Origin: an uncultured delta proteobacterium
GTDB taxonomy: Bacteria; Desulfobacterota; Binatia; UBA9968
Length of the DNA stretch: 64,000 bases
Direction of reading: 5' to 3'
Assembly (NCBI GenBank): GCA_963804165.1
Contig: CAWDPO010000010.1
Coordinates: 32,001-96,000 of the forward strand
This document shows positions 1 through 64,000 of the stretch, in pieces; position 1 is the first letter of the stretch; each line of letters opens with the position of its first letter. Under the pieces are notes generated by a model. It was not told where the DNA came from. It ran no database searches and worked only from the letters and a program-made list of their open reading frames with translations. The position numbers and the translations under genes were made by a program.

Positions 1-666
1 ACTTATCACTGGGTCTTCATCACGCGCAAAGAAGCCGGGCTTAAAAGTATCGAAACCCTACGCTCGGCAAGTGGAATTAGAATCGGCGCGCAAACCGTCG
101 GCCACTCGAACTATTTCGTCGGCCGCCTGTTTGCCCTGTTGATCGGATTTAAAGATCCTAAAATGGTCGTGGGCTACTCCGGCAACGAGCTCGACCTCGC
201 CCTCATGCGCGGCGAGATCGACGGCAGGATAAACAATCCGGACACGCTGACGATACGGAACGCGGAATGGCTCGCCAAAGGTATGATCGACATCCACGCG
301 ATCATGGAAGTGCCGCGCGGCCTCAAACAAGCGGGCTTCGATCGTTTGCCTGAAGTTGAAGAGTTCGCCAAATCGGAGCGTGAAAAAAAGCTATTGGCTA
401 TGGTTCGCACCTTCCGCCAGATCGGCACGCCGTCTTTCTTTCCGCCTGGCACGCCGGCGGAACCGGTAAAAATCCTCCGCGCCGCCACGGTGAAAATGTA
501 CAGCGACCCGGACTTTCACAAAGAGTATAAGAAACTGGTCGGCGAGGAGCCGACACCGCTATTGGGTGAAGACATGGAACGCGCCCTCAAAGAATTACCG
601 CGCGATCCAGAGACGGTCGATCTTTTCAAAAAGCTCAACGCCGCGGGACCGTTGCCGCCGCGGTGA
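1..666 (+). CDS. TctC/Bug-family tripartite tricarboxylate transporter substrate-binding protein (5'-partial)
   Basis: Frame is open from base 1 (TYHWVFITRKEAGL...); close paralog of the next ORF; C-terminal PPGTP motif. Confidence 0.8.
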   Translation, partial: TYHWVFITRKEAGLKSIETLRSASGIRIGAQTVGHSNYFVGRLFALLIGFKDPKMVVGYSGNELDLALMRGEIDGRINNPDTLTIRNAEWLAKGMIDIHAIMEVPRGLKQAGFDRLPEVEEFAKSEREKKLLAMVRTFRQIGTPSFFPPGTPAEPVKILRAATVKMYSDPDFHKEYKKLVGEEPTPLLGEDMERALKELPRDPETVDLFKKLNAAGPLPPR

Positions 667-676
667 TCAGGGCGAG

Positions 677-815
677 TTTCAAGCCGTTCAAGTCGTTTAA
701 CCGACAGAATATTCGACACACTGCTAATTGAACGTTGAACAGTCCGAAGTTTTCAGACGGTTTGGACGAACCCCGGACTCGATCCGGAGGGTTGAACGGC
801 TTGAACGATTTGAAC
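677..815. repeat. Inverted pair of short tandem 9-bp-unit (GTTCAANNN / TTGAAC) intergenic repeats
   Basis: ttcaagccgttcaagtcgttt at ~678-699 and gttgaacggcttgaacgatttgaac at 791-815; the same unit occurs at ~1926-1950 and ~8651-8680. Confidence 0.7.
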
Positions 816-845
816 CTCTCATCCAGAGAAAAAGGAGGGTTCGAG

Positions 846-1910
846 ATGAAATTGAATAGACTGCGACTTCAGCTCACCGCCCAAGCCATCTTGAGCGCGT
901 CGTTGATTTTTCTCTCCACCAACGCCTTCTCCCAGACGCCTTTCTATCAAGGCAAAACCATCACGATCATTCAGGGCACGGAACCGGGCGGCAGCTCGGA
1001 CATGATGACCAAGGCGATGCTGCCACATTTGAAAAAACATATTCCCGGCGAGCCCACCATCGTTTCGGAATACATGGGCGGCAGCGGCGGCATCAAGGCG
1101 GCCAATCACATTTTTAGAAACGCGCGCCCCGACGGCTTGACCATCGGCCGCATCGGCGGCGGTCTGGTGGCGAATGCGGCGCTCGGCGAAAAAGGCGTGC
1201 TCTACGATTTGAACAAATTCATTTACCTCGGCTCGCCGCACAGTACCTATCATTGGGTCTTCTTCACCAGGCGGGAAGCGAATTTGAGAAATATCGAAGC
1301 GCTGCGCACGACGCCGGGAATACGCATCGGCGCCCAGTCGGTGGGGCATTCCATTTATTTCGTCGGCCGGCTGTTTGCTTATCTGATCGGCTTTAAAGAT
1401 CCCAAGTTCGTCGTCGGTTATTCGGGCACCGAGCTCGACTTGGCGGTCACCCGCGGCGAGGCGGACGGTCGGGTCAATAACGCCGACACGATGCTGTCGC
1501 GCAGCGCCGACCTGCTGGCAAAGAAAGCCCTCGATCTGCACGTCATCATGGAAGTACCGAAAGGTTTGAAACAACCGGGTTTCGATGGCCTGCCGGAGAT
1601 CGAGGAATTTGCCAAGTCGGACAAAGAACGCAAATTGCTCGCAATGGTCCGGACATTCAGACAAGTCGGCACGCCGTCGATGCTGCCGCCGGGAACACCG
1701 CCGGAGCAAGTAAAGATCCTACGTACCGCCATGGCGAAGATGTACAGCGACCCGGAGTTTCACAAGGATTACCGGAAGCTCGTCGGCGAAGAACCGACAC
1801 CTATTCTAGGTGAAGAAATGGAGCGCGGTATTAAGGATCTACCGCGCGATCCCGAGCTCGTAGATCTATTCAAAAAACTCAACGCCGCCGGACCGCTGCC
1901 GGCGAGGTGA
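846..1910 (+). CDS. TctC/Bug-family substrate-binding protein
   Basis: RBS AAGGAGG before ATG 846; signal peptide; FYQGKTITII...PGGSSD; ARPDGLTIG; PPGTP. Confidence 0.85.
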   Translation: MKLNRLRLQLTAQAILSASLIFLSTNAFSQTPFYQGKTITIIQGTEPGGSSDMMTKAMLPHLKKHIPGEPTIVSEYMGGSGGIKAANHIFRNARPDGLTIGRIGGGLVANAALGEKGVLYDLNKFIYLGSPHSTYHWVFFTRREANLRNIEALRTTPGIRIGAQSVGHSIYFVGRLFAYLIGFKDPKFVVGYSGTELDLAVTRGEADGRVNNADTMLSRSADLLAKKALDLHVIMEVPKGLKQPGFDGLPEIEEFAKSDKERKLLAMVRTFRQVGTPSMLPPGTPPEQVKILRTAMAKMYSDPEFHKDYRKLVGEEPTPILGEEMERGIKDLPRDPELVDLFKKLNAAGPLPAR

Positions 1911-1982
1911 TCTAATATTTACCTCGTTCAAAAAGTTCAAGCCGTCTGAACGGGCAGGGCCCCGTGCCTGCCCCTATCCCGC

Positions 1983-3478
1983 CTAGCAGCCCGTGGCAAA
2001 AGAGCTCACGAGCGGGAATTTGATTCGCTCCACTTTGGTAGACATGTGAAAGGCGATCGTCGTGTTATCGGTCGATACCAGCTTCGAAGACGCTCCCAAA
2101 GCGTTTCTGAGGACCTTACGAATGACCATACAACTGCAAAAAGCGCCGCCAGGCGGCCCTGCAGGCTGCGCGGCGTGCCCACACCGAACAGTGTTCGCAT
2201 CAACAATCCAAGATTCAACGCCGCGGCATGTAGCAGTATGCGTTTGAGGATGTTCTGATGACCCCGCAGGTAGACACGTCGCATCGCTCCAGTTTCATAC
2301 AGATGGGCAAACGGCCGCTCGAGGAGTTCCCCCCGCTGACGGAGCAGCCGCTTGCCGCGTACGCCGCTAATCCGTCGGCGGTTGCGATATACGGCGTTGC
2401 GCGCCTCGGGGTTATCCTTCCAGTTTCGCCGCCCGCGATCGGGCTCCGAAATGTAGCTGCGCACGCCCACCGCTTCCAGGGCCACCAGCGCTTGATTGCT
2501 ATGATACCCCTTGTCGGCGACGACCTCTTTTGGCCCATCGCTCTCAGGGATGACCGCCTCGATCTGCTCGGCGGCCTCAATCAGCGTCTTGATACTCGTG
2601 GTGGGATCCCCTTGATCGGCGCCCTGCACGGTCACGCCCACCACCGCCCCCGTCTCCAGATCGACCGCGTGCTCGGCCTTGTGCGCCAAGTGCGTGCGTC
2701 CATCCTTCATCTTGGTGATCTTGGCGTCCGGGTCATGGGGATGGGTCCAGTCATCGTTGGAGCCCTTGTTCTTGCGCTTGCGGTCAAGGCGCGCCAAGTC
2801 CTCGCGTGTGGGCGTCTCAATGCCGGAGGCCTTGGCCAGCTGGGTGAGAAACTCCTGATAGTTTTCACCCGTATCGCGTCGCACGATACTGCGCAGCGCC
2901 GCATTGGCTTCGAGCGTGGTCGCGTCCATGCCGATCGTTTTGCCCTTGACCAAGCCCGCTTCAGCGAGCTGATTGAGAATCCAAGTGAAAACCTCCCGGT
3001 GCGTCTCCAAGTCGATCAACCGACGTGTGCGCGAAATCGTCGAATGGTCGGGCGGTGCCTCCGGCAACTCCAAATCCAAAAATTGGCGCAACGCAAACGA
3101 ATCGGCGGCGCGCCAGGCTATCGCGCGCTCGGAATCGAGCCCTTCAAAGTACCCGACAACGAGCAGGCGAAAATAGCGACCCGGTGCCAGACTCGGCCGG
3201 CCCATCCGCTCGGCGTAAAACGGCGCGCACAACTTCTCCACATGCGCATCGAACCCGGCTTTATCCAAAATCTGATTGATCCGCTCATAGAATGGATGTG
3301 CGGCCGTCGTCGGCAGATCGCTCGTGGCGATCCATATCGTCGATTGCCTCAACCTCTGCTTACGTTTTCCCATCGCCATGCACTCGACTGTACTATGCCT
3401 TAGCTGGTGTGACCAATGATCCAATCAATTTTCTGTTATTTGTTGAAGCCAACACGGACTTTCACCACGGACTGCTAG
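1983..3478 (-). mobile_element. Insertion sequence, IS5/IS1182-like, flanked by CTAG
   Basis: Ends ctagcagcccgtggcaaaag (1983-2002) and ctttcaccacggactgctag (3459-3478) are inverted repeats (17/20); CTAG at both ends; single DDE transposase inside. Confidence 0.85.
2006..3379 (-). CDS. DDE transposase (IS5/IS1182-like, DUF772-type N-terminus)
   Basis: GRPSLAP, PDHSTISR, MDATTLEANA, VADKGY, ELLERPF motifs; start taken at MAMGKRK. Confidence 0.9.
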   Translation of the reverse strand: MAMGKRKQRLRQSTIWIATSDLPTTAAHPFYERINQILDKAGFDAHVEKLCAPFYAERMGRPSLAPGRYFRLLVVGYFEGLDSERAIAWRAADSFALRQFLDLELPEAPPDHSTISRTRRLIDLETHREVFTWILNQLAEAGLVKGKTIGMDATTLEANAALRSIVRRDTGENYQEFLTQLAKASGIETPTREDLARLDRKRKNKGSNDDWTHPHDPDAKITKMKDGRTHLAHKAEHAVDLETGAVVGVTVQGADQGDPTTSIKTLIEAAEQIEAVIPESDGPKEVVADKGYHSNQALVALEAVGVRSYISEPDRGRRNWKDNPEARNAVYRNRRRISGVRGKRLLRQRGELLERPFAHLYETGAMRRVYLRGHQNILKRILLHAAALNLGLLMRTLFGVGTPRSLQGRLAALFAVVWSFVRSSETLWERLRSWYRPITRRSPFTCLPKWSESNSRS

Positions 3479-3492
3479 AGCCCGAATCGGCA

Positions 3493-3561
3493 CTTACCTT
3501 GCCGGCGGCCTTCGTCGATATTAATATCGCGAAAGGCAGATCTGTATATTACTGGTTGAAC
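3493..3561 (+). other. Copy 1 of 60-bp palindromic repeat ending at a GTT core (attI-like site and/or promoter-operator)
   Basis: 3493-3552 matches 8859-8918 at 51/60; central CGATATTAATATCG palindrome; followed by tg-GTTGAAC. Confidence 0.55.
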
Positions 3562-3713
3562 TAAACCGCTGCGCGGTGGCGGATGCCATGCCAGCGGTAG
3601 TGCTTTTGTCCGCTGCTGTTTTGCGCTTCATCTCTCGTAGCTTTGAGTCCCTCCCAGATTTCTGTTTCGCGTGATAGCGTCACTCCCAAATTTGAATCCA
3701 AGGAGGATTTTGT

Positions 3714-4550
3714 ATGGGAGCACTACGCACGAGGATGGTCGAGGAGATGAAGTTGAGAAACTTCTCGCCGCGCACGCAGCAGTCGTATTTGGCGGCGATG
3801 ATAGGATTGGTCAAGCATTATCGCCGGTCGCCGGACCAACTGACGCAAGACGACATTCGCGCTTATCTACTGCATCTGGAAAAACGCGGGTTGTCGCCGA
3901 GTTCGCGCAACGTGGCAATCTCGGGGATGAAGTTCTTTTACCACCAGATGTTGGGCTGGAACGACAAGCAATTGTTTATTCCACCGAGAAAGCGAAGTTG
4001 GCAACTGCCCGAAGTGTTAGGCCAGAAGGAAGTCGAACGGTTGCTGTTGGCCGCGGCAAAACAGCGCGACCGATGTCTGTTAATGACGGCCTACGCCACG
4101 GGGTTGCGGGTCAGTGAATTGGTCCGGCTCAAAGTCAGCGCCATTGACAGCGAACGGATGATGGTGCGGGTGGAGCAAGGCAAGGGGAGAAAGGACCGCT
4201 ACACGATTTTGTCTCTCCATCTGCTCACCGAGCTGCGCTCCTATTGGAAAGAGCATCGCTCGCCGATTTACCTGTTCCCCAACCGCAAGGGCGGTCCGAT
4301 ATCGATCGACTACGCCCAGAGGATCTACAATCTTGCCAAGGTGAAGGCCGGCATCCAAAAAGGCCACGGCATCCATACACTCAGACACTGTTTTGCTACC
4401 CATCTATTGGAAGCCGGGGTGGATCTGAGAACCATTCAGACGCTATTGGGCCATAACTCCATGGCCAGTACCGAGCGTTATTTGCAGATTCGCCAGCACA
4501 GGATCACCACCACGGCCAATCCCTTAGATCTGCTGCGACTGCCAAACTGA
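3714..4550 (+). CDS. Tyrosine recombinase / site-specific integrase (278 aa)
   Basis: YATGLRVSE, GKGRKDR, HTLRHCFATHLLE, LGH, TERY catalytic motifs; RBS AAGGAGG; lacks the IntI-specific insertion. Confidence 0.92.
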   Translation: MGALRTRMVEEMKLRNFSPRTQQSYLAAMIGLVKHYRRSPDQLTQDDIRAYLLHLEKRGLSPSSRNVAISGMKFFYHQMLGWNDKQLFIPPRKRSWQLPEVLGQKEVERLLLAAAKQRDRCLLMTAYATGLRVSELVRLKVSAIDSERMMVRVEQGKGRKDRYTILSLHLLTELRSYWKEHRSPIYLFPNRKGGPISIDYAQRIYNLAKVKAGIQKGHGIHTLRHCFATHLLEAGVDLRTIQTLLGHNSMASTERYLQIRQHRITTTANPLDLLRLPN

Positions 4551-4565
4551 GAAGGCAGATTCTCG

Positions 4566-5742
4566 GTGCTGTCGCGCGCGGATGGGCGGGCAGCAGGAGA
4601 GAAACAGGGGCGCCCCGAGCTGGCCGATGTTTTTCGCCAGTACGGGGAGAACTACCAACGAACGCATCGCTTGTCGGCCTCTCAGCAAAAAGTGATGCAG
4701 GCCGTCTCGGTCTGCCGGACTCAACAGCTAGGCGGGCATCTGGATCGATGCGACTCATGCGGTTTTGAGCGCCCGGCTTATAACTCCTGTCGTAACCGCC
4801 ACTGTCCTAAATGCCAGTCCTTGGCCAAAGCCAAGTGGTTGGAGAAACAAACCGCTGAGCTTTTGCCGGTGGGATACTTCCATCTGGTCTTCACGTTACC
4901 GCACGAGCTCAATGGTCTGATCCTCGCCCACAAAAAGATTGGTTTGAGCTCTGCTCTTTAAAGCCGTCAGCGAAACGCTCCTTGAGTTTGGCCGCTCGCG
5001 TCTTAAGGGAACGGTGGGGGTCATCGCCGTCCTGCATACCTGGGATCAAACGCTCAAAGACCATTTTCATCTGCACTGTCTCATCCCCGCCGGCGCTCTG
5101 TCCTTCGATCACAGCCGCTGGATCTCTGCGCGAAAAAACTTTCTGTTTCCCGTCAAAGCTTTGAGCCGGGTCTTTCGTGGAAAGTTTCTTGATCGGTTAC
5201 AGCAGGCCGGTGATAGAGGAAAAGTCGAAGAAATCAACGCTGTCATCAAAGCCTTACGCCAAAAAGATTGGAACGTCTACGCGAAAAAGCCCTTCGGTTC
5301 TCCACAGAAAGTTCTCGATTACCTCGGCCGCTACACTCACCGCGTCGCTCTCTCCAATGACCGAATCCTCAAAGTCGAAAACGGCCAGGTCTCTTTGAGC
5401 TATAGAGATCGAAAAGATGGGGATAGAAAAAAAACAGTCACCCTTGAAGCCCAGGAATTTATCCGCCGCTTCATGCTTCACGTGCTTCCCGATGGCTTCA
5501 TGCGCATCCGTCACCTCGGGTTTCTGGCCAACCGCTCTAAGAAACAGGCCTTGGCTCAATGCCGCAAACTTCTCGATCTTGATCCGGCTTTGCCCCAGCG
5601 TCCCAACGAATCAGCCAAAGAATTGCTGCTAAAAATTAGCGGTTTCGATCTCGCTCGCTGCCCTTGCTGCTGTGAGGGAATGATGATTATCGTAGGCGAC
5701 CTACCAGCATTGTCGATCTCGCCTCGTGTGGATTCTTCATGA
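4566..5742 (+). CDS. IS91-family (Y2/HUH) rolling-circle transposase with Zn-binding domain; one frameshift near 4950
   Basis: CDSC..YNSCRNRHCPKCQ Zn domain; LHTW..HFHLHC HUH motif; YLGRYTHR; removing one base near 4950 restores LLFKAVSETLLEF. Confidence 0.88.
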
Positions 5743-5990
5743 ACAAGGCTCCATCGCATCTCAGCTGGTGTGACTCTCGATCTGCCGACATTGGCGCGGG
5801 TGTGTTTGGCTCTGCCCAAAACCGGCTCTGAAGCCGCATGGCAGTGTCGCAATCGGCGAAAAGCCATCGGCGCTGATCTCAACCAGCATCCGCTGGCCGT
5901 ACTATCGCTACCGCGTGCGCCATGCTCGGCCGGCACTGCGTCCAGGTTACAATCCCCATAGCCGAAGCAGCACAGCGGCTCCGCGGTTTA

Positions 5991-6085
5991 GTCCAACCAC
6001 GTTTTATCCCCTTAGCGATACTCCGGCGCTATCCAAGCAACTTGATTGCCGCCAACCTTTAGGGATAAAACGCTATACGTTAGAC
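5991..6085 (+). other. Atypical att site (attC/attI-like) at the right end of the element
   Basis: GTCCAAC (5991), perfect 11-bp IR cgttttatccc (6000-6010) / gggataaaacg (6062-6072), then GTTAGAC (6079-6085). Confidence 0.55.
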
Positions 6086-6104
6086 CGACAGAGATACTTG
6101 GAAG

Positions 6105-6506
6105 ATGCAACATCAACGTACTGAAATCGGAAGAGCATGGTTCGCAATATGTTGGTTCGCCACTTGGGGATTGTTTCAGGGATTTGCAGTCTTCTCGGTG
6201 CTCAATGGAACCTGGGAGCGACCAGCCGCATTTCCGGCCGGCGCATACGAGTCGCTGATCTATCCAGATATGTTCTTCATTCCGCTCTACTTGTTGGCGG
6301 CCACTCTGCTGTTTCGGCGCCACTGGCTCGGGAGCGTTCTGGCCTTTGTGGCGGGCGGTGGAATCGTCTACGCCATGATCTATCTCTTGGCCCTTTCTGG
6401 TTTCTCAGGCGCGGTTAATCTGACCGCTGACGGGATATTCTTGGCCTGCACGTTTGTCTCGCTGTGGCAGGTGGGGTACCGCACCAGTCTGCGGCACGCG
6501 GTCTAA
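6105..6506 (+). CDS. Hypothetical membrane protein (gene cassette)
   Basis: About four hydrophobic segments; stop codon lies within the attC R'' box GTCTAAC; upstream core GTTAGAC is its exact complement. Confidence 0.75.
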   Translation: MQHQRTEIGRAWFAICWFATWGLFQGFAVFSVLNGTWERPAAFPAGAYESLIYPDMFFIPLYLLAATLLFRRHWLGSVLAFVAGGGIVYAMIYLLALSGFSGAVNLTADGIFLACTFVSLWQVGYRTSLRHAV

Positions 6507-6602
6507 CACGCCGCTGCAGCCGACGAGCGGCGCGGCTGGTATCGGGCTGACTCAAGGGTCTTGGGTGATCGCCGCTCGCGGCTGAGCGGCATGGCGTTAG
6601 GG
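6501..6602 (+). other. Integron attC site
   Basis: R'' GTCTAAC, 5-nt spacer, L'' GCTGCAGC ... L' GCTGAGC, R' GTTAGGG; internal dyad gagcggcg / cgccgctc. Confidence 0.85.
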
Positions 6603-6632
6603 GCCGGATCTGCGCTGCAACTTGGATAGACC

Positions 6633-7109
6633 ATGTCATTTCCTGCCCCGTTCATCATTCGTCAGCTTGCGTCCGACGACGTGGCACTGATGGAAGCCAT
6701 GTTGACGACCTTCGGCAATGCGTTCGACGAGGTGGAGGCTTATGGCGCGGCTCGGCCAAGTAAAGCCTATCTCGAGCGCTTGCTTGGCAGTGATTATTTT
6801 ATCGCGCTTGCAGCATTGAAGAATGACTCGGTTGTCGGCGGCATCGCCGCTTACGAACTCCATAAGTTCGAGCAGGAGCGCAGTGAAATCTACATTTATG
6901 ATTTGGCCGTCGCGGCAGCGCACCGGCGCGAGGGCATCGCGAGGCGGAGCGAACTCAAGAAGATTGCTGTAGTGCGCGGAGCCCATGTCATCTTCGTGCA
7001 AGCGGACATCGGCGATGCACCTGCCATCGAGTTATATACGAAGCTAGGAGCTCGCGAAGAAGTGCTGCACTTCGATATCGCAGTTCCGGGTGGCAATGAC
7101 GGTACATAA
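6633..7109 (+). CDS. aac(3)-I: AAC(3)-I-family aminoglycoside N-acetyltransferase-like GNAT (gene cassette)
   Basis: YLERLLGSDYFIALAA, AYELHKFEQERSEIYIYDLAV, FVQADIGDAPAIELYTKLG.REEVLHFDI match AacC1-type motifs; short deletion after REGIA. Confidence 0.8.
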   Translation: MSFPAPFIIRQLASDDVALMEAMLTTFGNAFDEVEAYGAARPSKAYLERLLGSDYFIALAALKNDSVVGGIAAYELHKFEQERSEIYIYDLAVAAAHRREGIARRSELKKIAVVRGAHVIFVQADIGDAPAIELYTKLGAREEVLHFDIAVPGGNDGT

Positions 7110-7168
7110 ACGTGGTTGCAGGTGACTTCCAGCCTGCGACCGGCCCGCACCTGAACCACGGGATAAGT
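7104..7168 (+). other. Degenerate attC site
   Basis: cgtggttGcaggtg (7111-7124) pairs with cacctgaaccacg (7148-7160) leaving one extrahelical base; both R boxes are damaged (ACATAA-, GATAAGT). Confidence 0.6.
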
Positions 7169-7171
7169 GCC

Positions 7172-7565
7172 ATGACCACCTACCGAGGTTCCTGCCATTG
7201 CGGAAAAGTCCGCTTCGAAGCGGTCGAGGCTGAGATTGACCATGTTCGAGTCGTGCGACTGCTCCATCTGTCGCAGGCGAGGTGCGCTCAATTATCGCGT
7301 GGCCAAAGAAAATTTTCGTTTGCTGACGCCTTGGCAGGATCTCACCCTGTATCAATGGGGCTCTCTAACTGCAAAGGACTATTTCTGTCCGACATGCGGT
7401 ATTTTGTCTTTCAGACGACCGAGCGATCCAACACCGGCGGAACTATCTGAAGGCGTAGAGCCCTTCGAAGGATGGGCTATCAACCTAAGATGCCTAGAAG
7501 GCATCGATCTGGACTCAATCCCTGTCAAGCGAATCGACGGCAGTAGAATCCGGCTTGGTCTCTAG
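7172..7565 (+). CDS. GFA/CENP-V family Zn protein; frameshift near 7252
   Basis: YRGSCHCGKVRF + CDCSICRRRG + YFCPTCG + INLRCL split over two frames. Confidence 0.8.
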
Positions 7566-7726
7566 AGGCCGTCGCCCACGCGCCAAAATAATTAGCCATT
7601 TTTTCCGCGTCGGGCAGACGGTTACGACCTTGTCGTGCTTTCTGAATTGATGGAACCAAAAGATACAGATCGCTGCGTCGCCTGAGCCCACAAAACTTAG
7701 TATAGTTCGTCAGGTAGGTTGATTTC

Positions 7727-8528
7727 ATGAGTATCTCTGGAGGATACGATGAATACGCGTTCATCGCCGATCTCTACGACCACGTCGTGCCTTACCGTGC
7801 TCGGGCGGATATCGCCTTCTTCGTCGAAGCAGCGAGGAAAGCTGGGAGTCCAGTTCTCGAAGTGGGTTGCGGGACCGGACGCATCCTGATTCCGACCGCT
7901 CGCGCCGGCGTTGATATCGTGGGTCTCGATCTTTCTCCGCACATGCTTGCAGTGTGCCGCCGGCGGCTCCGGGACGAACCGGCACGAGTCGAATCCAGGG
8001 CGCGCCTAATACAGGCAGACATGCGATCGTTCGACCTCGGAAACACTTTCAATTTGGTGACAGTTCCGTTTCGTCCCTTCCATCTTGACTACATTGGACG
8101 ATCAGTTCGCCTGTCTCGTGAACATTCGTCGCCACTTGGTCGATGGAGGTCGCTTGATCCTTGACCTGTTCAATCCGTCTCTCGATTTACTGGTGAATGC
8201 GGCGGTTGGAGAAGAATTCGGTGACGAACCGGAGTTCTCCATGCCGGATGATCGTCGTGTGATCCGGCGCCACAAGACCGTCGCCAGCGATCGCTTTAGT
8301 CAAGTCAACCAGGTTGAGCTGATCTATTACGTCACTCATCCCGACGGCCGCGAAGAACGTTTGGTCCACTCTTTCCCTATGAGATATCTGTTCAGATTTG
8401 AAGCAGAACATCTGTTAGCTCGCTGTGGATTTGAGGTTGAGCATGTTTATGCGGATTACGACAAGAATTCGTACGGGTCGAAATATCCAGGCGAACTAAT
8501 ATTTGTCGCAAAACATGCCAGGACCTGA
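7727..8528 (+). CDS. Class I SAM-dependent methyltransferase; frameshift near 8083
   Basis: VLEVGCGTGRI, GLDLSPHML, QADMRSF, PFRPF, then LILDLFNP...YLFRFE in a second frame; followed by GCCTAAC (8542). Confidence 0.8.
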
Positions 8529-8551
8529 CGGTACAGCCGCAGCCTAACATC

Positions 8552-8670
8552 CGGTATCAAAGACCTGCAGCGCGATCCGGAGATCATCGATCTTTTCAAG
8601 AAACCCAATGCCGCGGGACCGCTGCCGGCGAGGTGATCTAGATTTAACTCGTTCAAAAAGTTCAAGCCGT
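8552..8670 (+). repeat. Diverged duplicate of tctC 3' end and downstream repeat (original ~1826-1945)
   Basis: Encodes GIKDLQRDPEIIDLFKKPNAAGPLPAR* vs GIKDLPRDPELVDLFKKLNAAGPLPAR*; shared ctcgttcaaaaagttcaagccgt. Confidence 0.85.
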
Positions 8671-8858
8671 TCAAACCGTTTTTACGGAGCGCAGCACCAG
8701 TTTCATCAAATTTACCGCGTCTGCAATGTGGAGCACATCCGGGTACCTGATCAATTTTCGACTGCTGGAGTTCCTTCCGATGAACCTCTTCCCATGCGCA
8801 TTCGAGCCCGTCTAAACGAGAGCAGAGCAAACGGTTCTCGGCCTTTATGTATCCGACC

Positions 8859-8925
8859 CTTACCTTGCAGCCAGCCTTTGGCGATATTAATATCGCCAAA
8901 AGCTGGTCTGTATATTACGTTATAC
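8859..8925 (+). other. Copy 2 of 60-bp palindromic repeat ending at a GTT core
   Basis: Perfect 24-bp palindrome tttggcgatattaatatcgccaaa (8877-8900), then ctgtatattac-GTTATAC (8919). Confidence 0.55.
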
Positions 8926-9039
8926 CGTCCCGATCTCTTGAGCTAAAACTCTCGGAGAAGGAAGCGATTAGCCACCGGTAATGTCAGAGTTCTTCAGCCC
9001 GCATAAAGTGCGGATGAGCCGTTCCACCGGCATAATCAC

Positions 9040-10713
9040 ATGGCAGATCGAAGCCTGATCCACGCCGCCATCGCGCTGCGAGACTGCGCCTTCCTGAGTC
9101 TGATCCTACTGATATCGCTCCTCCTCTACATACGCGGTCTCGGCTTCTACAGCGATGACTGGGCATTCCTGAGCGCCTTATCGCACTCCGGTGCCAACTC
9201 GCTGATCGAGTTGTTCAGCGCTCTGTATGCCGACGAGAATATTCGCCAGCGCCCGCTGCAGGCGCTCCACCTAGCGTGGATGTACCGGGTGTCCGGCACT
9301 GACCCGCTCGGATATCACCTCGTCAACTCGGCGGTCTTCGTCGTCGCGGTATTACTCTTTTACCTATCACTCCGCGAGCTAAGACTGCCGCGCCTCGTCG
9401 TTCTCACCGTACCGCTGGTTTATGGGCTGTTGCCGCACTACTCGACCGACCGTTTCTGGGTTGCGGCATCCCAGGCGAACCTGAGCATGGCGCTATACTT
9501 CACCAGCCTGTATGCCGACTTAAGGGCGCTCCGGACGAGGCGCGCGCGCCGATGGAGCTGGAAGTTACTAAGTCTGGCGTGCCTGCTTGGCAGCACCCTC
9601 GCCTACGAGGTGGCGCTGCCGCTGTTTCTGTTCAACGCGGCGATGATCTGGTTGTACGCGCGAGGGTTATACATTCGAGAGCTGTCCGACTGGAGAGAGC
9701 AGGCGAGCGTCGCAGCAATGGTAGGCAGCAACTTGGTGATGCTGGTGTTGGTGCTAGGGTACAAGGCGGCAACGACAGGCCGCGCTGGGGGCTTCGCGAC
9801 AGGTTACGCCTCGCATTTGCTCTACGTTATTAAGCGAGCTGTGCTTATTGACTATGTCAGCCTCGGTATCGCCCTGCCGAATGTCGTGGCAAAGGTCTTG
9901 CGGCACCACGCCGACCCAGTGATGCTCGTCGTCGGCGTGGCACTCGGAGCGGCAGTCTTCGCTTACCTCTACCGCGCCGCCGGTCAGTCGGGAGACGGAA
10001 CACAGGCCGCGGGCGTGTGGCTGACGGTACTCGCCCTAAGCCCGGTCGTCTACTTCCTGGGCTATGCGGTCTTCGTTACGACGTCACAGTTCATGGTTCA
10101 TAAGACGGGCATCGCCAACCGCATAACGATTGCGGCAGCGGTCGGCGTGGCGATGTCTTTCGCGGGAGGGACGGGTTTGGCGAGCGCGCTGCTGCCTTCA
10201 GCGTGGCTGCGCAGAAGTGTCTTTCCTTCGGCTATCGCACTGCTATGCGTGTGCGGGTTCCTAATCATCAACGCCAACGCCAAGTTTTGGATCACCGCTT
10301 ATGCAGAACAGCAGCGGGTGCTCGCCAACATCCGCGCTAACATCACGTCGCTACCCGGAGGGAGCACTCTGATCCTCGACGGGACCTGCCCCTACATCGG
10401 GCCCGGCATCGTATTTGAGGGCGAGTGGGACTTAGCCGGAGCGTTACAGATGATCTACCATGATCCAATACTGCGGGCGGACGTCGTCACGCCGAAGCTG
10501 AGGGTGGGCGAAGACGGCCTCACGACTTCCATGTACGGCATCCCGAGCCACTATCGATATGGCGACAATCTGCTGCTCTACGACTTACGACGCAAGACAG
10601 TGGACAGGCTGGTTGACGCCGAGATAACCCGCCGCTACTTCACGGCCCGCAAGTTGGATCACAGCAGAGGTTGCCTAAAAGGTAGGGAAGGTCAGGGTGT
10701 ACCGCCTTTCTGA
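9040..10713 (+). CDS. Polytopic membrane protein, probable GT-C-fold glycosyltransferase
   Basis: 557 aa, many TM segments; FYSDDW acidic pair after TM1; RP..YHLVN; YE motif. Confidence 0.6.
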   Translation: MADRSLIHAAIALRDCAFLSLILLISLLLYIRGLGFYSDDWAFLSALSHSGANSLIELFSALYADENIRQRPLQALHLAWMYRVSGTDPLGYHLVNSAVFVVAVLLFYLSLRELRLPRLVVLTVPLVYGLLPHYSTDRFWVAASQANLSMALYFTSLYADLRALRTRRARRWSWKLLSLACLLGSTLAYEVALPLFLFNAAMIWLYARGLYIRELSDWREQASVAAMVGSNLVMLVLVLGYKAATTGRAGGFATGYASHLLYVIKRAVLIDYVSLGIALPNVVAKVLRHHADPVMLVVGVALGAAVFAYLYRAAGQSGDGTQAAGVWLTVLALSPVVYFLGYAVFVTTSQFMVHKTGIANRITIAAAVGVAMSFAGGTGLASALLPSAWLRRSVFPSAIALLCVCGFLIINANAKFWITAYAEQQRVLANIRANITSLPGGSTLILDGTCPYIGPGIVFEGEWDLAGALQMIYHDPILRADVVTPKLRVGEDGLTTSMYGIPSHYRYGDNLLLYDLRRKTVDRLVDAEITRRYFTARKLDHSRGCLKGREGQGVPPF

Positions 10714-10839
10714 TGCGTTAGATAGCCAATGACTCACCGTGCTGCGCATAGTGTCCTGCTCGTTTTACTTTTTGCTGGTTGTGTCGGCGGTGCGTCATGC
10801 ACAAGGAGCAACACGCAGTCAATCCAAAGGAATGAAAAT

Positions 10840-11481
10840 ATGAGCAAGATCTTTTTCGACGTTGGTGTGTCGCTGGACGGCTATATCGCCGGACCCAATC
10901 GAGGACCGGGTAACCCGTTGGGCGACGGGGGTGCCGGCATTCACAAGTGGATGTTCCAAACGGCGAGCTTTCTTGAGCGCCTCGGTTTGTCAGGCGGAGA
11001 GACCTCGCCCGATGATAAACTTGTCAAGGAGGTGTTCGAGCGCACCGGCGCGTATGTGATGGGTAGACGCATGTTCGACGAGGGCGAGGTCGGCTGGCCC
11101 GAGAACCCACCTTTCCGTGCGCCCGTGTTTGTCCTCACACACTCCGCTCGCGATCCATGGCAGAGGAAGGGCGGAACGACATTCGTCTTCGTCACCGACG
11201 GCATCGCGAGCGCTTTAGAGCAGGCCAAGGCCGCCGCTGGCGCCAAGGATGTGCGAGTTTCCGGTGGCGCTGAAACCATCAGGCAGTTTATCGGATCCGG
11301 CCTCATCGATGAATTCACCCTTCACGTTGCTCCCGTGTTGTTGGGCACCGGCGTCCGGTTGATGGATCGCCTAAGTCCGGCCGACCTCAAACTGGAGCAG
11401 TCAGGCGTGAGTAGCTCACCGCTCGTCACCCACATCAAATACCGGGTACTACGGCCAAACCCGAATCAACATGACGCCTAA
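10840..11481 (+). CDS. Dihydrofolate reductase / RibD C-terminal family protein (cassette-like)
   Basis: VSLDGYIAGP, MGRRMF, VFVLTH, GGAETI, IDEFTLHVAPVLLGTG; upstream GTTAGAT (10717), stop within GCCTAAC; alternative start 10729. Confidence 0.85.
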   Translation: MSKIFFDVGVSLDGYIAGPNRGPGNPLGDGGAGIHKWMFQTASFLERLGLSGGETSPDDKLVKEVFERTGAYVMGRRMFDEGEVGWPENPPFRAPVFVLTHSARDPWQRKGGTTFVFVTDGIASALEQAKAAAGAKDVRVSGGAETIRQFIGSGLIDEFTLHVAPVLLGTGVRLMDRLSPADLKLEQSGVSSSPLVTHIKYRVLRPNPNQHDA

Positions 11482-11500
11482 CCCTGAGATCGAGCAGACC
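11476..11500 (+). other. Truncated attC (left half only)
   Basis: GCCTAAC-CCTGA-GATCGAGC has R''-5nt-L'' spacing; no L'/R' partner found. Confidence 0.45.
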
Positions 11501-11550
11501 TCCGACGACCGCCCTACCCACACAAGCCGATAAATGATAATGATCGGCCC

Positions 11551-12828
11551 ATGCGATTGGATCTCGGTTGCATTCACATCAAAAATGTCCATTTCGGCGC
11601 TAAGACGGCGATCGAAAATCATAGCCTGTCGATCGATCGCCAAGAGTTAGTTTCGCTGCTCGAACCAGAACCGCTCTTCGATCGCGTCGAAATCGAGCTG
11701 GCCCATCCCGGCGAATCCTGCCGCATCATCCGCGTCCTCGATGTTGTCGAACCGCGTTATCGAATGAACGGGCCGAATTTTCCCGGCGCTCTCGATGCCA
11801 ACGGCCTTGTCGGCGACGGCCAGACGCGCGCGCTTAAAAATGTCGCCGTGGTCGAAACTGACCAGCTCGCGACCCGCTCGCGAAATATCATCGACATGAG
11901 CGGACCGGCGGCTGAATACTCCCCCATCGCCAACACGCACAATGTCGTCTTGCTGCCTTATCCGAAGCCAGGCGCCGACAAAGACGATTATCGCTTGGCC
12001 GTGAAGAAGGCCGGGTTGAAAACCGCGACGTATCTTGCAGCGGCGGCGAAGAGACGTCGCTCCTCATGAAACGCAAACCTTCGAGCTGCCGCCCGTCGCA
12101 TTCAATCAAGGGCCGAAAGATTTGCCGCGCATCGCCTATATTTTTCCGATGCATTCGCACCAGCATCCGACCCAGCAAAAAGAAACCGTCTTTTACGGCA
12201 GCAACATCCAGGGCTTCATGCCGACGATCGTTCATCCCAACGAGATCCTCGACGGCGCGCTGATGTTTTCTTACTCGGCATTTACCTGGTTCGCGCAGAA
12301 TCATCCGGTGATACTAGAGTTATATCGCCGCCACGGCGTCGACCTCTGGTTCGCCGGCGTCGTCCTCACCATCGCGCCGGTCACGATTGCTGAAAAGGAA
12401 CGCAACACCGCCCTCGCCGCGCGTCTGGCGAAAGAAGTCTTAAACGCCGATGGCATCATCGCGACCAAAATCGGCGGCGGAGCCGTCGATACCGACTTGA
12501 TGATGATCTACACGCGCGCTGAAGAGATGGGCATGAAAGCGACGCTGATCATCATGGAGCGCTATCCCGACACCGGCATCACTTTCGTGCCGGCGAACGT
12601 GAACGCGCTCGTCACGCCCGGACTAACGCGCGATGCGATTACGCTGCCCGCCGTCGAGCGCGTCATCGGCGGCGACACGATCGCATTGGACAACTCCAAT
12701 CCCGGACAACAGCAATCCTGGCATCACGCTGGCTGCCGGCGAATGAAGAATTGAATCTTTGGATCGGCGACATCGTCGGCGCCATCAGCCAGGTCGGCGC
12801 ATCGCGGCTGACGACGTACATGAGTTAA
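11551..12828 (+). CDS. Glycine/sarcosine/betaine reductase component B alpha/beta subunit (GrdE-like); frameshifted
   Basis: MRLDLG..IKNVHFG, LAHPGESCRII..DVVEPR, IIDMSGPAAEYSP, PTIVHPNEILDGA, QNHPVILELY, DTDLMM; at least two frame changes (~12050, ~12700-12750). Confidence 0.8.
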
Positions 12829-12849
12829 GAAACTCAGAATGATTCCCGA

Positions 12850-12990
12850 AAGGCGCAAAGACGCAAAGTTAGAAACAAATTCATTTCGACACGAAAACTA
12901 GGACAAACTCCAGGAGAAATCGTTTCAGCGTTTTGAGTTTTGAATGACGGACTTGCCCGTCAGTTTGCGCTTTTGCGCCTTTGCGGGAAA
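12850..12990. repeat. Intergenic inverted CGCAAAG / CTTTGCG repeat pair
   Basis: cgaaaggcgcaaagacgcaaag vs tttgcgcttttgcgcctttgcg; related half-copies near 14490, 19393 and 23260. Confidence 0.55.
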
Positions 12991-13038
12991 ATTCGATTTC
13001 GGATAATTCAGCGAACGTTGCGCATCGGAGATAACGGC

Positions 13039-14332
13039 ATGAGCACAAAAGATCCGCGTCGTCCATTACTTGAATCAGTTCTTCGCCCAGATCGGCGGCG
13101 AAGACAAAGCCGACGTCGGCCCGCGGATCAAAGCCGGACTTGTCGGCCCCGGCCGCGCGCTGCAACAAGCGCTCGGCGAGCAACGGCGAAGTCGTCGCGA
13201 CGATATTTTGCGGCGATAATTATTTCGCCGAGCACCAAGACGAAGGCGATCGATGCAATTGATCCAACAAATGGCCGAGTACAAACCGGATTTGCTGATC
13301 GCCGGTCCGGCTTTCGAGAGCGGCCGTTATGGAATCGCTTGCGGCGCGATCTGCCAAGCCGCGCAGCAGCAGCTCGGCATCGCGGCCGTGGCGGGAATGG
13401 ACGAAGACAACGTCGGCGCGAGCCTGTATCGGAAAAATATCTACATCATCAATTCAGGCGCCACCATCGTCCGCATGGTGCCCACGCTTCAGCGCATGGC
13501 CGCGCTGGGAGTGAAACTCGTTCGCCGCGAGACGATCGGCAAACCTGAAAATGAAGGTTATCTGCCGCGCGGCATCAAGCGCAACGAATTTGCCGCCAAA
13601 CCTCCCGCGAGCGCGCCGTCGACATGCTGCTGGCCAAATTGCGCGGCGATGAATTTCATTCAGAGATCGCCCCGCCACAATTTGCCGGCAGCAAACCGGC
13701 CGCGCCGCTGCACGAATCTCAAGTCGGCGGTCATCGCGCTGGTAACCGACGGCGGCTTGGTGCCCGAAGGCAATCCGGACAAAATCGAGCCCGGCCGGCC
13801 GACGCGCTTCACGACCATCCCTATCGCAGGCGTGAATTCTCTCGACGCGGATAAATATGACGCCGTTCATTCCGGTTACGACACGGCGATTCGCCAATCG
13901 CGACCCGAACCGCTTGGTGCCGCTCGACACCATGCGCGATCTCGAACGCGAAGGCGTGATCGGCAAGCTCCATGAGTTCGTCCATTCCACCGGCGGCGCT
14001 CACGCCGCTGTGGAAAACGCCACGACCATCGGTAAAGACATAGCTCAGCGTCTGAAAGCCGCCGGGGTCACCGGCGTGATCCTCACCTCGACCTGAGGCT
14101 CCAGCACTCGCTGCGGCGCAGCGATCAGCAAAGAAATCGAAAAACTGGAGATTCCGGTCACGCAAATCTGCACGATGATCCCGGTGGCGAAAGAAGTCGG
14201 CTCGCTGCGCGCGATCGCCTCCGGGGGGATCGTCAGCCCGACCGGCAACCCGAGTTGACCCCGGAAAAAGAAAAAGAGTTCAGGCGTGAGTTGATTCTTC
14301 GCGCGCTGCAAACGTTGCAAGAAGAAGTCTGA
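13039..14332 (+). CDS. Glycine/betaine/sarcosine reductase-family selenoprotein B (GrdB-like); Sec TGA at 14094-14096; several frameshifts
   Basis: VVHYLNQFFAQIGGED, CGDNYF, AGPAFESGRYGIACG, IALVTDGGLVPEGNPDKIE, DPNRLVPLD, ILTST-TGA-GSSTRCGA..KEIEK. Confidence 0.85.
14108..14124 (+). promoter_or_regulatory. Candidate bacterial SECIS hairpin
   Basis: TCGCTGC-GGC-GCAGCGA stem starts 11 nt after the in-frame TGA; G in the loop. Confidence 0.6.
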
Positions 14333-14549
14333 AAGAAACATTGACCACGAAGACCTGCAATGTTTAACAGGCTCTGAAGATTCGGAATGCTTCGACATGC
14401 TCCGCATGAACGGAAACGCTAGTATCCTCCCTCCGTTCGTCCAGCGCCGTCGAAGGACTCCTAACCATCTGTTAGACTTCTCAGCTTCGTGCTCCTCGTG
14501 ACCTTTGTGGTTAAATCGAATTGTTCGAGTTGAGTCAGCGGAGCCGGCA

Positions 14550-15548
14550 ATGAAACTACAAAAACTATTGCTCGGTTTGGCCATTTGCTGCGCGGTATTC
14601 AGTTTGAACGTTTCCGCCGCGACCGCACAGGACGTTGTCGCCGGCGCGAAAAAAGAAGGGAACCTCGTCCTCTATCTTTCGACGAACCTCACCGACGCCA
14701 ACGGCATGGTCCAACTTTTCAAGCAGAAATATCCCTTTATCAACGTAAACCTCTTTCGCGCCGATAACGAAAAACTATTGAACCGAATCCTCACCGAATC
14801 GGCCACGGGAAAATTCAACGGCGATACCATCATGATCAGCAGCTTCGAAGTCCGCGTGTTGCTGCAGAAAAAGCTCTTGCAGAAATATGTCTCGCCGCAC
14901 AGCCAATATTATCCCGAAGGCTTCACCGACAAAGACGGCTCTTGGACCAGCGTCTACTCGATCCCGAGGGTCATTGCCTACAATACGAATCTGGTCAAAC
15001 CCGACGTCGCGCCAAAAACATTCGACGATGTGCTCAATCCGCGCTGGAAAGGCGGATTCGGCCTGTCGGACAGCGCAACGCTCTGGTACACCGGCTTTTT
15101 GAAATTTGTTGGCGAAGAAAAGGGTCGCGACTTCATGCGCAAGCTCGCCGCCCAAAAGCCAGCGTTTCGCGACAGTGAAACCGTGATCATGCAGCTGCTC
15201 GGGGCAGGTGAGTTTCCCTTGGGTCTGGTCTACTCACACCAAGCGGCAACGATGAAGAAACGCGGCGCGCCAGTAGAATGGGTACGCACGGCGCTACCCA
15301 TCGTTACGGGACTGAAACCGATTGCGCTCAGCGCTAAAGCCCAACACCCAAACGCAGGCAAGCTGTTCATCGATATGGCGCTATCCAAGGAAGGCCAGGA
15401 GCTGATCAAAAGCTTCAACCGCATTCCCGACCGTGGCGACGTGACATCAGAGCTGAAGGAAGGAACCAAGCTCTTTCCCGCCGATCCACGCTGGGGGGAC
15501 AGCTACGGCAAATACGTCGACGAGTTTCGCGAAATCTTTTTCAAGTGA
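14550..15548 (+). CDS. ABC transporter extracellular solute-binding protein (Fe3+/thiamine-like cluster)
   Basis: Signal peptide; AKKEGNLVLY, FKQKYP, IAYNT, PRWKG, AGEFP, HPNAGKLFID. Confidence 0.85.
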   Translation: MKLQKLLLGLAICCAVFSLNVSAATAQDVVAGAKKEGNLVLYLSTNLTDANGMVQLFKQKYPFINVNLFRADNEKLLNRILTESATGKFNGDTIMISSFEVRVLLQKKLLQKYVSPHSQYYPEGFTDKDGSWTSVYSIPRVIAYNTNLVKPDVAPKTFDDVLNPRWKGGFGLSDSATLWYTGFLKFVGEEKGRDFMRKLAAQKPAFRDSETVIMQLLGAGEFPLGLVYSHQAATMKKRGAPVEWVRTALPIVTGLKPIALSAKAQHPNAGKLFIDMALSKEGQELIKSFNRIPDRGDVTSELKEGTKLFPADPRWGDSYGKYVDEFREIFFK

Positions 15549-15679
15549 AAGCACGGTCTGCAGTGGGTTTTCGAATACTTCGTCCTTTGTGGTTGAGTCG
15601 CCCATTGATCGATTGACGAAACCATCCGAAACGTCGTAAACACCGATCACAAGCTGCAATACTTTCGAGGTAAACCCCT

Positions 15680-17368
15680 ATGTACGATCTAATTCTCAAA
15701 GGCGGACGCGTTTACGACGGCTCGGGCATGCCGTCCTTTATCGGCGACGTGGCGATTGCCAACGGACGGATCGAAGAGATCGGTCGAATCAACGGTGCAG
15801 CCGATCGCGTGCTCGACGTCGGCGGTCTCGCCGTCGCGCCGGGTATCATCGATTTTCACACCCACTTCGACGCGCAACTGTGGTGGGATCCACTGGCGTC
15901 ATCGTCGACCGAACACGGCGTTACCACCGTTGTGATGGGTAATTGCGGCCTGACACTGGCGCCGTGCAAGCCGGAGAGCCGCGATGCGTTGATCGGCACC
16001 TTTGTGCGAGTAGAGGACATGCCGCGCCAAAGCTTGCAAACCGGCATTCCCTGGGAGTGGACGACCCACGGCGAATATCTCGATGCTCTGGAGCGAAAGC
16101 CGCTTGGACTCAACGTCGCGACGCTCGTCGGCCACTGCGCCGTGCGCCAGTTTGCGATGGGCGAAGCCAGCGTCGAGCGCGAGGCCAACGACGCCGAGAT
16201 TGCCGAGATGGAAGAGTTGGTGCGCCACGGTATGCGGGCCGGCGCCTTCGGCTTCTCGACCAATGCCAACCAGCGCCACTACCGCGAAGATGGCAAGCCG
16301 GTAGCCAGTCGCTCCGCCGGTCTCGACGAAATCGCGCGCCTGTGCCGCGTGGTCGGCGAAGCCCGGAGCGGCCTGGTGCAGTTCACCCACGGCGCCTTCG
16401 CCGCACCCGAACATGTCGCACGCATCGGCCAATGGTACGACACGATCCTCAAGGAGACCCAGCGGCCACTGATCGGCGAAAGTATCCGTCACTTCTGGAG
16501 CGAGCCGGATTTATGGCGCAAGCAATTGAACGACGTCGAAGAGCGCTGCCGGCAAGGCTATGCGGCGTATGCGATGACCAGCACACGACGCACGCTGCGG
16601 CGTTGGACGTTGAAGGATTCGAGCCGGTTCGACGAAATGCCCGCGTGGAAGAATCTGATGACATTGCCTTTGGAACAGCGCAAGGAGAACTTTAGCAACC
16701 CGCAAACCAGGCTCGAGCTGGTCAAAGCAATGGCAGAAAGCAAACCAATTAGCTTCTCCCGCCGCTGGAATTTAATCTCCGTCAAGAAAGCCACTCGTGC
16801 GGAAAACAAACCGCTCGAAGGCAAAAGCATCGACGAGCTAGCCCGACTCCGAGCAAAGGCTCCCATCGACGCCTTCCTAGACTTAGCTCTCGGGGAAGAC
16901 TTGGACACGACCTTCGAAGATACCGCGACACAGGGCGATGAGCAGGCGGTGAAAGAAATTTTCTCTAGCCCGCATGTCTTGCTCGGTCAGTCCGACGCCG
17001 GCGCCCACGTCGCCAACGCCAACCCGGGTTTCGGCTTCGCCACAACCATGCTCGCGTACTGGGTGCGCGAGCGGCAGATCATGAGTTTAGAAGACGCAAT
17101 TAAAAAACTGACGTTCCTGCCGGCCTCGATCTTCGGCATCCACGAACGCGGCCTGCTGCGCCGCGGCCTGGCCGCCGACCTTTTCGTCTTCGACCCAACG
17201 ACGATCGATTTGCTTCCGCCGGAAAAAATCAACGATCTTCCCGAAGGCGCCTCGCGCTACATTCAGCGCGCCAAAGGAATCCAATATACCGTCGTCAACG
17301 GCTCCGTCCTGATGAAAAACGGCACCCACACGGGCGTGTATCCGGGTAGTGTGCTCCGAAGTGCTTAG
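15680..17368 (+). CDS. N-acyl-D-amino-acid deacylase family amidohydrolase
   Basis: YDLILKGG..DGSG, APGIIDFHTHFD, GVTTVVMGNCG, SDAGAH, ADLFVFDP. Confidence 0.9.
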   Translation: MYDLILKGGRVYDGSGMPSFIGDVAIANGRIEEIGRINGAADRVLDVGGLAVAPGIIDFHTHFDAQLWWDPLASSSTEHGVTTVVMGNCGLTLAPCKPESRDALIGTFVRVEDMPRQSLQTGIPWEWTTHGEYLDALERKPLGLNVATLVGHCAVRQFAMGEASVEREANDAEIAEMEELVRHGMRAGAFGFSTNANQRHYREDGKPVASRSAGLDEIARLCRVVGEARSGLVQFTHGAFAAPEHVARIGQWYDTILKETQRPLIGESIRHFWSEPDLWRKQLNDVEERCRQGYAAYAMTSTRRTLRRWTLKDSSRFDEMPAWKNLMTLPLEQRKENFSNPQTRLELVKAMAESKPISFSRRWNLISVKKATRAENKPLEGKSIDELARLRAKAPIDAFLDLALGEDLDTTFEDTATQGDEQAVKEIFSSPHVLLGQSDAGAHVANANPGFGFATTMLAYWVRERQIMSLEDAIKKLTFLPASIFGIHERGLLRRGLAADLFVFDPTTIDLLPPEKINDLPEGASRYIQRAKGIQYTVVNGSVLMKNGTHTGVYPGSVLRSA

Positions 17369-17609
17369 TGAAAATGTCTCGAGTAAGAAGCATCCGTTTG
17401 TCGCTAAAATTTTTCTGACACATGGATACCCACTTGGGCTCGTTTTCGTCACAGCTCGTAATAGGAATTAAAACGAAGGTGATCTAAATATCAGTGTGGA
17501 TGCGGAATTGTCGCACTCGAAAAATCGCTAGGTAGGCGGCTTTTATTCGGTTATAAGGCGCTTCAGGTATCCCAAAATCGAGTCGAAGGAGAAATCGGTT
17601 CAATCGTAG

Positions 17610-17669
17610 GCTTAACGCGAAAGCTCAGCGGCGCGGTTTATCCGCGTCCGCTGCAGCGTCTTGTTCGGC
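17610..17669 (-). other. Integron attC site (canonical, 60 bp)
   Basis: Minus strand: GCCGAAC-AAGAC-GCTGCAGC-ggacgcggataaaccgcgcc-GCTGAGC-TTTCGC-GTTAAGC. Confidence 0.9.
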
Positions 17670-18899
17670 CCGTGCCTGCGATGTCTTTGACAATTCTAGG
17701 CGTGCAGCTACAAGTTTGGCAATGTCTTTATGTCCATGTTCGTTTGGGTGTCCGTCGTGTGAAACCTGATATGGCTGAATTCCTGTCGCAAGTTGTCCTT
17801 GCAGCACTGGCAACGCATCCAGATATTCAATGCCGTTATATTCAAGAAAGTCCTTTGTAATCGTCCAAACGCGCTTCTCATTTTCTGTAAGGCTGCGATA
17901 ACTCATTGAGGGATTTTGCCAAAGTTGGCGGAACACCGCCTCCTTGGTAGGGATCAGCACAACGAGGAACCAGATATTCCTTGCGGCAGCAAACTCATTC
18001 ATTCTCTGTAATGCTCGCAATGAAATTTCAAGCCCTTCTGCAATTCTGGGATCTCCAAGATTAAGCGCTGAGAGACGATACTCGCTTGTAAAAACGGTTT
18101 TGAACTCTCCATTACTAAACACCTGGCAGTATGCCGGATGCAGTGCCGCAAATGCCTTTGCCATCTCCCATTTCTCTTGAGGAGTGTTGTTTGGTTTATT
18201 AACCAAACGCGTAGTCTCATACCAAGCCCTTTCCAAAAGGCCGTAGATCTTCGAGTGTTGCGAAAGTAATCTCTGCAACCTCTGGGGGGAGAAACGAGTG
18301 ACAGGTATTGTTCCCATCTCAAACATTCGCGATACACGTTTGCCAATGGGCTCGGACTGCTCCGCTTCTCGTACACTCGCTTGCAACTGGGGATCGGAGC
18401 TTTTCAGCTCACGAAGTTGCCCCTTGTTGTATACAAGGTCGAATGAATCAAACAGATCATTGCCTGCATAAAAAGCCTCGATGACAATTTTCGGTGATAA
18501 CGCAACAGCCTCGTCCCACAGAACAAGGCTGTGAGTAGGCCCATAGCCACCGTAGGCCATGCTATATACTGTTTTCCCAGTCATTGATTCCAATTGCCTT
18601 GGCCACGCGTCCTCTGGTTTCACTCCATCGCCATAAGTTTGTGAATCTCCTAGCGCAACGATATACGCCTTGGCCGGTACTTTCGGATTTCGAAAACCTT
18701 TAGCGTCGTGACCTGGGTAGGCGGGATTCGGTCGATGACGGAGGCGTGCATCAGGAACAGCAGAGGTCCAGGGTGATGCAAGCATCTGATCAACCTTTGG
18801 TGACACGAACGCCAATAGCCGCAGAACTACCTCGATCAACCCAATAACCAAAAGGACTGAAACTACGCCAAAGAAAGCCTGCCTTTTATTAACCTTCAT
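17625..18899 (-). CDS. SGNH/GDSL hydrolase family protein (gene cassette)
   Basis: N-terminal TM; GFR, LGDSQTYG, GND, DGHPN..GH; more AT-rich than flanks; core GTTCGGC upstream (18948-18942). Confidence 0.85.
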   Translation of the reverse strand: MKVNKRQAFFGVVSVLLVIGLIEVVLRLLAFVSPKVDQMLASPWTSAVPDARLRHRPNPAYPGHDAKGFRNPKVPAKAYIVALGDSQTYGDGVKPEDAWPRQLESMTGKTVYSMAYGGYGPTHSLVLWDEAVALSPKIVIEAFYAGNDLFDSFDLVYNKGQLRELKSSDPQLQASVREAEQSEPIGKRVSRMFEMGTIPVTRFSPQRLQRLLSQHSKIYGLLERAWYETTRLVNKPNNTPQEKWEMAKAFAALHPAYCQVFSNGEFKTVFTSEYRLSALNLGDPRIAEGLEISLRALQRMNEFAAARNIWFLVVLIPTKEAVFRQLWQNPSMSYRSLTENEKRVWTITKDFLEYNGIEYLDALPVLQGQLATGIQPYQVSHDGHPNEHGHKDIAKLVAARLELSKTSQARAEQDAAADADKPRR

Positions 18900-19435
18900 G
18901 CGCGACTCGTTGCCATGGATAAAAGTGTTCTGTGCTGTGACGCCGAACTATTAAGTGAGCCGCCGCAGGAGGCGACAAATGCCGATTGCCTATCTCGACC
19001 TCTCAAATTACAGACGAGTCACAATATCGTTTACTTGCGCAAAGCATCAAGAATGATTCTGACCGCCAAAAACAGCGCTGATAGCGACCTATCCCCCTAC
19101 TGCCCGCAGCCCATTTCGCCTGCTAGACCAGGGTCAAGCTCGGTAATCGCCGTAGCATTGAACTGATCGACGCTACAAATCGATATCGGTGCCATCCAGA
19201 GCGCTCTGAGAAATATGGGTGAGGCGGATCTGTGCGCGCCGGATCCGCCGATATATATTTATTGACCGACCATTTTACCGACACACTGACAACTGCCCGT
19301 TTCGAGTTCGCGGTTAGACCGAAAAAATGGGACCGGAAAGGGGCAGGCAACTCATTGCCGAAATACCTGGAAATCAGTGGCCAGTCTCCAACCTTTGCGT
19401 TCTTTGCGGTCAAAAATCCTTTATAGACGTACTTT

Positions 19436-19572
19436 CTATTTCCCCGGATAGCGCTTCGCCATCTCGTTGAAGAAGCCTTCCTTCTCCAGTTCCTGCAGGA
19501 AGCTCATGTCGACGAACTGCTCGGGTTTCGCCGTTTTCGCCTGTGGCATCGTCGGGTAAGTTTCCTCGGCAT
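19436..19572 (-). pseudogene. Duplicated 3' fragment of the SBP gene ending at 23302
   Basis: PTMPQAKTAKPEQFVDMSFLQELEKEGFFNEMAKRYPGK identical at protein level; internal deletion between gtcgg microhomologies. Confidence 0.85.
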
Positions 19573-19604
19573 GCCATTGAGTTAGGCTTGGTGGGAGCTC
19601 CCCA

Positions 19605-19810
19605 TCAATTAATGACCTTGTCCGTTCGCGCCAGCACATTCGGGACGACCGTCAGGTCGATCTGCTTGCCTGCTGCAGATTGATGATCAACTCGCACTTC
19701 GTCGGCTGCTCGATCAGCAGCTCAGCAGCCTTGGGGCCCCCTTCAGAATCTTGTCGACATACGTAGCGGGACGCCGCCACAAATCGGCAATGCTCACGCC
19801 GCAGGTCACA
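19605..19810 (-). pseudogene. 3' remnant of an ABC_sub_bind-type substrate-binding protein
   Basis: SIADLWRRPATYVDKILKGA / EQPTKCELIINL / PNVLARTDKVIN* across shifting frames. Confidence 0.75.
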
Positions 19811-19962
19811 AGGCGGTCTCTTCCACAAATCCCTTCCTTCTGTACTGTCGGCAGCCGGCGAGCGACGGAGAGGTGGCGGAAAGGGTATGCTGGAGATGCT
19901 ACGGTCCATGGCCACGAATCGTACTTCGCACTCCGGAGCAAAGCGTCCGGGTTGCTCGGCCG

Positions 19963-21775
19963 TCAACTGAACTCACGCGCGTCATCCGCGATGAACTGCG
20001 CGTGTAGTATCTGGACGCAGCAGAGCTTGAATAGGAAGCGATCGATATTCCGGCTGATCGCCCGCGGTAGTATCGGTATCGCCCTGATGAGCCGCAGTGT
20101 TCGCACGAAATGAACGCGATAGATTCCCGCGCGCCGTAGCGCCGGCGCTGATGCGTAGGTCGCGAGAAGGCGGTCGAGCGCCGCGTGCTTGCCGGGCAGC
20201 ATAGACGGCACCCGTGTCGAGAGTCCCCATTTCCGGCGTTCAACGACCTCCTTGGGAATCAACCCTTCCGCGATCTTCCTGATGATATATTTCTCGACGC
20301 CATCACGGATTTTGTGCTCGACTGGAATGTCGCGCGCGACTTCGAACAAGTGGTGATCCAAGAACGGCACACGGCCTTCTATCGAATGCGCCATTTCCGT
20401 TCGATCCCCATATGCGCACAGGATCACACGAGGCAAATGCGTGACGAGTCGTCGATACTGAAGTTGAACGACGGCAGTCCTGCCTTCGATCTGTTCGGAG
20501 TCGTTCCCGCGCTCCTGTCCCTCAGGTAAGACCCTCGCGTAGATCGACTTTGGCGCAGCAACGAGCAATCTCCCGAGAAGACGGGAGAACCACGCTGAGA
20601 GCAACGCTCGTCGAGACGGCGAAAAAGAGCTGTCTCTACCCGCAAAGTTGCGAAACAAGTGGTAGCCGAGAAACACCTCGTCGGCGCCTTCGCCCGTCAG
20701 AACGACCTTCACGTGCCTCTGCGCCAATTCCGAAAGTAAGTACTTGCCGACCGGTGCAAGGTCAGCCGAGAGGCGTCTCGACGTGCCAGAGACACCGTTC
20801 AAGGTTCCGCAAGAGCGTCTCGGTCGTGACTTCCAGCACATGGTGTTCGACCCCGACATGGCGTGCGATGAGTTTCGCGATCTCGGCCTCGTTGTAAGGC
20901 TCACCCTCGTCGACAAAGGCAATCGTGAACGCATGGGGTGTCCAGCGCACGAGTGTTTTCACCTTCGCGGCGACCAGCGCCGAGTCTATCCCGCCACTCA
21001 GGTAGAGCCCGACAGGCACGTCGGCTCTGAGGCGTAGGCGAATTGCCTCGGTCAAGACCCGATCGGTTTCTTCCTTGTACTCCTCGAAGGTCCGGGACGT
21101 GTCGTACGCCGAAGCGCGCGGAAAATTGGGTCGCCAATAGGACGTCACGCGCGGTGTGCCGTTGACGACATCGAGGACGACCGCCGTCGCAGGCGGCACA
21201 TGCTCGACACCGCGGAATAAGGTTGCTCCGTCATTGCTTGGCGCGTTGAAATCGATCTCTCGTTCGACGAGCCCGGTTCCGAACAGACCCTTTATTTCGG
21301 ACGAGAAGGCCCACCCGCCGGCCTTTGTTCGGGCGACGTACAGCGGCTTGATGCCGAAACGGTCACGTGCCGCTATCAAGCGACCGAGTGCTCTGTCGTA
21401 GAGCAGGAAGGCAAACTCGCCGCGAAGGTGTTCGTAGAAGCGTTCGCCGTACTTGAGATAGAGATGAATGATCAATTCCGAGTCACTGTTACTCGCGAAT
21501 CGAGAGCCCTCTCTTTCAAGCTCGCTGCGCTGCCGCTCGAAATCGTATATCTCCCCGTTACACACCAGAGCGAGACGAGCATCATGGCTGTACAGTGGCT
21601 GGGCGCCAGTCTCCAGGTCGATGATGGACAGGCGAGCGTGACCCAGCCCGAGATGCCGGTCGGGTTCTAGAAACACGCCATGGCCGTCAGGGCCCCGGTG
21701 GCGCAGCAGCCTCAGCGACGCTTCCAGTCGAGAGCTATCCAGCGACGGATCGACGACTCCAACAATCCCGCACAT
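19963..21775 (-). CDS. asnB: Asparagine synthetase (glutamine-hydrolysing) family amidotransferase; frameshift near 20770
   Basis: MCGI, HRGPDG, NGEIY, RDRFGIKPLY, LSGGIDS, VVLTGEGADE, MAHSIEGRVPFLDH. Confidence 0.85.
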
Positions 21776-22062
21776 CTCCTCTCCTATCGCGAGCGCTAGC
21801 ACTTGCCTTATCCGTCATAAAAGAAACTGAACTCTTGCCACGTGATTTGGGGCGTCTCGTGGGGCTCATCATTGTCCTTTTCTTGCGACCACTCTTTCTT
21901 CGATAAGCGAGATCAACGGCTCGGTCGGATGAGACGTAGGATCATTCCGTTGGAGAATTCAATTCAATTACAGGATTAACGCCTGAGCCGTGCCGCCGCC
22001 ATAGCGTACGCGCTGCGGGGCGGTAGCAGTTGTCACGACGGCTGCGTAACCTTGTCCCTCCG

Positions 22063-23196
22063 CTATTCCGGCCCGCCGGGCTCCGGCGGGAATTGTGTGC
22101 GGGAAGACTCTGCCGTTCTTTGAGATGAGAGAGTTTCGACCTGATTCAATCTGGGGTGGGCAACCGAGTCAAGCGCCCGCGCGCGGCGGTTGTAGCGAAT
22201 CGAAGCGATGAAAGCGGTCACGATGAATCCCGCTCCGATCAGCCCGGTGATGATTTCGGGAATATGCTTCACCGCGTTCAGAAACATCATCAGCGCGAGA
22301 GCGATGATCGCGTAGAACGCGCCGCACTCCAGATAGCGATACGACGCCAGTGTCTCGCGCTCCACCAGCATGATCGTCAGGCTGCGCACGAACATAGCGC
22401 CCACGCCGAGGCCTATCGCAATGATGAAAAGATTGTTCGACAGCGCGAAGGCGCCGATCACGCCATCGAAACTGAAGCTCGCGTCGAGCACTTCGAGGTA
22501 AAGAAACGACGCCGCGCCGGATTGCGCCAGTTCCCCGGTGAGCGCTGACTCGACATTGAGCAGCGCCGAAACTCCGTCTACCGCGATGTAGGTGACGAGC
22601 CCGAAAATCCCGGCGGCGAGGAATTCAAACTGCTCGTCGCCGAGAAGCCACGTCGAGACAAAATAGAGTAAGAGAAGGACCAGTCCCAGTTCCAACGCCT
22701 CGATGCGGCCGAGGCGGGTAAGTGGCCGCTCGATCACACCGATCCAGTGCACATCCTTTTCCTGGTTGAAAAAATGTTTGAGGCCGACCATGGCGAGAAA
22801 CGCGCCCCCGAAAGCCGAGACCGAGATGTGCGCGCTGGTAAGCACGCGCGAGTAGTGGTCCGGGTCTGTGGCTGCCATGACCAGCGCTGAAACCGGATCG
22901 GTGCGCGCGATGATCGCGACAATGACCAGCGGGAAGATAACCCTCATGCCGAAGACCGCAATGGCGATACCCCAGGTGATGAATCGCCGCCGCCATACTG
23001 GGGGCATTTTCTTCAGCACCACCGCGTTCACGACGGCGTTGTCGAACGAAAGGGAGACCTCGAGGATCGCGAGCACCGCGACAATGAACATCGTCGAAAG
23101 GGCGCCGGTCCAGCTGTGTGTCGCACCCCAGCCGAGAAAAGCCCCGAGTGCGAGCCCGGCAGCGGTTAGCAATAATGAGTTGCGGAAGTAGCCCAT
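22063..23196 (-). CDS. TerC-like DUF475 integral membrane protein
   Basis: LEVSLSFDNAVVNA and YLEVLDASFSFDGVIGAFA motifs. Confidence 0.9.
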   Translation of the reverse strand: MGYFRNSLLLTAAGLALGAFLGWGATHSWTGALSTMFIVAVLAILEVSLSFDNAVVNAVVLKKMPPVWRRRFITWGIAIAVFGMRVIFPLVIVAIIARTDPVSALVMAATDPDHYSRVLTSAHISVSAFGGAFLAMVGLKHFFNQEKDVHWIGVIERPLTRLGRIEALELGLVLLLLYFVSTWLLGDEQFEFLAAGIFGLVTYIAVDGVSALLNVESALTGELAQSGAASFLYLEVLDASFSFDGVIGAFALSNNLFIIAIGLGVGAMFVRSLTIMLVERETLASYRYLECGAFYAIIALALMMFLNAVKHIPEIITGLIGAGFIVTAFIASIRYNRRARALDSVAHPRLNQVETLSSQRTAESSRTQFPPEPGGPE

Positions 23197-23301
23197 ACGT
23201 GTCTTGTCTGAAGTCTTACAGTTTTTACTCCTATTGGGGAATCCGTAGCGAGCCTGAAACTTTGTGGCCTTTGTGTTCTTTGCAGATAAATTTCCGATTC
23301 T

Positions 23302-24309
23302 CTACTTCCCCGGATAGCGCTTCGCCATCTCGTTGAAGAACCCTTCCTTCTCCAGCTCCTGCAAGAAACTCATGTCGACGAACTGCTCGGGTTTCGCCGT
23401 TTTCGCCTGCGGCATCGTCGGCGCGAGCCGGTCCAGGAGAAACTGCAGGCCTTTGAGTGTCGGGTAGGGTTTCCTCGGCGTCGTATTGATGTAGGCTTGG
23501 TAGGATGTCTCCAGCACTTCGGCGTCGCTCGTGCGCATGTATTTGCCGAAAACTTTTTGCGTCGCCTGCTTGTTGCTGAAAATATAATTGATGCCTTCGA
23601 TGTACCCTTTCAACGCCGACTTGACGACATCCCGATTGCTCTTGATATAAGCACGGGTCGTCGCCATGCCGTTGCCCTGCACCTCGACTTTGAGGTCGGG
23701 AATCCGGACCAGCTCGACGAGTCCCATGCGTTTGGCGATCGGCAGCGACGACGAATTGAAGACTCCCGCGTCGATCTTTCCCGCCGACATCGCCGCGAGA
23801 CGTTCGGCGTCGGGACCGCCCGGCACCAATTGAATATCCTTGTCGGGATCGAGCTTGAGATGCTGCGCGAGTATGATCGCCGCGAAGTGGGTCGCCGCGC
23901 CGAAACCGCTGATGCCGATTCTTTTGCCTTTCAGTTGTTCGAGCCGCGTGATTCCGGGCTGGGCGAAGACTGTCGAATCGTAATAAATTTCCACTCCGGC
24001 GATCAGCACGAGGTCGAATCCCGCCAAGCCGGCCTGGACTACCTGACCGATGCTCATCAGAGGGGGATCGCCGCCCGCCAACGCCTGAATCGCCAGTTGC
24101 CCGCCGCGCAGAAATATCGGCTCCACGTCGAGGCCGTATTTTTTGAACAGTCCTTCGTCCTTCGCCACCCAGATATGGCCTTGACGAAAACCCGAGTGAG
24201 GGATAACCGAAGCGGACTTTTTTTAAGCTCCTGGGCGACAGCAAAGTGGCGAGTAGAATCTGAGACTTAGAAGAGATAAAGAGGATGAATTTCCGTGCGC
24301 GTCAGACAT
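23302..24309 (-). CDS. NMT1/THI5/SsuA-like substrate-binding protein; 5' part disrupted by homopolymer frameshifts
   Basis: WVAKDEGLFKKYGLDVE, LKGKRIGIS; upstream AQELKK-VRFGYPSLGF-RQGHIW restored by removing one base in an A7 run and one in a T4 run; start approximate. Confidence 0.8.
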
Positions 24310-24521
24310 AATTGAACTCATGCGCAAAATTGCCTACCTGCGACAACCGAAGCTAACTTCTTTTCCATGTTCTCCGCGATTACAAGGTTTCCTCATGCAT
24401 CGAGCGGGAATCAATGCGTCATTGCAAGGTCTCTCCGCTCGTCCTGAACGCGTCGAAGGATGAGGGAGACGTTGGGAACCCGCCAATCGCTGCCCTGCGC
24501 TCCGGTGAACATCGCGACATT

Positions 24522-25532
24522 TTACAGCCCGAAAATCTCGCGAAACTCCTTGATGGTCTGATTGAATTGCGGCCCCGTCTGGGACGGCTCAACCTGCAAT
24601 TTCAGCTTCGACTGCTCCATTCTCGGCGAGAACGGTTCGATGTCGGGTCGCGCCGGTATCCTGCGTAGCGTGCGCAAACGCTGCTGCGCCGGTTTTGACA
24701 AGAGAAAGTCATAGAACAGCTTGGCCGTGTTCGGATGCGGCGGCTTGGCGCTGATGCCCGCCGCGTTGACGGTGACGACGATGGGATTGACGGTGTTCAC
24801 CCACTCCACCGGCGCACCCCGCTGTCTCATCTCTTCGATGCGGTGCGCGTAAACGACTCCGAGGGGAAATTCTCCCGCCGCCATGAGCTGGGCGATCAGC
24901 GTGTGGCCCTTGCGCCATTGGATTCCGTGCTTGGCCAGCGCGCGCATGTATTTCTGCGCCCGTTCACGACCCCAAGCTTTGTGCAACGTGCCGTACCAGG
25001 GATATTGCTCCTGATCGATGGAAAGCTTGCCCTTCCACTTCGGATCCAACAAATCTTCCCACTGCTTCGGCGCTTCTTTTTCGCTGACCATTTTGGGATT
25101 GTATCCGATGGTGGCGTAGTTGATGTAGACGGCGGTCCAGTGACCGTTTGGGTCTTTGAACTCGGGAATAAAGTTTTTCGCTTCCGGCGAACGATACGGT
25201 TGGAGCAGTTTGGCTTCGATCAGCGCATCGACTTCGCTGATCGTAATGATGTCGACATCGGAGCGGCCCGCCCGGGACTCCGTGACGATTCGATTGAGAG
25301 TTTTCTCGCCGCTGGCGCGGAAGATCTCACCCTTGATAAATGGATACTGTTTTTCAAAGTCGTCGAGCAGCGGTTTCGATTCAGTCACGTTGGTCGACGT
25401 GTACCAAAGCAACTTGCCTTCCTTCTTCGCGGCTTCGACGAGCTTGGTTCGCTCGTCAGCTTGACCCCACGCGAGTTCACTGATGAGCAGCGAAATCGCA
25501 ACGACCCATACAGCAGAAACTTTCACGAACAT
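24522..25532 (-). CDS. ABC transporter extracellular solute-binding protein
   Basis: Signal peptide; AAKKEGKLLWY, DLLDPKWKG, AGEFP, HPNTAKLF; paralog of 14550-15548. Confidence 0.85.
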   Translation of the reverse strand: MFVKVSAVWVVAISLLISELAWGQADERTKLVEAAKKEGKLLWYTSTNVTESKPLLDDFEKQYPFIKGEIFRASGEKTLNRIVTESRAGRSDVDIITISEVDALIEAKLLQPYRSPEAKNFIPEFKDPNGHWTAVYINYATIGYNPKMVSEKEAPKQWEDLLDPKWKGKLSIDQEQYPWYGTLHKAWGRERAQKYMRALAKHGIQWRKGHTLIAQLMAAGEFPLGVVYAHRIEEMRQRGAPVEWVNTVNPIVVTVNAAGISAKPPHPNTAKLFYDFLLSKPAQQRLRTLRRIPARPDIEPFSPRMEQSKLKLQVEPSQTGPQFNQTIKEFREIFGL

Positions 25533-25758
25533 GATTTTGCCTCCAAACCTTTAAAAGACTATTTCCAGGACCAATTGGCTGCCCGGAAAGTCGTACGAGT
25601 ATAGGAAATAACTTTGACAGTCAACGTCGCGTGAGTTCACGGGATGCTGCGTTTGTCGCTGGCGGCACGGGAACTAGCTTCCTCTCCTTCGACTGGAGAG
25701 GAATGAGCTGAGGGTATCGATAGACTGATAAACCCCTCATCCTGTTCCTTCCCCGCAA

Positions 25759-25887
25759 GAGACTGTGTCTTTATTCATTCTGCTCCGCAGGCAAAGAATC
25801 TCGTCTTCGCAACTAGCTGAAACAGCGAGATGCTTCGCGTTGTTCCGCATGACATCCCTGGAATCGCACGAATTGCGACACAGTCTC
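25759..25887. mobile_element. MITE-like element with GAGACTGTGTC terminal inverted repeats
   Basis: gagactgtgtc (25759) / gacacagtctc (25877-25887) perfect 11-bp IR; homologous to 29082-29236 and 34064-34190. Confidence 0.7.
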
Positions 25888-25970
25888 CCAAGGGGAGAGA
25901 AAAATTCGTTCGACGCAATTTTTACGGTTTTCCCGGAGCAGAACCAATTTGGCGACACAATGAGTCGGGT

Positions 25971-26954
25971 CTAGCTCAGGTAACCGCGCTCGCGCCAATA
26001 ACGTTCGGCGGCGGTATGGAGTGGTACTTCGAGATGGCCTTCCGGCGTGTCACGCACCATTTGTGCAAGCGGCAGCGGCCCTTCTTGCGCCCAGGGGATG
26101 CACTCCTTGCTCTCTTCCAGCGCCCGGCAAAAGTCGGCGACGAATGCGTCGGTTGTGTCTCGATGGGTGTAAATCGGCCAGCCGCTGAAATCGAGCGTCG
26201 GCACGTCCGCGCTGAGATGCGGGAAAGATTTCTTTTCGATCAGACCGCGGCGCAGTCCCACCGTTTCGAGTCGTTGCAAAATGCTTTCATCCAAGGCGAG
26301 AAAAGTCATGCCCAGCTCCAGCGCCATATTCCCCCAGGCGCTGGCGCCCTCGTCGAAGATCGCGTCGATGTCGCCGCGCTGCATCGCGCCGATGCGATTG
26401 GCGCCGTAGGCCATGCCGGCGTCATAGCGCACTTTGCCGCCCCAGGAAACGATATCGTCCAGGGAGAATCCCGCCGCTTTCAGCACATGATCGACGATCA
26501 GATGAAGCGAGTGATCCGGCTGAGCGCGCAGCGAAACTCGCAACGGAAACTTGCGTGCGCGAATGTCGCTGAACGAAATAAGTCCGGTTTCGCGCTTGAC
26601 CGCGAAAACCATCTGGTCCAAAGCTGGCAACACCGCGATCACGCGCAGCGGAATCGGTTCTTTAAACGGCGCGCTGCCGAGCGCAGCGAGCTTGAGAATC
26701 ATCGACGGATTGATGATCGCGAACTGGACTTTGCCCGCGGCGACTTCGTCGATCGTCGCCGGACTGTCGCTGGCGAACAACGTCAGCGGCCACTCGTCCG
26801 CGCCCTGCTCGCGCAGGCTGGTCCGCGCTTGGAGATACGGAAAGTCTTTTCGACTGACGAGCTGCGACGCTACTTCGAGCATCAGGCGCGAGCGCGTCGT
26901 GTGCGGATGCGTGCGCATCCGCGTCGGCTTGAGCTCGGTTTTTTTCTCGTTCAT
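25971..26954 (-). CDS. TAXI-family TRAP solute receptor-like protein
   Basis: LRVIAVLP, VFAVKRETGLISFSDI, VLKAAGFSLDDI, GDIDAIF, VPLHTAAERYWRERGYL. Confidence 0.75.
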   Translation of the reverse strand: MNEKKTELKPTRMRTHPHTTRSRLMLEVASQLVSRKDFPYLQARTSLREQGADEWPLTLFASDSPATIDEVAAGKVQFAIINPSMILKLAALGSAPFKEPIPLRVIAVLPALDQMVFAVKRETGLISFSDIRARKFPLRVSLRAQPDHSLHLIVDHVLKAAGFSLDDIVSWGGKVRYDAGMAYGANRIGAMQRGDIDAIFDEGASAWGNMALELGMTFLALDESILQRLETVGLRRGLIEKKSFPHLSADVPTLDFSGWPIYTHRDTTDAFVADFCRALEESKECIPWAQEGPLPLAQMVRDTPEGHLEVPLHTAAERYWRERGYLS

Positions 26955-26974
26955 ATTTTACTCATAGATTGCGT

Positions 26975-27235
26975 GTAGGGCAGACCTCTGTGTCTGCCCT
27001 CTCGAACGGGCGACCACCTAGGGTCCTGTCTCAGAAGTTCGCGACATAATTCTCGCGTCATTCCGTCGGAAAATCTCCCCCTTCCCCTCTTTGGCAAAGA
27101 GGGGTGAGAATCGCACGGAGAAAATTCCCCCTTTGAAAAAGGGGACAAAGGGGGATTTGAGTTCAACTTCAGTGGCTGCCATCGTTTGGACTTTTTAAAC
27201 GAACTTCTGAGACGCCACACTAGGGTCGCCCCTAC
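26975..27235. repeat. GTAG-type REP doublet interrupted by a CTAG-flanked MITE
   Basis: gtagggcagacc..gtctgccc and gggcgaccac[insert]ggtcgcccctac. Confidence 0.7.
27018..27223. mobile_element. ~200-bp MITE with CTAG duplication
   Basis: ctagggtcctgtctcagaagttcg ... cgaacttctgagacgccacactag, 14-bp perfect inner IR; contains CCCCCTTT..AAAGGGG hairpins. Confidence 0.75.
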
Positions 27236-27282
27236 AATCGTTGCGAACCTAAATGCAACCCGTACGATATAGACCGCTCATA

Positions 27283-28317
27283 CTACTTCAGCTTCAGCTC
27301 CCGATACGCTTCGCGCGCCAGGGCAAAATCCGCGACGCGGGAAATCGGCACCGGCTGCTTGGTATTGGAAACTTTCAAGCTTTCATCGATTGCCGCCTGC
27401 AGCGCCTGGTCGGAGGCCACACCGCTGTCCGTCCAGGTTCTTATCATCATATCGAAGGCTTTCTCGGCGACTTCCCGTTCAAGTTTCCATTTCGTCATGA
27501 TCAGCGCGATGGAATCCTGGCGTTGCGCGCGTGCATGAGCCATACCTCTATAAGCAACTGCGATTATTTTTTTGATCTGATCCGGCCGCTGTTGCAGCCA
27601 ACGGTCGGATACGCCGAAGCCGCCGTTGATACTTTCCAGCGTGTCGCCCATGAATGCCAGCCGGCGAAGCCCTAGACGCTCGGCATGAATGTCCGCGGGA
27701 AGCGTCAGTGTGGTGGCGTCTACGGCGCCAGCTCGGAGCGCTTGAAGCCGGTCAGGCGTGTTGCCGATAACGCGCAAGGTCATTTCCTTGTCGGCATCGA
27801 TGCCGGCGTCCTTGAGCAAGCGCCTCGACAAAAAGGATTCTCCGGATGTCAGAGTGGCAACTCCCAAGACTCGCCCTTTGAGCTCTTTAATCGAATGAAT
27901 ATCGGCGCGCGACATCAACGAAAACAACGGTCGATCGTTGTAAATCATCACGATCTTTACTGGCAAGCCGCGAACCGCAGCGTTGAGTATCGTCCCGGCG
28001 AAGATCGCATACTGAATGTCCCCGGAAACCAGGGCCGTCACCGCGATGGTCGGCGGAATATTGATGAGCTCGGCGTCGAAACCGGCTTGCTCGAAAAACC
28101 GGTTTTCTTTGGCGACGGTAATCGGAAAAGGAATGAGCCCGCCGACGGAGTAGGCAATGCGAACCTTTTCCAGTTCGCGGGTTGCGGCGAGCGCAAGCTG
28201 CGCGGTGAAGTATAGGACCAATTGGACGAATATGACCAATTGGAAAAAAGATCGTCGGTTTGTCCGGCTATGCTTCATTCTAGTTAAACGTTCTGCTGCG
28301 ACGCAGTCGGTGTTCAT
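27283..28317 (-). CDS. NMT1/SsuA-like substrate-binding protein
   Basis: KVRIAYS, FFEQAGFDAELI, ELKGRVLGV, ALRAGAVDA; start may be 28278. Confidence 0.8.
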   Translation of the reverse strand: MNTDCVAAERLTRMKHSRTNRRSFFQLVIFVQLVLYFTAQLALAATRELEKVRIAYSVGGLIPFPITVAKENRFFEQAGFDAELINIPPTIAVTALVSGDIQYAIFAGTILNAAVRGLPVKIVMIYNDRPLFSLMSRADIHSIKELKGRVLGVATLTSGESFLSRRLLKDAGIDADKEMTLRVIGNTPDRLQALRAGAVDATTLTLPADIHAERLGLRRLAFMGDTLESINGGFGVSDRWLQQRPDQIKKIIAVAYRGMAHARAQRQDSIALIMTKWKLEREVAEKAFDMMIRTWTDSGVASDQALQAAIDESLKVSNTKQPVPISRVADFALAREAYRELKLK

Positions 28318-29035
28318 TTACGGCCAGCGATTGCGATTTTGCGGCCGCTTGGCCCAGTAGTCTTCGAAGGCTTTCGCGTCCTGCCCGCTCATAGACGCGC
28401 CGATGAGTGGCTTGGTCGGCTTCATGAAGCATGACTCGCTCCGAATACTGCAAGTGGATCACCTTTCCTTCCGTGGCCGCGTTTTCCGCGAGCATCAAGT
28501 CATCCAAAAACTGCCGCAGCTCGCGATGATTCGCCATGTTGCTGCGAAACATCAGCCGGCCGTCCTTGTGGATCACAAAGAGCGCGTTGGGCCAGACTCC
28601 GTAGGCGCGGTGAATTCTGCCGTCGAGATGATCGACGAGGATCGGCAACCAGACATTTTCCAGCCGCTGCAAATCACGCGCGTAAGCGAGTTTCTGTTCG
28701 AAGGAAGTATGCGCGCCGTAGTTTTCCGCCGGATGCGATTCACGCGTGTAGAGCAGGAAAAACGACACGCCGCTGCCTTCGAATTCTCGCGCCAATCGAT
28801 TGAACTCCGGCACTTCGAACGCACACATGGGACTCGTCACCGCGCCGGTCATCATGACGACGTGACGTTTGTCGCGAAAGTCGGTCAAGCGAACGACCTT
28901 GCCCTCTAAATCAGAAGCTTCGAAAGCGGGAGCGGCTACGCCGACCTTCGCCGGCATAGTTTCTCCCGGATTCGTCGGCGCGGGAGCCGCGGCGACGAAT
29001 TCCTCCGAATTGTAAGCGCGTTCTTCGTCGGTCAT
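28318..29035 (-). CDS. Thioredoxin-fold, iodothyronine-deiodinase/peroxiredoxin-like protein; probable frameshift near the 3' end
   Basis: VGVAAPAF..DLEG..VRL.DF, GAVTSPMC, YTRESHP, ILVDHLDG.IHRAYG..PN; alternate frame gives AFEDYWAKRPQNRNRWP*. Confidence 0.7.
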
Positions 29036-29081
29036 TGAGCGATCACCATGTCGTTGGGGCTATAGAACTTCCTCTCCCTAC

Positions 29082-29236
29082 GAGACTGTGTGGCAATGTC
29101 ATCCTGAGGCGATAGCCGAAGGATCTCGTCTTCGGAAGCAGCAGCAAACGCGAGATTCTTCGCGGAGTTTATCCTGAGTCCCACCGAAGGACTCAGAATG
29201 ACGTTTATGTAAGTTTCGCAATTGCGATACAGTCTC
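29082..29236. mobile_element. MITE-like element (GAGACTGTGT family)
   Basis: gagactgtgtggcaa / ttgcgatacagtctc IR (13/15); internal gtcatcctgag...ctcagaatgac dyad. Confidence 0.7.
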
Positions 29237-29284
29237 TAAAGAGACAGGGAAATTCTTTTCTGCTCGTATTCTTTATACACGAGG

Positions 29285-30304
29285 TCATCGTGTCTGCTCC
29301 CGATACACGCCGATCGCCTCTTGCAGCGGGCGGTCGGTGGTCGAGAAAAGAACTGCGGGAACGTTTGCCGAAGAATTTTTATGGTGGTGCCAGCTCCAAT
29401 TCGGCACGACAAAGAAGTCTCCCGCGTCCCATTCAAGTTTTTCGCCTTCGACTTCGCTGACACCGCTACCTTCGACGGCGTAGTAAAGCTGATTCGACGT
29501 GTGGCGGTGTTCTTGCGTTTCCTTCCCGCCGTCGAGCATTTGAATCCAGCAGGAAAAAGTTGGAAACGTCGAGCCGCCGGTCACCGGATTGCGATACTCA
29601 AGGCATTTGCCGTCGTACTCGCTTTCGCTCCCCGGCAGCATTTCGGCCAAGGCGCGGCGGGTCTCGTGCCATTTATAGACAAGAGATTTCAACGGCCGGC
29701 CCGGCGGCGCGAGCAGACCGGGATTGCGCACGGCGGTGTCCACCGGGCTATTGTAAAGCCGCACGTCTTCGGCGGGATGCGGCTCCTGAAACATCGTGCG
29801 CAGCATGCGCATCAAACCCGAGTCGAGACAGTCGATCCAGATCGCGTCGCGCTCGGTTTCGTTGATGTGGTTGTGATATCCCCAACTCGGTTGAATCACT
29901 AAATCGCCGCGCTCCATCACGCATCTCTCGCCGTCGGTGATTGTGTAGACGCCGGCGCCGCCTTCGATGACGAAACGCATGGCCGCGTTGGTGTGGCGAT
30001 GGGAATAAACCGCCTCGCCCGCCTTGACCAGTTGCACGGCCATGTTCAACGTGTGGCTGGTGCTGTCGCTCATGTTGGGATGAACCAGGCTGATGGCGCG
30101 GCGCGCGCCTTTATAATTGGTCGTAATGAGCTTGCCCGCCGCTTCCAGCCCCGTGCGAATCTTTGCCCATTTCCATAGGATCGGCTTGCCGAACGGCGCC
30201 GGCTCGCGGCGTATCGTCTCCTCGCGCGCCCAAAGGCCGCGCATGGAATCTTTGGCCAATTCGGCGTCGAGAGATTTGAGATCGGTAATTTGATCAGAAC
30301 TCAT
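29285..30304 (-). CDS. Gentisate 1,2-dioxygenase-like bicupin
   Basis: RRAISLVHP, HRHTNAAMRFVIEG, WGYHNH, YRNPVTGG, HRHTS, VPNWSWHHH. Confidence 0.85.
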   Translation of the reverse strand: MSSDQITDLKSLDAELAKDSMRGLWAREETIRREPAPFGKPILWKWAKIRTGLEAAGKLITTNYKGARRAISLVHPNMSDSTSHTLNMAVQLVKAGEAVYSHRHTNAAMRFVIEGGAGVYTITDGERCVMERGDLVIQPSWGYHNHINETERDAIWIDCLDSGLMRMLRTMFQEPHPAEDVRLYNSPVDTAVRNPGLLAPPGRPLKSLVYKWHETRRALAEMLPGSESEYDGKCLEYRNPVTGGSTFPTFSCWIQMLDGGKETQEHRHTSNQLYYAVEGSGVSEVEGEKLEWDAGDFFVVPNWSWHHHKNSSANVPAVLFSTTDRPLQEAIGVYREQTR

Positions 30305-30331
30305 GATCTTGGTCCTCTTCGCACCAAATGA

Positions 30332-30354
30332 GGGCGACCGCCGGTCGCCCCTAC
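30332..30354. repeat. GTAG-type REP palindrome
   Basis: gggcgaccgccggtcgcccctac; similar units at ~1952-1976 and 27008-27235. Confidence 0.7.
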
Positions 30355-30356
30355 GT

Positions 30357-31547
30357 CTATTGATCGGCCAGATGAAAATATTTCACCGCGTTGCCCACGG
30401 TCATTTTCCATAGCTCATTTTCGCTAACGCCGGCGAAATTTTCCGCGATCACTTTTCGCGAGTTCGGCCAGTCGGATTCGAGATGAGGAAAATCGCTCGC
30501 CCACATGACATTGTCGACGCCCATCTCCTGGCGCGCGATGCGCACGCCGACCGGATTGCGATTGAATCCCCAGTGGCAGTGCTCGCGCGCGTATTCGCTC
30601 GGCATGCGCTTGAGCCGCGGCAAGCCCAAAACGCGCTCCGCCCAGAATTGCTGCCTGCCGTACTCATTGTCCATCTGATCCATCCAGTTGGGCACCCAAC
30701 CGATCTGCACTTCCGCCACATAGATATATAACTTCGGGAAGCGCTCGAAAGCGCCGCCCCAAATCATCTGCACGACTTGTTTGCTGCCGCGGAAACCGTA
30801 TTTATTGAATCGCTCGATCACGTCCGGCACGTGATGCTCGGGATCGGTCTGGCGCGGATACTTGAACGACCGCCCGGTGGCTGCGGGCTGGCCGCGTCCC
30901 CGCCGTGGAAATCCGAACTCGACATGAATCGTCAGGGCCACGTTGAGATCGACCGCCGCGGCCCAAAAGCGATCGTCGCCCACGGTCGGATGCCCGTTGC
31001 CGGCGGGAAAGTTGTCGATGGCAACGGCTTTAAGACCGCTTTTCGCGCAGTGTTCCAACTCGGCGACGGCATCGTCGATATTGGTAATCGGAATGACGCC
31101 GATACCGATCAGCCGTTCCGGCGCGCAGGAGCAGTATTCTTCAGAAAGCCAATCGTTGTACGCGCGCACGACCGCTTTGTAAGCGTCGTCGTTACGAATG
31201 CCGCGCCAAAACCCCGGCCCGACGTTACCCGGAAACAACACTTCAGCATCGACGCCGTCTCTATCCTGTTCGCGCAAACGTTGCTCCGGCGATCCGGTAC
31301 CAGGTGAGTTCTCGTAGTTGTTGCCGGGAAGAGGATCGAAGGGCCGGCGCTCTTCGTAGGGCATGCCACAGGAAATATTCGAAATTAAGCGCTCCAGCGG
31401 CTGGCCTTCTTGCAGAACCGCCAGCGTCCCATCTTCCAAGGTGATAACTTTGGGCGCGCGGTCACGAAACTTCTCCGCAACCCGCTTGGCATAGCGGTCG
31501 GGCCGGATCTCCAAATGAGAGTCGGCGGATATGCATTTGTACTTCAT
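30357..31547 (-). CDS. Amidohydrolase_2 family metal-dependent hydrolase
   Basis: ISADSHLE, QDRDGVDAEVLFP, AYNDWL, FERFPKL, MWASDFPH. Confidence 0.9.
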   Translation of the reverse strand: MKYKCISADSHLEIRPDRYAKRVAEKFRDRAPKVITLEDGTLAVLQEGQPLERLISNISCGMPYEERRPFDPLPGNNYENSPGTGSPEQRLREQDRDGVDAEVLFPGNVGPGFWRGIRNDDAYKAVVRAYNDWLSEEYCSCAPERLIGIGVIPITNIDDAVAELEHCAKSGLKAVAIDNFPAGNGHPTVGDDRFWAAAVDLNVALTIHVEFGFPRRGRGQPAATGRSFKYPRQTDPEHHVPDVIERFNKYGFRGSKQVVQMIWGGAFERFPKLYIYVAEVQIGWVPNWMDQMDNEYGRQQFWAERVLGLPRLKRMPSEYAREHCHWGFNRNPVGVRIARQEMGVDNVMWASDFPHLESDWPNSRKVIAENFAGVSENELWKMTVGNAVKYFHLADQ

Positions 31548-31745
31548 AAATCCTCTTGTAATCGAATCAGCGCCCGAATTACACCCGGCGTCGAAGGTTG
31601 TCAACGTCAGCAAACAAATTCCTTGCTGGACACCGGAAAATCAGCACAAACGACCGGTCACTCATTGCACCTCATTTGACGCGGAATAAATCGCGATGTT
31701 ATGAACCAAGTGTACTAGTGGACTGAATCAGGTGACTGGCGTCTA

Positions 31746-31817
31746 CCGTTCATGGTTCGGAAACCTCACCACGAACGGTTTTTCCTTAGTCCGCTCGCCC
31801 TGAGCGCGTCGAAGGGT
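31746..31817. repeat. CCGTTCG/TCGAAGG palindromic intergenic repeat
   Basis: ccgttcatggttcg..cacgaacgg..ccgctcgccctgagcgcgtcgaaggg; related copies at ~14388-14457 and ~24435-24460. Confidence 0.6.
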
Positions 31818-31891
31818 CTAAAATAGACAGACGCGAATCAACTGTTACAGTTCATCTGGTCGCAACCAACGCAGAGAGCGAGGACCTTCCC

Positions 31892-32917
31892 ATGCAAACC
31901 ATCGACGCCGACGCGCATGTCCTGGAAACCGAACAGACCTGGGAATCTATGGACGGCGCGGAGCGCAAATACCGGCCGCAGATCGTCGGAGCGACCGGCG
32001 GCACGTCGCAGGACGAGTACTGGCTGGTCGACGGCACACTGCGCTTAAAGTCGGGCAACGTCGGCCGCAACACGCCGCAAGCGTCGCGCGAGTTGCGCGA
32101 CGTGCCGGCTCGCCTCAACCACATGGATGAGCTCGGCGTCAGCATCCAGGTGCTCTATCCGACGCTCTTTCTTATACCGCTCACGCCGCGTCCCGAAGTC
32201 GAGTTAGCGCTTTGCCGCAGCTATAACCGCTGGCTCGCGGACATTTGGCAACAGGGAAGGGAACGGCTGCGTTGGGCCGCGGTAGTGCCGCTGACGACGA
32301 TGGACCAAGCCATCGCGGAAGCGCGTTTCGCCAAAGAAAATGGCGCCTGCGGTATTTTCATGCGCGGCACCGAAGGCGATTTGCTGCTGAGCGATCCGTA
32401 CTTCTTTCCGCTCTACGAAGAAGCTAGCCGTCTGGATTTGGCGATTTGTATCCACGCCGCCAACGGCAGCGCGACGCTGTATAATTACTACAAATATGAG
32501 ACCGTCGGCTTTTCAAAGTTCAAGTTGAATTGCGTCGGCGCGTTTCATTCCATCGTGATGGATCGGATTCCTGAGCGCTTCCCCAAGCTCCGCATCGGCT
32601 TTCTAGAAATCAGCGCCGAATGGCTGCCCTACACCTACACCGATCTGGCGAAACGTTTTCGTATTAAAGGCAAAGAACTAAAAAGCGACTTCCTGCGCCA
32701 GGATCGGCTTTACGTCGCTTGCGAAACGACAGACGACATCCCGTACATCGTAAATAAGCTCGGCGCTGACAACATCGTCATCGGCTCGGATTATGCGCAT
32801 GCCGACAGCGCGACTGAACTGCTGGCGATTCATAATCTGATCGCCGACCCGCGCCTCACTCCGTCGCTGGCAAAAAAAATCGTCAGTGACAACGCCCGAG
32901 CGCTGTACAATTTGTAA
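31892..32917 (+). CDS. Amidohydrolase_2 family protein
   Basis: IDADAHVLE, MDELG..QVLYPT, YNRWLA, ERFPKL, GSDYAH. Confidence 0.9.
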   Translation: MQTIDADAHVLETEQTWESMDGAERKYRPQIVGATGGTSQDEYWLVDGTLRLKSGNVGRNTPQASRELRDVPARLNHMDELGVSIQVLYPTLFLIPLTPRPEVELALCRSYNRWLADIWQQGRERLRWAAVVPLTTMDQAIAEARFAKENGACGIFMRGTEGDLLLSDPYFFPLYEEASRLDLAICIHAANGSATLYNYYKYETVGFSKFKLNCVGAFHSIVMDRIPERFPKLRIGFLEISAEWLPYTYTDLAKRFRIKGKELKSDFLRQDRLYVACETTDDIPYIVNKLGADNIVIGSDYAHADSATELLAIHNLIADPRLTPSLAKKIVSDNARALYNL

Positions 32918-33012
32918 CTGTCGGCGACATTTTTGCGCGGCCGATATCAGCCGTAACGATCGAGGAGCTGGAAGATCTTCCCTTCTCTTCAGGGATCACT
33001 CGAGAACTAATT

Positions 33013-34032
33013 ATGAAAAGATCAATTTTGGCGGGTTTTGACACCGTGGCCAGGCTTCTCCTTCTGATTGCAATCATTGCCCTCGTAGCAAAGGCGGCCA
33101 CCGCCGCGGAAACCGGCAAGGCTACGCCATTGCGGCTGGCTTACAGCGCCATCACCGTCAATCAGGCAATTCCATGGATCGCCTACGAAGCCGGCCACTT
33201 CAAAAGAAACGGCCTCGACGTTGAGCTGATCCACGCCAGCAGTATTCTCGCGCTGCAGGCACTCCTCGCGGGCGAAGTCTCGATCGCACAGTCGGTCACC
33301 GATGCCTGCGTCAGTTCCAATCTCAGCGGCGCCGATACGCTCTTTCTTGGCGCGATTCTCGACAAACCGCTCTACAGTTTTATCGTCAATCCAAAAATCA
33401 AAACCCCTTCCGATCTCAAAGGCAAACGCGTCGGTGTCACGCGCATAGGCTCCACTCCCGACGCTCTCGCGCGCGCGATGCTCAAGATGTGGAATCTTGA
33501 TCCCGCTACCGACGTGACGATCGTGCAGCTGAACGAAATGGGTCTATTGGTCCAGGGCTTGGTGAGCGGCGTCATCGACGCCGCGCCGATCTCGATCCCA
33601 AGCAACATTCGCGCGAAAAATCTAGGCTACACTGAGCTCTTCGACATGACCAAGATCGGCAAGACCTACATCACCGGCACCGTGGTCACCCGCAAGCGTT
33701 TTATCGACGGCCAGCGCGATACCGCAAAGCGATTCATGCGCGGCTTCCTCGAAGGCATGAAAACGTACTTGGAAGACGAAAACTTTAGCATCAAGGTTAT
33801 TCAAAAATGGACCCGGGCGAAAAACCGCGATGAGGTGAAGGAGGCCTACGCGCTCCAGGCAAAAAACATGCTGCGCATCCCGCGCACCTCGATCGACGGC
33901 GTCAAGACGATCCTCGAGGGAATGGAAAAACTTCCCGGCGCCAAAACCGCCGATCCGCGCCGCTTCATCGACTCCACGATCCTCGATGAATTGGAAAAAG
34001 AAGGATTCCTGAAAACCTTGTACAAGTCCTGA
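33013..34032 (+). CDS. NMT1/SsuA-like substrate-binding protein
   Basis: Signal peptide; GHFKRNGLDVELI, DLKGKRVGVTR, LDELEKEGF. Confidence 0.85.
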   Translation: MKRSILAGFDTVARLLLLIAIIALVAKAATAAETGKATPLRLAYSAITVNQAIPWIAYEAGHFKRNGLDVELIHASSILALQALLAGEVSIAQSVTDACVSSNLSGADTLFLGAILDKPLYSFIVNPKIKTPSDLKGKRVGVTRIGSTPDALARAMLKMWNLDPATDVTIVQLNEMGLLVQGLVSGVIDAAPISIPSNIRAKNLGYTELFDMTKIGKTYITGTVVTRKRFIDGQRDTAKRFMRGFLEGMKTYLEDENFSIKVIQKWTRAKNRDEVKEAYALQAKNMLRIPRTSIDGVKTILEGMEKLPGAKTADPRRFIDSTILDELEKEGFLKTLYKS

Positions 34033-34063
34033 GATCGCAAATGTTCGGGCACGCCAAATCTCC

Positions 34064-34190
34064 AGAGCGTGGCACAGTCGCGACTGCAGCAGAGTGTCAT
34101 TCTGAACGAAGTGAAGAATCTCACTGGTTCACAGTTCTTGAAAGACGAGATCTTCGGCTTCACCTCAGGATGACATTGTGACGCAGTTTT
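34064..34190. mobile_element. Degenerate inverted copy of the GAGACTGTGT MITE family
   Basis: aagacgagatcttcggcttcacctcaggatgacattgtgacgcagt matches the reverse complement of 29082-29132. Confidence 0.6.
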
Positions 34191-34213
34191 GACGTGAGAT
34201 GGGAGAAGACACC

Positions 34214-35206
34214 ATGCGATTGAAAGTGCCGATCGTTCTGCCATTGCTCTTGCTGACTCTGCTTCTGCCGGAAGCTGCGCTGGCGCAAACGCTTAAAGTT
34301 CCCTACGTCTCGATCTCCGGATTTCAAGCGCCGCTTTATCTCGGCGAGCGCGCCGGTCTGTTCAAGAAGAACCAACTCGAAGCGCAGCTTATCTACATGC
34401 CCGGCGGTTCTTTGATCGTCCAGACTTTGCTTTCCGGCGACGTCGGCGTCGCCAGCCTCGCGCCACCGTCGGCCGTGGCAGCGTGGGTGAAAGGCGCCGA
34501 GCTGGCTCTGGTCGCGGGCGGCATCGAGCGCGCGCTCAACGTGCTGATGGTCAACCCGAAGATCAAAAAACCCGACGACCTCAAAGGCAAACGGGTCGCG
34601 ATCAGCCGCTTCGGCTCGCTCTCCGATGTATCGCTCCGTGACGCTCTGGCGTTTTACAAACTACGGGCGACCCAAGATGTCCAGGTTGCCCAATTGGGCG
34701 GCCTCGGCGAGCGCATGACCGCGCTCACGTCCGGCGTCGTCGACGGCGCTATTTTGAATGTCGATCAAGTGTTTCAGGCAGAGAAGTTGGGTTTTCAAGT
34801 CTTGATCGACTTGCGCAAGTTGCCACTGACCTATTCGACCCAAGGCATTGTCGTCAGCAAAGAATTCCTGCGCGTTCAGCGCTCTGCCGCGAAACGATTC
34901 TTGCGAGTTTATATTGAAGGCATCAAGATTTTTAAGACCGATAAAGAATTCTCGATGGATACTTTGGCTCGTTATATCAAAACCAGCGACCGAGACATTC
35001 TCTCGAAAACCTATGACGTTTATCGGGACGCCTGGGAGAGCGTGCCACTGGTCAGACGCGACGGTATCCAGCAAGCCTTGGACAGCGTTCCAGAAGCCAA
35101 AAACGCCAAGTTGAATCTTGATAACCTAATCGACAACTCTTTGATTCATGAGCTGGAAAAGGAAGGATTTCTCCGAGAGCTTTATCCCGAGGGCGCAAAA
35201 CGATGA
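34214..35206 (+). CDS. NMT1/SsuA-like substrate-binding protein
   Basis: Signal peptide; GLFKKNQLE, DLKGKRVAISRFGS, ELEKEGF. Confidence 0.85.
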   Translation: MRLKVPIVLPLLLLTLLLPEAALAQTLKVPYVSISGFQAPLYLGERAGLFKKNQLEAQLIYMPGGSLIVQTLLSGDVGVASLAPPSAVAAWVKGAELALVAGGIERALNVLMVNPKIKKPDDLKGKRVAISRFGSLSDVSLRDALAFYKLRATQDVQVAQLGGLGERMTALTSGVVDGAILNVDQVFQAEKLGFQVLIDLRKLPLTYSTQGIVVSKEFLRVQRSAAKRFLRVYIEGIKIFKTDKEFSMDTLARYIKTSDRDILSKTYDVYRDAWESVPLVRRDGIQQALDSVPEAKNAKLNLDNLIDNSLIHELEKEGFLRELYPEGAKR

Positions 35207-35342
35207 GTGGAGCGAAGCCCAACAGAAGTTTCATGGTCAGGTCGCGCTCCGAGTTGGAGCGTTCGACAGGCTCTTGCGCCGGAAAGCTAAGATAAGTAAT
35301 TTTAATGCCAGAGGTGCGATTCACCGCGTTTCAGGAGTGAAC

Positions 35343-36179
35343 ATGCTAAAAACCACAGGCCTCATTGCCGGTCATTACGAGTGCCGCTCGCTTGCCGACA
35401 CTTTGCCGGTTTTTACCGATCTCGTGGCCATGGAAGTCATCGAGCGCAAGCCGGGTGAAGCGACGCTGAAGCATCCGAACACCGATTGGCGCTTGATTGT
35501 CCACGAAGGCGGGCCGAACGCGCCGGAAAAAGCCTTCGATAATCACTACGGCTTTCGGGTCGGCACGCACGAGGAAGTCGAGGCCGCCTGGAAATACGTC
35601 GAGGCTCACAAAGATAAATACCGGCTGACTAAAATCACCAAACCGCAGAGCGCGCACTTCGCCTACTCGATTTATTTCAACGAGCCCGGCGGCAACACCC
35701 TGGAGATCGAATACTACAATCCCGGCGGCGCGCTGCACGGCCGCTCGCACACCGCCGGTCACTGGGACTCTCCGCTCACCAGCGACCGCTTTCCCGGACG
35801 CGGTTATCTGCCGCAAGCTTTTACCCACGGAACCTTGCAATGTGACAACGTCGAGCGCAGCCGGCGTTTTTACGTCGAGGTTCTGGGATTGGAGATCGCG
35901 GCGGGTTTCAATACGGCGCAATACATCAAACACCCTTCGACGCCGTGGTACATCGTCGTGTTGCAGCGAACTCCACGGCAATACCTGGCTCCGGTGAACC
36001 GCTTCACGCTGCAGATGGCATCGACGGCGGATGTCGAACAAGCCCACCGCGAGTTTGCTGCCAATGGCAAAGAGATCGGCATCGCCGATCTCGGCAGGCT
36101 CGGAAGCACCGACGGCAGGGCGAATTTTATATTCAGCGACCTGGATAAAAACTGGTGGGAGCTGACGAGCGGGGCGTAA
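35343..36179 (+). CDS. Two-domain VOC/glyoxalase family protein
   Basis: RBS AGGAG; NHYGFRV, SIYFNEPGGNTLEIEY, HGTL..SRRFYVEVLGLE, DLDKNWWEL. Confidence 0.8.
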   Translation: MLKTTGLIAGHYECRSLADTLPVFTDLVAMEVIERKPGEATLKHPNTDWRLIVHEGGPNAPEKAFDNHYGFRVGTHEEVEAAWKYVEAHKDKYRLTKITKPQSAHFAYSIYFNEPGGNTLEIEYYNPGGALHGRSHTAGHWDSPLTSDRFPGRGYLPQAFTHGTLQCDNVERSRRFYVEVLGLEIAAGFNTAQYIKHPSTPWYIVVLQRTPRQYLAPVNRFTLQMASTADVEQAHREFAANGKEIGIADLGRLGSTDGRANFIFSDLDKNWWELTSGA

Positions 36180-36221
36180 ACCTGGTGCGTCAGCCGTCGT
36201 TATCGTCCAAGCACGTTTTTC

Positions 36222-36536
36222 CTACGTCATTCGCAACAAGATAATCCCCAGCACGACGAGCGCGACGCCGCAAAATATTTTCACGGTCACCGGTTCAGCG
36301 AAAATCACGCTCCCGGCAGCCACGGCCAGGAGCGCCTCCAACCCCAGGACCACCACGTAGCTCGGCCCCAGCGCTTCGTGTTTCATCGCCCATGCTTGAA
36401 CTAACGCGCCGGCGCTGAAAAGTGTCACGAGCCCAAGCGTAGGCAGCAATCGCGTCAATCCTTGGGAATATTTCATGAACGTGCCGCCGGCCACGTACAG
36501 CGCGGCCGCGACGGCATAGAATGCGATCATCTTCAT
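36222..36536 (-). CDS. SMR/DMT family small membrane transporter
   Basis: 104 aa, four TM segments; MKYSQGLTRL, SYVVVLG, GVALVVLGIILL; canonical TM1 Glu not seen. Confidence 0.75.
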   Translation of the reverse strand: MKMIAFYAVAAALYVAGGTFMKYSQGLTRLLPTLGLVTLFSAGALVQAWAMKHEALGPSYVVVLGLEALLAVAAGSVIFAEPVTVKIFCGVALVVLGIILLRMT

Positions 36537-36566
36537 ATTCCGAGTTTACTCCCTGTTATAGGCACT

Positions 36567-36604
36567 AAAAAAAAGGCCCAACCTGGATCACAGATCGGGC
36601 CTTC
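36567..36604 (-). terminator. Intrinsic terminator after the cytochrome c gene
   Basis: Minus strand aggcccgatctg-tgatc-caggttgggcct followed by a T-run. Confidence 0.7.
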
Positions 36605-36637
36605 TCTTATAGGCGCGTGATGCGTCTTGCTAATCGG

Positions 36638-36994
36638 TCAGTCGAATTTCAGTAACGGAATATCCTTTGCCGCCGCTGACGGCTTGACCGTTAAGAGATA
36701 CGCGTACATATCCGCCAACTCCTGATCGCTGACAAAATCTTTTCGATAAGCCGGCATATCTTGGCGCGGCGTGCGCACCTGAAGGGCGAAGGCCGGGTAC
36801 GCAAGCATTCCCGGCGTTAGTTTCGGTCCGACACCGCGGTCGGCGCCTTGACCGATAGTACCGTGACAGGTGTAGCACATGTATTTCATATAGCTCTGGT
36901 GGCCGCGCTGAGCCGAGCCCGCTGGCGGCGGCTCTTGTGATAACACCGGAGCCGCGACCAACGTTATCAAAACGGTTAGAAAAACAATCCGCAT
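36638..36994 (-). CDS. Periplasmic monoheme cytochrome c
   Basis: Sec signal; CYTCH heme motif; distal MPAY. Confidence 0.9.
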   Translation of the reverse strand: MRIVFLTVLITLVAAPVLSQEPPPAGSAQRGHQSYMKYMCYTCHGTIGQGADRGVGPKLTPGMLAYPAFALQVRTPRQDMPAYRKDFVSDQELADMYAYLLTVKPSAAAKDIPLLKFD

Positions 36995-37007
36995 CGTGAC
37001 TCCTCTC

Positions 37008-38897
37008 TCATCGTCCTTGGGAGACGACATCGATTAGCGCCGGCTCACCGCGCTTGACCACTGCAAGCGCGCGAGAGATTGCCGGACCCATGGCGGCGGG
37101 ATCGGTGATCGGACCGTCTCCATATACACCCATGGATTGCGCCAGTTTGGCAAAATCGACATTGGGATTCTCGATGGTCGTGCCGATGGCCGCGCTATCC
37201 ATACGACGGTTGTGCAACGCGGCCATTTTTTGCAGGTGCATGACTTCCTGGTGATAAGCGCGATTATTATGCACGATCATCAGCATCGGAATTTTGTGGT
37301 GCGCCGCGGTCCAGAGCGCGCCCGGCGCATACATCAAGTCGCCATCGCCTTCGATCGAAACAGTCAAAATACCCTTGTCCCGGTTGGCGAGTGCTGCTCC
37401 GACGGCGGCACCGCTACCGTAGCCTTGACCGGCGCCGCCGGAGCCGCCGATAAAATTATGATACTCGGTAGCCGGCCACAGATTTCGGTTCCACTGCACG
37501 CTGGAAACTGCGAGACACCACTTGTCATTCTTGATCGCGTTGTAGAGCACCGCCGAAAGCCGCGCCGTGCTGCATGGGCTCGCATCCCAACCGACACTGG
37601 CTGCCGAGCGCGCGCGCTCTTTCATCCGGCCGTAGTCTTCGCGCAGCTTCGTCGCGCGATCGGCGATTGTCGCGCGCTGCGCCATACCGCTGGCCTTCTT
37701 GACCGCCTCGATCAGTGCCGGCAGCGTCGCCTGGGCATCGCCAGAGATCGGCAGATCGGACGGCATAAAGCGCTGCATGTCCTGATAGTTCGATTTCGTC
37801 AGCGTGTCGCCGAGCGATATGTGAATAACCTTGACATCGGGTTTAGCCAGGCGGCGATATTCATGGTGCGGGTCGCTGACGGTATTAAATTGGCCCCAGG
37901 GATCGGCAACTTCAAGCAAGAGGGCAACATCGGCTTGGCCGACCAAGGAGCGGCGATCGCCACTGCGACAGAGAAAATGGTTCATGGGAAAATTCATGCG
38001 CCCGCCAATATCAACGACCGGCGCATTCAATGCCTCGGCCAGCTCGACCAGGCGCTTCATGCCTTCTTGGGAGCGACAAGCCCGGTCCGCCAAGATCACC
38101 GGATTTTGCGCCGCCACCAGCATCTTGGCCGCTTCTGAAACTGCGCCGCTGTCGCCTTGGGGCGGAATCGAAAGCGTGAGCTTGGGAATGGTCAGTTTCT
38201 TTTCCTCGTAGATTGATCCTTCGGCCAACACGCCGTCCGCGGTGATCAACACTGGACCCATCGGCACGGTCGTGGCGATCTTGTAGCCACGAATGACCGA
38301 CTCGGCAAAGTGCTGCAGCGATAATGGCTGATCGTCCCACTTGGTAAAGTCACGGAGCAACGCCGCTGGATCCTGCACACAGTGGTACCACTCGACGCCG
38401 GGCCGGCGTTTAGCTGCATCGAGAAAATTGCCGGCAAACATCATGATCGGCACCCGATCGCACCAGGCGTTGTATACCGCCATCGCCGCATGCTGCAGTC
38501 CGACCGTGCCATGCGCCATCATGCCCATCGGCTTGCCTGCTGCCTTGGCGTATCCTTGAGCCATGCCGACCGAGGTCTCTTCGTGCATGCAGGTTAAAAA
38601 CTCGGGCTTTTTATTGCCACCGTAGTTGATGATGGATTCCTGTAGGCTGCGAAAGCTCGACCCCGGATTGGACGCGACGTACTCGATGCCAGTGGCTTTG
38701 ATCACGTCGACCATAAAGTCAGAGCCGGGCCGGCTGATGATCTTATCTCGACTTGGCGCGTTCTCTTTGCCGTCAGAGTTTGACTCGGCGGCCTGTGCCG
38801 GTGTGTTTGCCGCCGCCACTTGTGTCCCGATAACCGCCGCTGCGGTAGCCGCGGCTCCTTTCAGAAACGCACGACGATCAAAAGCGTCTTTGCCCAT
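37008..38897 (-). CDS. Thiamine pyrophosphate-dependent enzyme (acetolactate synthase / benzoylformate decarboxylase-like) with Tat signal
   Basis: DRRAFLKG twin-arginine leader; NPGSSF, HEETSVGMAQGYAK, GDGD...NN TPP motif. Confidence 0.88.
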   Translation of the reverse strand: MGKDAFDRRAFLKGAAATAAAVIGTQVAAANTPAQAAESNSDGKENAPSRDKIISRPGSDFMVDVIKATGIEYVASNPGSSFRSLQESIINYGGNKKPEFLTCMHEETSVGMAQGYAKAAGKPMGMMAHGTVGLQHAAMAVYNAWCDRVPIMMFAGNFLDAAKRRPGVEWYHCVQDPAALLRDFTKWDDQPLSLQHFAESVIRGYKIATTVPMGPVLITADGVLAEGSIYEEKKLTIPKLTLSIPPQGDSGAVSEAAKMLVAAQNPVILADRACRSQEGMKRLVELAEALNAPVVDIGGRMNFPMNHFLCRSGDRRSLVGQADVALLLEVADPWGQFNTVSDPHHEYRRLAKPDVKVIHISLGDTLTKSNYQDMQRFMPSDLPISGDAQATLPALIEAVKKASGMAQRATIADRATKLREDYGRMKERARSAASVGWDASPCSTARLSAVLYNAIKNDKWCLAVSSVQWNRNLWPATEYHNFIGGSGGAGQGYGSGAAVGAALANRDKGILTVSIEGDGDLMYAPGALWTAAHHKIPMLMIVHNNRAYHQEVMHLQKMAALHNRRMDSAAIGTTIENPNVDFAKLAQSMGVYGDGPITDPAAMGPAISRALAVVKRGEPALIDVVSQGR

Positions 38898-39051
38898 GAC
38901 GTACCTCCGAAGTTGAAAACTAGCGTCGCTATTGGATCTGGAAGTGAATTACCACCGGACCCGACGGTCCCCAAGTTGGGATAGACGGTAGCCGAAACCA
39001 TGCTTTGCTGTCAACGGATAATTTGACACGGATAATTTGACGCGAGTGCCC

Positions 39052-39733
39052 ATGTTTGAAGGATTGACTCGCCGTTTTCGCCGATCATTTGGGCATCTTG
39101 TGTTTGGCGCGTTGGCCATCACATTTGTCCTGAATAGCGTGGAATGGGCACACGCCTTCACGGTCTTGGAGAACTTCGAGCGATATGATCCTAGCGGCTT
39201 TCCATTCAAGTGGCGCAGCCGCAGTAACGGGCGCGCAAGATTTACCGGGTTGACGCCGAGAACGGCAACCGCTTTCTGCGCGCCCAAGCCGACAAGCAAG
39301 GAGTCCAGATAGGCCTGAAATATGAGTTCGATCCCAGGCAGCAGCGCCGCTTAATCTGGCGCTGGCGGGTTCACCATTTGCTAGCGGACGCGATGAGCGC
39401 TCGGCTGAAAAACACGATGCCGCCGCCCAGGTTTACGTCGTATTCGACAATCAATACTGGCCGCGAGTGATTAAATACGTCTGGAGCGCGGCATTGCCGG
39501 TCGGCGCGCGTTTCACCAATCCGCTTTACAACCGTGGCAGAGTGGTCGTGTTACGCAGCAGTGCGACTGCCAAAAACCAATGGTACGACGAAGAGGTTAA
39601 TTTCCTTGATGATTACCGGAGATTCTTCGGTGCCGAACCCGGAAAAGTCCAGGGCATCGGTATCTTGACCAGTGCCGACTCCACCACAAACGTGGCAGCA
39701 GCGAACTACGACGACTTCGTGCTCCTCCCGTAG
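39052..39733 (+). CDS. DUF3047 family protein; frameshifted
   Basis: Fragments ENFE..FPFKW, WRWRV, DAAAQVYVVF, IKYVWS, DYRRFFGAEP..IGILTSADST. Confidence 0.7.
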
Positions 39734-39928
39734 AGAAACGTTGCTAGTGCTCCCCAGTTTGCCAATGCGGAAATCCTGCAGACCTCGCGGATTTTACCCA
39801 AAGTTAATTTGCCATTCACTCCGCCGTTTCATTGCGCAGGCAAATTCTGATCGGAATGAAAATAAAATAATGTTCACGATTTTAGCATGGACAAGATTGC
39901 CGCCGGATAAAAACAGCATCCAGCGGAG

Positions 39929-40945
39929 ATGGAATTGCACCTAAGCCAACACCAATACGTGCAGCGAGACACGGGACGCATCTGCTCAGAGCATCCATTC
40001 GGCGATTGGATTGTGAACTATGTTTATTCCCGCAAGCGTGAATACGCGGCGTTACTCTATCACCTCTTAGGGAGTCAATGGATGAGCGGACTACTCGGTT
40101 GGGTGAATTACGACTTTCCGCTCGGTCAAAATATTTTCGGAATACAGCGCTTCATGCGAAACAGCAGCATCGATTTAGCCGAATGCTTGGACAAACTTGA
40201 AACGCTCAACACCGCGAGGAAAGTCTTTGAGCGAAAAATTCGCTACTGGCAGCGCCGACCGATGACTGACAACCCGGCGGCAATCGTTTGCCCGGCGGAT
40301 TCGCGCGTCCTCATCGGCTCTCTGAAAGAAACTTCCTGTCTATTTCTAAAGGAAAAATTCTTTTCCATCGAGGAGCTGCTTGGCTCGACCAAGGCTCACT
40401 GGCTCAAAGCATTTCGCGGCGGCGATTTTGTGATCTGCAGACTCACCCCAGAAAAATATCACTATAATCATACTCCGGTGGCAGGAATCGTCCGTGATTT
40501 TTACGAATGCGACGGCCACTTTCACTCTTGCAATCCCGGCTCGATCGTTAGATTGGCGACGCCGTACTCCAAAAACAATCGGGTCGTCACGGTAATCGAC
40601 ACCGATGTCGACGGCGGCACCCGCGTAGGATTGTCGTCATGGTGGAAGTCGTCGCCTTGATGATCGGCGACGTCGCCCAGTCTTACAGCCGTTCCGAATA
40701 TAGCAATCCGCAGCCTGTATCTGTGGGAATGTTTCTCCATCGCGGCTGTCCCAAAAGCGTTTTTCGTCCGGGCAGCAGCACCACCGTATTGCTGTTTCAA
40801 GAAAACCACGTGATTTTTTCCGAAGACCTGATTCGTAATCTATACCGCACCGATTGTGAGCCGTTATTCGCAAGGACTGGGCAGGCCGTTGGCCGAGACC
40901 GACACAAAAGTCCGCTCTACGAAGAGTAAAGGAGGGCCCGCATGA
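39929..40945 (+). CDS. psd: Phosphatidylserine decarboxylase family protein; frameshifts near 40630 and 40855
   Basis: FERKIR, CPADSR, RLTPEKYHYNHTPVAG, EVVALMIG, FRPGSSTTVLLF; corrected frame ends in an ATGA overlap with the next gene. Confidence 0.8.
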
Positions 40946-41997
40946 TCTCTAACGAAGCATTCGTGCTGTCCTTGGGGTTATTTTTGTCGGGCATGGTGAG
41001 CTGGGCATTCAAGCGTTTGCCCGACGAGCGCTGGCAGTTCCTCGCTTCCGTGCCGATGATGAAGGACACCAGCGGTCGCTGGCATGGGCTCAATTTCACC
41101 TACTACGGGCTGCTTACCGCCAATGCCCTGGTTTTCGGCGTGGCGCTAATGATCATTCTCTTCAGCGCGCTACAAGTTCCGATCATCATCACCTTCGCGG
41201 TCATCTTCAGCGTGCTCGCGGTCTGTTTGCCCGCTGCGCGATGGGTCGCGATGCTCGTCGAAGGCAAACAATGCACCTTCACCATTGCCGGAGCATTCTT
41301 CGTCGGCATTTTCGTGGCGCCATTTGTTCTGTATTTTTTGAATTCTTCTTTGCTCTGGGCAGGCTACCCAGCGGTGCCGATCGTGCCGGCTTTGGCCGCC
41401 ATCATGATCGCTTATGCTTTCAGCGAGGGGCTCGGTCGCCTGGCTTGTATCAGTTTCGGCTGTTGCTACGGCGTGGCCGTGCTCGACGCGCACCCGTTTC
41501 TGCGGCGCATGTTTGACCGCTGGCATTTCGTTTTTTCCGGCAACATGAAGAAAATTTCTTACGCTAGCGGCTTGGAGGGAAAACAGGTCGTGCCGATCCA
41601 AGCAATCACTTGTTTGCTCTATAACGGAGTCGGCTTGGCTGCGACGCTGATGTTTCTCCACGGCAACTACGCGCCGGCATTTCTTTCCAGTATGGCGGTG
41701 ACACAGGGCTGGCGCGCTCTTTCCGAAATTCTGCGCGCAGATTATCGCGGCGACGGAAAAATCACCACTTACCAAGTGATGGGCATCTTGGCGATCGCAT
41801 TCGCGGCCGCAATCGTTACCGTAATACCAACCGAGCGCGGCGGCGCTCCAGATTTGTCGGCCGGCATCGAAGCCATCTGGCGCCCCGAGGTGCTTCTCTT
41901 GCTCCAAGCGCTCTGGACCATCGTCTTCATCATGTTCGGGAAAAGCATGGTGACCGGAGCGCAGATATCCTTTCATCTCCGCGAAGACCGTATTTAA
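40942..41997 (+). CDS. Prolipoprotein diacylglyceryl transferase (Lgt)-like membrane protein
   Basis: Multi-TM; TYYG, GLGRLACISFGCCYG, PIQ, SEILRAD, YQ motifs. Confidence 0.7.
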   Translation: MISNEAFVLSLGLFLSGMVSWAFKRLPDERWQFLASVPMMKDTSGRWHGLNFTYYGLLTANALVFGVALMIILFSALQVPIIITFAVIFSVLAVCLPAARWVAMLVEGKQCTFTIAGAFFVGIFVAPFVLYFLNSSLLWAGYPAVPIVPALAAIMIAYAFSEGLGRLACISFGCCYGVAVLDAHPFLRRMFDRWHFVFSGNMKKISYASGLEGKQVVPIQAITCLLYNGVGLAATLMFLHGNYAPAFLSSMAVTQGWRALSEILRADYRGDGKITTYQVMGILAIAFAAAIVTVIPTERGGAPDLSAGIEAIWRPEVLLLLQALWTIVFIMFGKSMVTGAQISFHLREDRI

Positions 41998-42074
41998 ACT
42001 CATGTCTTAACGAACGACCTCCCTTCATGCAATCCGATGTGGAAATGGAAATGCCGAGCTGCTGTAGGTGCTGG

Positions 42075-44088
<2,014 letters not shown>

Positions 44089-44133
44089 TCAAGACAAAAG
44101 CATAAAATATGCTATATTGCTATGCACCTAGCC

Positions 44134-44517
44134 ATGCGCTTCCGCTTCCGCATAACCGTACCCCAGCGTTGGCCAATTTATGTTTTTGGCGCGCTCATCG
44201 TCGTGTTCTCTTTGGTCACCATCGTTGGTAAGCATGGAGCACTGCATCTTTGGCGGCTGCGCGGGGAAAAGGATCGACTTGATGAGCAGAATTTTCGCAT
44301 GCAAAAGGAAAATGCCATCCTGCGACAGCGCGTTTATCGGATCCGCAACGACGATGCGTTTCTTGAAAAGCTAGCCCGGGAGGAGCTCAATTTGGTCCGG
44401 CCGGGTGAAGTGGTCTATCGCTTCCCGAGCCAGGGGAAAAGCGGTGCTGCGCGCCAGGGAATTAGCGGCTCTCCTTCCGGGTCGCGCCCGTCAGCGGCAC
44501 GAAAAGAACCGCGTTAA
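44134..44517 (+). CDS. ftsB: Septum formation initiator (FtsB/DivIC)
   Basis: TM, G..G, coiled coil, LEKLAREELNLVRPGE. Confidence 0.85.
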   Translation: MRFRFRITVPQRWPIYVFGALIVVFSLVTIVGKHGALHLWRLRGEKDRLDEQNFRMQKENAILRQRVYRIRNDDAFLEKLAREELNLVRPGEVVYRFPSQGKSGAARQGISGSPSGSRPSAARKEPR

Positions 44518-45241
44518 AATCCTCGATGATCGGCTTCCCCGCTGATTTTCTGGCCCGGATTAGTCTTTGATTCCGCTCCCCTTCTCCCAACGGCATCACC
44601 AATCGTCCACCTTCGCGAAGTTGTCGCCAAAGCGGTGCGGGAATCTTGGGTGCGGCCGCGGTCACGAGAATCGCGTCGAAAGGGCCTTGTTCCTCCCAAC
44701 CGTAAAATCCGTCGCCAACTTTGAGCCGGACGTTATTGTAGCCTAGATCTTCTAAGACTTTTTTTGCACGCCCGCTTAGGATCGGCAATATTTCTATAGA
44801 AAACACCTCGGCTACAAGCCTGGCCAGCAGCGCTGTTTGGTAGCCCGATCCGGTGCCGATTTCCAGCACTCTTTCATTCGATCGGAGTTCCAACAGCTCG
44901 GTCATCAAGGCAACGACGTAAGGCTGCGAGATGGTCTGACCTTCACCGATGACCAGCGGGCGATCCTCGTAAGCCGAAGATCGCTGCCGCTCGGGCACGA
45001 ACAGATGTCGCGGAATCGAGTCAATCGCCGCCAGTACTCGCTCATCCTTGATCCCTCGCCCGCGTAGATCACGGGAAACCATTGTGCGGCGTTGCGGCGC
45101 AAATGCGTCCTCGTGTTGCGGCGCGCGCGGGTTTAACTGCGCGGTTTGCACCGGAAAACTGATAAACGCACTGACGGCGATAACCGCAATGAGCAGGAAA
45201 CGTCTAGGGTGTGTCCTTGAATACGAAATGATAATACTCAT
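44462..45241 (-). CDS. pcm: Protein-L-isoaspartate O-methyltransferase
   Basis: PRHLFVP, GQTISQPY, VLEIGTGSGYQ, PFDAILVTAA; start uncertain. Confidence 0.92.
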   Translation of the reverse strand: MSIIISYSRTHPRRFLLIAVIAVSAFISFPVQTAQLNPRAPQHEDAFAPQRRTMVSRDLRGRGIKDERVLAAIDSIPRHLFVPERQRSSAYEDRPLVIGEGQTISQPYVVALMTELLELRSNERVLEIGTGSGYQTALLARLVAEVFSIEILPILSGRAKKVLEDLGYNNVRLKVGDGFYGWEEQGPFDAILVTAAAPKIPAPLWRQLREGGRLVMPLGEGERNQRLIRARKSAGKPIIEDFNAVLFVPLTGATRKESR

Positions 45242-45590
45242 CCATGTCCATTAGGTCGTCGAGTTTGGAGCCGTCTTGCAAACGAACCTCGATCAACCAC
45301 CCTTCACTGTATGGATCCTCGTTAATGATCGAAGTGTGATTGTCGAGATGCGGATTGACAGCCAGGACGGTGCCCGATATCGGCGAGACGAACTCATGAA
45401 CGGTGGATACGGATTCGATCTCGGCGAAGACTTCGCCTTCCTCGATCTTATCGCCGATGTCGGGAAGCTCAACGGAAATCACCGTACCCAGGGCGCCTTG
45501 AATATAATTGGTCAGACCGAGAAAAACATGTTGGTCGTCGACCCCGACCCAGACATGTTGTTCGCTGACTTTGACTTCCTTTTCGGCCAT
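45204..45590 (-). CDS. Glycine cleavage H-like protein lacking the lipoyl lysine
   Basis: HVWV, GLTNY..LG, VELP..G, ESVST (canonical ESVK), SPISG, INEDPYSEGWL. Confidence 0.8.
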   Translation of the reverse strand: MAEKEVKVSEQHVWVGVDDQHVFLGLTNYIQGALGTVISVELPDIGDKIEEGEVFAEIESVSTVHEFVSPISGTVLAVNPHLDNHTSIINEDPYSEGWLIEVRLQDGSKLDDLMDMDEYYHFVFKDTP

Positions 45591-45776
45591 ATTTTTTAAT
45601 TCCACTATAGGGCGTGCCAACTTGCTGTCAAGGGAGTAACGCTGCGATCGCATCATCGGTTGAACTTGACAACCTTGGCGCATTCGCAGTAGCGATGAGG
45701 ACATGGATCGGGTTCGTCGCGTTCTTCGTTGAGGGTGTGCGGAAGCCCCGTACCACTGGATTCTTTGCGATAAGAA

Positions 45777-46289
45777 ATGGAGACTTTGGACACAAAAGCG
45801 CCGGCGGCGGCCATCGTCGCCGGCCTTAAGAACGCCGGTGTCGACTTCGTGGCGACTCTGCCCGACGAGAAAATGCTGGAACTGATCCGCGCAGTGGAAA
45901 ATGATCCGGGGCTGAAGCACGTGCCGCTTTGCCGCGAGGAAGAAGGCATCGGCATTTGCGCCGGAGCTTATCTCGCGGGAAAGAAAACTGCGATCATCAT
46001 GCAGAACGCGGGTTTCTTAAACAGCTGCAACGCGCTTACCACCACATCGTTGCAGTTTCAGATCCCGATCTTAATGTTGATTTATTATGCCGGCGACATC
46101 GGCGATCGCGGTTTTACCACCCTCGGAACGGTTACGGAACCCGTGCTGCAAGCTATGGGTTTTCGCACCTACGTATTACGCAAAAAAGATGAGATCGACA
46201 CGACTTTGCGCGGGGCGCAAATCCTGGCCGAAGACTCCAAACGACCGGTCGCGGTGCTTTTGACCAAAAGCGTGCTTGGTGTAAAGTGA
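45777..46289 (+). CDS. Sulfopyruvate/phosphonopyruvate decarboxylase alpha-like subunit
   Basis: LPDE, REEEGIGICAGAYLAGKK, MQNAG..N..NAL. Confidence 0.82.
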   Translation: METLDTKAPAAAIVAGLKNAGVDFVATLPDEKMLELIRAVENDPGLKHVPLCREEEGIGICAGAYLAGKKTAIIMQNAGFLNSCNALTTTSLQFQIPILMLIYYAGDIGDRGFTTLGTVTEPVLQAMGFRTYVLRKKDEIDTTLRGAQILAEDSKRPVAVLLTKSVLGVK

Positions 46290-46888
46290 AACAGCGTTAC
46301 GATTACTTGAAGGTCGTCGCGACTGACGCGGCCGATGCCCTGACCGTTTGCACGGGGTGGGGCGCGCGCGAGTGGTGGGCGGTGCGCCCGAGCGACGGCA
46401 ATCTCAAGACTCGCACACTGGGATTAGTCTCGTCCATCGCCGCCGGTCTCGCCATGGCTCTGCCGCATCGCAAAGTTATCGCCATCGATGGCGACGGGGC
46501 ATTTCTCATGAATCTTTGCGGCCTGCCAACCATCGCGCTACAGAATCCGGGCAATCTCATACATCTGCTGTTCGACAACGAAGTCTACGAAGCTTCCGGC
46601 GGCACGGCCACCGCGTCGCGTAATTCTGACGCCGTCATGATCGCCAAAGGCGCGGGTTACAAGCATGCCATGTGGGTAAAGACGACGGAAGAATTTCGCG
46701 CGGAGTTTGTGAGCGCTTGGAATCGCAACGAGTTGACATTGATCGCGGCGAAAATCAAACCCGGCCAGCCGAAAGACCTTCCGTCGCTCAAAATGGATGA
46801 AATCGAGAACAAGTATCGCTTCATTCGCTACCTGGAAGCGACGGAGAAGAAGGGAATTTTGAATCCCGGTTTTGATTCGAAATTGTGA
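46286..46888 (+). CDS. Sulfopyruvate/phosphonopyruvate decarboxylase beta-like subunit
   Basis: GTGA overlap with alpha; DGDGAFLMNL, FDNEVYEASGG. Confidence 0.82.
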   Translation: MKQRYDYLKVVATDAADALTVCTGWGAREWWAVRPSDGNLKTRTLGLVSSIAAGLAMALPHRKVIAIDGDGAFLMNLCGLPTIALQNPGNLIHLLFDNEVYEASGGTATASRNSDAVMIAKGAGYKHAMWVKTTEEFRAEFVSAWNRNELTLIAAKIKPGQPKDLPSLKMDEIENKYRFIRYLEATEKKGILNPGFDSKL

Positions 46889-46890
46889 AG

Positions 46891-47925
46891 TTATTTGAAG
46901 CGAAACCGCGACGGTTCGGCTTTAATCGGGTTGACACCGTCCCCCTGCGCTTTTCTGGATTCTTTCGCGAGACGGGCCATTTCCGCGCGCGATATCTTAC
47001 CATCGCGACGCGGTAAGCCCAGCCAGTTCCATTGGTCCGGATAATCTCGAATGGCCGCCTCGATGTAGCGAGTGAACACCGCCGTGGTGGCGACAACTCC
47101 TTTATCGAGATTTTCGCGCGCGATCGGGGTAATCGGCGCGCCCACCGTAAGAACGACCGAATTGTCGAATCTCCGTGTCGCGAACATGGGTAAAGTCACC
47201 GCTCCCGTGCGCAGCGCCAGCGTCGCCGGGCCGCGTGGCGCTGGCACTTTCATGCCGAAAAAATCAACCTTCACGTCGCCGGATTTAAACTCATCGGCGA
47301 TGATTAATACGATTCGGTTTTCGCGCAACGCCTTTAGAATGCTGCGCACGGCATCGCGACGAGGTTTGGCGGAAATTGTGTGGATGCCGATTTGTGCGCG
47401 ATAGTCGTCTGTCACTTTGGCAAACCGTGCGTCGGCCGGATGCTTCACGACCACGCTAAAGGGATAACCGCTCGCCGCCAGTCGTGCGCCGATCATCGTG
47501 AAGGTCCCCAGGTGCGCGCTTAAGGCAAGAACGCCCTTGCCCTTTTCGAGCGCGCGTCGGATATGTTCCTCTCCTTCCAAGGTGACCGTCGCAATGATGC
47601 GTGCCTTGGAGAAATGCATCACGCTTGCGGTATCCAGCACACCGCGGGCAAAATTCAGCCATGCGCGCCATGTGAGCTCTTTCTGCTTTTCGCGGTCTGG
47701 AACTTCTTTAGCCAATCCCGACGCGATGTTCTCTCCCATCCTTTTGCGGTAATCGCGCATAAATACATAGGTCGCATGCGCCATAAACCGCATAAAGCCC
47801 ACCACCAGCCAGTGGGGAACATACGGCAAACAACCGATAAAGCCCCTCAGTGCATATTCACCGCAGCGGTAACGAAAACTGTATAGCAATCCTCGGAAAG
47901 TTACTCCGCTCGCTTTTCTAGCCAT
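46891..47925 (-). CDS. Lipid A lauroyl / lysophospholipid acyltransferase family (LpxL-like)
   Basis: GKGVLALSAHLG, VDFFG, GPATLALRTGA, IRDYPDQWNW. Confidence 0.82.
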   Translation of the reverse strand: MARKASGVTFRGLLYSFRYRCGEYALRGFIGCLPYVPHWLVVGFMRFMAHATYVFMRDYRKRMGENIASGLAKEVPDREKQKELTWRAWLNFARGVLDTASVMHFSKARIIATVTLEGEEHIRRALEKGKGVLALSAHLGTFTMIGARLAASGYPFSVVVKHPADARFAKVTDDYRAQIGIHTISAKPRRDAVRSILKALRENRIVLIIADEFKSGDVKVDFFGMKVPAPRGPATLALRTGAVTLPMFATRRFDNSVVLTVGAPITPIARENLDKGVVATTAVFTRYIEAAIRDYPDQWNWLGLPRRDGKISRAEMARLAKESRKAQGDGVNPIKAEPSRFRFK

Positions 47926-48039
47926 GCCGTATCTATGAATTCCTTTGCGAGGCATTTCAAGGCGAATTTTAGTCAAAATAATGGGCGGTGACAGACGGGG
48001 TCCGTCACCGCCCGCGGAAGTTGCAATGTTAGGGTTATC

Positions 48040-48507
48040 CTATCGACCGGCCGCCCTTCGCAATCGCTGTCCCGACCTGCGAGAGATCGCCATGCCACGT
48101 TTGTGTTTTTTCGGCCGCACCGAAAGCTGGTAGACCTTGGCTTGGGTGCGTTGCGCCAAGGCCTTGTCCTTCCACGTGACCATTCCCCGACGAAGATAGT
48201 CGGGATGCAATCCCAAAGCTTCACAGACGCTGTCGAAAGCGAATATTCCCTCGCCGGCGACCTCCATAATCCAATCTTCGGACTCGCGAAACAACGCTTT
48301 GCCTTTACTATCCTGAGCGAAGACGTACTTTTGAAAACACGCTATGGCGTCTTCCAAAATCGCCAGCATGAGCTTTTTTTCCGGCTCCAAATGCAGCTTG
48401 CGCCGAAACGTATCGAGATACTGATCCGGCAAAAGCGTGTCCGGTTGAAATAGCGAAGTCACGCGTTCTTCCATGCTAAGTCCAGTGTCGTAACTCATAA
48501 TCACCAC
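48040..48507 (-). CDS. Hypothetical protein
   Basis: RBS GGAGG; clean 155-aa ORF (PEKKLMLAILEDAI...FDSVCEALGL). Confidence 0.7.
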   Translation of the reverse strand: MVIMSYDTGLSMEERVTSLFQPDTLLPDQYLDTFRRKLHLEPEKKLMLAILEDAIACFQKYVFAQDSKGKALFRESEDWIMEVAGEGIFAFDSVCEALGLHPDYLRRGMVTWKDKALAQRTQAKVYQLSVRPKKHKRGMAISRRSGQRLRRAAGR

Positions 48508-48561
48508 CTCCCGTTTGGGTGCGGCCTAATTCCAGACGAATGGAAAAATCATTCATCATGA

Positions 48562-49017
48562 TCACGCCGCACTCGAAAGAGAAGAAGAGCCAATCAACTC
48601 CTTGCAGGCGGGTTGCCGCAAGGCCGCAATCGTGGTCCGACTGAGTACTTCGGTAATACTTCGCTGCACCTCACTCCACACTCCGATCATCGTGCAACGG
48701 GGCAGCTGGTCGCAGCTCAATTCATCGTCCAGGCAAACGTTGACCGCGATCGGTCCTTCGATCGCCTCTATGACGTCATAGAACGAAATTGCGTCTGCTG
48801 GTCGCGCCAACGTGTACCCGCCCAGAGAACCCCTTTTCGACTTGATCAGCCCGCCGCGAATCAAGTCCTGAATTATCTTTTCCAAAAATTTTCGCGGCAC
48901 CCCCTGGTGCTTGGCGATTTCCGCAATGGAGCAGCATTTCTCCGGGTCTTGATCCGACAAGTAAATCACCGCGCGTAATCCATAATCGACCCGTCGAGGA
49001 ATCTGCATGAGACCCAT
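48562..49017 (-). CDS. Rrf2 family transcriptional regulator (IscR-like, three Cys)
   Basis: DYGLRA, FLEKI, SKRGSLGGY.L, IEAIEG, C..C..C. Confidence 0.9.
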   Translation of the reverse strand: MGLMQIPRRVDYGLRAVIYLSDQDPEKCCSIAEIAKHQGVPRKFLEKIIQDLIRGGLIKSKRGSLGGYTLARPADAISFYDVIEAIEGPIAVNVCLDDELSCDQLPRCTMIGVWSEVQRSITEVLSRTTIAALRQPACKELIGSSSLSSAA

Positions 49018-49021
49018 AGCT

Positions 49022-50248
49022 TTACCCCCTTGCCCTGATCGCGCCGGCACCTGCTTGTCCTTCGGATCGCGCCTGCTGTGAGCTTCGCAGCCTACCCAAA
49101 GCCGAAAGCCCCTCTAAGCGTTGGACGATCGTCGGCATCCTTTCGTTCACATAACGAATCTCGTCTTCGGTATTAAATCGACTCAAGCTGAAGCGCACCG
49201 CGCCCTGGAGCCAATCATCCGGCACTTTCATTGCGCGCAGCACGTGAGAGGGCTCTGATGAGCCGGCGGTGCACGCCGAGCCGGTGGACGCGCAGATACC
49301 TTGTTGGTCTAGCAGCACCAGGATCGATTCGCCTTCCAGATAGCGAAAGCTGACGTTCGAAGTGTTCGGCAAACGATTTTGCCCTTGACCATTGACCCGG
49401 CTACCCGGACAGGATCGAAGCAGCAAGTCTTCCAGTTGATCGCGCAACTGTTTAACACGAATCGAATCCTCGGCCATATGGCCAAGCGCGATCTCGGCAG
49501 CTTTGCCCATGCCGATAATCGCCGCGACATTTTCAGTGCCGGCGCGGCGATTGCGCTCCTGATGGCCACCGATCATAAACGGTGGAAACGTTAGACCACG
49601 CCGCACGTAGAGCGCGCCAACCCCTTTCGGCGCATAAAATTTATGGCCTGAAACCGTGAGCAAATCGATGGGTAGATCTTTAACCTTTAACAGGAGCTTG
49701 CCGGCAGCTTGCACCGCATCGACATGAAACGGTATTCCTTTCGGTCGAACGATCGCGCCAATTTCTTCGACCGGAAAAATCACGCCGGTTTCATTGTTCG
49801 CCCACATGATCGACACCAGCGCAGTGTCGTCGGTCAACGCCGAGCGAAGCTCGTCAAGATTCAGCGCGCCGTTTTCATCCACACCCAACCACGTTATCCG
49901 GTAACCCTTCTTCTCCAAGTGCTGACACAATCCCAACACTGCTGGATGCTCGACTTGAGTCGTCACGATGTGGCGCTTGCCCGGCCGTGCTTCGAGCATA
50001 CCGCGGATCGCCGCGTTGTCTCCTTCAGTCCCGCAGCTAGTGAAAACCACTTCGATGGGATCAGCCGCGCCGATCAGGGCGCCAACTTGTGCCCGGGCAT
50101 CGGCGATCTTTTGCCCAACTGCGCTGCCGAACCGATGGATGCTCGACGGATTGCCGTAGAATTCCGTCAGATACGGCAACATCGCCTCAGCAACCTCGGG
50201 GAGTACCCGGGTCGTCGCGTTGTTATCGAAATAAATCTCGCCTGCCAT
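49022..50248 (-). CDS. nifS: Cysteine desulfurase, NifS-type
   Basis: YFDNNATT, GNPSS, FTSCGTE, SGHK, STGSACTAGS. Confidence 0.88.
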   Translation of the reverse strand: MAGEIYFDNNATTRVLPEVAEAMLPYLTEFYGNPSSIHRFGSAVGQKIADARAQVGALIGAADPIEVVFTSCGTEGDNAAIRGMLEARPGKRHIVTTQVEHPAVLGLCQHLEKKGYRITWLGVDENGALNLDELRSALTDDTALVSIMWANNETGVIFPVEEIGAIVRPKGIPFHVDAVQAAGKLLLKVKDLPIDLLTVSGHKFYAPKGVGALYVRRGLTFPPFMIGGHQERNRRAGTENVAAIIGMGKAAEIALGHMAEDSIRVKQLRDQLEDLLLRSCPGSRVNGQGQNRLPNTSNVSFRYLEGESILVLLDQQGICASTGSACTAGSSEPSHVLRAMKVPDDWLQGAVRFSLSRFNTEDEIRYVNERMPTIVQRLEGLSALGRLRSSQQARSEGQAGAGAIRARG

Positions 50249-50318
50249 AAAATTCTACGTATCGACGTATGAATTAGATTTACGTGAACCTGTTCACCCT
50301 AAAACCGAGCCCGTGCGG

Positions 50319-51779
50319 TTAGCCGACGCTTCCCTCCAGGCTCACACCCAGAAGCTTTTGCGCCTCGACCGCGAACTCCATGGGCAATTCTTTGAATACC
50401 TGCTTGCAAAAACCATTGACGATCATATTGACCGCGTCTTCGGTGGAAATACCGCGCTGCCGGCAGTAAAACAACTGATCCTCGCCTATCTTCGAGGTCG
50501 ATGCTTCATGCTCAACCTGCGAAGCGTTATTGAGCACTTCCAGATACGGAAATGTGTGCGCGCCGCATTTGTCACCCAGTAACAACGAATCACACTGCGA
50601 GTAGTTCCGTGCGCCGGCCGCGCCTTTCATGATCTTCACCAATCCGCGATAAGTGTTTTGACCGTGGCCCGCGGAAATCCCCTTGGAAATGATCGTGCTT
50701 TTGGTGTTCTTGCCGATATGAATCATCTTCGTGCCCGTATCGGCTTGCTGGTAATTGTTCGTCAGCGCCACCGAATAAAACTCGCCGATGGAGTCGTCGC
50801 CCTGCAAAAGACAGCTCGGATACTTCCATGTAATCGCCGAACCGGTCTCAACCTGCGTCCATGAAATCTTCGAGCGCTCGCCCAAGCACTTGCCGCGCTT
50901 GGTGACGAAATTGTAGATGCCGCCCCTACCCTCAGCGTCGCCGGGGTACCAGTTTTGCACTGTGGAATACTTGATCTGCGCGTCGCGATGCGCGATGAGC
51001 TCCACCACCGCGGCGTGCAACTGGTTTTTATCGCGCATCGGCGCGGTACAACCCTCGAGATAACTTACCGTCGCGCCTTCTTCGGCGACGATCAGCGTGC
51101 GCTCGAATTGACCGGTCTCCGCGGCATTGATGCGGAAATAGGTCGACAGTTCCATCGGACAGCGCACTCCCTTTGGAATGTAGCAAAACGAACCATCGCT
51201 AAACACCGCGGAATTGAGCGACGCGAAGAAATTATCCGTGTAGGGCACCACGGAACCCAAATATTTCTGCACCAGCTCCGGATGATTCTGCACTGCTTCG
51301 GAGAAAGAACAGAAAATGACTCCCAACTCGGCGAGCTTTCCTTTGAACGTCGTTGCTACCGAGACGCTATCGAACACCGCATCGACGGCAACGCCGGCCA
51401 GAGATTCCTGTTCCTTGAGAGGTATACCCAACTTCTCATACATCTTGAGCAGCTCAGGATCGACCTCTTCCAGACTCTTCGGTCCGTCCGTCTTCGATTT
51501 CGGCGCCGAATAATAACGGATCGCCTGGTAGTCGATGGGCGGATAATGCACCATCGCCCACTTCGGTTCGGCCTCAGATTTTTCCAGCTTCGCCCAGTGG
51601 CGGTAAGCTTTGAGCCGCCATTCGAGCATGAACTCCGGCTCGTTCTTTTTGGCGGATATGAAGCGAATAATTTCTTCGTTCAATCCGGGAGGAACGGTAT
51701 CGGCTTCAATGTCGGTGACGAACCCATACTTGTACTCGCGCCGGGTCAGATCTTCGACCGTGTTCGTGGCTGTTTTCAT
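50319..51779 (-). CDS. sufB: Fe-S cluster assembly protein SufB
   Basis: [50 protein letters not shown]. Confidence 0.96.
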
Positions 51780-51795
51780 AATCTGTTACCTTCTC

Positions 51796-52128
51796 CTAGG
51801 AAACCGCAAATGACGCACCGCAACCGCATGATTTCTTGACGTTTGGATTCTGGAATACGAAACCGGATTGCATCAGTTCGTCTTTGTAGTCTAATTCCGT
51901 GCCGCTCAAATAAAGCAGGCTTTTCATGTCGACTAAGAGTTTCGCGCCGTCTTTTTCAAAAATCTTATCGGTCGCTTTCGGAGCGTCGAAATCGACTTTA
52001 TACTGCAGGCCTGAGCAGCCGCCACCAACAACCTTCACTCTCAATGCCTGGCCCTCGCGGCTTTCGGCGGCGATCAATTCTTTGATCCGCGCCGCGGCAC
52101 GCTCAGTGAGGCTGACTCCCATGGCCAT
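51796..52128 (-). CDS. iscA: A-type Fe-S carrier (IscA/HesB)
   Basis: GGGCSGLQY, NPN..SCGCGASF. Confidence 0.92.
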   Translation of the reverse strand: MAMGVSLTERAAARIKELIAAESREGQALRVKVVGGGCSGLQYKVDFDAPKATDKIFEKDGAKLLVDMKSLLYLSGTELDYKDELMQSGFVFQNPNVKKSCGCGASFAVS

Positions 52129-52152
52129 AAATCTCTTCCTCCTCTAAGTCCT

Positions 52153-53388
52153 TTACGAAGTAGGCTGCTGCGGCTTGAACGCGTTGTGCTGCCGTTTTTG
52201 CGCCTTGCCTTTAGCCTTGTAAGCGGCTGAAATTTCTCTCAAACGCTTCACCTCTTCGACAACCCGTTGAATGGTGTAGTCGATCTCCTCTGCGGTGTTG
52301 AACCGGCCCAGACCAAAGCGAATGGAGGCATGGGCCAAAGAATCCTCTAAACCGATCGCTTTCAAAACATAAGAAGGCTCGAGACTCGCTGAAGTGCACG
52401 CCGACCCCGTTGACACGGCAATTTCCTTCAACCCCATCATCAAAGACTCGCCGTCGACATAAGCGAAGCTCAAGTTCAAATTGCCCGGCAAGCGCATCGC
52501 GGCATCTCCGTTGATCCGTACGTCATCAAGCTGCTCGAATATCCCAGTTTTTAACCGTTCTCTTAACGCCGTCAGCCGTTCACCCTCGGCACCCATTTCT
52601 TTTTTGGCCAGTTCGCAGGCTTTACCCAAACCGACAATCCCGGGAACGTTCAGAGTACCCGATCTCATGCCGCGCTCATGGCCGCCGCCGTCGATCTGCG
52701 GGGTAATTTTGACCCGCGGTTTCGTCGAGCGCACGAAGAGCGCGCCGATTCCCTTCGGGCCATACATCTTGTGCGCCGTCAGAGACAACAAGTCGATGCC
52801 CATGTCCTCGACGTTAAGTGGAATCTTGCCCACTGCCTGGGTGGCATCACTATGAAAAAGAATACCTTTTTCCTTCGCCAATCGGCCGATTTCCTCTATC
52901 GGTTGGATCGTGCCGATCTCGTTATTCGCCGCCATAATCGAAATCAGAATAGTTTTGTCAGTGAGTGCAGCTCTCAGTCGCTGCAAATCAACAAATCCGT
53001 CTCGACTCACCGGTAAATAGGTAACCTCAAAACCGCTCTTTTCTAAAACCTTGCAACTGTCCAAAACCGCCTTATGCTCGGTCACACAAGTAACAATGTG
53101 ATTGCCCTTTTCGCAGTAGGCGTGCGCCACGCCTTTGATCGCGAGGTTATCAGATTCGGTGGCGCCGCTGGTGAAAACGATCTCTCGCGGCGACGCGGCG
53201 CCGATCAAATTGGCCACCTGCTCGCGCGCGGAGTCGACGGCCGCCTCAGCCTCCCAACCGAAAGCGTGATTCTTGCTCGCTGCGTTGCCGAACTTTTCAG
53301 TAAAGTACGGCAACATAACTTCCATCACGCGCGGTTCCACCGCGGTTGTGGCATTATTATCGAGATAAATAGGGGTACTAATCTTCAT
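52153..53388 (-). CDS. iscS: Cysteine desulfurase IscS
   Basis: [45 protein letters not shown]. Confidence 0.93.
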
Positions 53389-53422
53389 CGGTGCCGTCTC
53401 TGAATTTTAACTCAACCCATTA

Positions 53423-53439
53423 CAGACTAAAATAGTCTG
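53423..53439. promoter_or_regulatory. IscR/Rrf2-type operator upstream of iscS
   Basis: Palindrome CAGACTAAAATAGTCTG (GACT-N5-AGTC core, as in IscR type-1 sites) 35 nt upstream of the iscS start. Confidence 0.7.
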
Positions 53440-53536
53440 ATATTAAATTAACCAATAATCGGCGCCGAGTCAACCAACTTATGAGAACTATTAAGTTATT
53501 GGAATATAAAGCTAAACAAAGCCTAAAATAGACCGT

Positions 53537-56059
53537 CTAAGTCCGCTCAAGGGTGTATTTGAGGAATTCGCCGGTGACCGACCTGGCAATCAGAGCGACC
53601 TCCTCAGGCGTTCCTGAGGCGATCACTTCCCCGCCCTGGGGACCGCCATCAGGGCCCAGGTCGATCACATAATCCGCGCTCTTGATGACATCCAGATTAT
53701 GCTCAATCACGACGATAGTATTGCCTAGCTCCTTTAGACGGCTAAGCAGCTCCAAAAGTTTCCTGACATCGTCGAAGTGCAGTCCGCTCGTCGGTTCATC
53801 GAGGACATACAGCGATTGACCAGCAGATTTGCGTGCCAGCTCGCGCGCGAGTTTTACTCGTTGCGCCTCACCCCCCGCAAGCGTCGAGGCCGGCTGGCCG
53901 AGCCGTAGATAACCCAGCCCCACGTCGCGCAATGTTCGCAAACGATCGTAAATCGGCGGAAAATGGTTGAGCAGCTCGAGTGCTTGATCAACGGTCAAGT
54001 CCAAGACGCCGGCGATGCTCAGGCCTTTATACTTGACGTCCAAAGTTTCGCGGTTGAAGCGCCGGCCGCGGCACACCGTGCAGGTTACGAACAATTCGGG
54101 AACGAAGTACATCTCAACGCGGGTCACACCTTCGCCCGCGCAGGCTTCACAGCGTCCACCGCTGACATTGAACGAGAAACGCTCAGGTTTGTAGCCGCGT
54201 ACTCGGGCTTCAGGTAGTTGTGCAAAAAACTCGCGCAGGTGATCGTAAATCCCTGTATAGGTGGCGGGATTCGATCGCGCCGTGCGGCCGATTGGATTCT
54301 GATCAACGCCAATTATTCGGTCGAAGTGTTCCCAGCCGATGAGTTCGGCTTCGGTGGCGTAATTTGTTTTCAACCGCTGCAGCCGTTGTTGCATGCCGCG
54401 ATAGAGCACTTCCATGACGAGCGTGCTTTTCCCGGCGCCGGAGACACCGGTGACACAAACCACGGCACCGATCGGAATCTCCACCGTCAAATTTTTCAAA
54501 TTTCGCGCTCTGGCATTTTTTATGACGAGGACTTTCCCCGTGTCCCTCCGGCGTCGGGGCGGAAGAGGAATCTTCGCGGCACCGGACAAATACCGTCCGG
54601 TGAGAGACCGGTTGTCGCGCAGGATCTCCGCCGGCGTGCCCTGCGCAATGACTTCGCCGCCGCGGTGGCCCGCGCCGGGCCCCATGTCGATAAGATAATC
54701 CGCCGCTGACATTGTTTCGGGGTCGTGCTCGACCACTAACACCGAGTTACCGGCATCACGCAGCTGCTTGAGAAGCTCGAGCAGTTTCGCGTTGTCCTTT
54801 TGGTGCAACCCCATGCTGGGCTCGTCGAGCACATAGAGCACACCCACCATGCCCGAACCTATCTGTGTTGCCAGGCGCACTCGTTGAAGTTCTCCGCCGG
54901 AAAGCGTCGGCGAGGACCGATCCAAGCTCAAGTAATCGAGACCCAGCTCAGCCGCGACACGAAGCCGGCGAATCAACTCGTCGACGATTTTCTCTCCGAC
55001 CATCTTTTGTTCTTCGGAGAATTGGACCTCGGCGAGAAACGCCAACGTCGCGGTGATCGGCCAAGCGGCGATTTCGGAAATGGCGGAGCCGCCAACACGC
55101 GCCGCGCGGCTCTCTTTTTTAAGCCGAGCGCCGCCACATTCCGGGCACGCCACGGCAACGCTGTCTTTGACGCGCTTTCCTTTCCCGACGATCTCGCCCA
55201 AGCCATTGCATCGAACACAAGCACCGTCCGGACTATTGAAGGAAAACAGGCTAGGGGTCATCTCCGGCGCCGTCGCGCCGCAGTTCAAACAAACGAACTT
55301 TTGACTGAATACCAACTCGCGTGCGCCGTCCTTTTCATCTTTCGAAAGAATTCGAATCTTGATCACCTGATCGCCGTGACGCGCCGCCACTTCAACGGAC
55401 TCGGCCAGCCTTTTTCTGATACCCTCACGGAGCACCAGTCGATCGATCACGAGATCGATACGGCTGGCATCGCCGGCGTCCGCTTTGGTCTCACCGCTTA
55501 ACTCGACCATCTGACCGTCGATCATCACGCGGGTGAAACCCTGGCGCGTCAGCTCCGCCAGCCGATCTTGAACTCTCATCGGCGACAACAATGGCATAGG
55601 AGCTAGAACGACAACGCGCGTCTGTTCGGGCAGCGCAAGCAACTGATCGATGATCTGCTCGATCGAGTGAGCTCTGATCTCATGGCCGCATTCGACGCAG
55701 GTTAGCTGGCCTACGCGGAAGAAAAGCAGCCGGAGAAATTCGTAAATACCGGTGATCGTGCCGACCGTGGAACGACGATTAGCTAGGCCGGGTTGCTGCT
55801 GAATGGCGATGGTCGGCGACAGCCCGTCAATGCTGTCGACGTCAGGCTTCTCGATCTGTTGCAGCAGTTGTCGAGCGTCGGTGCCGAGGGATTCGAGATA
55901 GCGCCGGCGACCTTCCGCGTAGAGCGTATCAAAAGCCAACGATGATTTTCCCGAACCGGAGACACCGGTGATGACGACCAGCTGATCGCGCGGAATCTCC
56001 AAGTCGATATTCTTGAGATTATGAACCCGCGCGCCCTTGATGACGATATTGGCCGCCAC
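53537..56059 (-). CDS. uvrA: Excinuclease ABC subunit A, shortened variant
   Basis: HNLKN, GSGKSSLAFDT, LSGGE.QR..LATQIG, GAGKST, Zn fingers, LDEPT.GLH. Confidence 0.88.
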   Translation of the reverse strand: MAANIVIKGARVHNLKNIDLEIPRDQLVVITGVSGSGKSSLAFDTLYAEGRRRYLESLGTDARQLLQQIEKPDVDSIDGLSPTIAIQQQPGLANRRSTVGTITGIYEFLRLLFFRVGQLTCVECGHEIRAHSIEQIIDQLLALPEQTRVVVLAPMPLLSPMRVQDRLAELTRQGFTRVMIDGQMVELSGETKADAGDASRIDLVIDRLVLREGIRKRLAESVEVAARHGDQVIKIRILSKDEKDGARELVFSQKFVCLNCGATAPEMTPSLFSFNSPDGACVRCNGLGEIVGKGKRVKDSVAVACPECGGARLKKESRAARVGGSAISEIAAWPITATLAFLAEVQFSEEQKMVGEKIVDELIRRLRVAAELGLDYLSLDRSSPTLSGGELQRVRLATQIGSGMVGVLYVLDEPSMGLHQKDNAKLLELLKQLRDAGNSVLVVEHDPETMSAADYLIDMGPGAGHRGGEVIAQGTPAEILRDNRSLTGRYLSGAAKIPLPPRRRRDTGKVLVIKNARARNLKNLTVEIPIGAVVCVTGVSGAGKSTLVMEVLYRGMQQRLQRLKTNYATEAELIGWEHFDRIIGVDQNPIGRTARSNPATYTGIYDHLREFFAQLPEARVRGYKPERFSFNVSGGRCEACAGEGVTRVEMYFVPELFVTCTVCRGRRFNRETLDVKYKGLSIAGVLDLTVDQALELLNHFPPIYDRLRTLRDVGLGYLRLGQPASTLAGGEAQRVKLARELARKSAGQSLYVLDEPTSGLHFDDVRKLLELLSRLKELGNTIVVIEHNLDVIKSADYVIDLGPDGGPQGGEVIASGTPEEVALIARSVTGEFLKYTLERT

Positions 56060-56070
56060 GGCAAACTCGC

Positions 56071-57423
56071 CTAGCCTTGGAGTTCTTTGAGCTTGCTTTC
56101 AATGATGGAGCGGTATTCGTCGAGGGTTTCTTGGCACGATGCTTCGAATCGCAGCACGAGCGCCGGTTCCGTGTTCGACGCGCGAATCAGTCCCCAGCCA
56201 TCGGGAAATTGCACGCGAGCACCGTCGACATCGATGACATCGTAATGTTGGCGAAAATATTCCGTCGCCTTTTCCGCAATCGCAAATTTTTTTTCGTCCG
56301 GGCAATCCACGCGAATCTCTGGCGTCGATACGCTCTTGGGCAGATCGCCGATCAAGCAGGATAACGGTTTTCCCGACTGGGCGAGGATTTCGAGCAAACG
56401 CAGCGACGCATAAATCGCGTCATCGTAACCGAAGTAGCGTTCTTTGAAAAAGATATGCCCGCTCATCTCGCCCCCCAACAGCGCGCGCGTTTCCTTCATC
56501 TTGGCTTTAATCAGGGAATGGCCCGCCTTCCACATGATCGGCCGGCCGCCGTGCTTGGAAACATCGTCGTAAAGGCGCTGCGAGCATTTTACATCGGCGA
56601 TAATCGCCGCACCGGGGTTGCGCTTCAACACATCGCGCGCAAACAGCACCAATAACTCATCGCCCCAAAGGATGTCGCCATTTTCATCCACCACGCCGAT
56701 CCGGTCTGCGTCACCGTCGTAGGCGATGCCCAGATCAGCATTTTCAAGCTTTACCTTCTCGATCAACATTACCAAATTTTGCGGCACGGTCGGATCGGGA
56801 TGATGAAGTGGGAAGGTAGCGTCCGGCACGCAGGCGATCTCCCAGACCCGACAACCCAGTTGTCTGAATATCGGCGGCGCCACGGGACCACCAACTCCGC
56901 TCCCCGCATCGGCTACGATTTTCAGCGGTCGCGCGAGCTTGGGCACGTCGGCAAGCAGATACTTCTGATAGGGCGGCACGATTTCATAGCGCTCTACTTT
57001 ACCGCCCGGCTTCTCGTGAAACGCCTTGCGATCCATCCTCTGGCGAATCTCTTGGATCTGCTGGCCGTAAAGAGTGTCCTTGCCAAGACAGATCTTAAAG
57101 CCATTGTACTCGGACGGATTGTGGCTGGCGGTAATTTGGATTCCGCCGTCGAGACCGAGATGAAACAAGGAAAAATAAAGCAAAGGCGTGGGACAGACCC
57201 CAATGTCGTAGACGTGCAGTCCGGCGGCAACCATCCCGGCAATAACCGCTTCGGCATAAGCATCGGAAGTGGCGCGGCAATCGCGCGCCACGCTGGCCCG
57301 CTTGCCGCCCTTCTCGGCGATCTCGGTGCCATGCACCTTGCCCAGCAACAAAGCAAAGTCTTTGTCGAAATCAATCTCAGCCAAACCCCGGATGTCGTAC
57401 TCGCGAAACACGGCCGGATTCAC
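56071..57423 (-). CDS. Phosphomannomutase/phosphoglucomutase
   Basis: FREYDIRG, TASHNP, DGDADR, GEMSGH, RASNTEP. Confidence 0.94.
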   Translation of the reverse strand: MNPAVFREYDIRGLAEIDFDKDFALLLGKVHGTEIAEKGGKRASVARDCRATSDAYAEAVIAGMVAAGLHVYDIGVCPTPLLYFSLFHLGLDGGIQITASHNPSEYNGFKICLGKDTLYGQQIQEIRQRMDRKAFHEKPGGKVERYEIVPPYQKYLLADVPKLARPLKIVADAGSGVGGPVAPPIFRQLGCRVWEIACVPDATFPLHHPDPTVPQNLVMLIEKVKLENADLGIAYDGDADRIGVVDENGDILWGDELLVLFARDVLKRNPGAAIIADVKCSQRLYDDVSKHGGRPIMWKAGHSLIKAKMKETRALLGGEMSGHIFFKERYFGYDDAIYASLRLLEILAQSGKPLSCLIGDLPKSVSTPEIRVDCPDEKKFAIAEKATEYFRQHYDVIDVDGARVQFPDGWGLIRASNTEPALVLRFEASCQETLDEYRSIIESKLKELQG

Positions 57424-58445
57424 TGACTCCTCCGGGCCATGGTGCGGCGCGCCAATCGTGCAGCCAAAACAATCGCTTGCTTCATGCTGCTTTCGTCAGC
57501 CTTGCCGGCGCCCGCGATATCGTAGGCCGTTCCATGATCGACCGATGTGCGAATGAAGGGCGGACCCAATGTGAGCGCGACGCCACCGAAGAAGTGATGC
57601 AGCTTCAGCGGAATCAGGCCTTGGTCGTGGTACATGCAGACGACGGCATCATACTCGCCGCGTGCCGCGAGGTGGAACAGACTATCGGCCGGAAAGGGGC
57701 CGTGGGCCGGAACGCCTTTCTTGCGCGCCGATTGCACGGCGGGTGAGATCACGGTGATTTCTTCGTCGCCAAAAATTCCCTCTTCGCCGCCGTGAGGGTT
57801 TAACGCCGCGACGGCGATGCGCGGCCTGGCGATGCCAAAAAAATCCTTCAGACTGCGGTGTGTCAGCTCCAGAGTTGCTTGGATATTTTCCCGTGTGAGT
57901 TTGCGCGCCACTTGCGTGAAGCGGATGTGACCCGTCACCGGCACCACGCGGAGTTTGGCGCCGATGAGCATCATGCGGCATTCCGCGGTACGGCTAAGCT
58001 CGGCAAACAACTCTGTATGGCCGGGATAATTGTAACCGGCGTCGATCAAGCTGCTCTTGCTGATGGGCGCCGTCGCAATCGCGTCGGCGACTTTTGAGAG
58101 CGCTAGCTTCGCGGCAACGCAGATGTATCTAAATGCGCTGTGGCCGCCGGCGCGAGACGCAACCCCCGGCCGTGATTCCCTGACCGCCAGTGTCGACAAC
58201 GAACAGACGACGTGCGCTGTCCGATGATTGAGCAGAGGCAGAAGCGGTTGACCTTGTTGCCAACAGATGAGGGCCGGGGCATTTCTCTGGCGCCGGCGAG
58301 CTCTTTGCAAGACTCCCCAGTCACCCAAAATCAAGGGTCGTGAGACCTTCTTGATCGCGGGGTCCGCGAGCGCTTTGAGAATGACTTCGGGACCGATTCC
58401 CGCCGGATCGCCCATGGTAACGGCGATGATCGGCCTACTCGACAT
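57420..58445 (-). CDS. pdxA: 4-hydroxythreonine-4-phosphate dehydrogenase
   Basis: MGDPAGIGPE, GHTE, LNPH.GE.G, MYHDQG, RTSVDHGTAYDIAG. Confidence 0.94.
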   Translation of the reverse strand: MSSRPIIAVTMGDPAGIGPEVILKALADPAIKKVSRPLILGDWGVLQRARRRQRNAPALICWQQGQPLLPLLNHRTAHVVCSLSTLAVRESRPGVASRAGGHSAFRYICVAAKLALSKVADAIATAPISKSSLIDAGYNYPGHTELFAELSRTAECRMMLIGAKLRVVPVTGHIRFTQVARKLTRENIQATLELTHRSLKDFFGIARPRIAVAALNPHGGEEGIFGDEEITVISPAVQSARKKGVPAHGPFPADSLFHLAARGEYDAVVCMYHDQGLIPLKLHHFFGGVALTLGPPFIRTSVDHGTAYDIAGAGKADESSMKQAIVLAARLARRTMARRSQ

Positions 58446-58507
58446 AAACGACACAACTCCGCGCCGGAATAACGGGCCACCCACCTGATTATTGCAGCGA
58501 CAAGGGA

Positions 58508-59812
58508 TTATGGCTTTTTTGAAGAAAATGGATTCAACGAATCCAAGATATTTGAGAAGGCCCCTTTCTCAGAATCTTTCTGCGGCGGGGGAGGCGTTAA
58601 AATATCCGGCACATCGTCAGCGGTTTCAGTGGTAAAGAGCGGAACTCCGAGGATGCTGACAACACTTTTTCCGGCCAGTGGACTTTTAGGATCTTCCTCC
58701 TCAAAGGGAGTCTCCTTCACAATATACGAGAACGGATTCAGGTAGCTCATGAAACTGCGATCTTGTCGGCGTGCGGCGCGATTGGAATTGGCCACCAGAG
58801 TACTCATCGTGCCTTCCTTTGAATCTTCTGGTTTGAACGTAACTCCCGCCACTTTGACATCGACTCTGTGCTTACGGCGCAAATCGGTTTTAAGCCATTT
58901 CGCGAAACGTTCATCGAGGGCCTTGTTCAGAAGCTCTTCCTTGATACGCGGAGCAACGCTGCTCAGTGGCAGTACATCGCCGGGCTCGCGCCCTTCGAGT
59001 TTAACGATGTGAATCCCCATATTGGTACGGAACGGCTCGCTCACTTGACCCACCGACAATTTCTCGAACGCCACCTCTTCGATGCCGGCAATCAAAGTGC
59101 CGCGGTTAACCCAGCCGATTTCTCCGCCGGCCGCGCGCCCGGCTCCTTCGGAATTCTCAACGGCTAGAGTCGCGAAATCCTCGCCCGCGAGTATTTTTGC
59201 GTAGATCTCTTTGCCTTTTGCCATGGCGCTTTGAACGCGGTCCGGGGGTGCATTTTCCGCCAGTGGCAATAAAATATGACGAATGCGGGCGCGGTCATTA
59301 CCGCGAAATTTCTTCGCGTTGAGTTTGTAATAGCGTTCCACGTCCTCGTCCGTGACGTTGACTTTGCGCTTAACTTGGCGATCGATGATCTCGCTTTTCT
59401 CCATCTCGGTCTTGACCGACGCTTTATAGTTGGCCAAGTTCTGTCCTTCCCTGCTAAGAGCGACTTTTAGATCCTCATCGGACAAGCGGTTATTTTTTTT
59501 GACTTGTTCGATGTAGCGAGCGACGTCGTCGTCGCTGATGCTGATACCCGACTCCCGGACTTCGGCTTCGAGGAGTTTATCGGTAATAAACTGCTCTAAA
59601 ACCTCACGGTCGGTGGCGTTGATCTGATCGAGGTTCCCAGTGGGGAAAGCGCGCCCCATTTTGGTTTTCGCATACGTGTTCAAGCTGGACAGCGTATAGG
59701 GCTCGCCATTGATCACGACCAGTAGTTGCTCGACGACCCCGGCGCAAACACAATGTGGAATAACAAGGAAGAAAAATACCAAGAGGCTATTTTTAATGGC
59801 ATGCCTCAGCAT
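58508..59812 (-). CDS. SurA-like parvulin peptidyl-prolyl isomerase
   Basis: Signal peptide; SurA N-domain; RHIL, F..LA..S, GGEIGW, G.HIVK; located between mfd and pdxA. Confidence 0.85.
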   Translation of the reverse strand: MLRHAIKNSLLVFFFLVIPHCVCAGVVEQLLVVINGEPYTLSSLNTYAKTKMGRAFPTGNLDQINATDREVLEQFITDKLLEAEVRESGISISDDDVARYIEQVKKNNRLSDEDLKVALSREGQNLANYKASVKTEMEKSEIIDRQVKRKVNVTDEDVERYYKLNAKKFRGNDRARIRHILLPLAENAPPDRVQSAMAKGKEIYAKILAGEDFATLAVENSEGAGRAAGGEIGWVNRGTLIAGIEEVAFEKLSVGQVSEPFRTNMGIHIVKLEGREPGDVLPLSSVAPRIKEELLNKALDERFAKWLKTDLRRKHRVDVKVAGVTFKPEDSKEGTMSTLVANSNRAARRQDRSFMSYLNPFSYIVKETPFEEEDPKSPLAGKSVVSILGVPLFTTETADDVPDILTPPPPQKDSEKGAFSNILDSLNPFSSKKP

Positions 59813-60086
59813 AAGTATCTCGATCTGAAGTAGGCGAAACGAACAAATAAGTCCAGAAATTAGTTACCACACTCGAATTCAAAAGCCAAACAACCGATAG
59901 ACGGAAAGGTTTACCGCGTAGGGTCCGAAAACCGCAGATGGGCCAATACCGCAAAAAGCGAATGACTGGGGCCATCAGTTCGCGAGCGCTGCTTGTTTCG
60001 ACGTCGCCGCGCTCCGCCTAGCACTCGAAAACACATAGTATCCGGTACGATGCGTCTACCGCAGATGGTCGGCATCCCGTGATCGT

Positions 60087-63631
<3,545 letters not shown>

Positions 63632-63635
<4 letters not shown>

Positions 63636-64000
63636 GAGAAAAAACTAAATCTTTGAAGTTGGATTTTCGGGATGGTTGACACCGAAGGCTTCGAGCCGCC
63701 GGCGGCCGCGGCCTTCGCCCACGCCTCGGCAGCTTGGCAAAGTTCTTTTACGCGAATCTCTAGAAAAGCGGGTTGATAATTCTCAAAGCGGATCAACGCT
63801 TGGTAGATCATCCGAACCGGACCTTTGACCTCGCCAAAATCGCAAAACAGACGGAACGCTGCCGCGAGTTGAACCAACCCTTCGAGAAATGGTTTATCGG
63901 CTGGCTCCGCTTGCTGATAAAAACCTTCTAAGACTTCGTGACATTCGAAGAATCGGCGATCATTAAACAGACCCACACCCTCTCGCAACCGAGCGTCCAT
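63632..64000 (-). CDS. DUF309 family protein
   Basis: G..LFN...FFECHEVLE, GLVQLAAA; ATGA overlap with mfd. Confidence 0.8.

Follow-up and report, generated by a model that had tools for sequence, protein, structure and literature searches.

Two co-oriented genes, for a tyrosine recombinase and an IS91-type Y2/HUH transposase, head a short series of small genes in the 64,000-nucleotide stretch of DNA analysed here (the window). The question raised by this locus is whether the pair forms a gene cassette, an integron-like platform that operates without the integron integrase IntI, or a transposon with its own reasons for lying at such a site. The reading we favour, with a probability of about 60%, is that positions 3555-6078 hold a decayed ISAzo26-like element of the IS91 family, belonging to a clade that homes to the integron core GTTRRRY and has cassette-like ends, and that the adjoining cluster was most likely made by an integrase. 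The locus comprises:

1983..3478, minus strand: separate DDE insertion sequence (Pfam DUF772/DDE_Tnp_1, IS5/IS1182-like), 10 nt left of D1
3488..3552, plus strand: D1, a palindromic repeat of 65 nt that makes up the left flank (target side); fold z -2.2; second copy at 8854-8918
3555..6078, plus strand: whole IS91-family (ISAzo26-like) element, 2,524 bp
3554..3569, plus strand: left inverted repeat (ter end), with GTTGAAC at 3555-3561
3566-3576: small palindrome CCGCTGCGCGG after the left repeat
3714..4550, plus strand: tyrosine recombinase, 278 aa, Xer/IntI-like (Pfam Phage_integrase 135 bits, plus SAM_4)
4566..5742, plus strand: IS91 Y2/HUH transposase gene with a broken frame; ORFs 4566-4961 and 5014-5742
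5983..5998, minus strand: right inverted repeat, set back by about 80 nt from the right end, with GTCCAAC at 5991-5997
6000..6078, plus strand: ori-end hairpin (arms 6000-6010 and 6062-6072), then the 6-nt spacer CTATAC (6073-6078)
6079..6085, plus strand: target core GTTAGAC, start of the adjoining cassette; a contig of run X3 has different DNA directly before 6079
6105..6602, plus strand: cassette 1, an ORF of 133 aa without a known family, then a canonical attC (6501-6602)
6633..7160, plus strand: cassette 2, an AAC(3)-I family acetyltransferase gene (6633-7109), then a weak hairpin (7111-7160; fold z -1.3)
7172..7627, plus strand: GFA-family gene across two frames, then a hairpin (7568-7622; fold z -3.2) and GTTACGA
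7727..8548, plus strand: SAM methyltransferase gene across two frames, with a bare GCCTAAC after it (8542-8548); the cluster is truncated at 8551

Extent and gene content of the element

The unit had been drawn from the sequence alone as two genes spanning 3553-5999, followed by a hairpin and GTTAGAC. Both of these exist (6000-6072 and 6079-6085, respectively), but the hairpin belongs to the element. Comparison of five own-genome copies, which have differing flanks, sets the boundaries at 3555-6078 and thus makes the hairpin the element's own right end; since it is kept in all five copies that retain this end, the unit is larger than first drawn. Similarity among these copies ends at CTATAC, directly before GTT, and contigs from soil metagenomes also part from the window sequence at 3555 and at 6079-6082. 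The element is present as 11 copies or fragments in its own genome.

The recombinase and IS91 transposase domains assigned to the two genes are indeed present, but the transposase frame is broken. Zn_Tnp_IS91 lies in 4566-4961 (PF14319, 118 bits) and Y2_Tnp in 5014-5742 (PF04986, 206 bits), and the disruption, located between about 4930 and 5013 in the window copy, could be an assembly indel. The transposase of intact relatives is 391 aa long, and one intact 391-aa paralog scores 439 bits against NF033538 (cut-off 125). The recombinase and transposase pair is found in 79/80 related loci, with the recombinase gene directly upstream; it is named "IS91-like element ISAzo26 family transposase" in reference annotation, and the annotated ISAzo26 locus has the same arrangement.

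The NCBIfam scores of the recombinase (XerA 197, XerD 173, XerC 172 and IntI 161 bits) all fall under the cut-offs. The IntI model (TIGR02249, cut-off 265 bits) is aligned in two pieces, 5-181 and 241-314, and this gap in the match implies that the recombinase lacks the IntI-specific insertion, as had been proposed. Placed in a phylogeny with IntI, the recombinase clade is its sister group, a position already published (10.1101/542381). The statement that no IntI lies in the window holds even assembly-wide, as a profile search of the whole 7.5-Mb assembly returned none above the cut-off. With the score of 161 against 265 bits and the split match, the locus was rejected as an integron platform on the basis of its integrase.

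Architecture of the ends

The inverted repeat reported to bound the two genes was recovered with 15/16 positions matching, and a degenerate 16-nt pattern of it gives 2 matches where shuffles predict 0.02; the heptamers GTTGAAC on the left and GTCCAAC on the right are present as well. The accompanying premise that IS91 elements have no inverted repeats is wrong for the ISAzo26-like subgroup, the same repeat motif being found in 66/80 related loci. The letters that precede GAAC at the left end co-vary with those past the right end, GTT being replaced in other clades by GTTT, ACTT, ATT or GAAT on both sides. This agrees with the rule published for IS91 that the target site is identical to the site cleaved at ter (PMC13181058). 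The ends also fit IS91 in that ter and ori differ from each other, palindromes are subterminal, no target duplication is seen and the target letters are the ter letters. The terminal CTATAC-like hexamer is common to recombinase-less IS91 and IS1294-like copies of E. coli plasmids.

The right end consists of a hairpin and a 6-nt spacer in 30/30 elements examined, and with the flanking GTT it resembles an attC. All attC calls reported here were made with a home-made heuristic detector and not with the model of IntegronFinder. This heuristic accepts the right ends of four related loci (L022, L038, L057 and L078) and a natural tandem junction in L071, while the right end of the window element, with its atypical spacer geometry, passed only a looser first scan. 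The spacers are asymmetric, one measuring 2-3 nt and the other 6-7 nt, a geometry that departs from that of canonical attC sites. A modelled end-to-end junction folds into two stems (-34 kcal/mol for the top strand, -37 kcal/mol for the bottom strand). One contig of run X1 links right-end letters to position 3555 over 14 letters, which a tandem copy would explain equally well.

Integron association and the origin of the neighbouring cluster

The proposed cassette-like construction of the unit is supported, at the level of sequence, throughout its clade: besides the constant right-end structure, right flanks read by eye correspond to the integron core GTTRRRY at 11/17 sites, with about 1 expected, and positions 5-7 of these flanks are constrained too. 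The downstream genes had been described as co-oriented and separated by attC sites, which overstates the case, as the only canonical attC detected by the heuristic in 6079-8551 is that of cassette 1; the other spacers are two hairpins and the bare GCCTAAC. If the element's own attC-like end is counted, there would be two sites, the minimum for a CALIN (a group of attC sites lacking a nearby integrase). The acetyltransferase assignment is based on 213 bits against NF033083 (cut-off 200), and frames are broken in two of the four cluster genes (GFA and methyltransferase). The element very probably did not build this small gene-cassette cluster, which was most likely made by an integron integrase that the assembly no longer contains.

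The sequence-only reading had considered a platform in which the recombinase, fed with HUH-made single strands, captures and shuffles neighbouring cassettes independently of IntI. Its appeal lies in the kinship of the recombinase with IntI, in the position of the element at the head of the cluster, in an assembly without intact IntI, and in the L024 locus, where the element occupies a cassette slot within a six-attC array although the genome gives no IntI match. However, the present assembly is just 81% complete and its genome retains IntI fragments elsewhere, one of which has four attC-like sites next to it, while 5/11 own-genome copies or fragments lie more than 10 kb from any attC-like site, and one related clade disregards attC entirely. 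A true IntI is found in 6/10 host genomes; arrays occur where IntI exists or has left fragments, and the local cluster, with its single canonical attC, is decayed. The GTT ends conform to the usual ter/target logic of IS91, as the alternative letters of other clades indicate, and the terminal hexamer occurs in elements devoid of a recombinase. We therefore regard such a platform as highly improbable.

It is also conceivable, if rather unlikely, that the right-end hairpin is a true attC and that a resident IntI moved the element to attI or attC sites as a passive cassette, its own enzymes being uninvolved. An IntI gene lies directly upstream of the element in 4/80 loci, where the element takes the first-cassette position; the gene is full in L057, L073 (with a gap of 134 bp from its start to the element) and L022 and truncated in L043. 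A fifth locus has an IntI fragment. The slot in the array of L024 and the GTTRRRY flanks would be expected from such a process, as would one attI-like left flank common to L022, L023 and C41b with differing right flanks. Against passive movement, an intact HUH transposase is kept in 79/80 loci, the spacer geometry is unlike that of canonical attC, and copies reside in genomes without an IntI match, including a complete chromosome that bears a four-copy tandem array. In addition, an Acidobacterial clade makes no use of attC: its flanks are unrelated and unstructured, and the genome has no IntI above the cut-off. Occurrence of copies in such a setting points to autonomy of the element.

A plain IS91-type insertion into a short GTTR target, with the cassette likeness and the attC neighbour being coincidental, appears improbable. 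Tetranucleotide targets such as GTTC and hairpinned ends are described for the IS91 family (PMC13181058), and D1, the left flank in the window, is not a canonical attC according to the heuristic. Yet chance does not readily account for a full GTTRRRY at 11/17 right flanks, nor for the IntI genes found directly beside the element. A heuristic attC abuts 8/62 left ends, and 18/62 left flanks fold at z < -2. Related loci contain 34 attC-like sites in 582 kb, as compared with 2 after shuffling, a density about 5.6x that of the own genome overall. Homing of the clade to integron cores remains our preferred reading, with the caution that several attI-side insertions (L022, L023, C41b and C9) have a single left flank in common and may go back to one inherited event.

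A putative transposition route and related systems

By homology with IS91, the transposase would nick the ori end (hairpin and CTATAC), and the bottom strand would be peeled off up to the ter end, composed of GTTG and the small palindrome. The resulting single-stranded circle would then be inserted beside a short target that has the same letters as ter. In the element's clade, the 7-nt GTTRRRY core of integrons would serve as this target, usually at a position just past a hairpin (attC or attI). The 15-nt inverted repeat may allow the joined ends to fold into an attC-like two-stem structure, and the inserted element would read as a gene cassette. Candidate enzymes for the site-specific joining are the HUH transposase, the IntI-like recombinase of the element and a resident IntI. 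A bolder version, to which we give little credence, holds that IS91 elements with a recombinase are one-cassette integrons complete in themselves, combining an HUH-made bottom-strand circle, an attC-like junction and exchange of one strand with GTTRRRY by the recombinase, and that IntI and attC descend from such a recombinase and ori-ter hairpin.

ISAzo26 and its kin share with the window element the gene pair and its order, the left repeat (GTT, then GGAC/GAAC, then TAAACCGC), the right repeat, the right-end hairpin and a hairpin immediately ahead of the left end. All are elements of one kind, although the transposase frame of the window copy is broken; the right flank of ISAzo26 is ATT rather than GTT in the one copy read. 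ISWz1, ISMno23 and ISSod25 (ISfinder) are presumably other names in the same subgroup. IS91, IS801 and IS1294 likewise combine a Y2/HUH transposase and zinc domain with distinct ter and ori ends that contain subterminal palindromes and a CTAT(A)C-like terminal hexamer; they do not duplicate the target, whose letters are those cleaved at ter (PMC13181058). They have neither a recombinase gene nor a long inverted repeat and use a 4-nt instead of a 7-nt target. No association of these three with attC or attI is reported in the literature searched.

Like integron cassettes, the element is bounded at the GTT of GTTRRRY, has an imperfect two-stem hairpin at its 3' side and occupies cassette slots or first-cassette positions; unlike them, it has a pair of genes preceded by an upstream region of their own, asymmetric spacers, and its own transposase and recombinase. 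Other mobile elements home to integron attC sites, namely the IS1111-attC group and group IIC-attC introns (PMC9229058). Their enzymes differ from those of the element. Both insert within attC and not at the cassette boundary, and are not known to mimic a cassette. ISShvi3, an IS in a Shewanella integron, is the subject of a single remark in one paper. A link between elements of the present type and integrons is mentioned in the literature searched in one passing remark (PMC9229058).

Homing of a clade to integron cores, attC-like folding and a recombinase that is the sister group of IntI together provide a testable link from rolling-circle transposons to integrons, which bears on the role of the recombinase in a widespread IS91 subgroup and on how integron integrases and attC sites arose. 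In annotation, elements of this kind can be mistaken for cassettes, or read as signs of an integron-like system that has no IntI. As to the window copy itself, it would have landed between the D1 palindromic repeat and the first gene of the small, decayed cluster of cassettes. Contig C5 carries an unoccupied D1, after which come TG and then GTTAGCT. On the far side of D1, the DDE insertion sequence has a 99.9% identical copy on contig C23.

Family membership and termini of the element

The element belongs to a known subgroup of IS91-family insertion sequences. An intact paralog of its transposase scores 439 bits against the NCBIfam IS91 model, and a plasmid of Aromatoleum aromaticum EbN1 carries the same gene pair, which is annotated as a tyrosine recombinase and, after it, an "IS91-like element ISAzo26 family transposase", with the same repeats and end hairpin as the copy in the window. 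The transposase gene lies directly after the recombinase gene in 79 of the 80 related loci, which come from many phyla, the contig of the remaining locus stopping too early for gene order to be judged. A protein search returns thousands of close relatives, mainly on contigs of 1-3 kb, as is expected of a repeated element, and the nearest related records are Candidatus Binatia metagenome-assembled genomes. Further copies are present in the host assembly itself (7.5 Mb, 46 contigs, 81% complete), in which the window lies on contig C10.

Genes of the element, and its other copies by contig of the host assembly
Window 3714-4550: tyrosine recombinase gene, 278 aa
Window 4566-4961 and 5014-5742: IS91-type transposase gene, two domains in different frames
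C5: full-length copy, 84% identical
C41: two full-length copies, 83% and 76% identical
C37, C9: truncated copies
C17: right-end remnant
C18, C30, C23 (two on C23): more distant copies

The 16-nt inverted repeat (3554-3569 and 5983-5998, one mismatch) occurs nowhere else in the window, in which 0.02 matches to its pattern are expected by chance. The sites GTTGAAC and GTCCAAC, the hairpin at 6000-6072 and GTTAGAC at 6079-6085, all named in the sequence-only reading, are where it had placed them. Alignment of the copies in the host genome shows that their likeness begins at GTTGAAC on the left and ends at ...CTATAC|GTT on the right, and that the hairpin 3' of the right repeat is kept in every copy retaining its right end. 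The element therefore spans 3555-6078 and includes the hairpin as its own terminus. Contigs from soil metagenomes that are at least 90% alike diverge from the window at the same two boundaries. Short derivatives also occur: the C17 remnant (G000:C17:199338-199471) is reduced to roughly the final 120 nt of the element, and in a contig of soil-metagenome run X2, near window 5958, a stretch of this kind is fused to a few left-end letters and may be a non-autonomous mini-element.

According to PMC13181058, IS91-family elements have ter and ori ends with subterminal palindromes, make no target duplication, and have beside ori a target tetranucleotide equal to the ter cleavage site (e.g., GTTC in IS801 and IS1294), bottom-strand circles being the only kind inserted. 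The element is laid out in the manner described there, with GTTG, seven letters and a small palindrome at its left end, and, at its right end, a long hairpin and the six letters CTATAC, with GTTA following in the flank. This geometry of hairpin and six-letter spacer is found in all 30 anchorable elements. Canonical IS91-type copies on E. coli plasmids terminate in ...CCTATAC or ...CCTATC, and the shared letters make the terminal hexamer a family trait. Across clades, the left letters preceding GAAC co-vary with those that follow the right end (GTT, GTTT, ACTT, ATT, GAAT). GTT at both ends is thus explicable by the ter and target grammar of IS91, without an integron. A target duplication of the GTT...GTT type is ruled out because the letters are constant within a clade despite unrelated flanks.

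In one complete chromosome (L071; G009:C1:5214101-5223724), four copies form a head-to-tail tandem array with a period of 2,406 bp, three of them 100% identical, and no IntI match was found in that chromosome. The array is followed by two 12-nt micro-repeats of the right terminus, and a further locus, L021, also duplicates the last 23 nt of the element. This chromosome was set aside as a test of independent insertions, since its solo copy and its array have at least 130 nt of left flank in common.

Resemblance to gene cassettes and association with integrons

The cassette resemblance is real in this clade. In the modelled end-to-end junction, the two repeats pair with each other and a second stem closes beneath the ori hairpin; the resulting two-stem fold is attC-like, at -34 kcal/mol on the top strand and -37 kcal/mol on the bottom strand. 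The natural head-to-tail junction in L071 was scored as attC by a home-made heuristic, the attC detector used here, as were the right ends of L022, L038, L057 and L078. The target consensus of the GTT clade is the integron core site, the right flank being by eye a full GTTRRRY in 11 of 17 cases, with about one expected given GTT. Among 62 left ends, some of which may share ancestry, 18 flanks fold with z < -2, and in eight a heuristic attC ends exactly on the first seven letters of the element (six without the two L071 tandem junctions). These flank counts cover the clades other than the Betaproteobacterial one (L050, L053, L055, L058, L060), whose ends the motif method could not place.

The related loci contain 34 attC-like sites in 582 kb, against two after shuffling; the whole host genome contains 79 in 7.5 Mb. 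In L024, from a close Binatia relative, the element occupies one slot of a six-attC array, and its placement is similar in L038 and L042. Directly upstream of the element there is a true IntI gene, scoring above the NCBIfam cut-off, in L022, L043, L057 and L073, the distance from the IntI start to the element being only 134 bp in L073, and an IntI fragment holds this position in L037. About 200 bp of left flank are common to L022, L023 and two copies of the host genome (C9 and C41b, one of the pair on C41), and in L022 this flank follows the IntI stop codon. The right flanks are unlike one another in L022, L023 and C41b, while C9 is truncated short of its right end. In L037 the IntI fragment upstream of the element has a lexA gene beside it (L037:3340-4316).

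The recombinase scores 197 bits for XerA, 173 for XerD, 172 for XerC and 161 for IntI, all under the cut-offs, and its alignment to the IntI model is broken where the IntI insertion lies. Among solved structures it is closest to archaeal XerA, to IntI4, which aligns as two separate pieces, and to XerD. A quick maximum-likelihood tree (52 rows, XerD as root) groups 31 of the 32 IS91-linked recombinases in a single clade (SH-aLRT 95), sister to nine IntI sequences (99), with a joint support of 91; the 32nd row (L047), an ORF picked in error, falls outside the clade on a very long branch. A preprint (10.1101/542381) assigns the recombinases found in IS91 and IS3 elements to an "Integron-like" subgroup and describes them as devoid of the IntI insertion. 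The tree agrees with it, and the kinship of recombinase and IntI is thus already published there. In the main texts of the literature searched, no paper was found that presents the elements as mimics of cassettes or describes them homing to attC or attI; the only printed trace of cassette-like behaviour found was one remark on ISShvi3 in PMC9229058.

Possible integron dependence and autonomous movement

A true IntI in 6 of the 10 host genomes tested, many hosts being incomplete metagenome-assembled genomes, counts against the idea of cassette arrays existing without IntI. The host genome of the window shows no IntI over the cut-off in its 81% complete assembly, and it contains IntI fragments on contigs C34 and C4. 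The fragment on C34, from the C-terminus, matches the IntI of L022 at 83% identity over 30 residues and is followed by four attC-like sites (G000:C34:24302-32842), a region that looks like a decayed integron. For five of the 11 copies or fragments of the element in this genome, no attC-like site lies within 10 kb. The DNA downstream of the element in the window contains one canonical attC (6501-6602), two weaker hairpins and a GCCTAAC that stands bare. Of the four genes in this cluster, two are split between frames; the cluster is cut off at 8551, and from 9040 on the genes resemble those of an ordinary chromosomal region. A second attC of canonical appearance, short at 60 nt, is found 11 kb farther downstream in the midst of ordinary genes (17610-17669), and a weaker call falls within an amidohydrolase ORF (16525-16615).

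An Acidobacterial clade uses GTTT, with flanks that are unstructured and mutually unrelated, and its genome has no IntI match over the cut-off, which argues that the family moves on its own without attC sites. Judging from work on IS91, transposition would start with a nick at ori, the bottom strand would be displaced, and a single-stranded circle would be formed. The specificity for GTTRRRY and a hairpin may come from the HUH enzyme, from the recombinase of the element or from a resident IntI. First-cassette positions next to IntI favour an IntI or IntI-like reaction; copies in genomes without an IntI match, together with the conserved transposase, favour autonomy. The read data consist of 24 runs in the form of assembled contigs, which carry no strand or circle information, and their joints table lists no joint between the two ends; the sole trace of one is a loose end of 14 letters.

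Flanking repeats and neighbouring genes

The left flank of the element is D1, a 65-nt palindromic repeat with five copies in the genome (window 3488-3552 and 8854-8918, and contigs C37, C30 and C5). The D1 on C5 is unoccupied; after it come first TG and then GTTAGCT, in keeping with the inferred target. D1 is not a canonical attC, as it has no R''-type partner and is not called by the heuristic, nor is it the end of the adjacent DDE insertion sequence, a 99.9% identical copy of which on C23 stops at the equivalent of window 3478, before D1. An Rfam search of window 1-20000 gave nothing relevant, only a sub-threshold microRNA match on D1 that is surely due to chance.

IS5/IS1182-like DDE insertion sequence just left of the recombinase-bearing IS91 element
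Window 1983-3478
C23:257795-259290, opposite orientation
L123:830-2185, ISAzo2 on the Aromatoleum plasmid

The left-end hairpin may attract both DDE and IS91-type elements. Two diverged copies of one unit, composed of a gene 3' end and D1 (1826-1945 with 3493-3552, and 8552-8918), flank the whole block of element and cassettes as direct repeats. The ORFs at 1-666 and 735-1910 are also alike at their 3' ends (79%).

The canonical attC precedes a gene for an AAC(3)-I family aminoglycoside acetyltransferase (6633-7109; 213 bits against a cut-off of 200), here in a soil Binatia genome. The genes with broken frames are those for the transposase, GFA, the methyltransferase and glycine reductase.

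Genes split between frames, four within 9 kb
Window 4930-5013
Window 7172-7565
Window 7727-8528
Window 11551-12754

These split frames may reflect decay or assembly indel errors. At several non-coding places, four runs concur in differing from the window by single bases. Glycine/sarcosine/betaine reductase genes occupy 11551-13975, and the ORF of the GrdB-type gene among them is interrupted, as expected of a selenocysteine codon.
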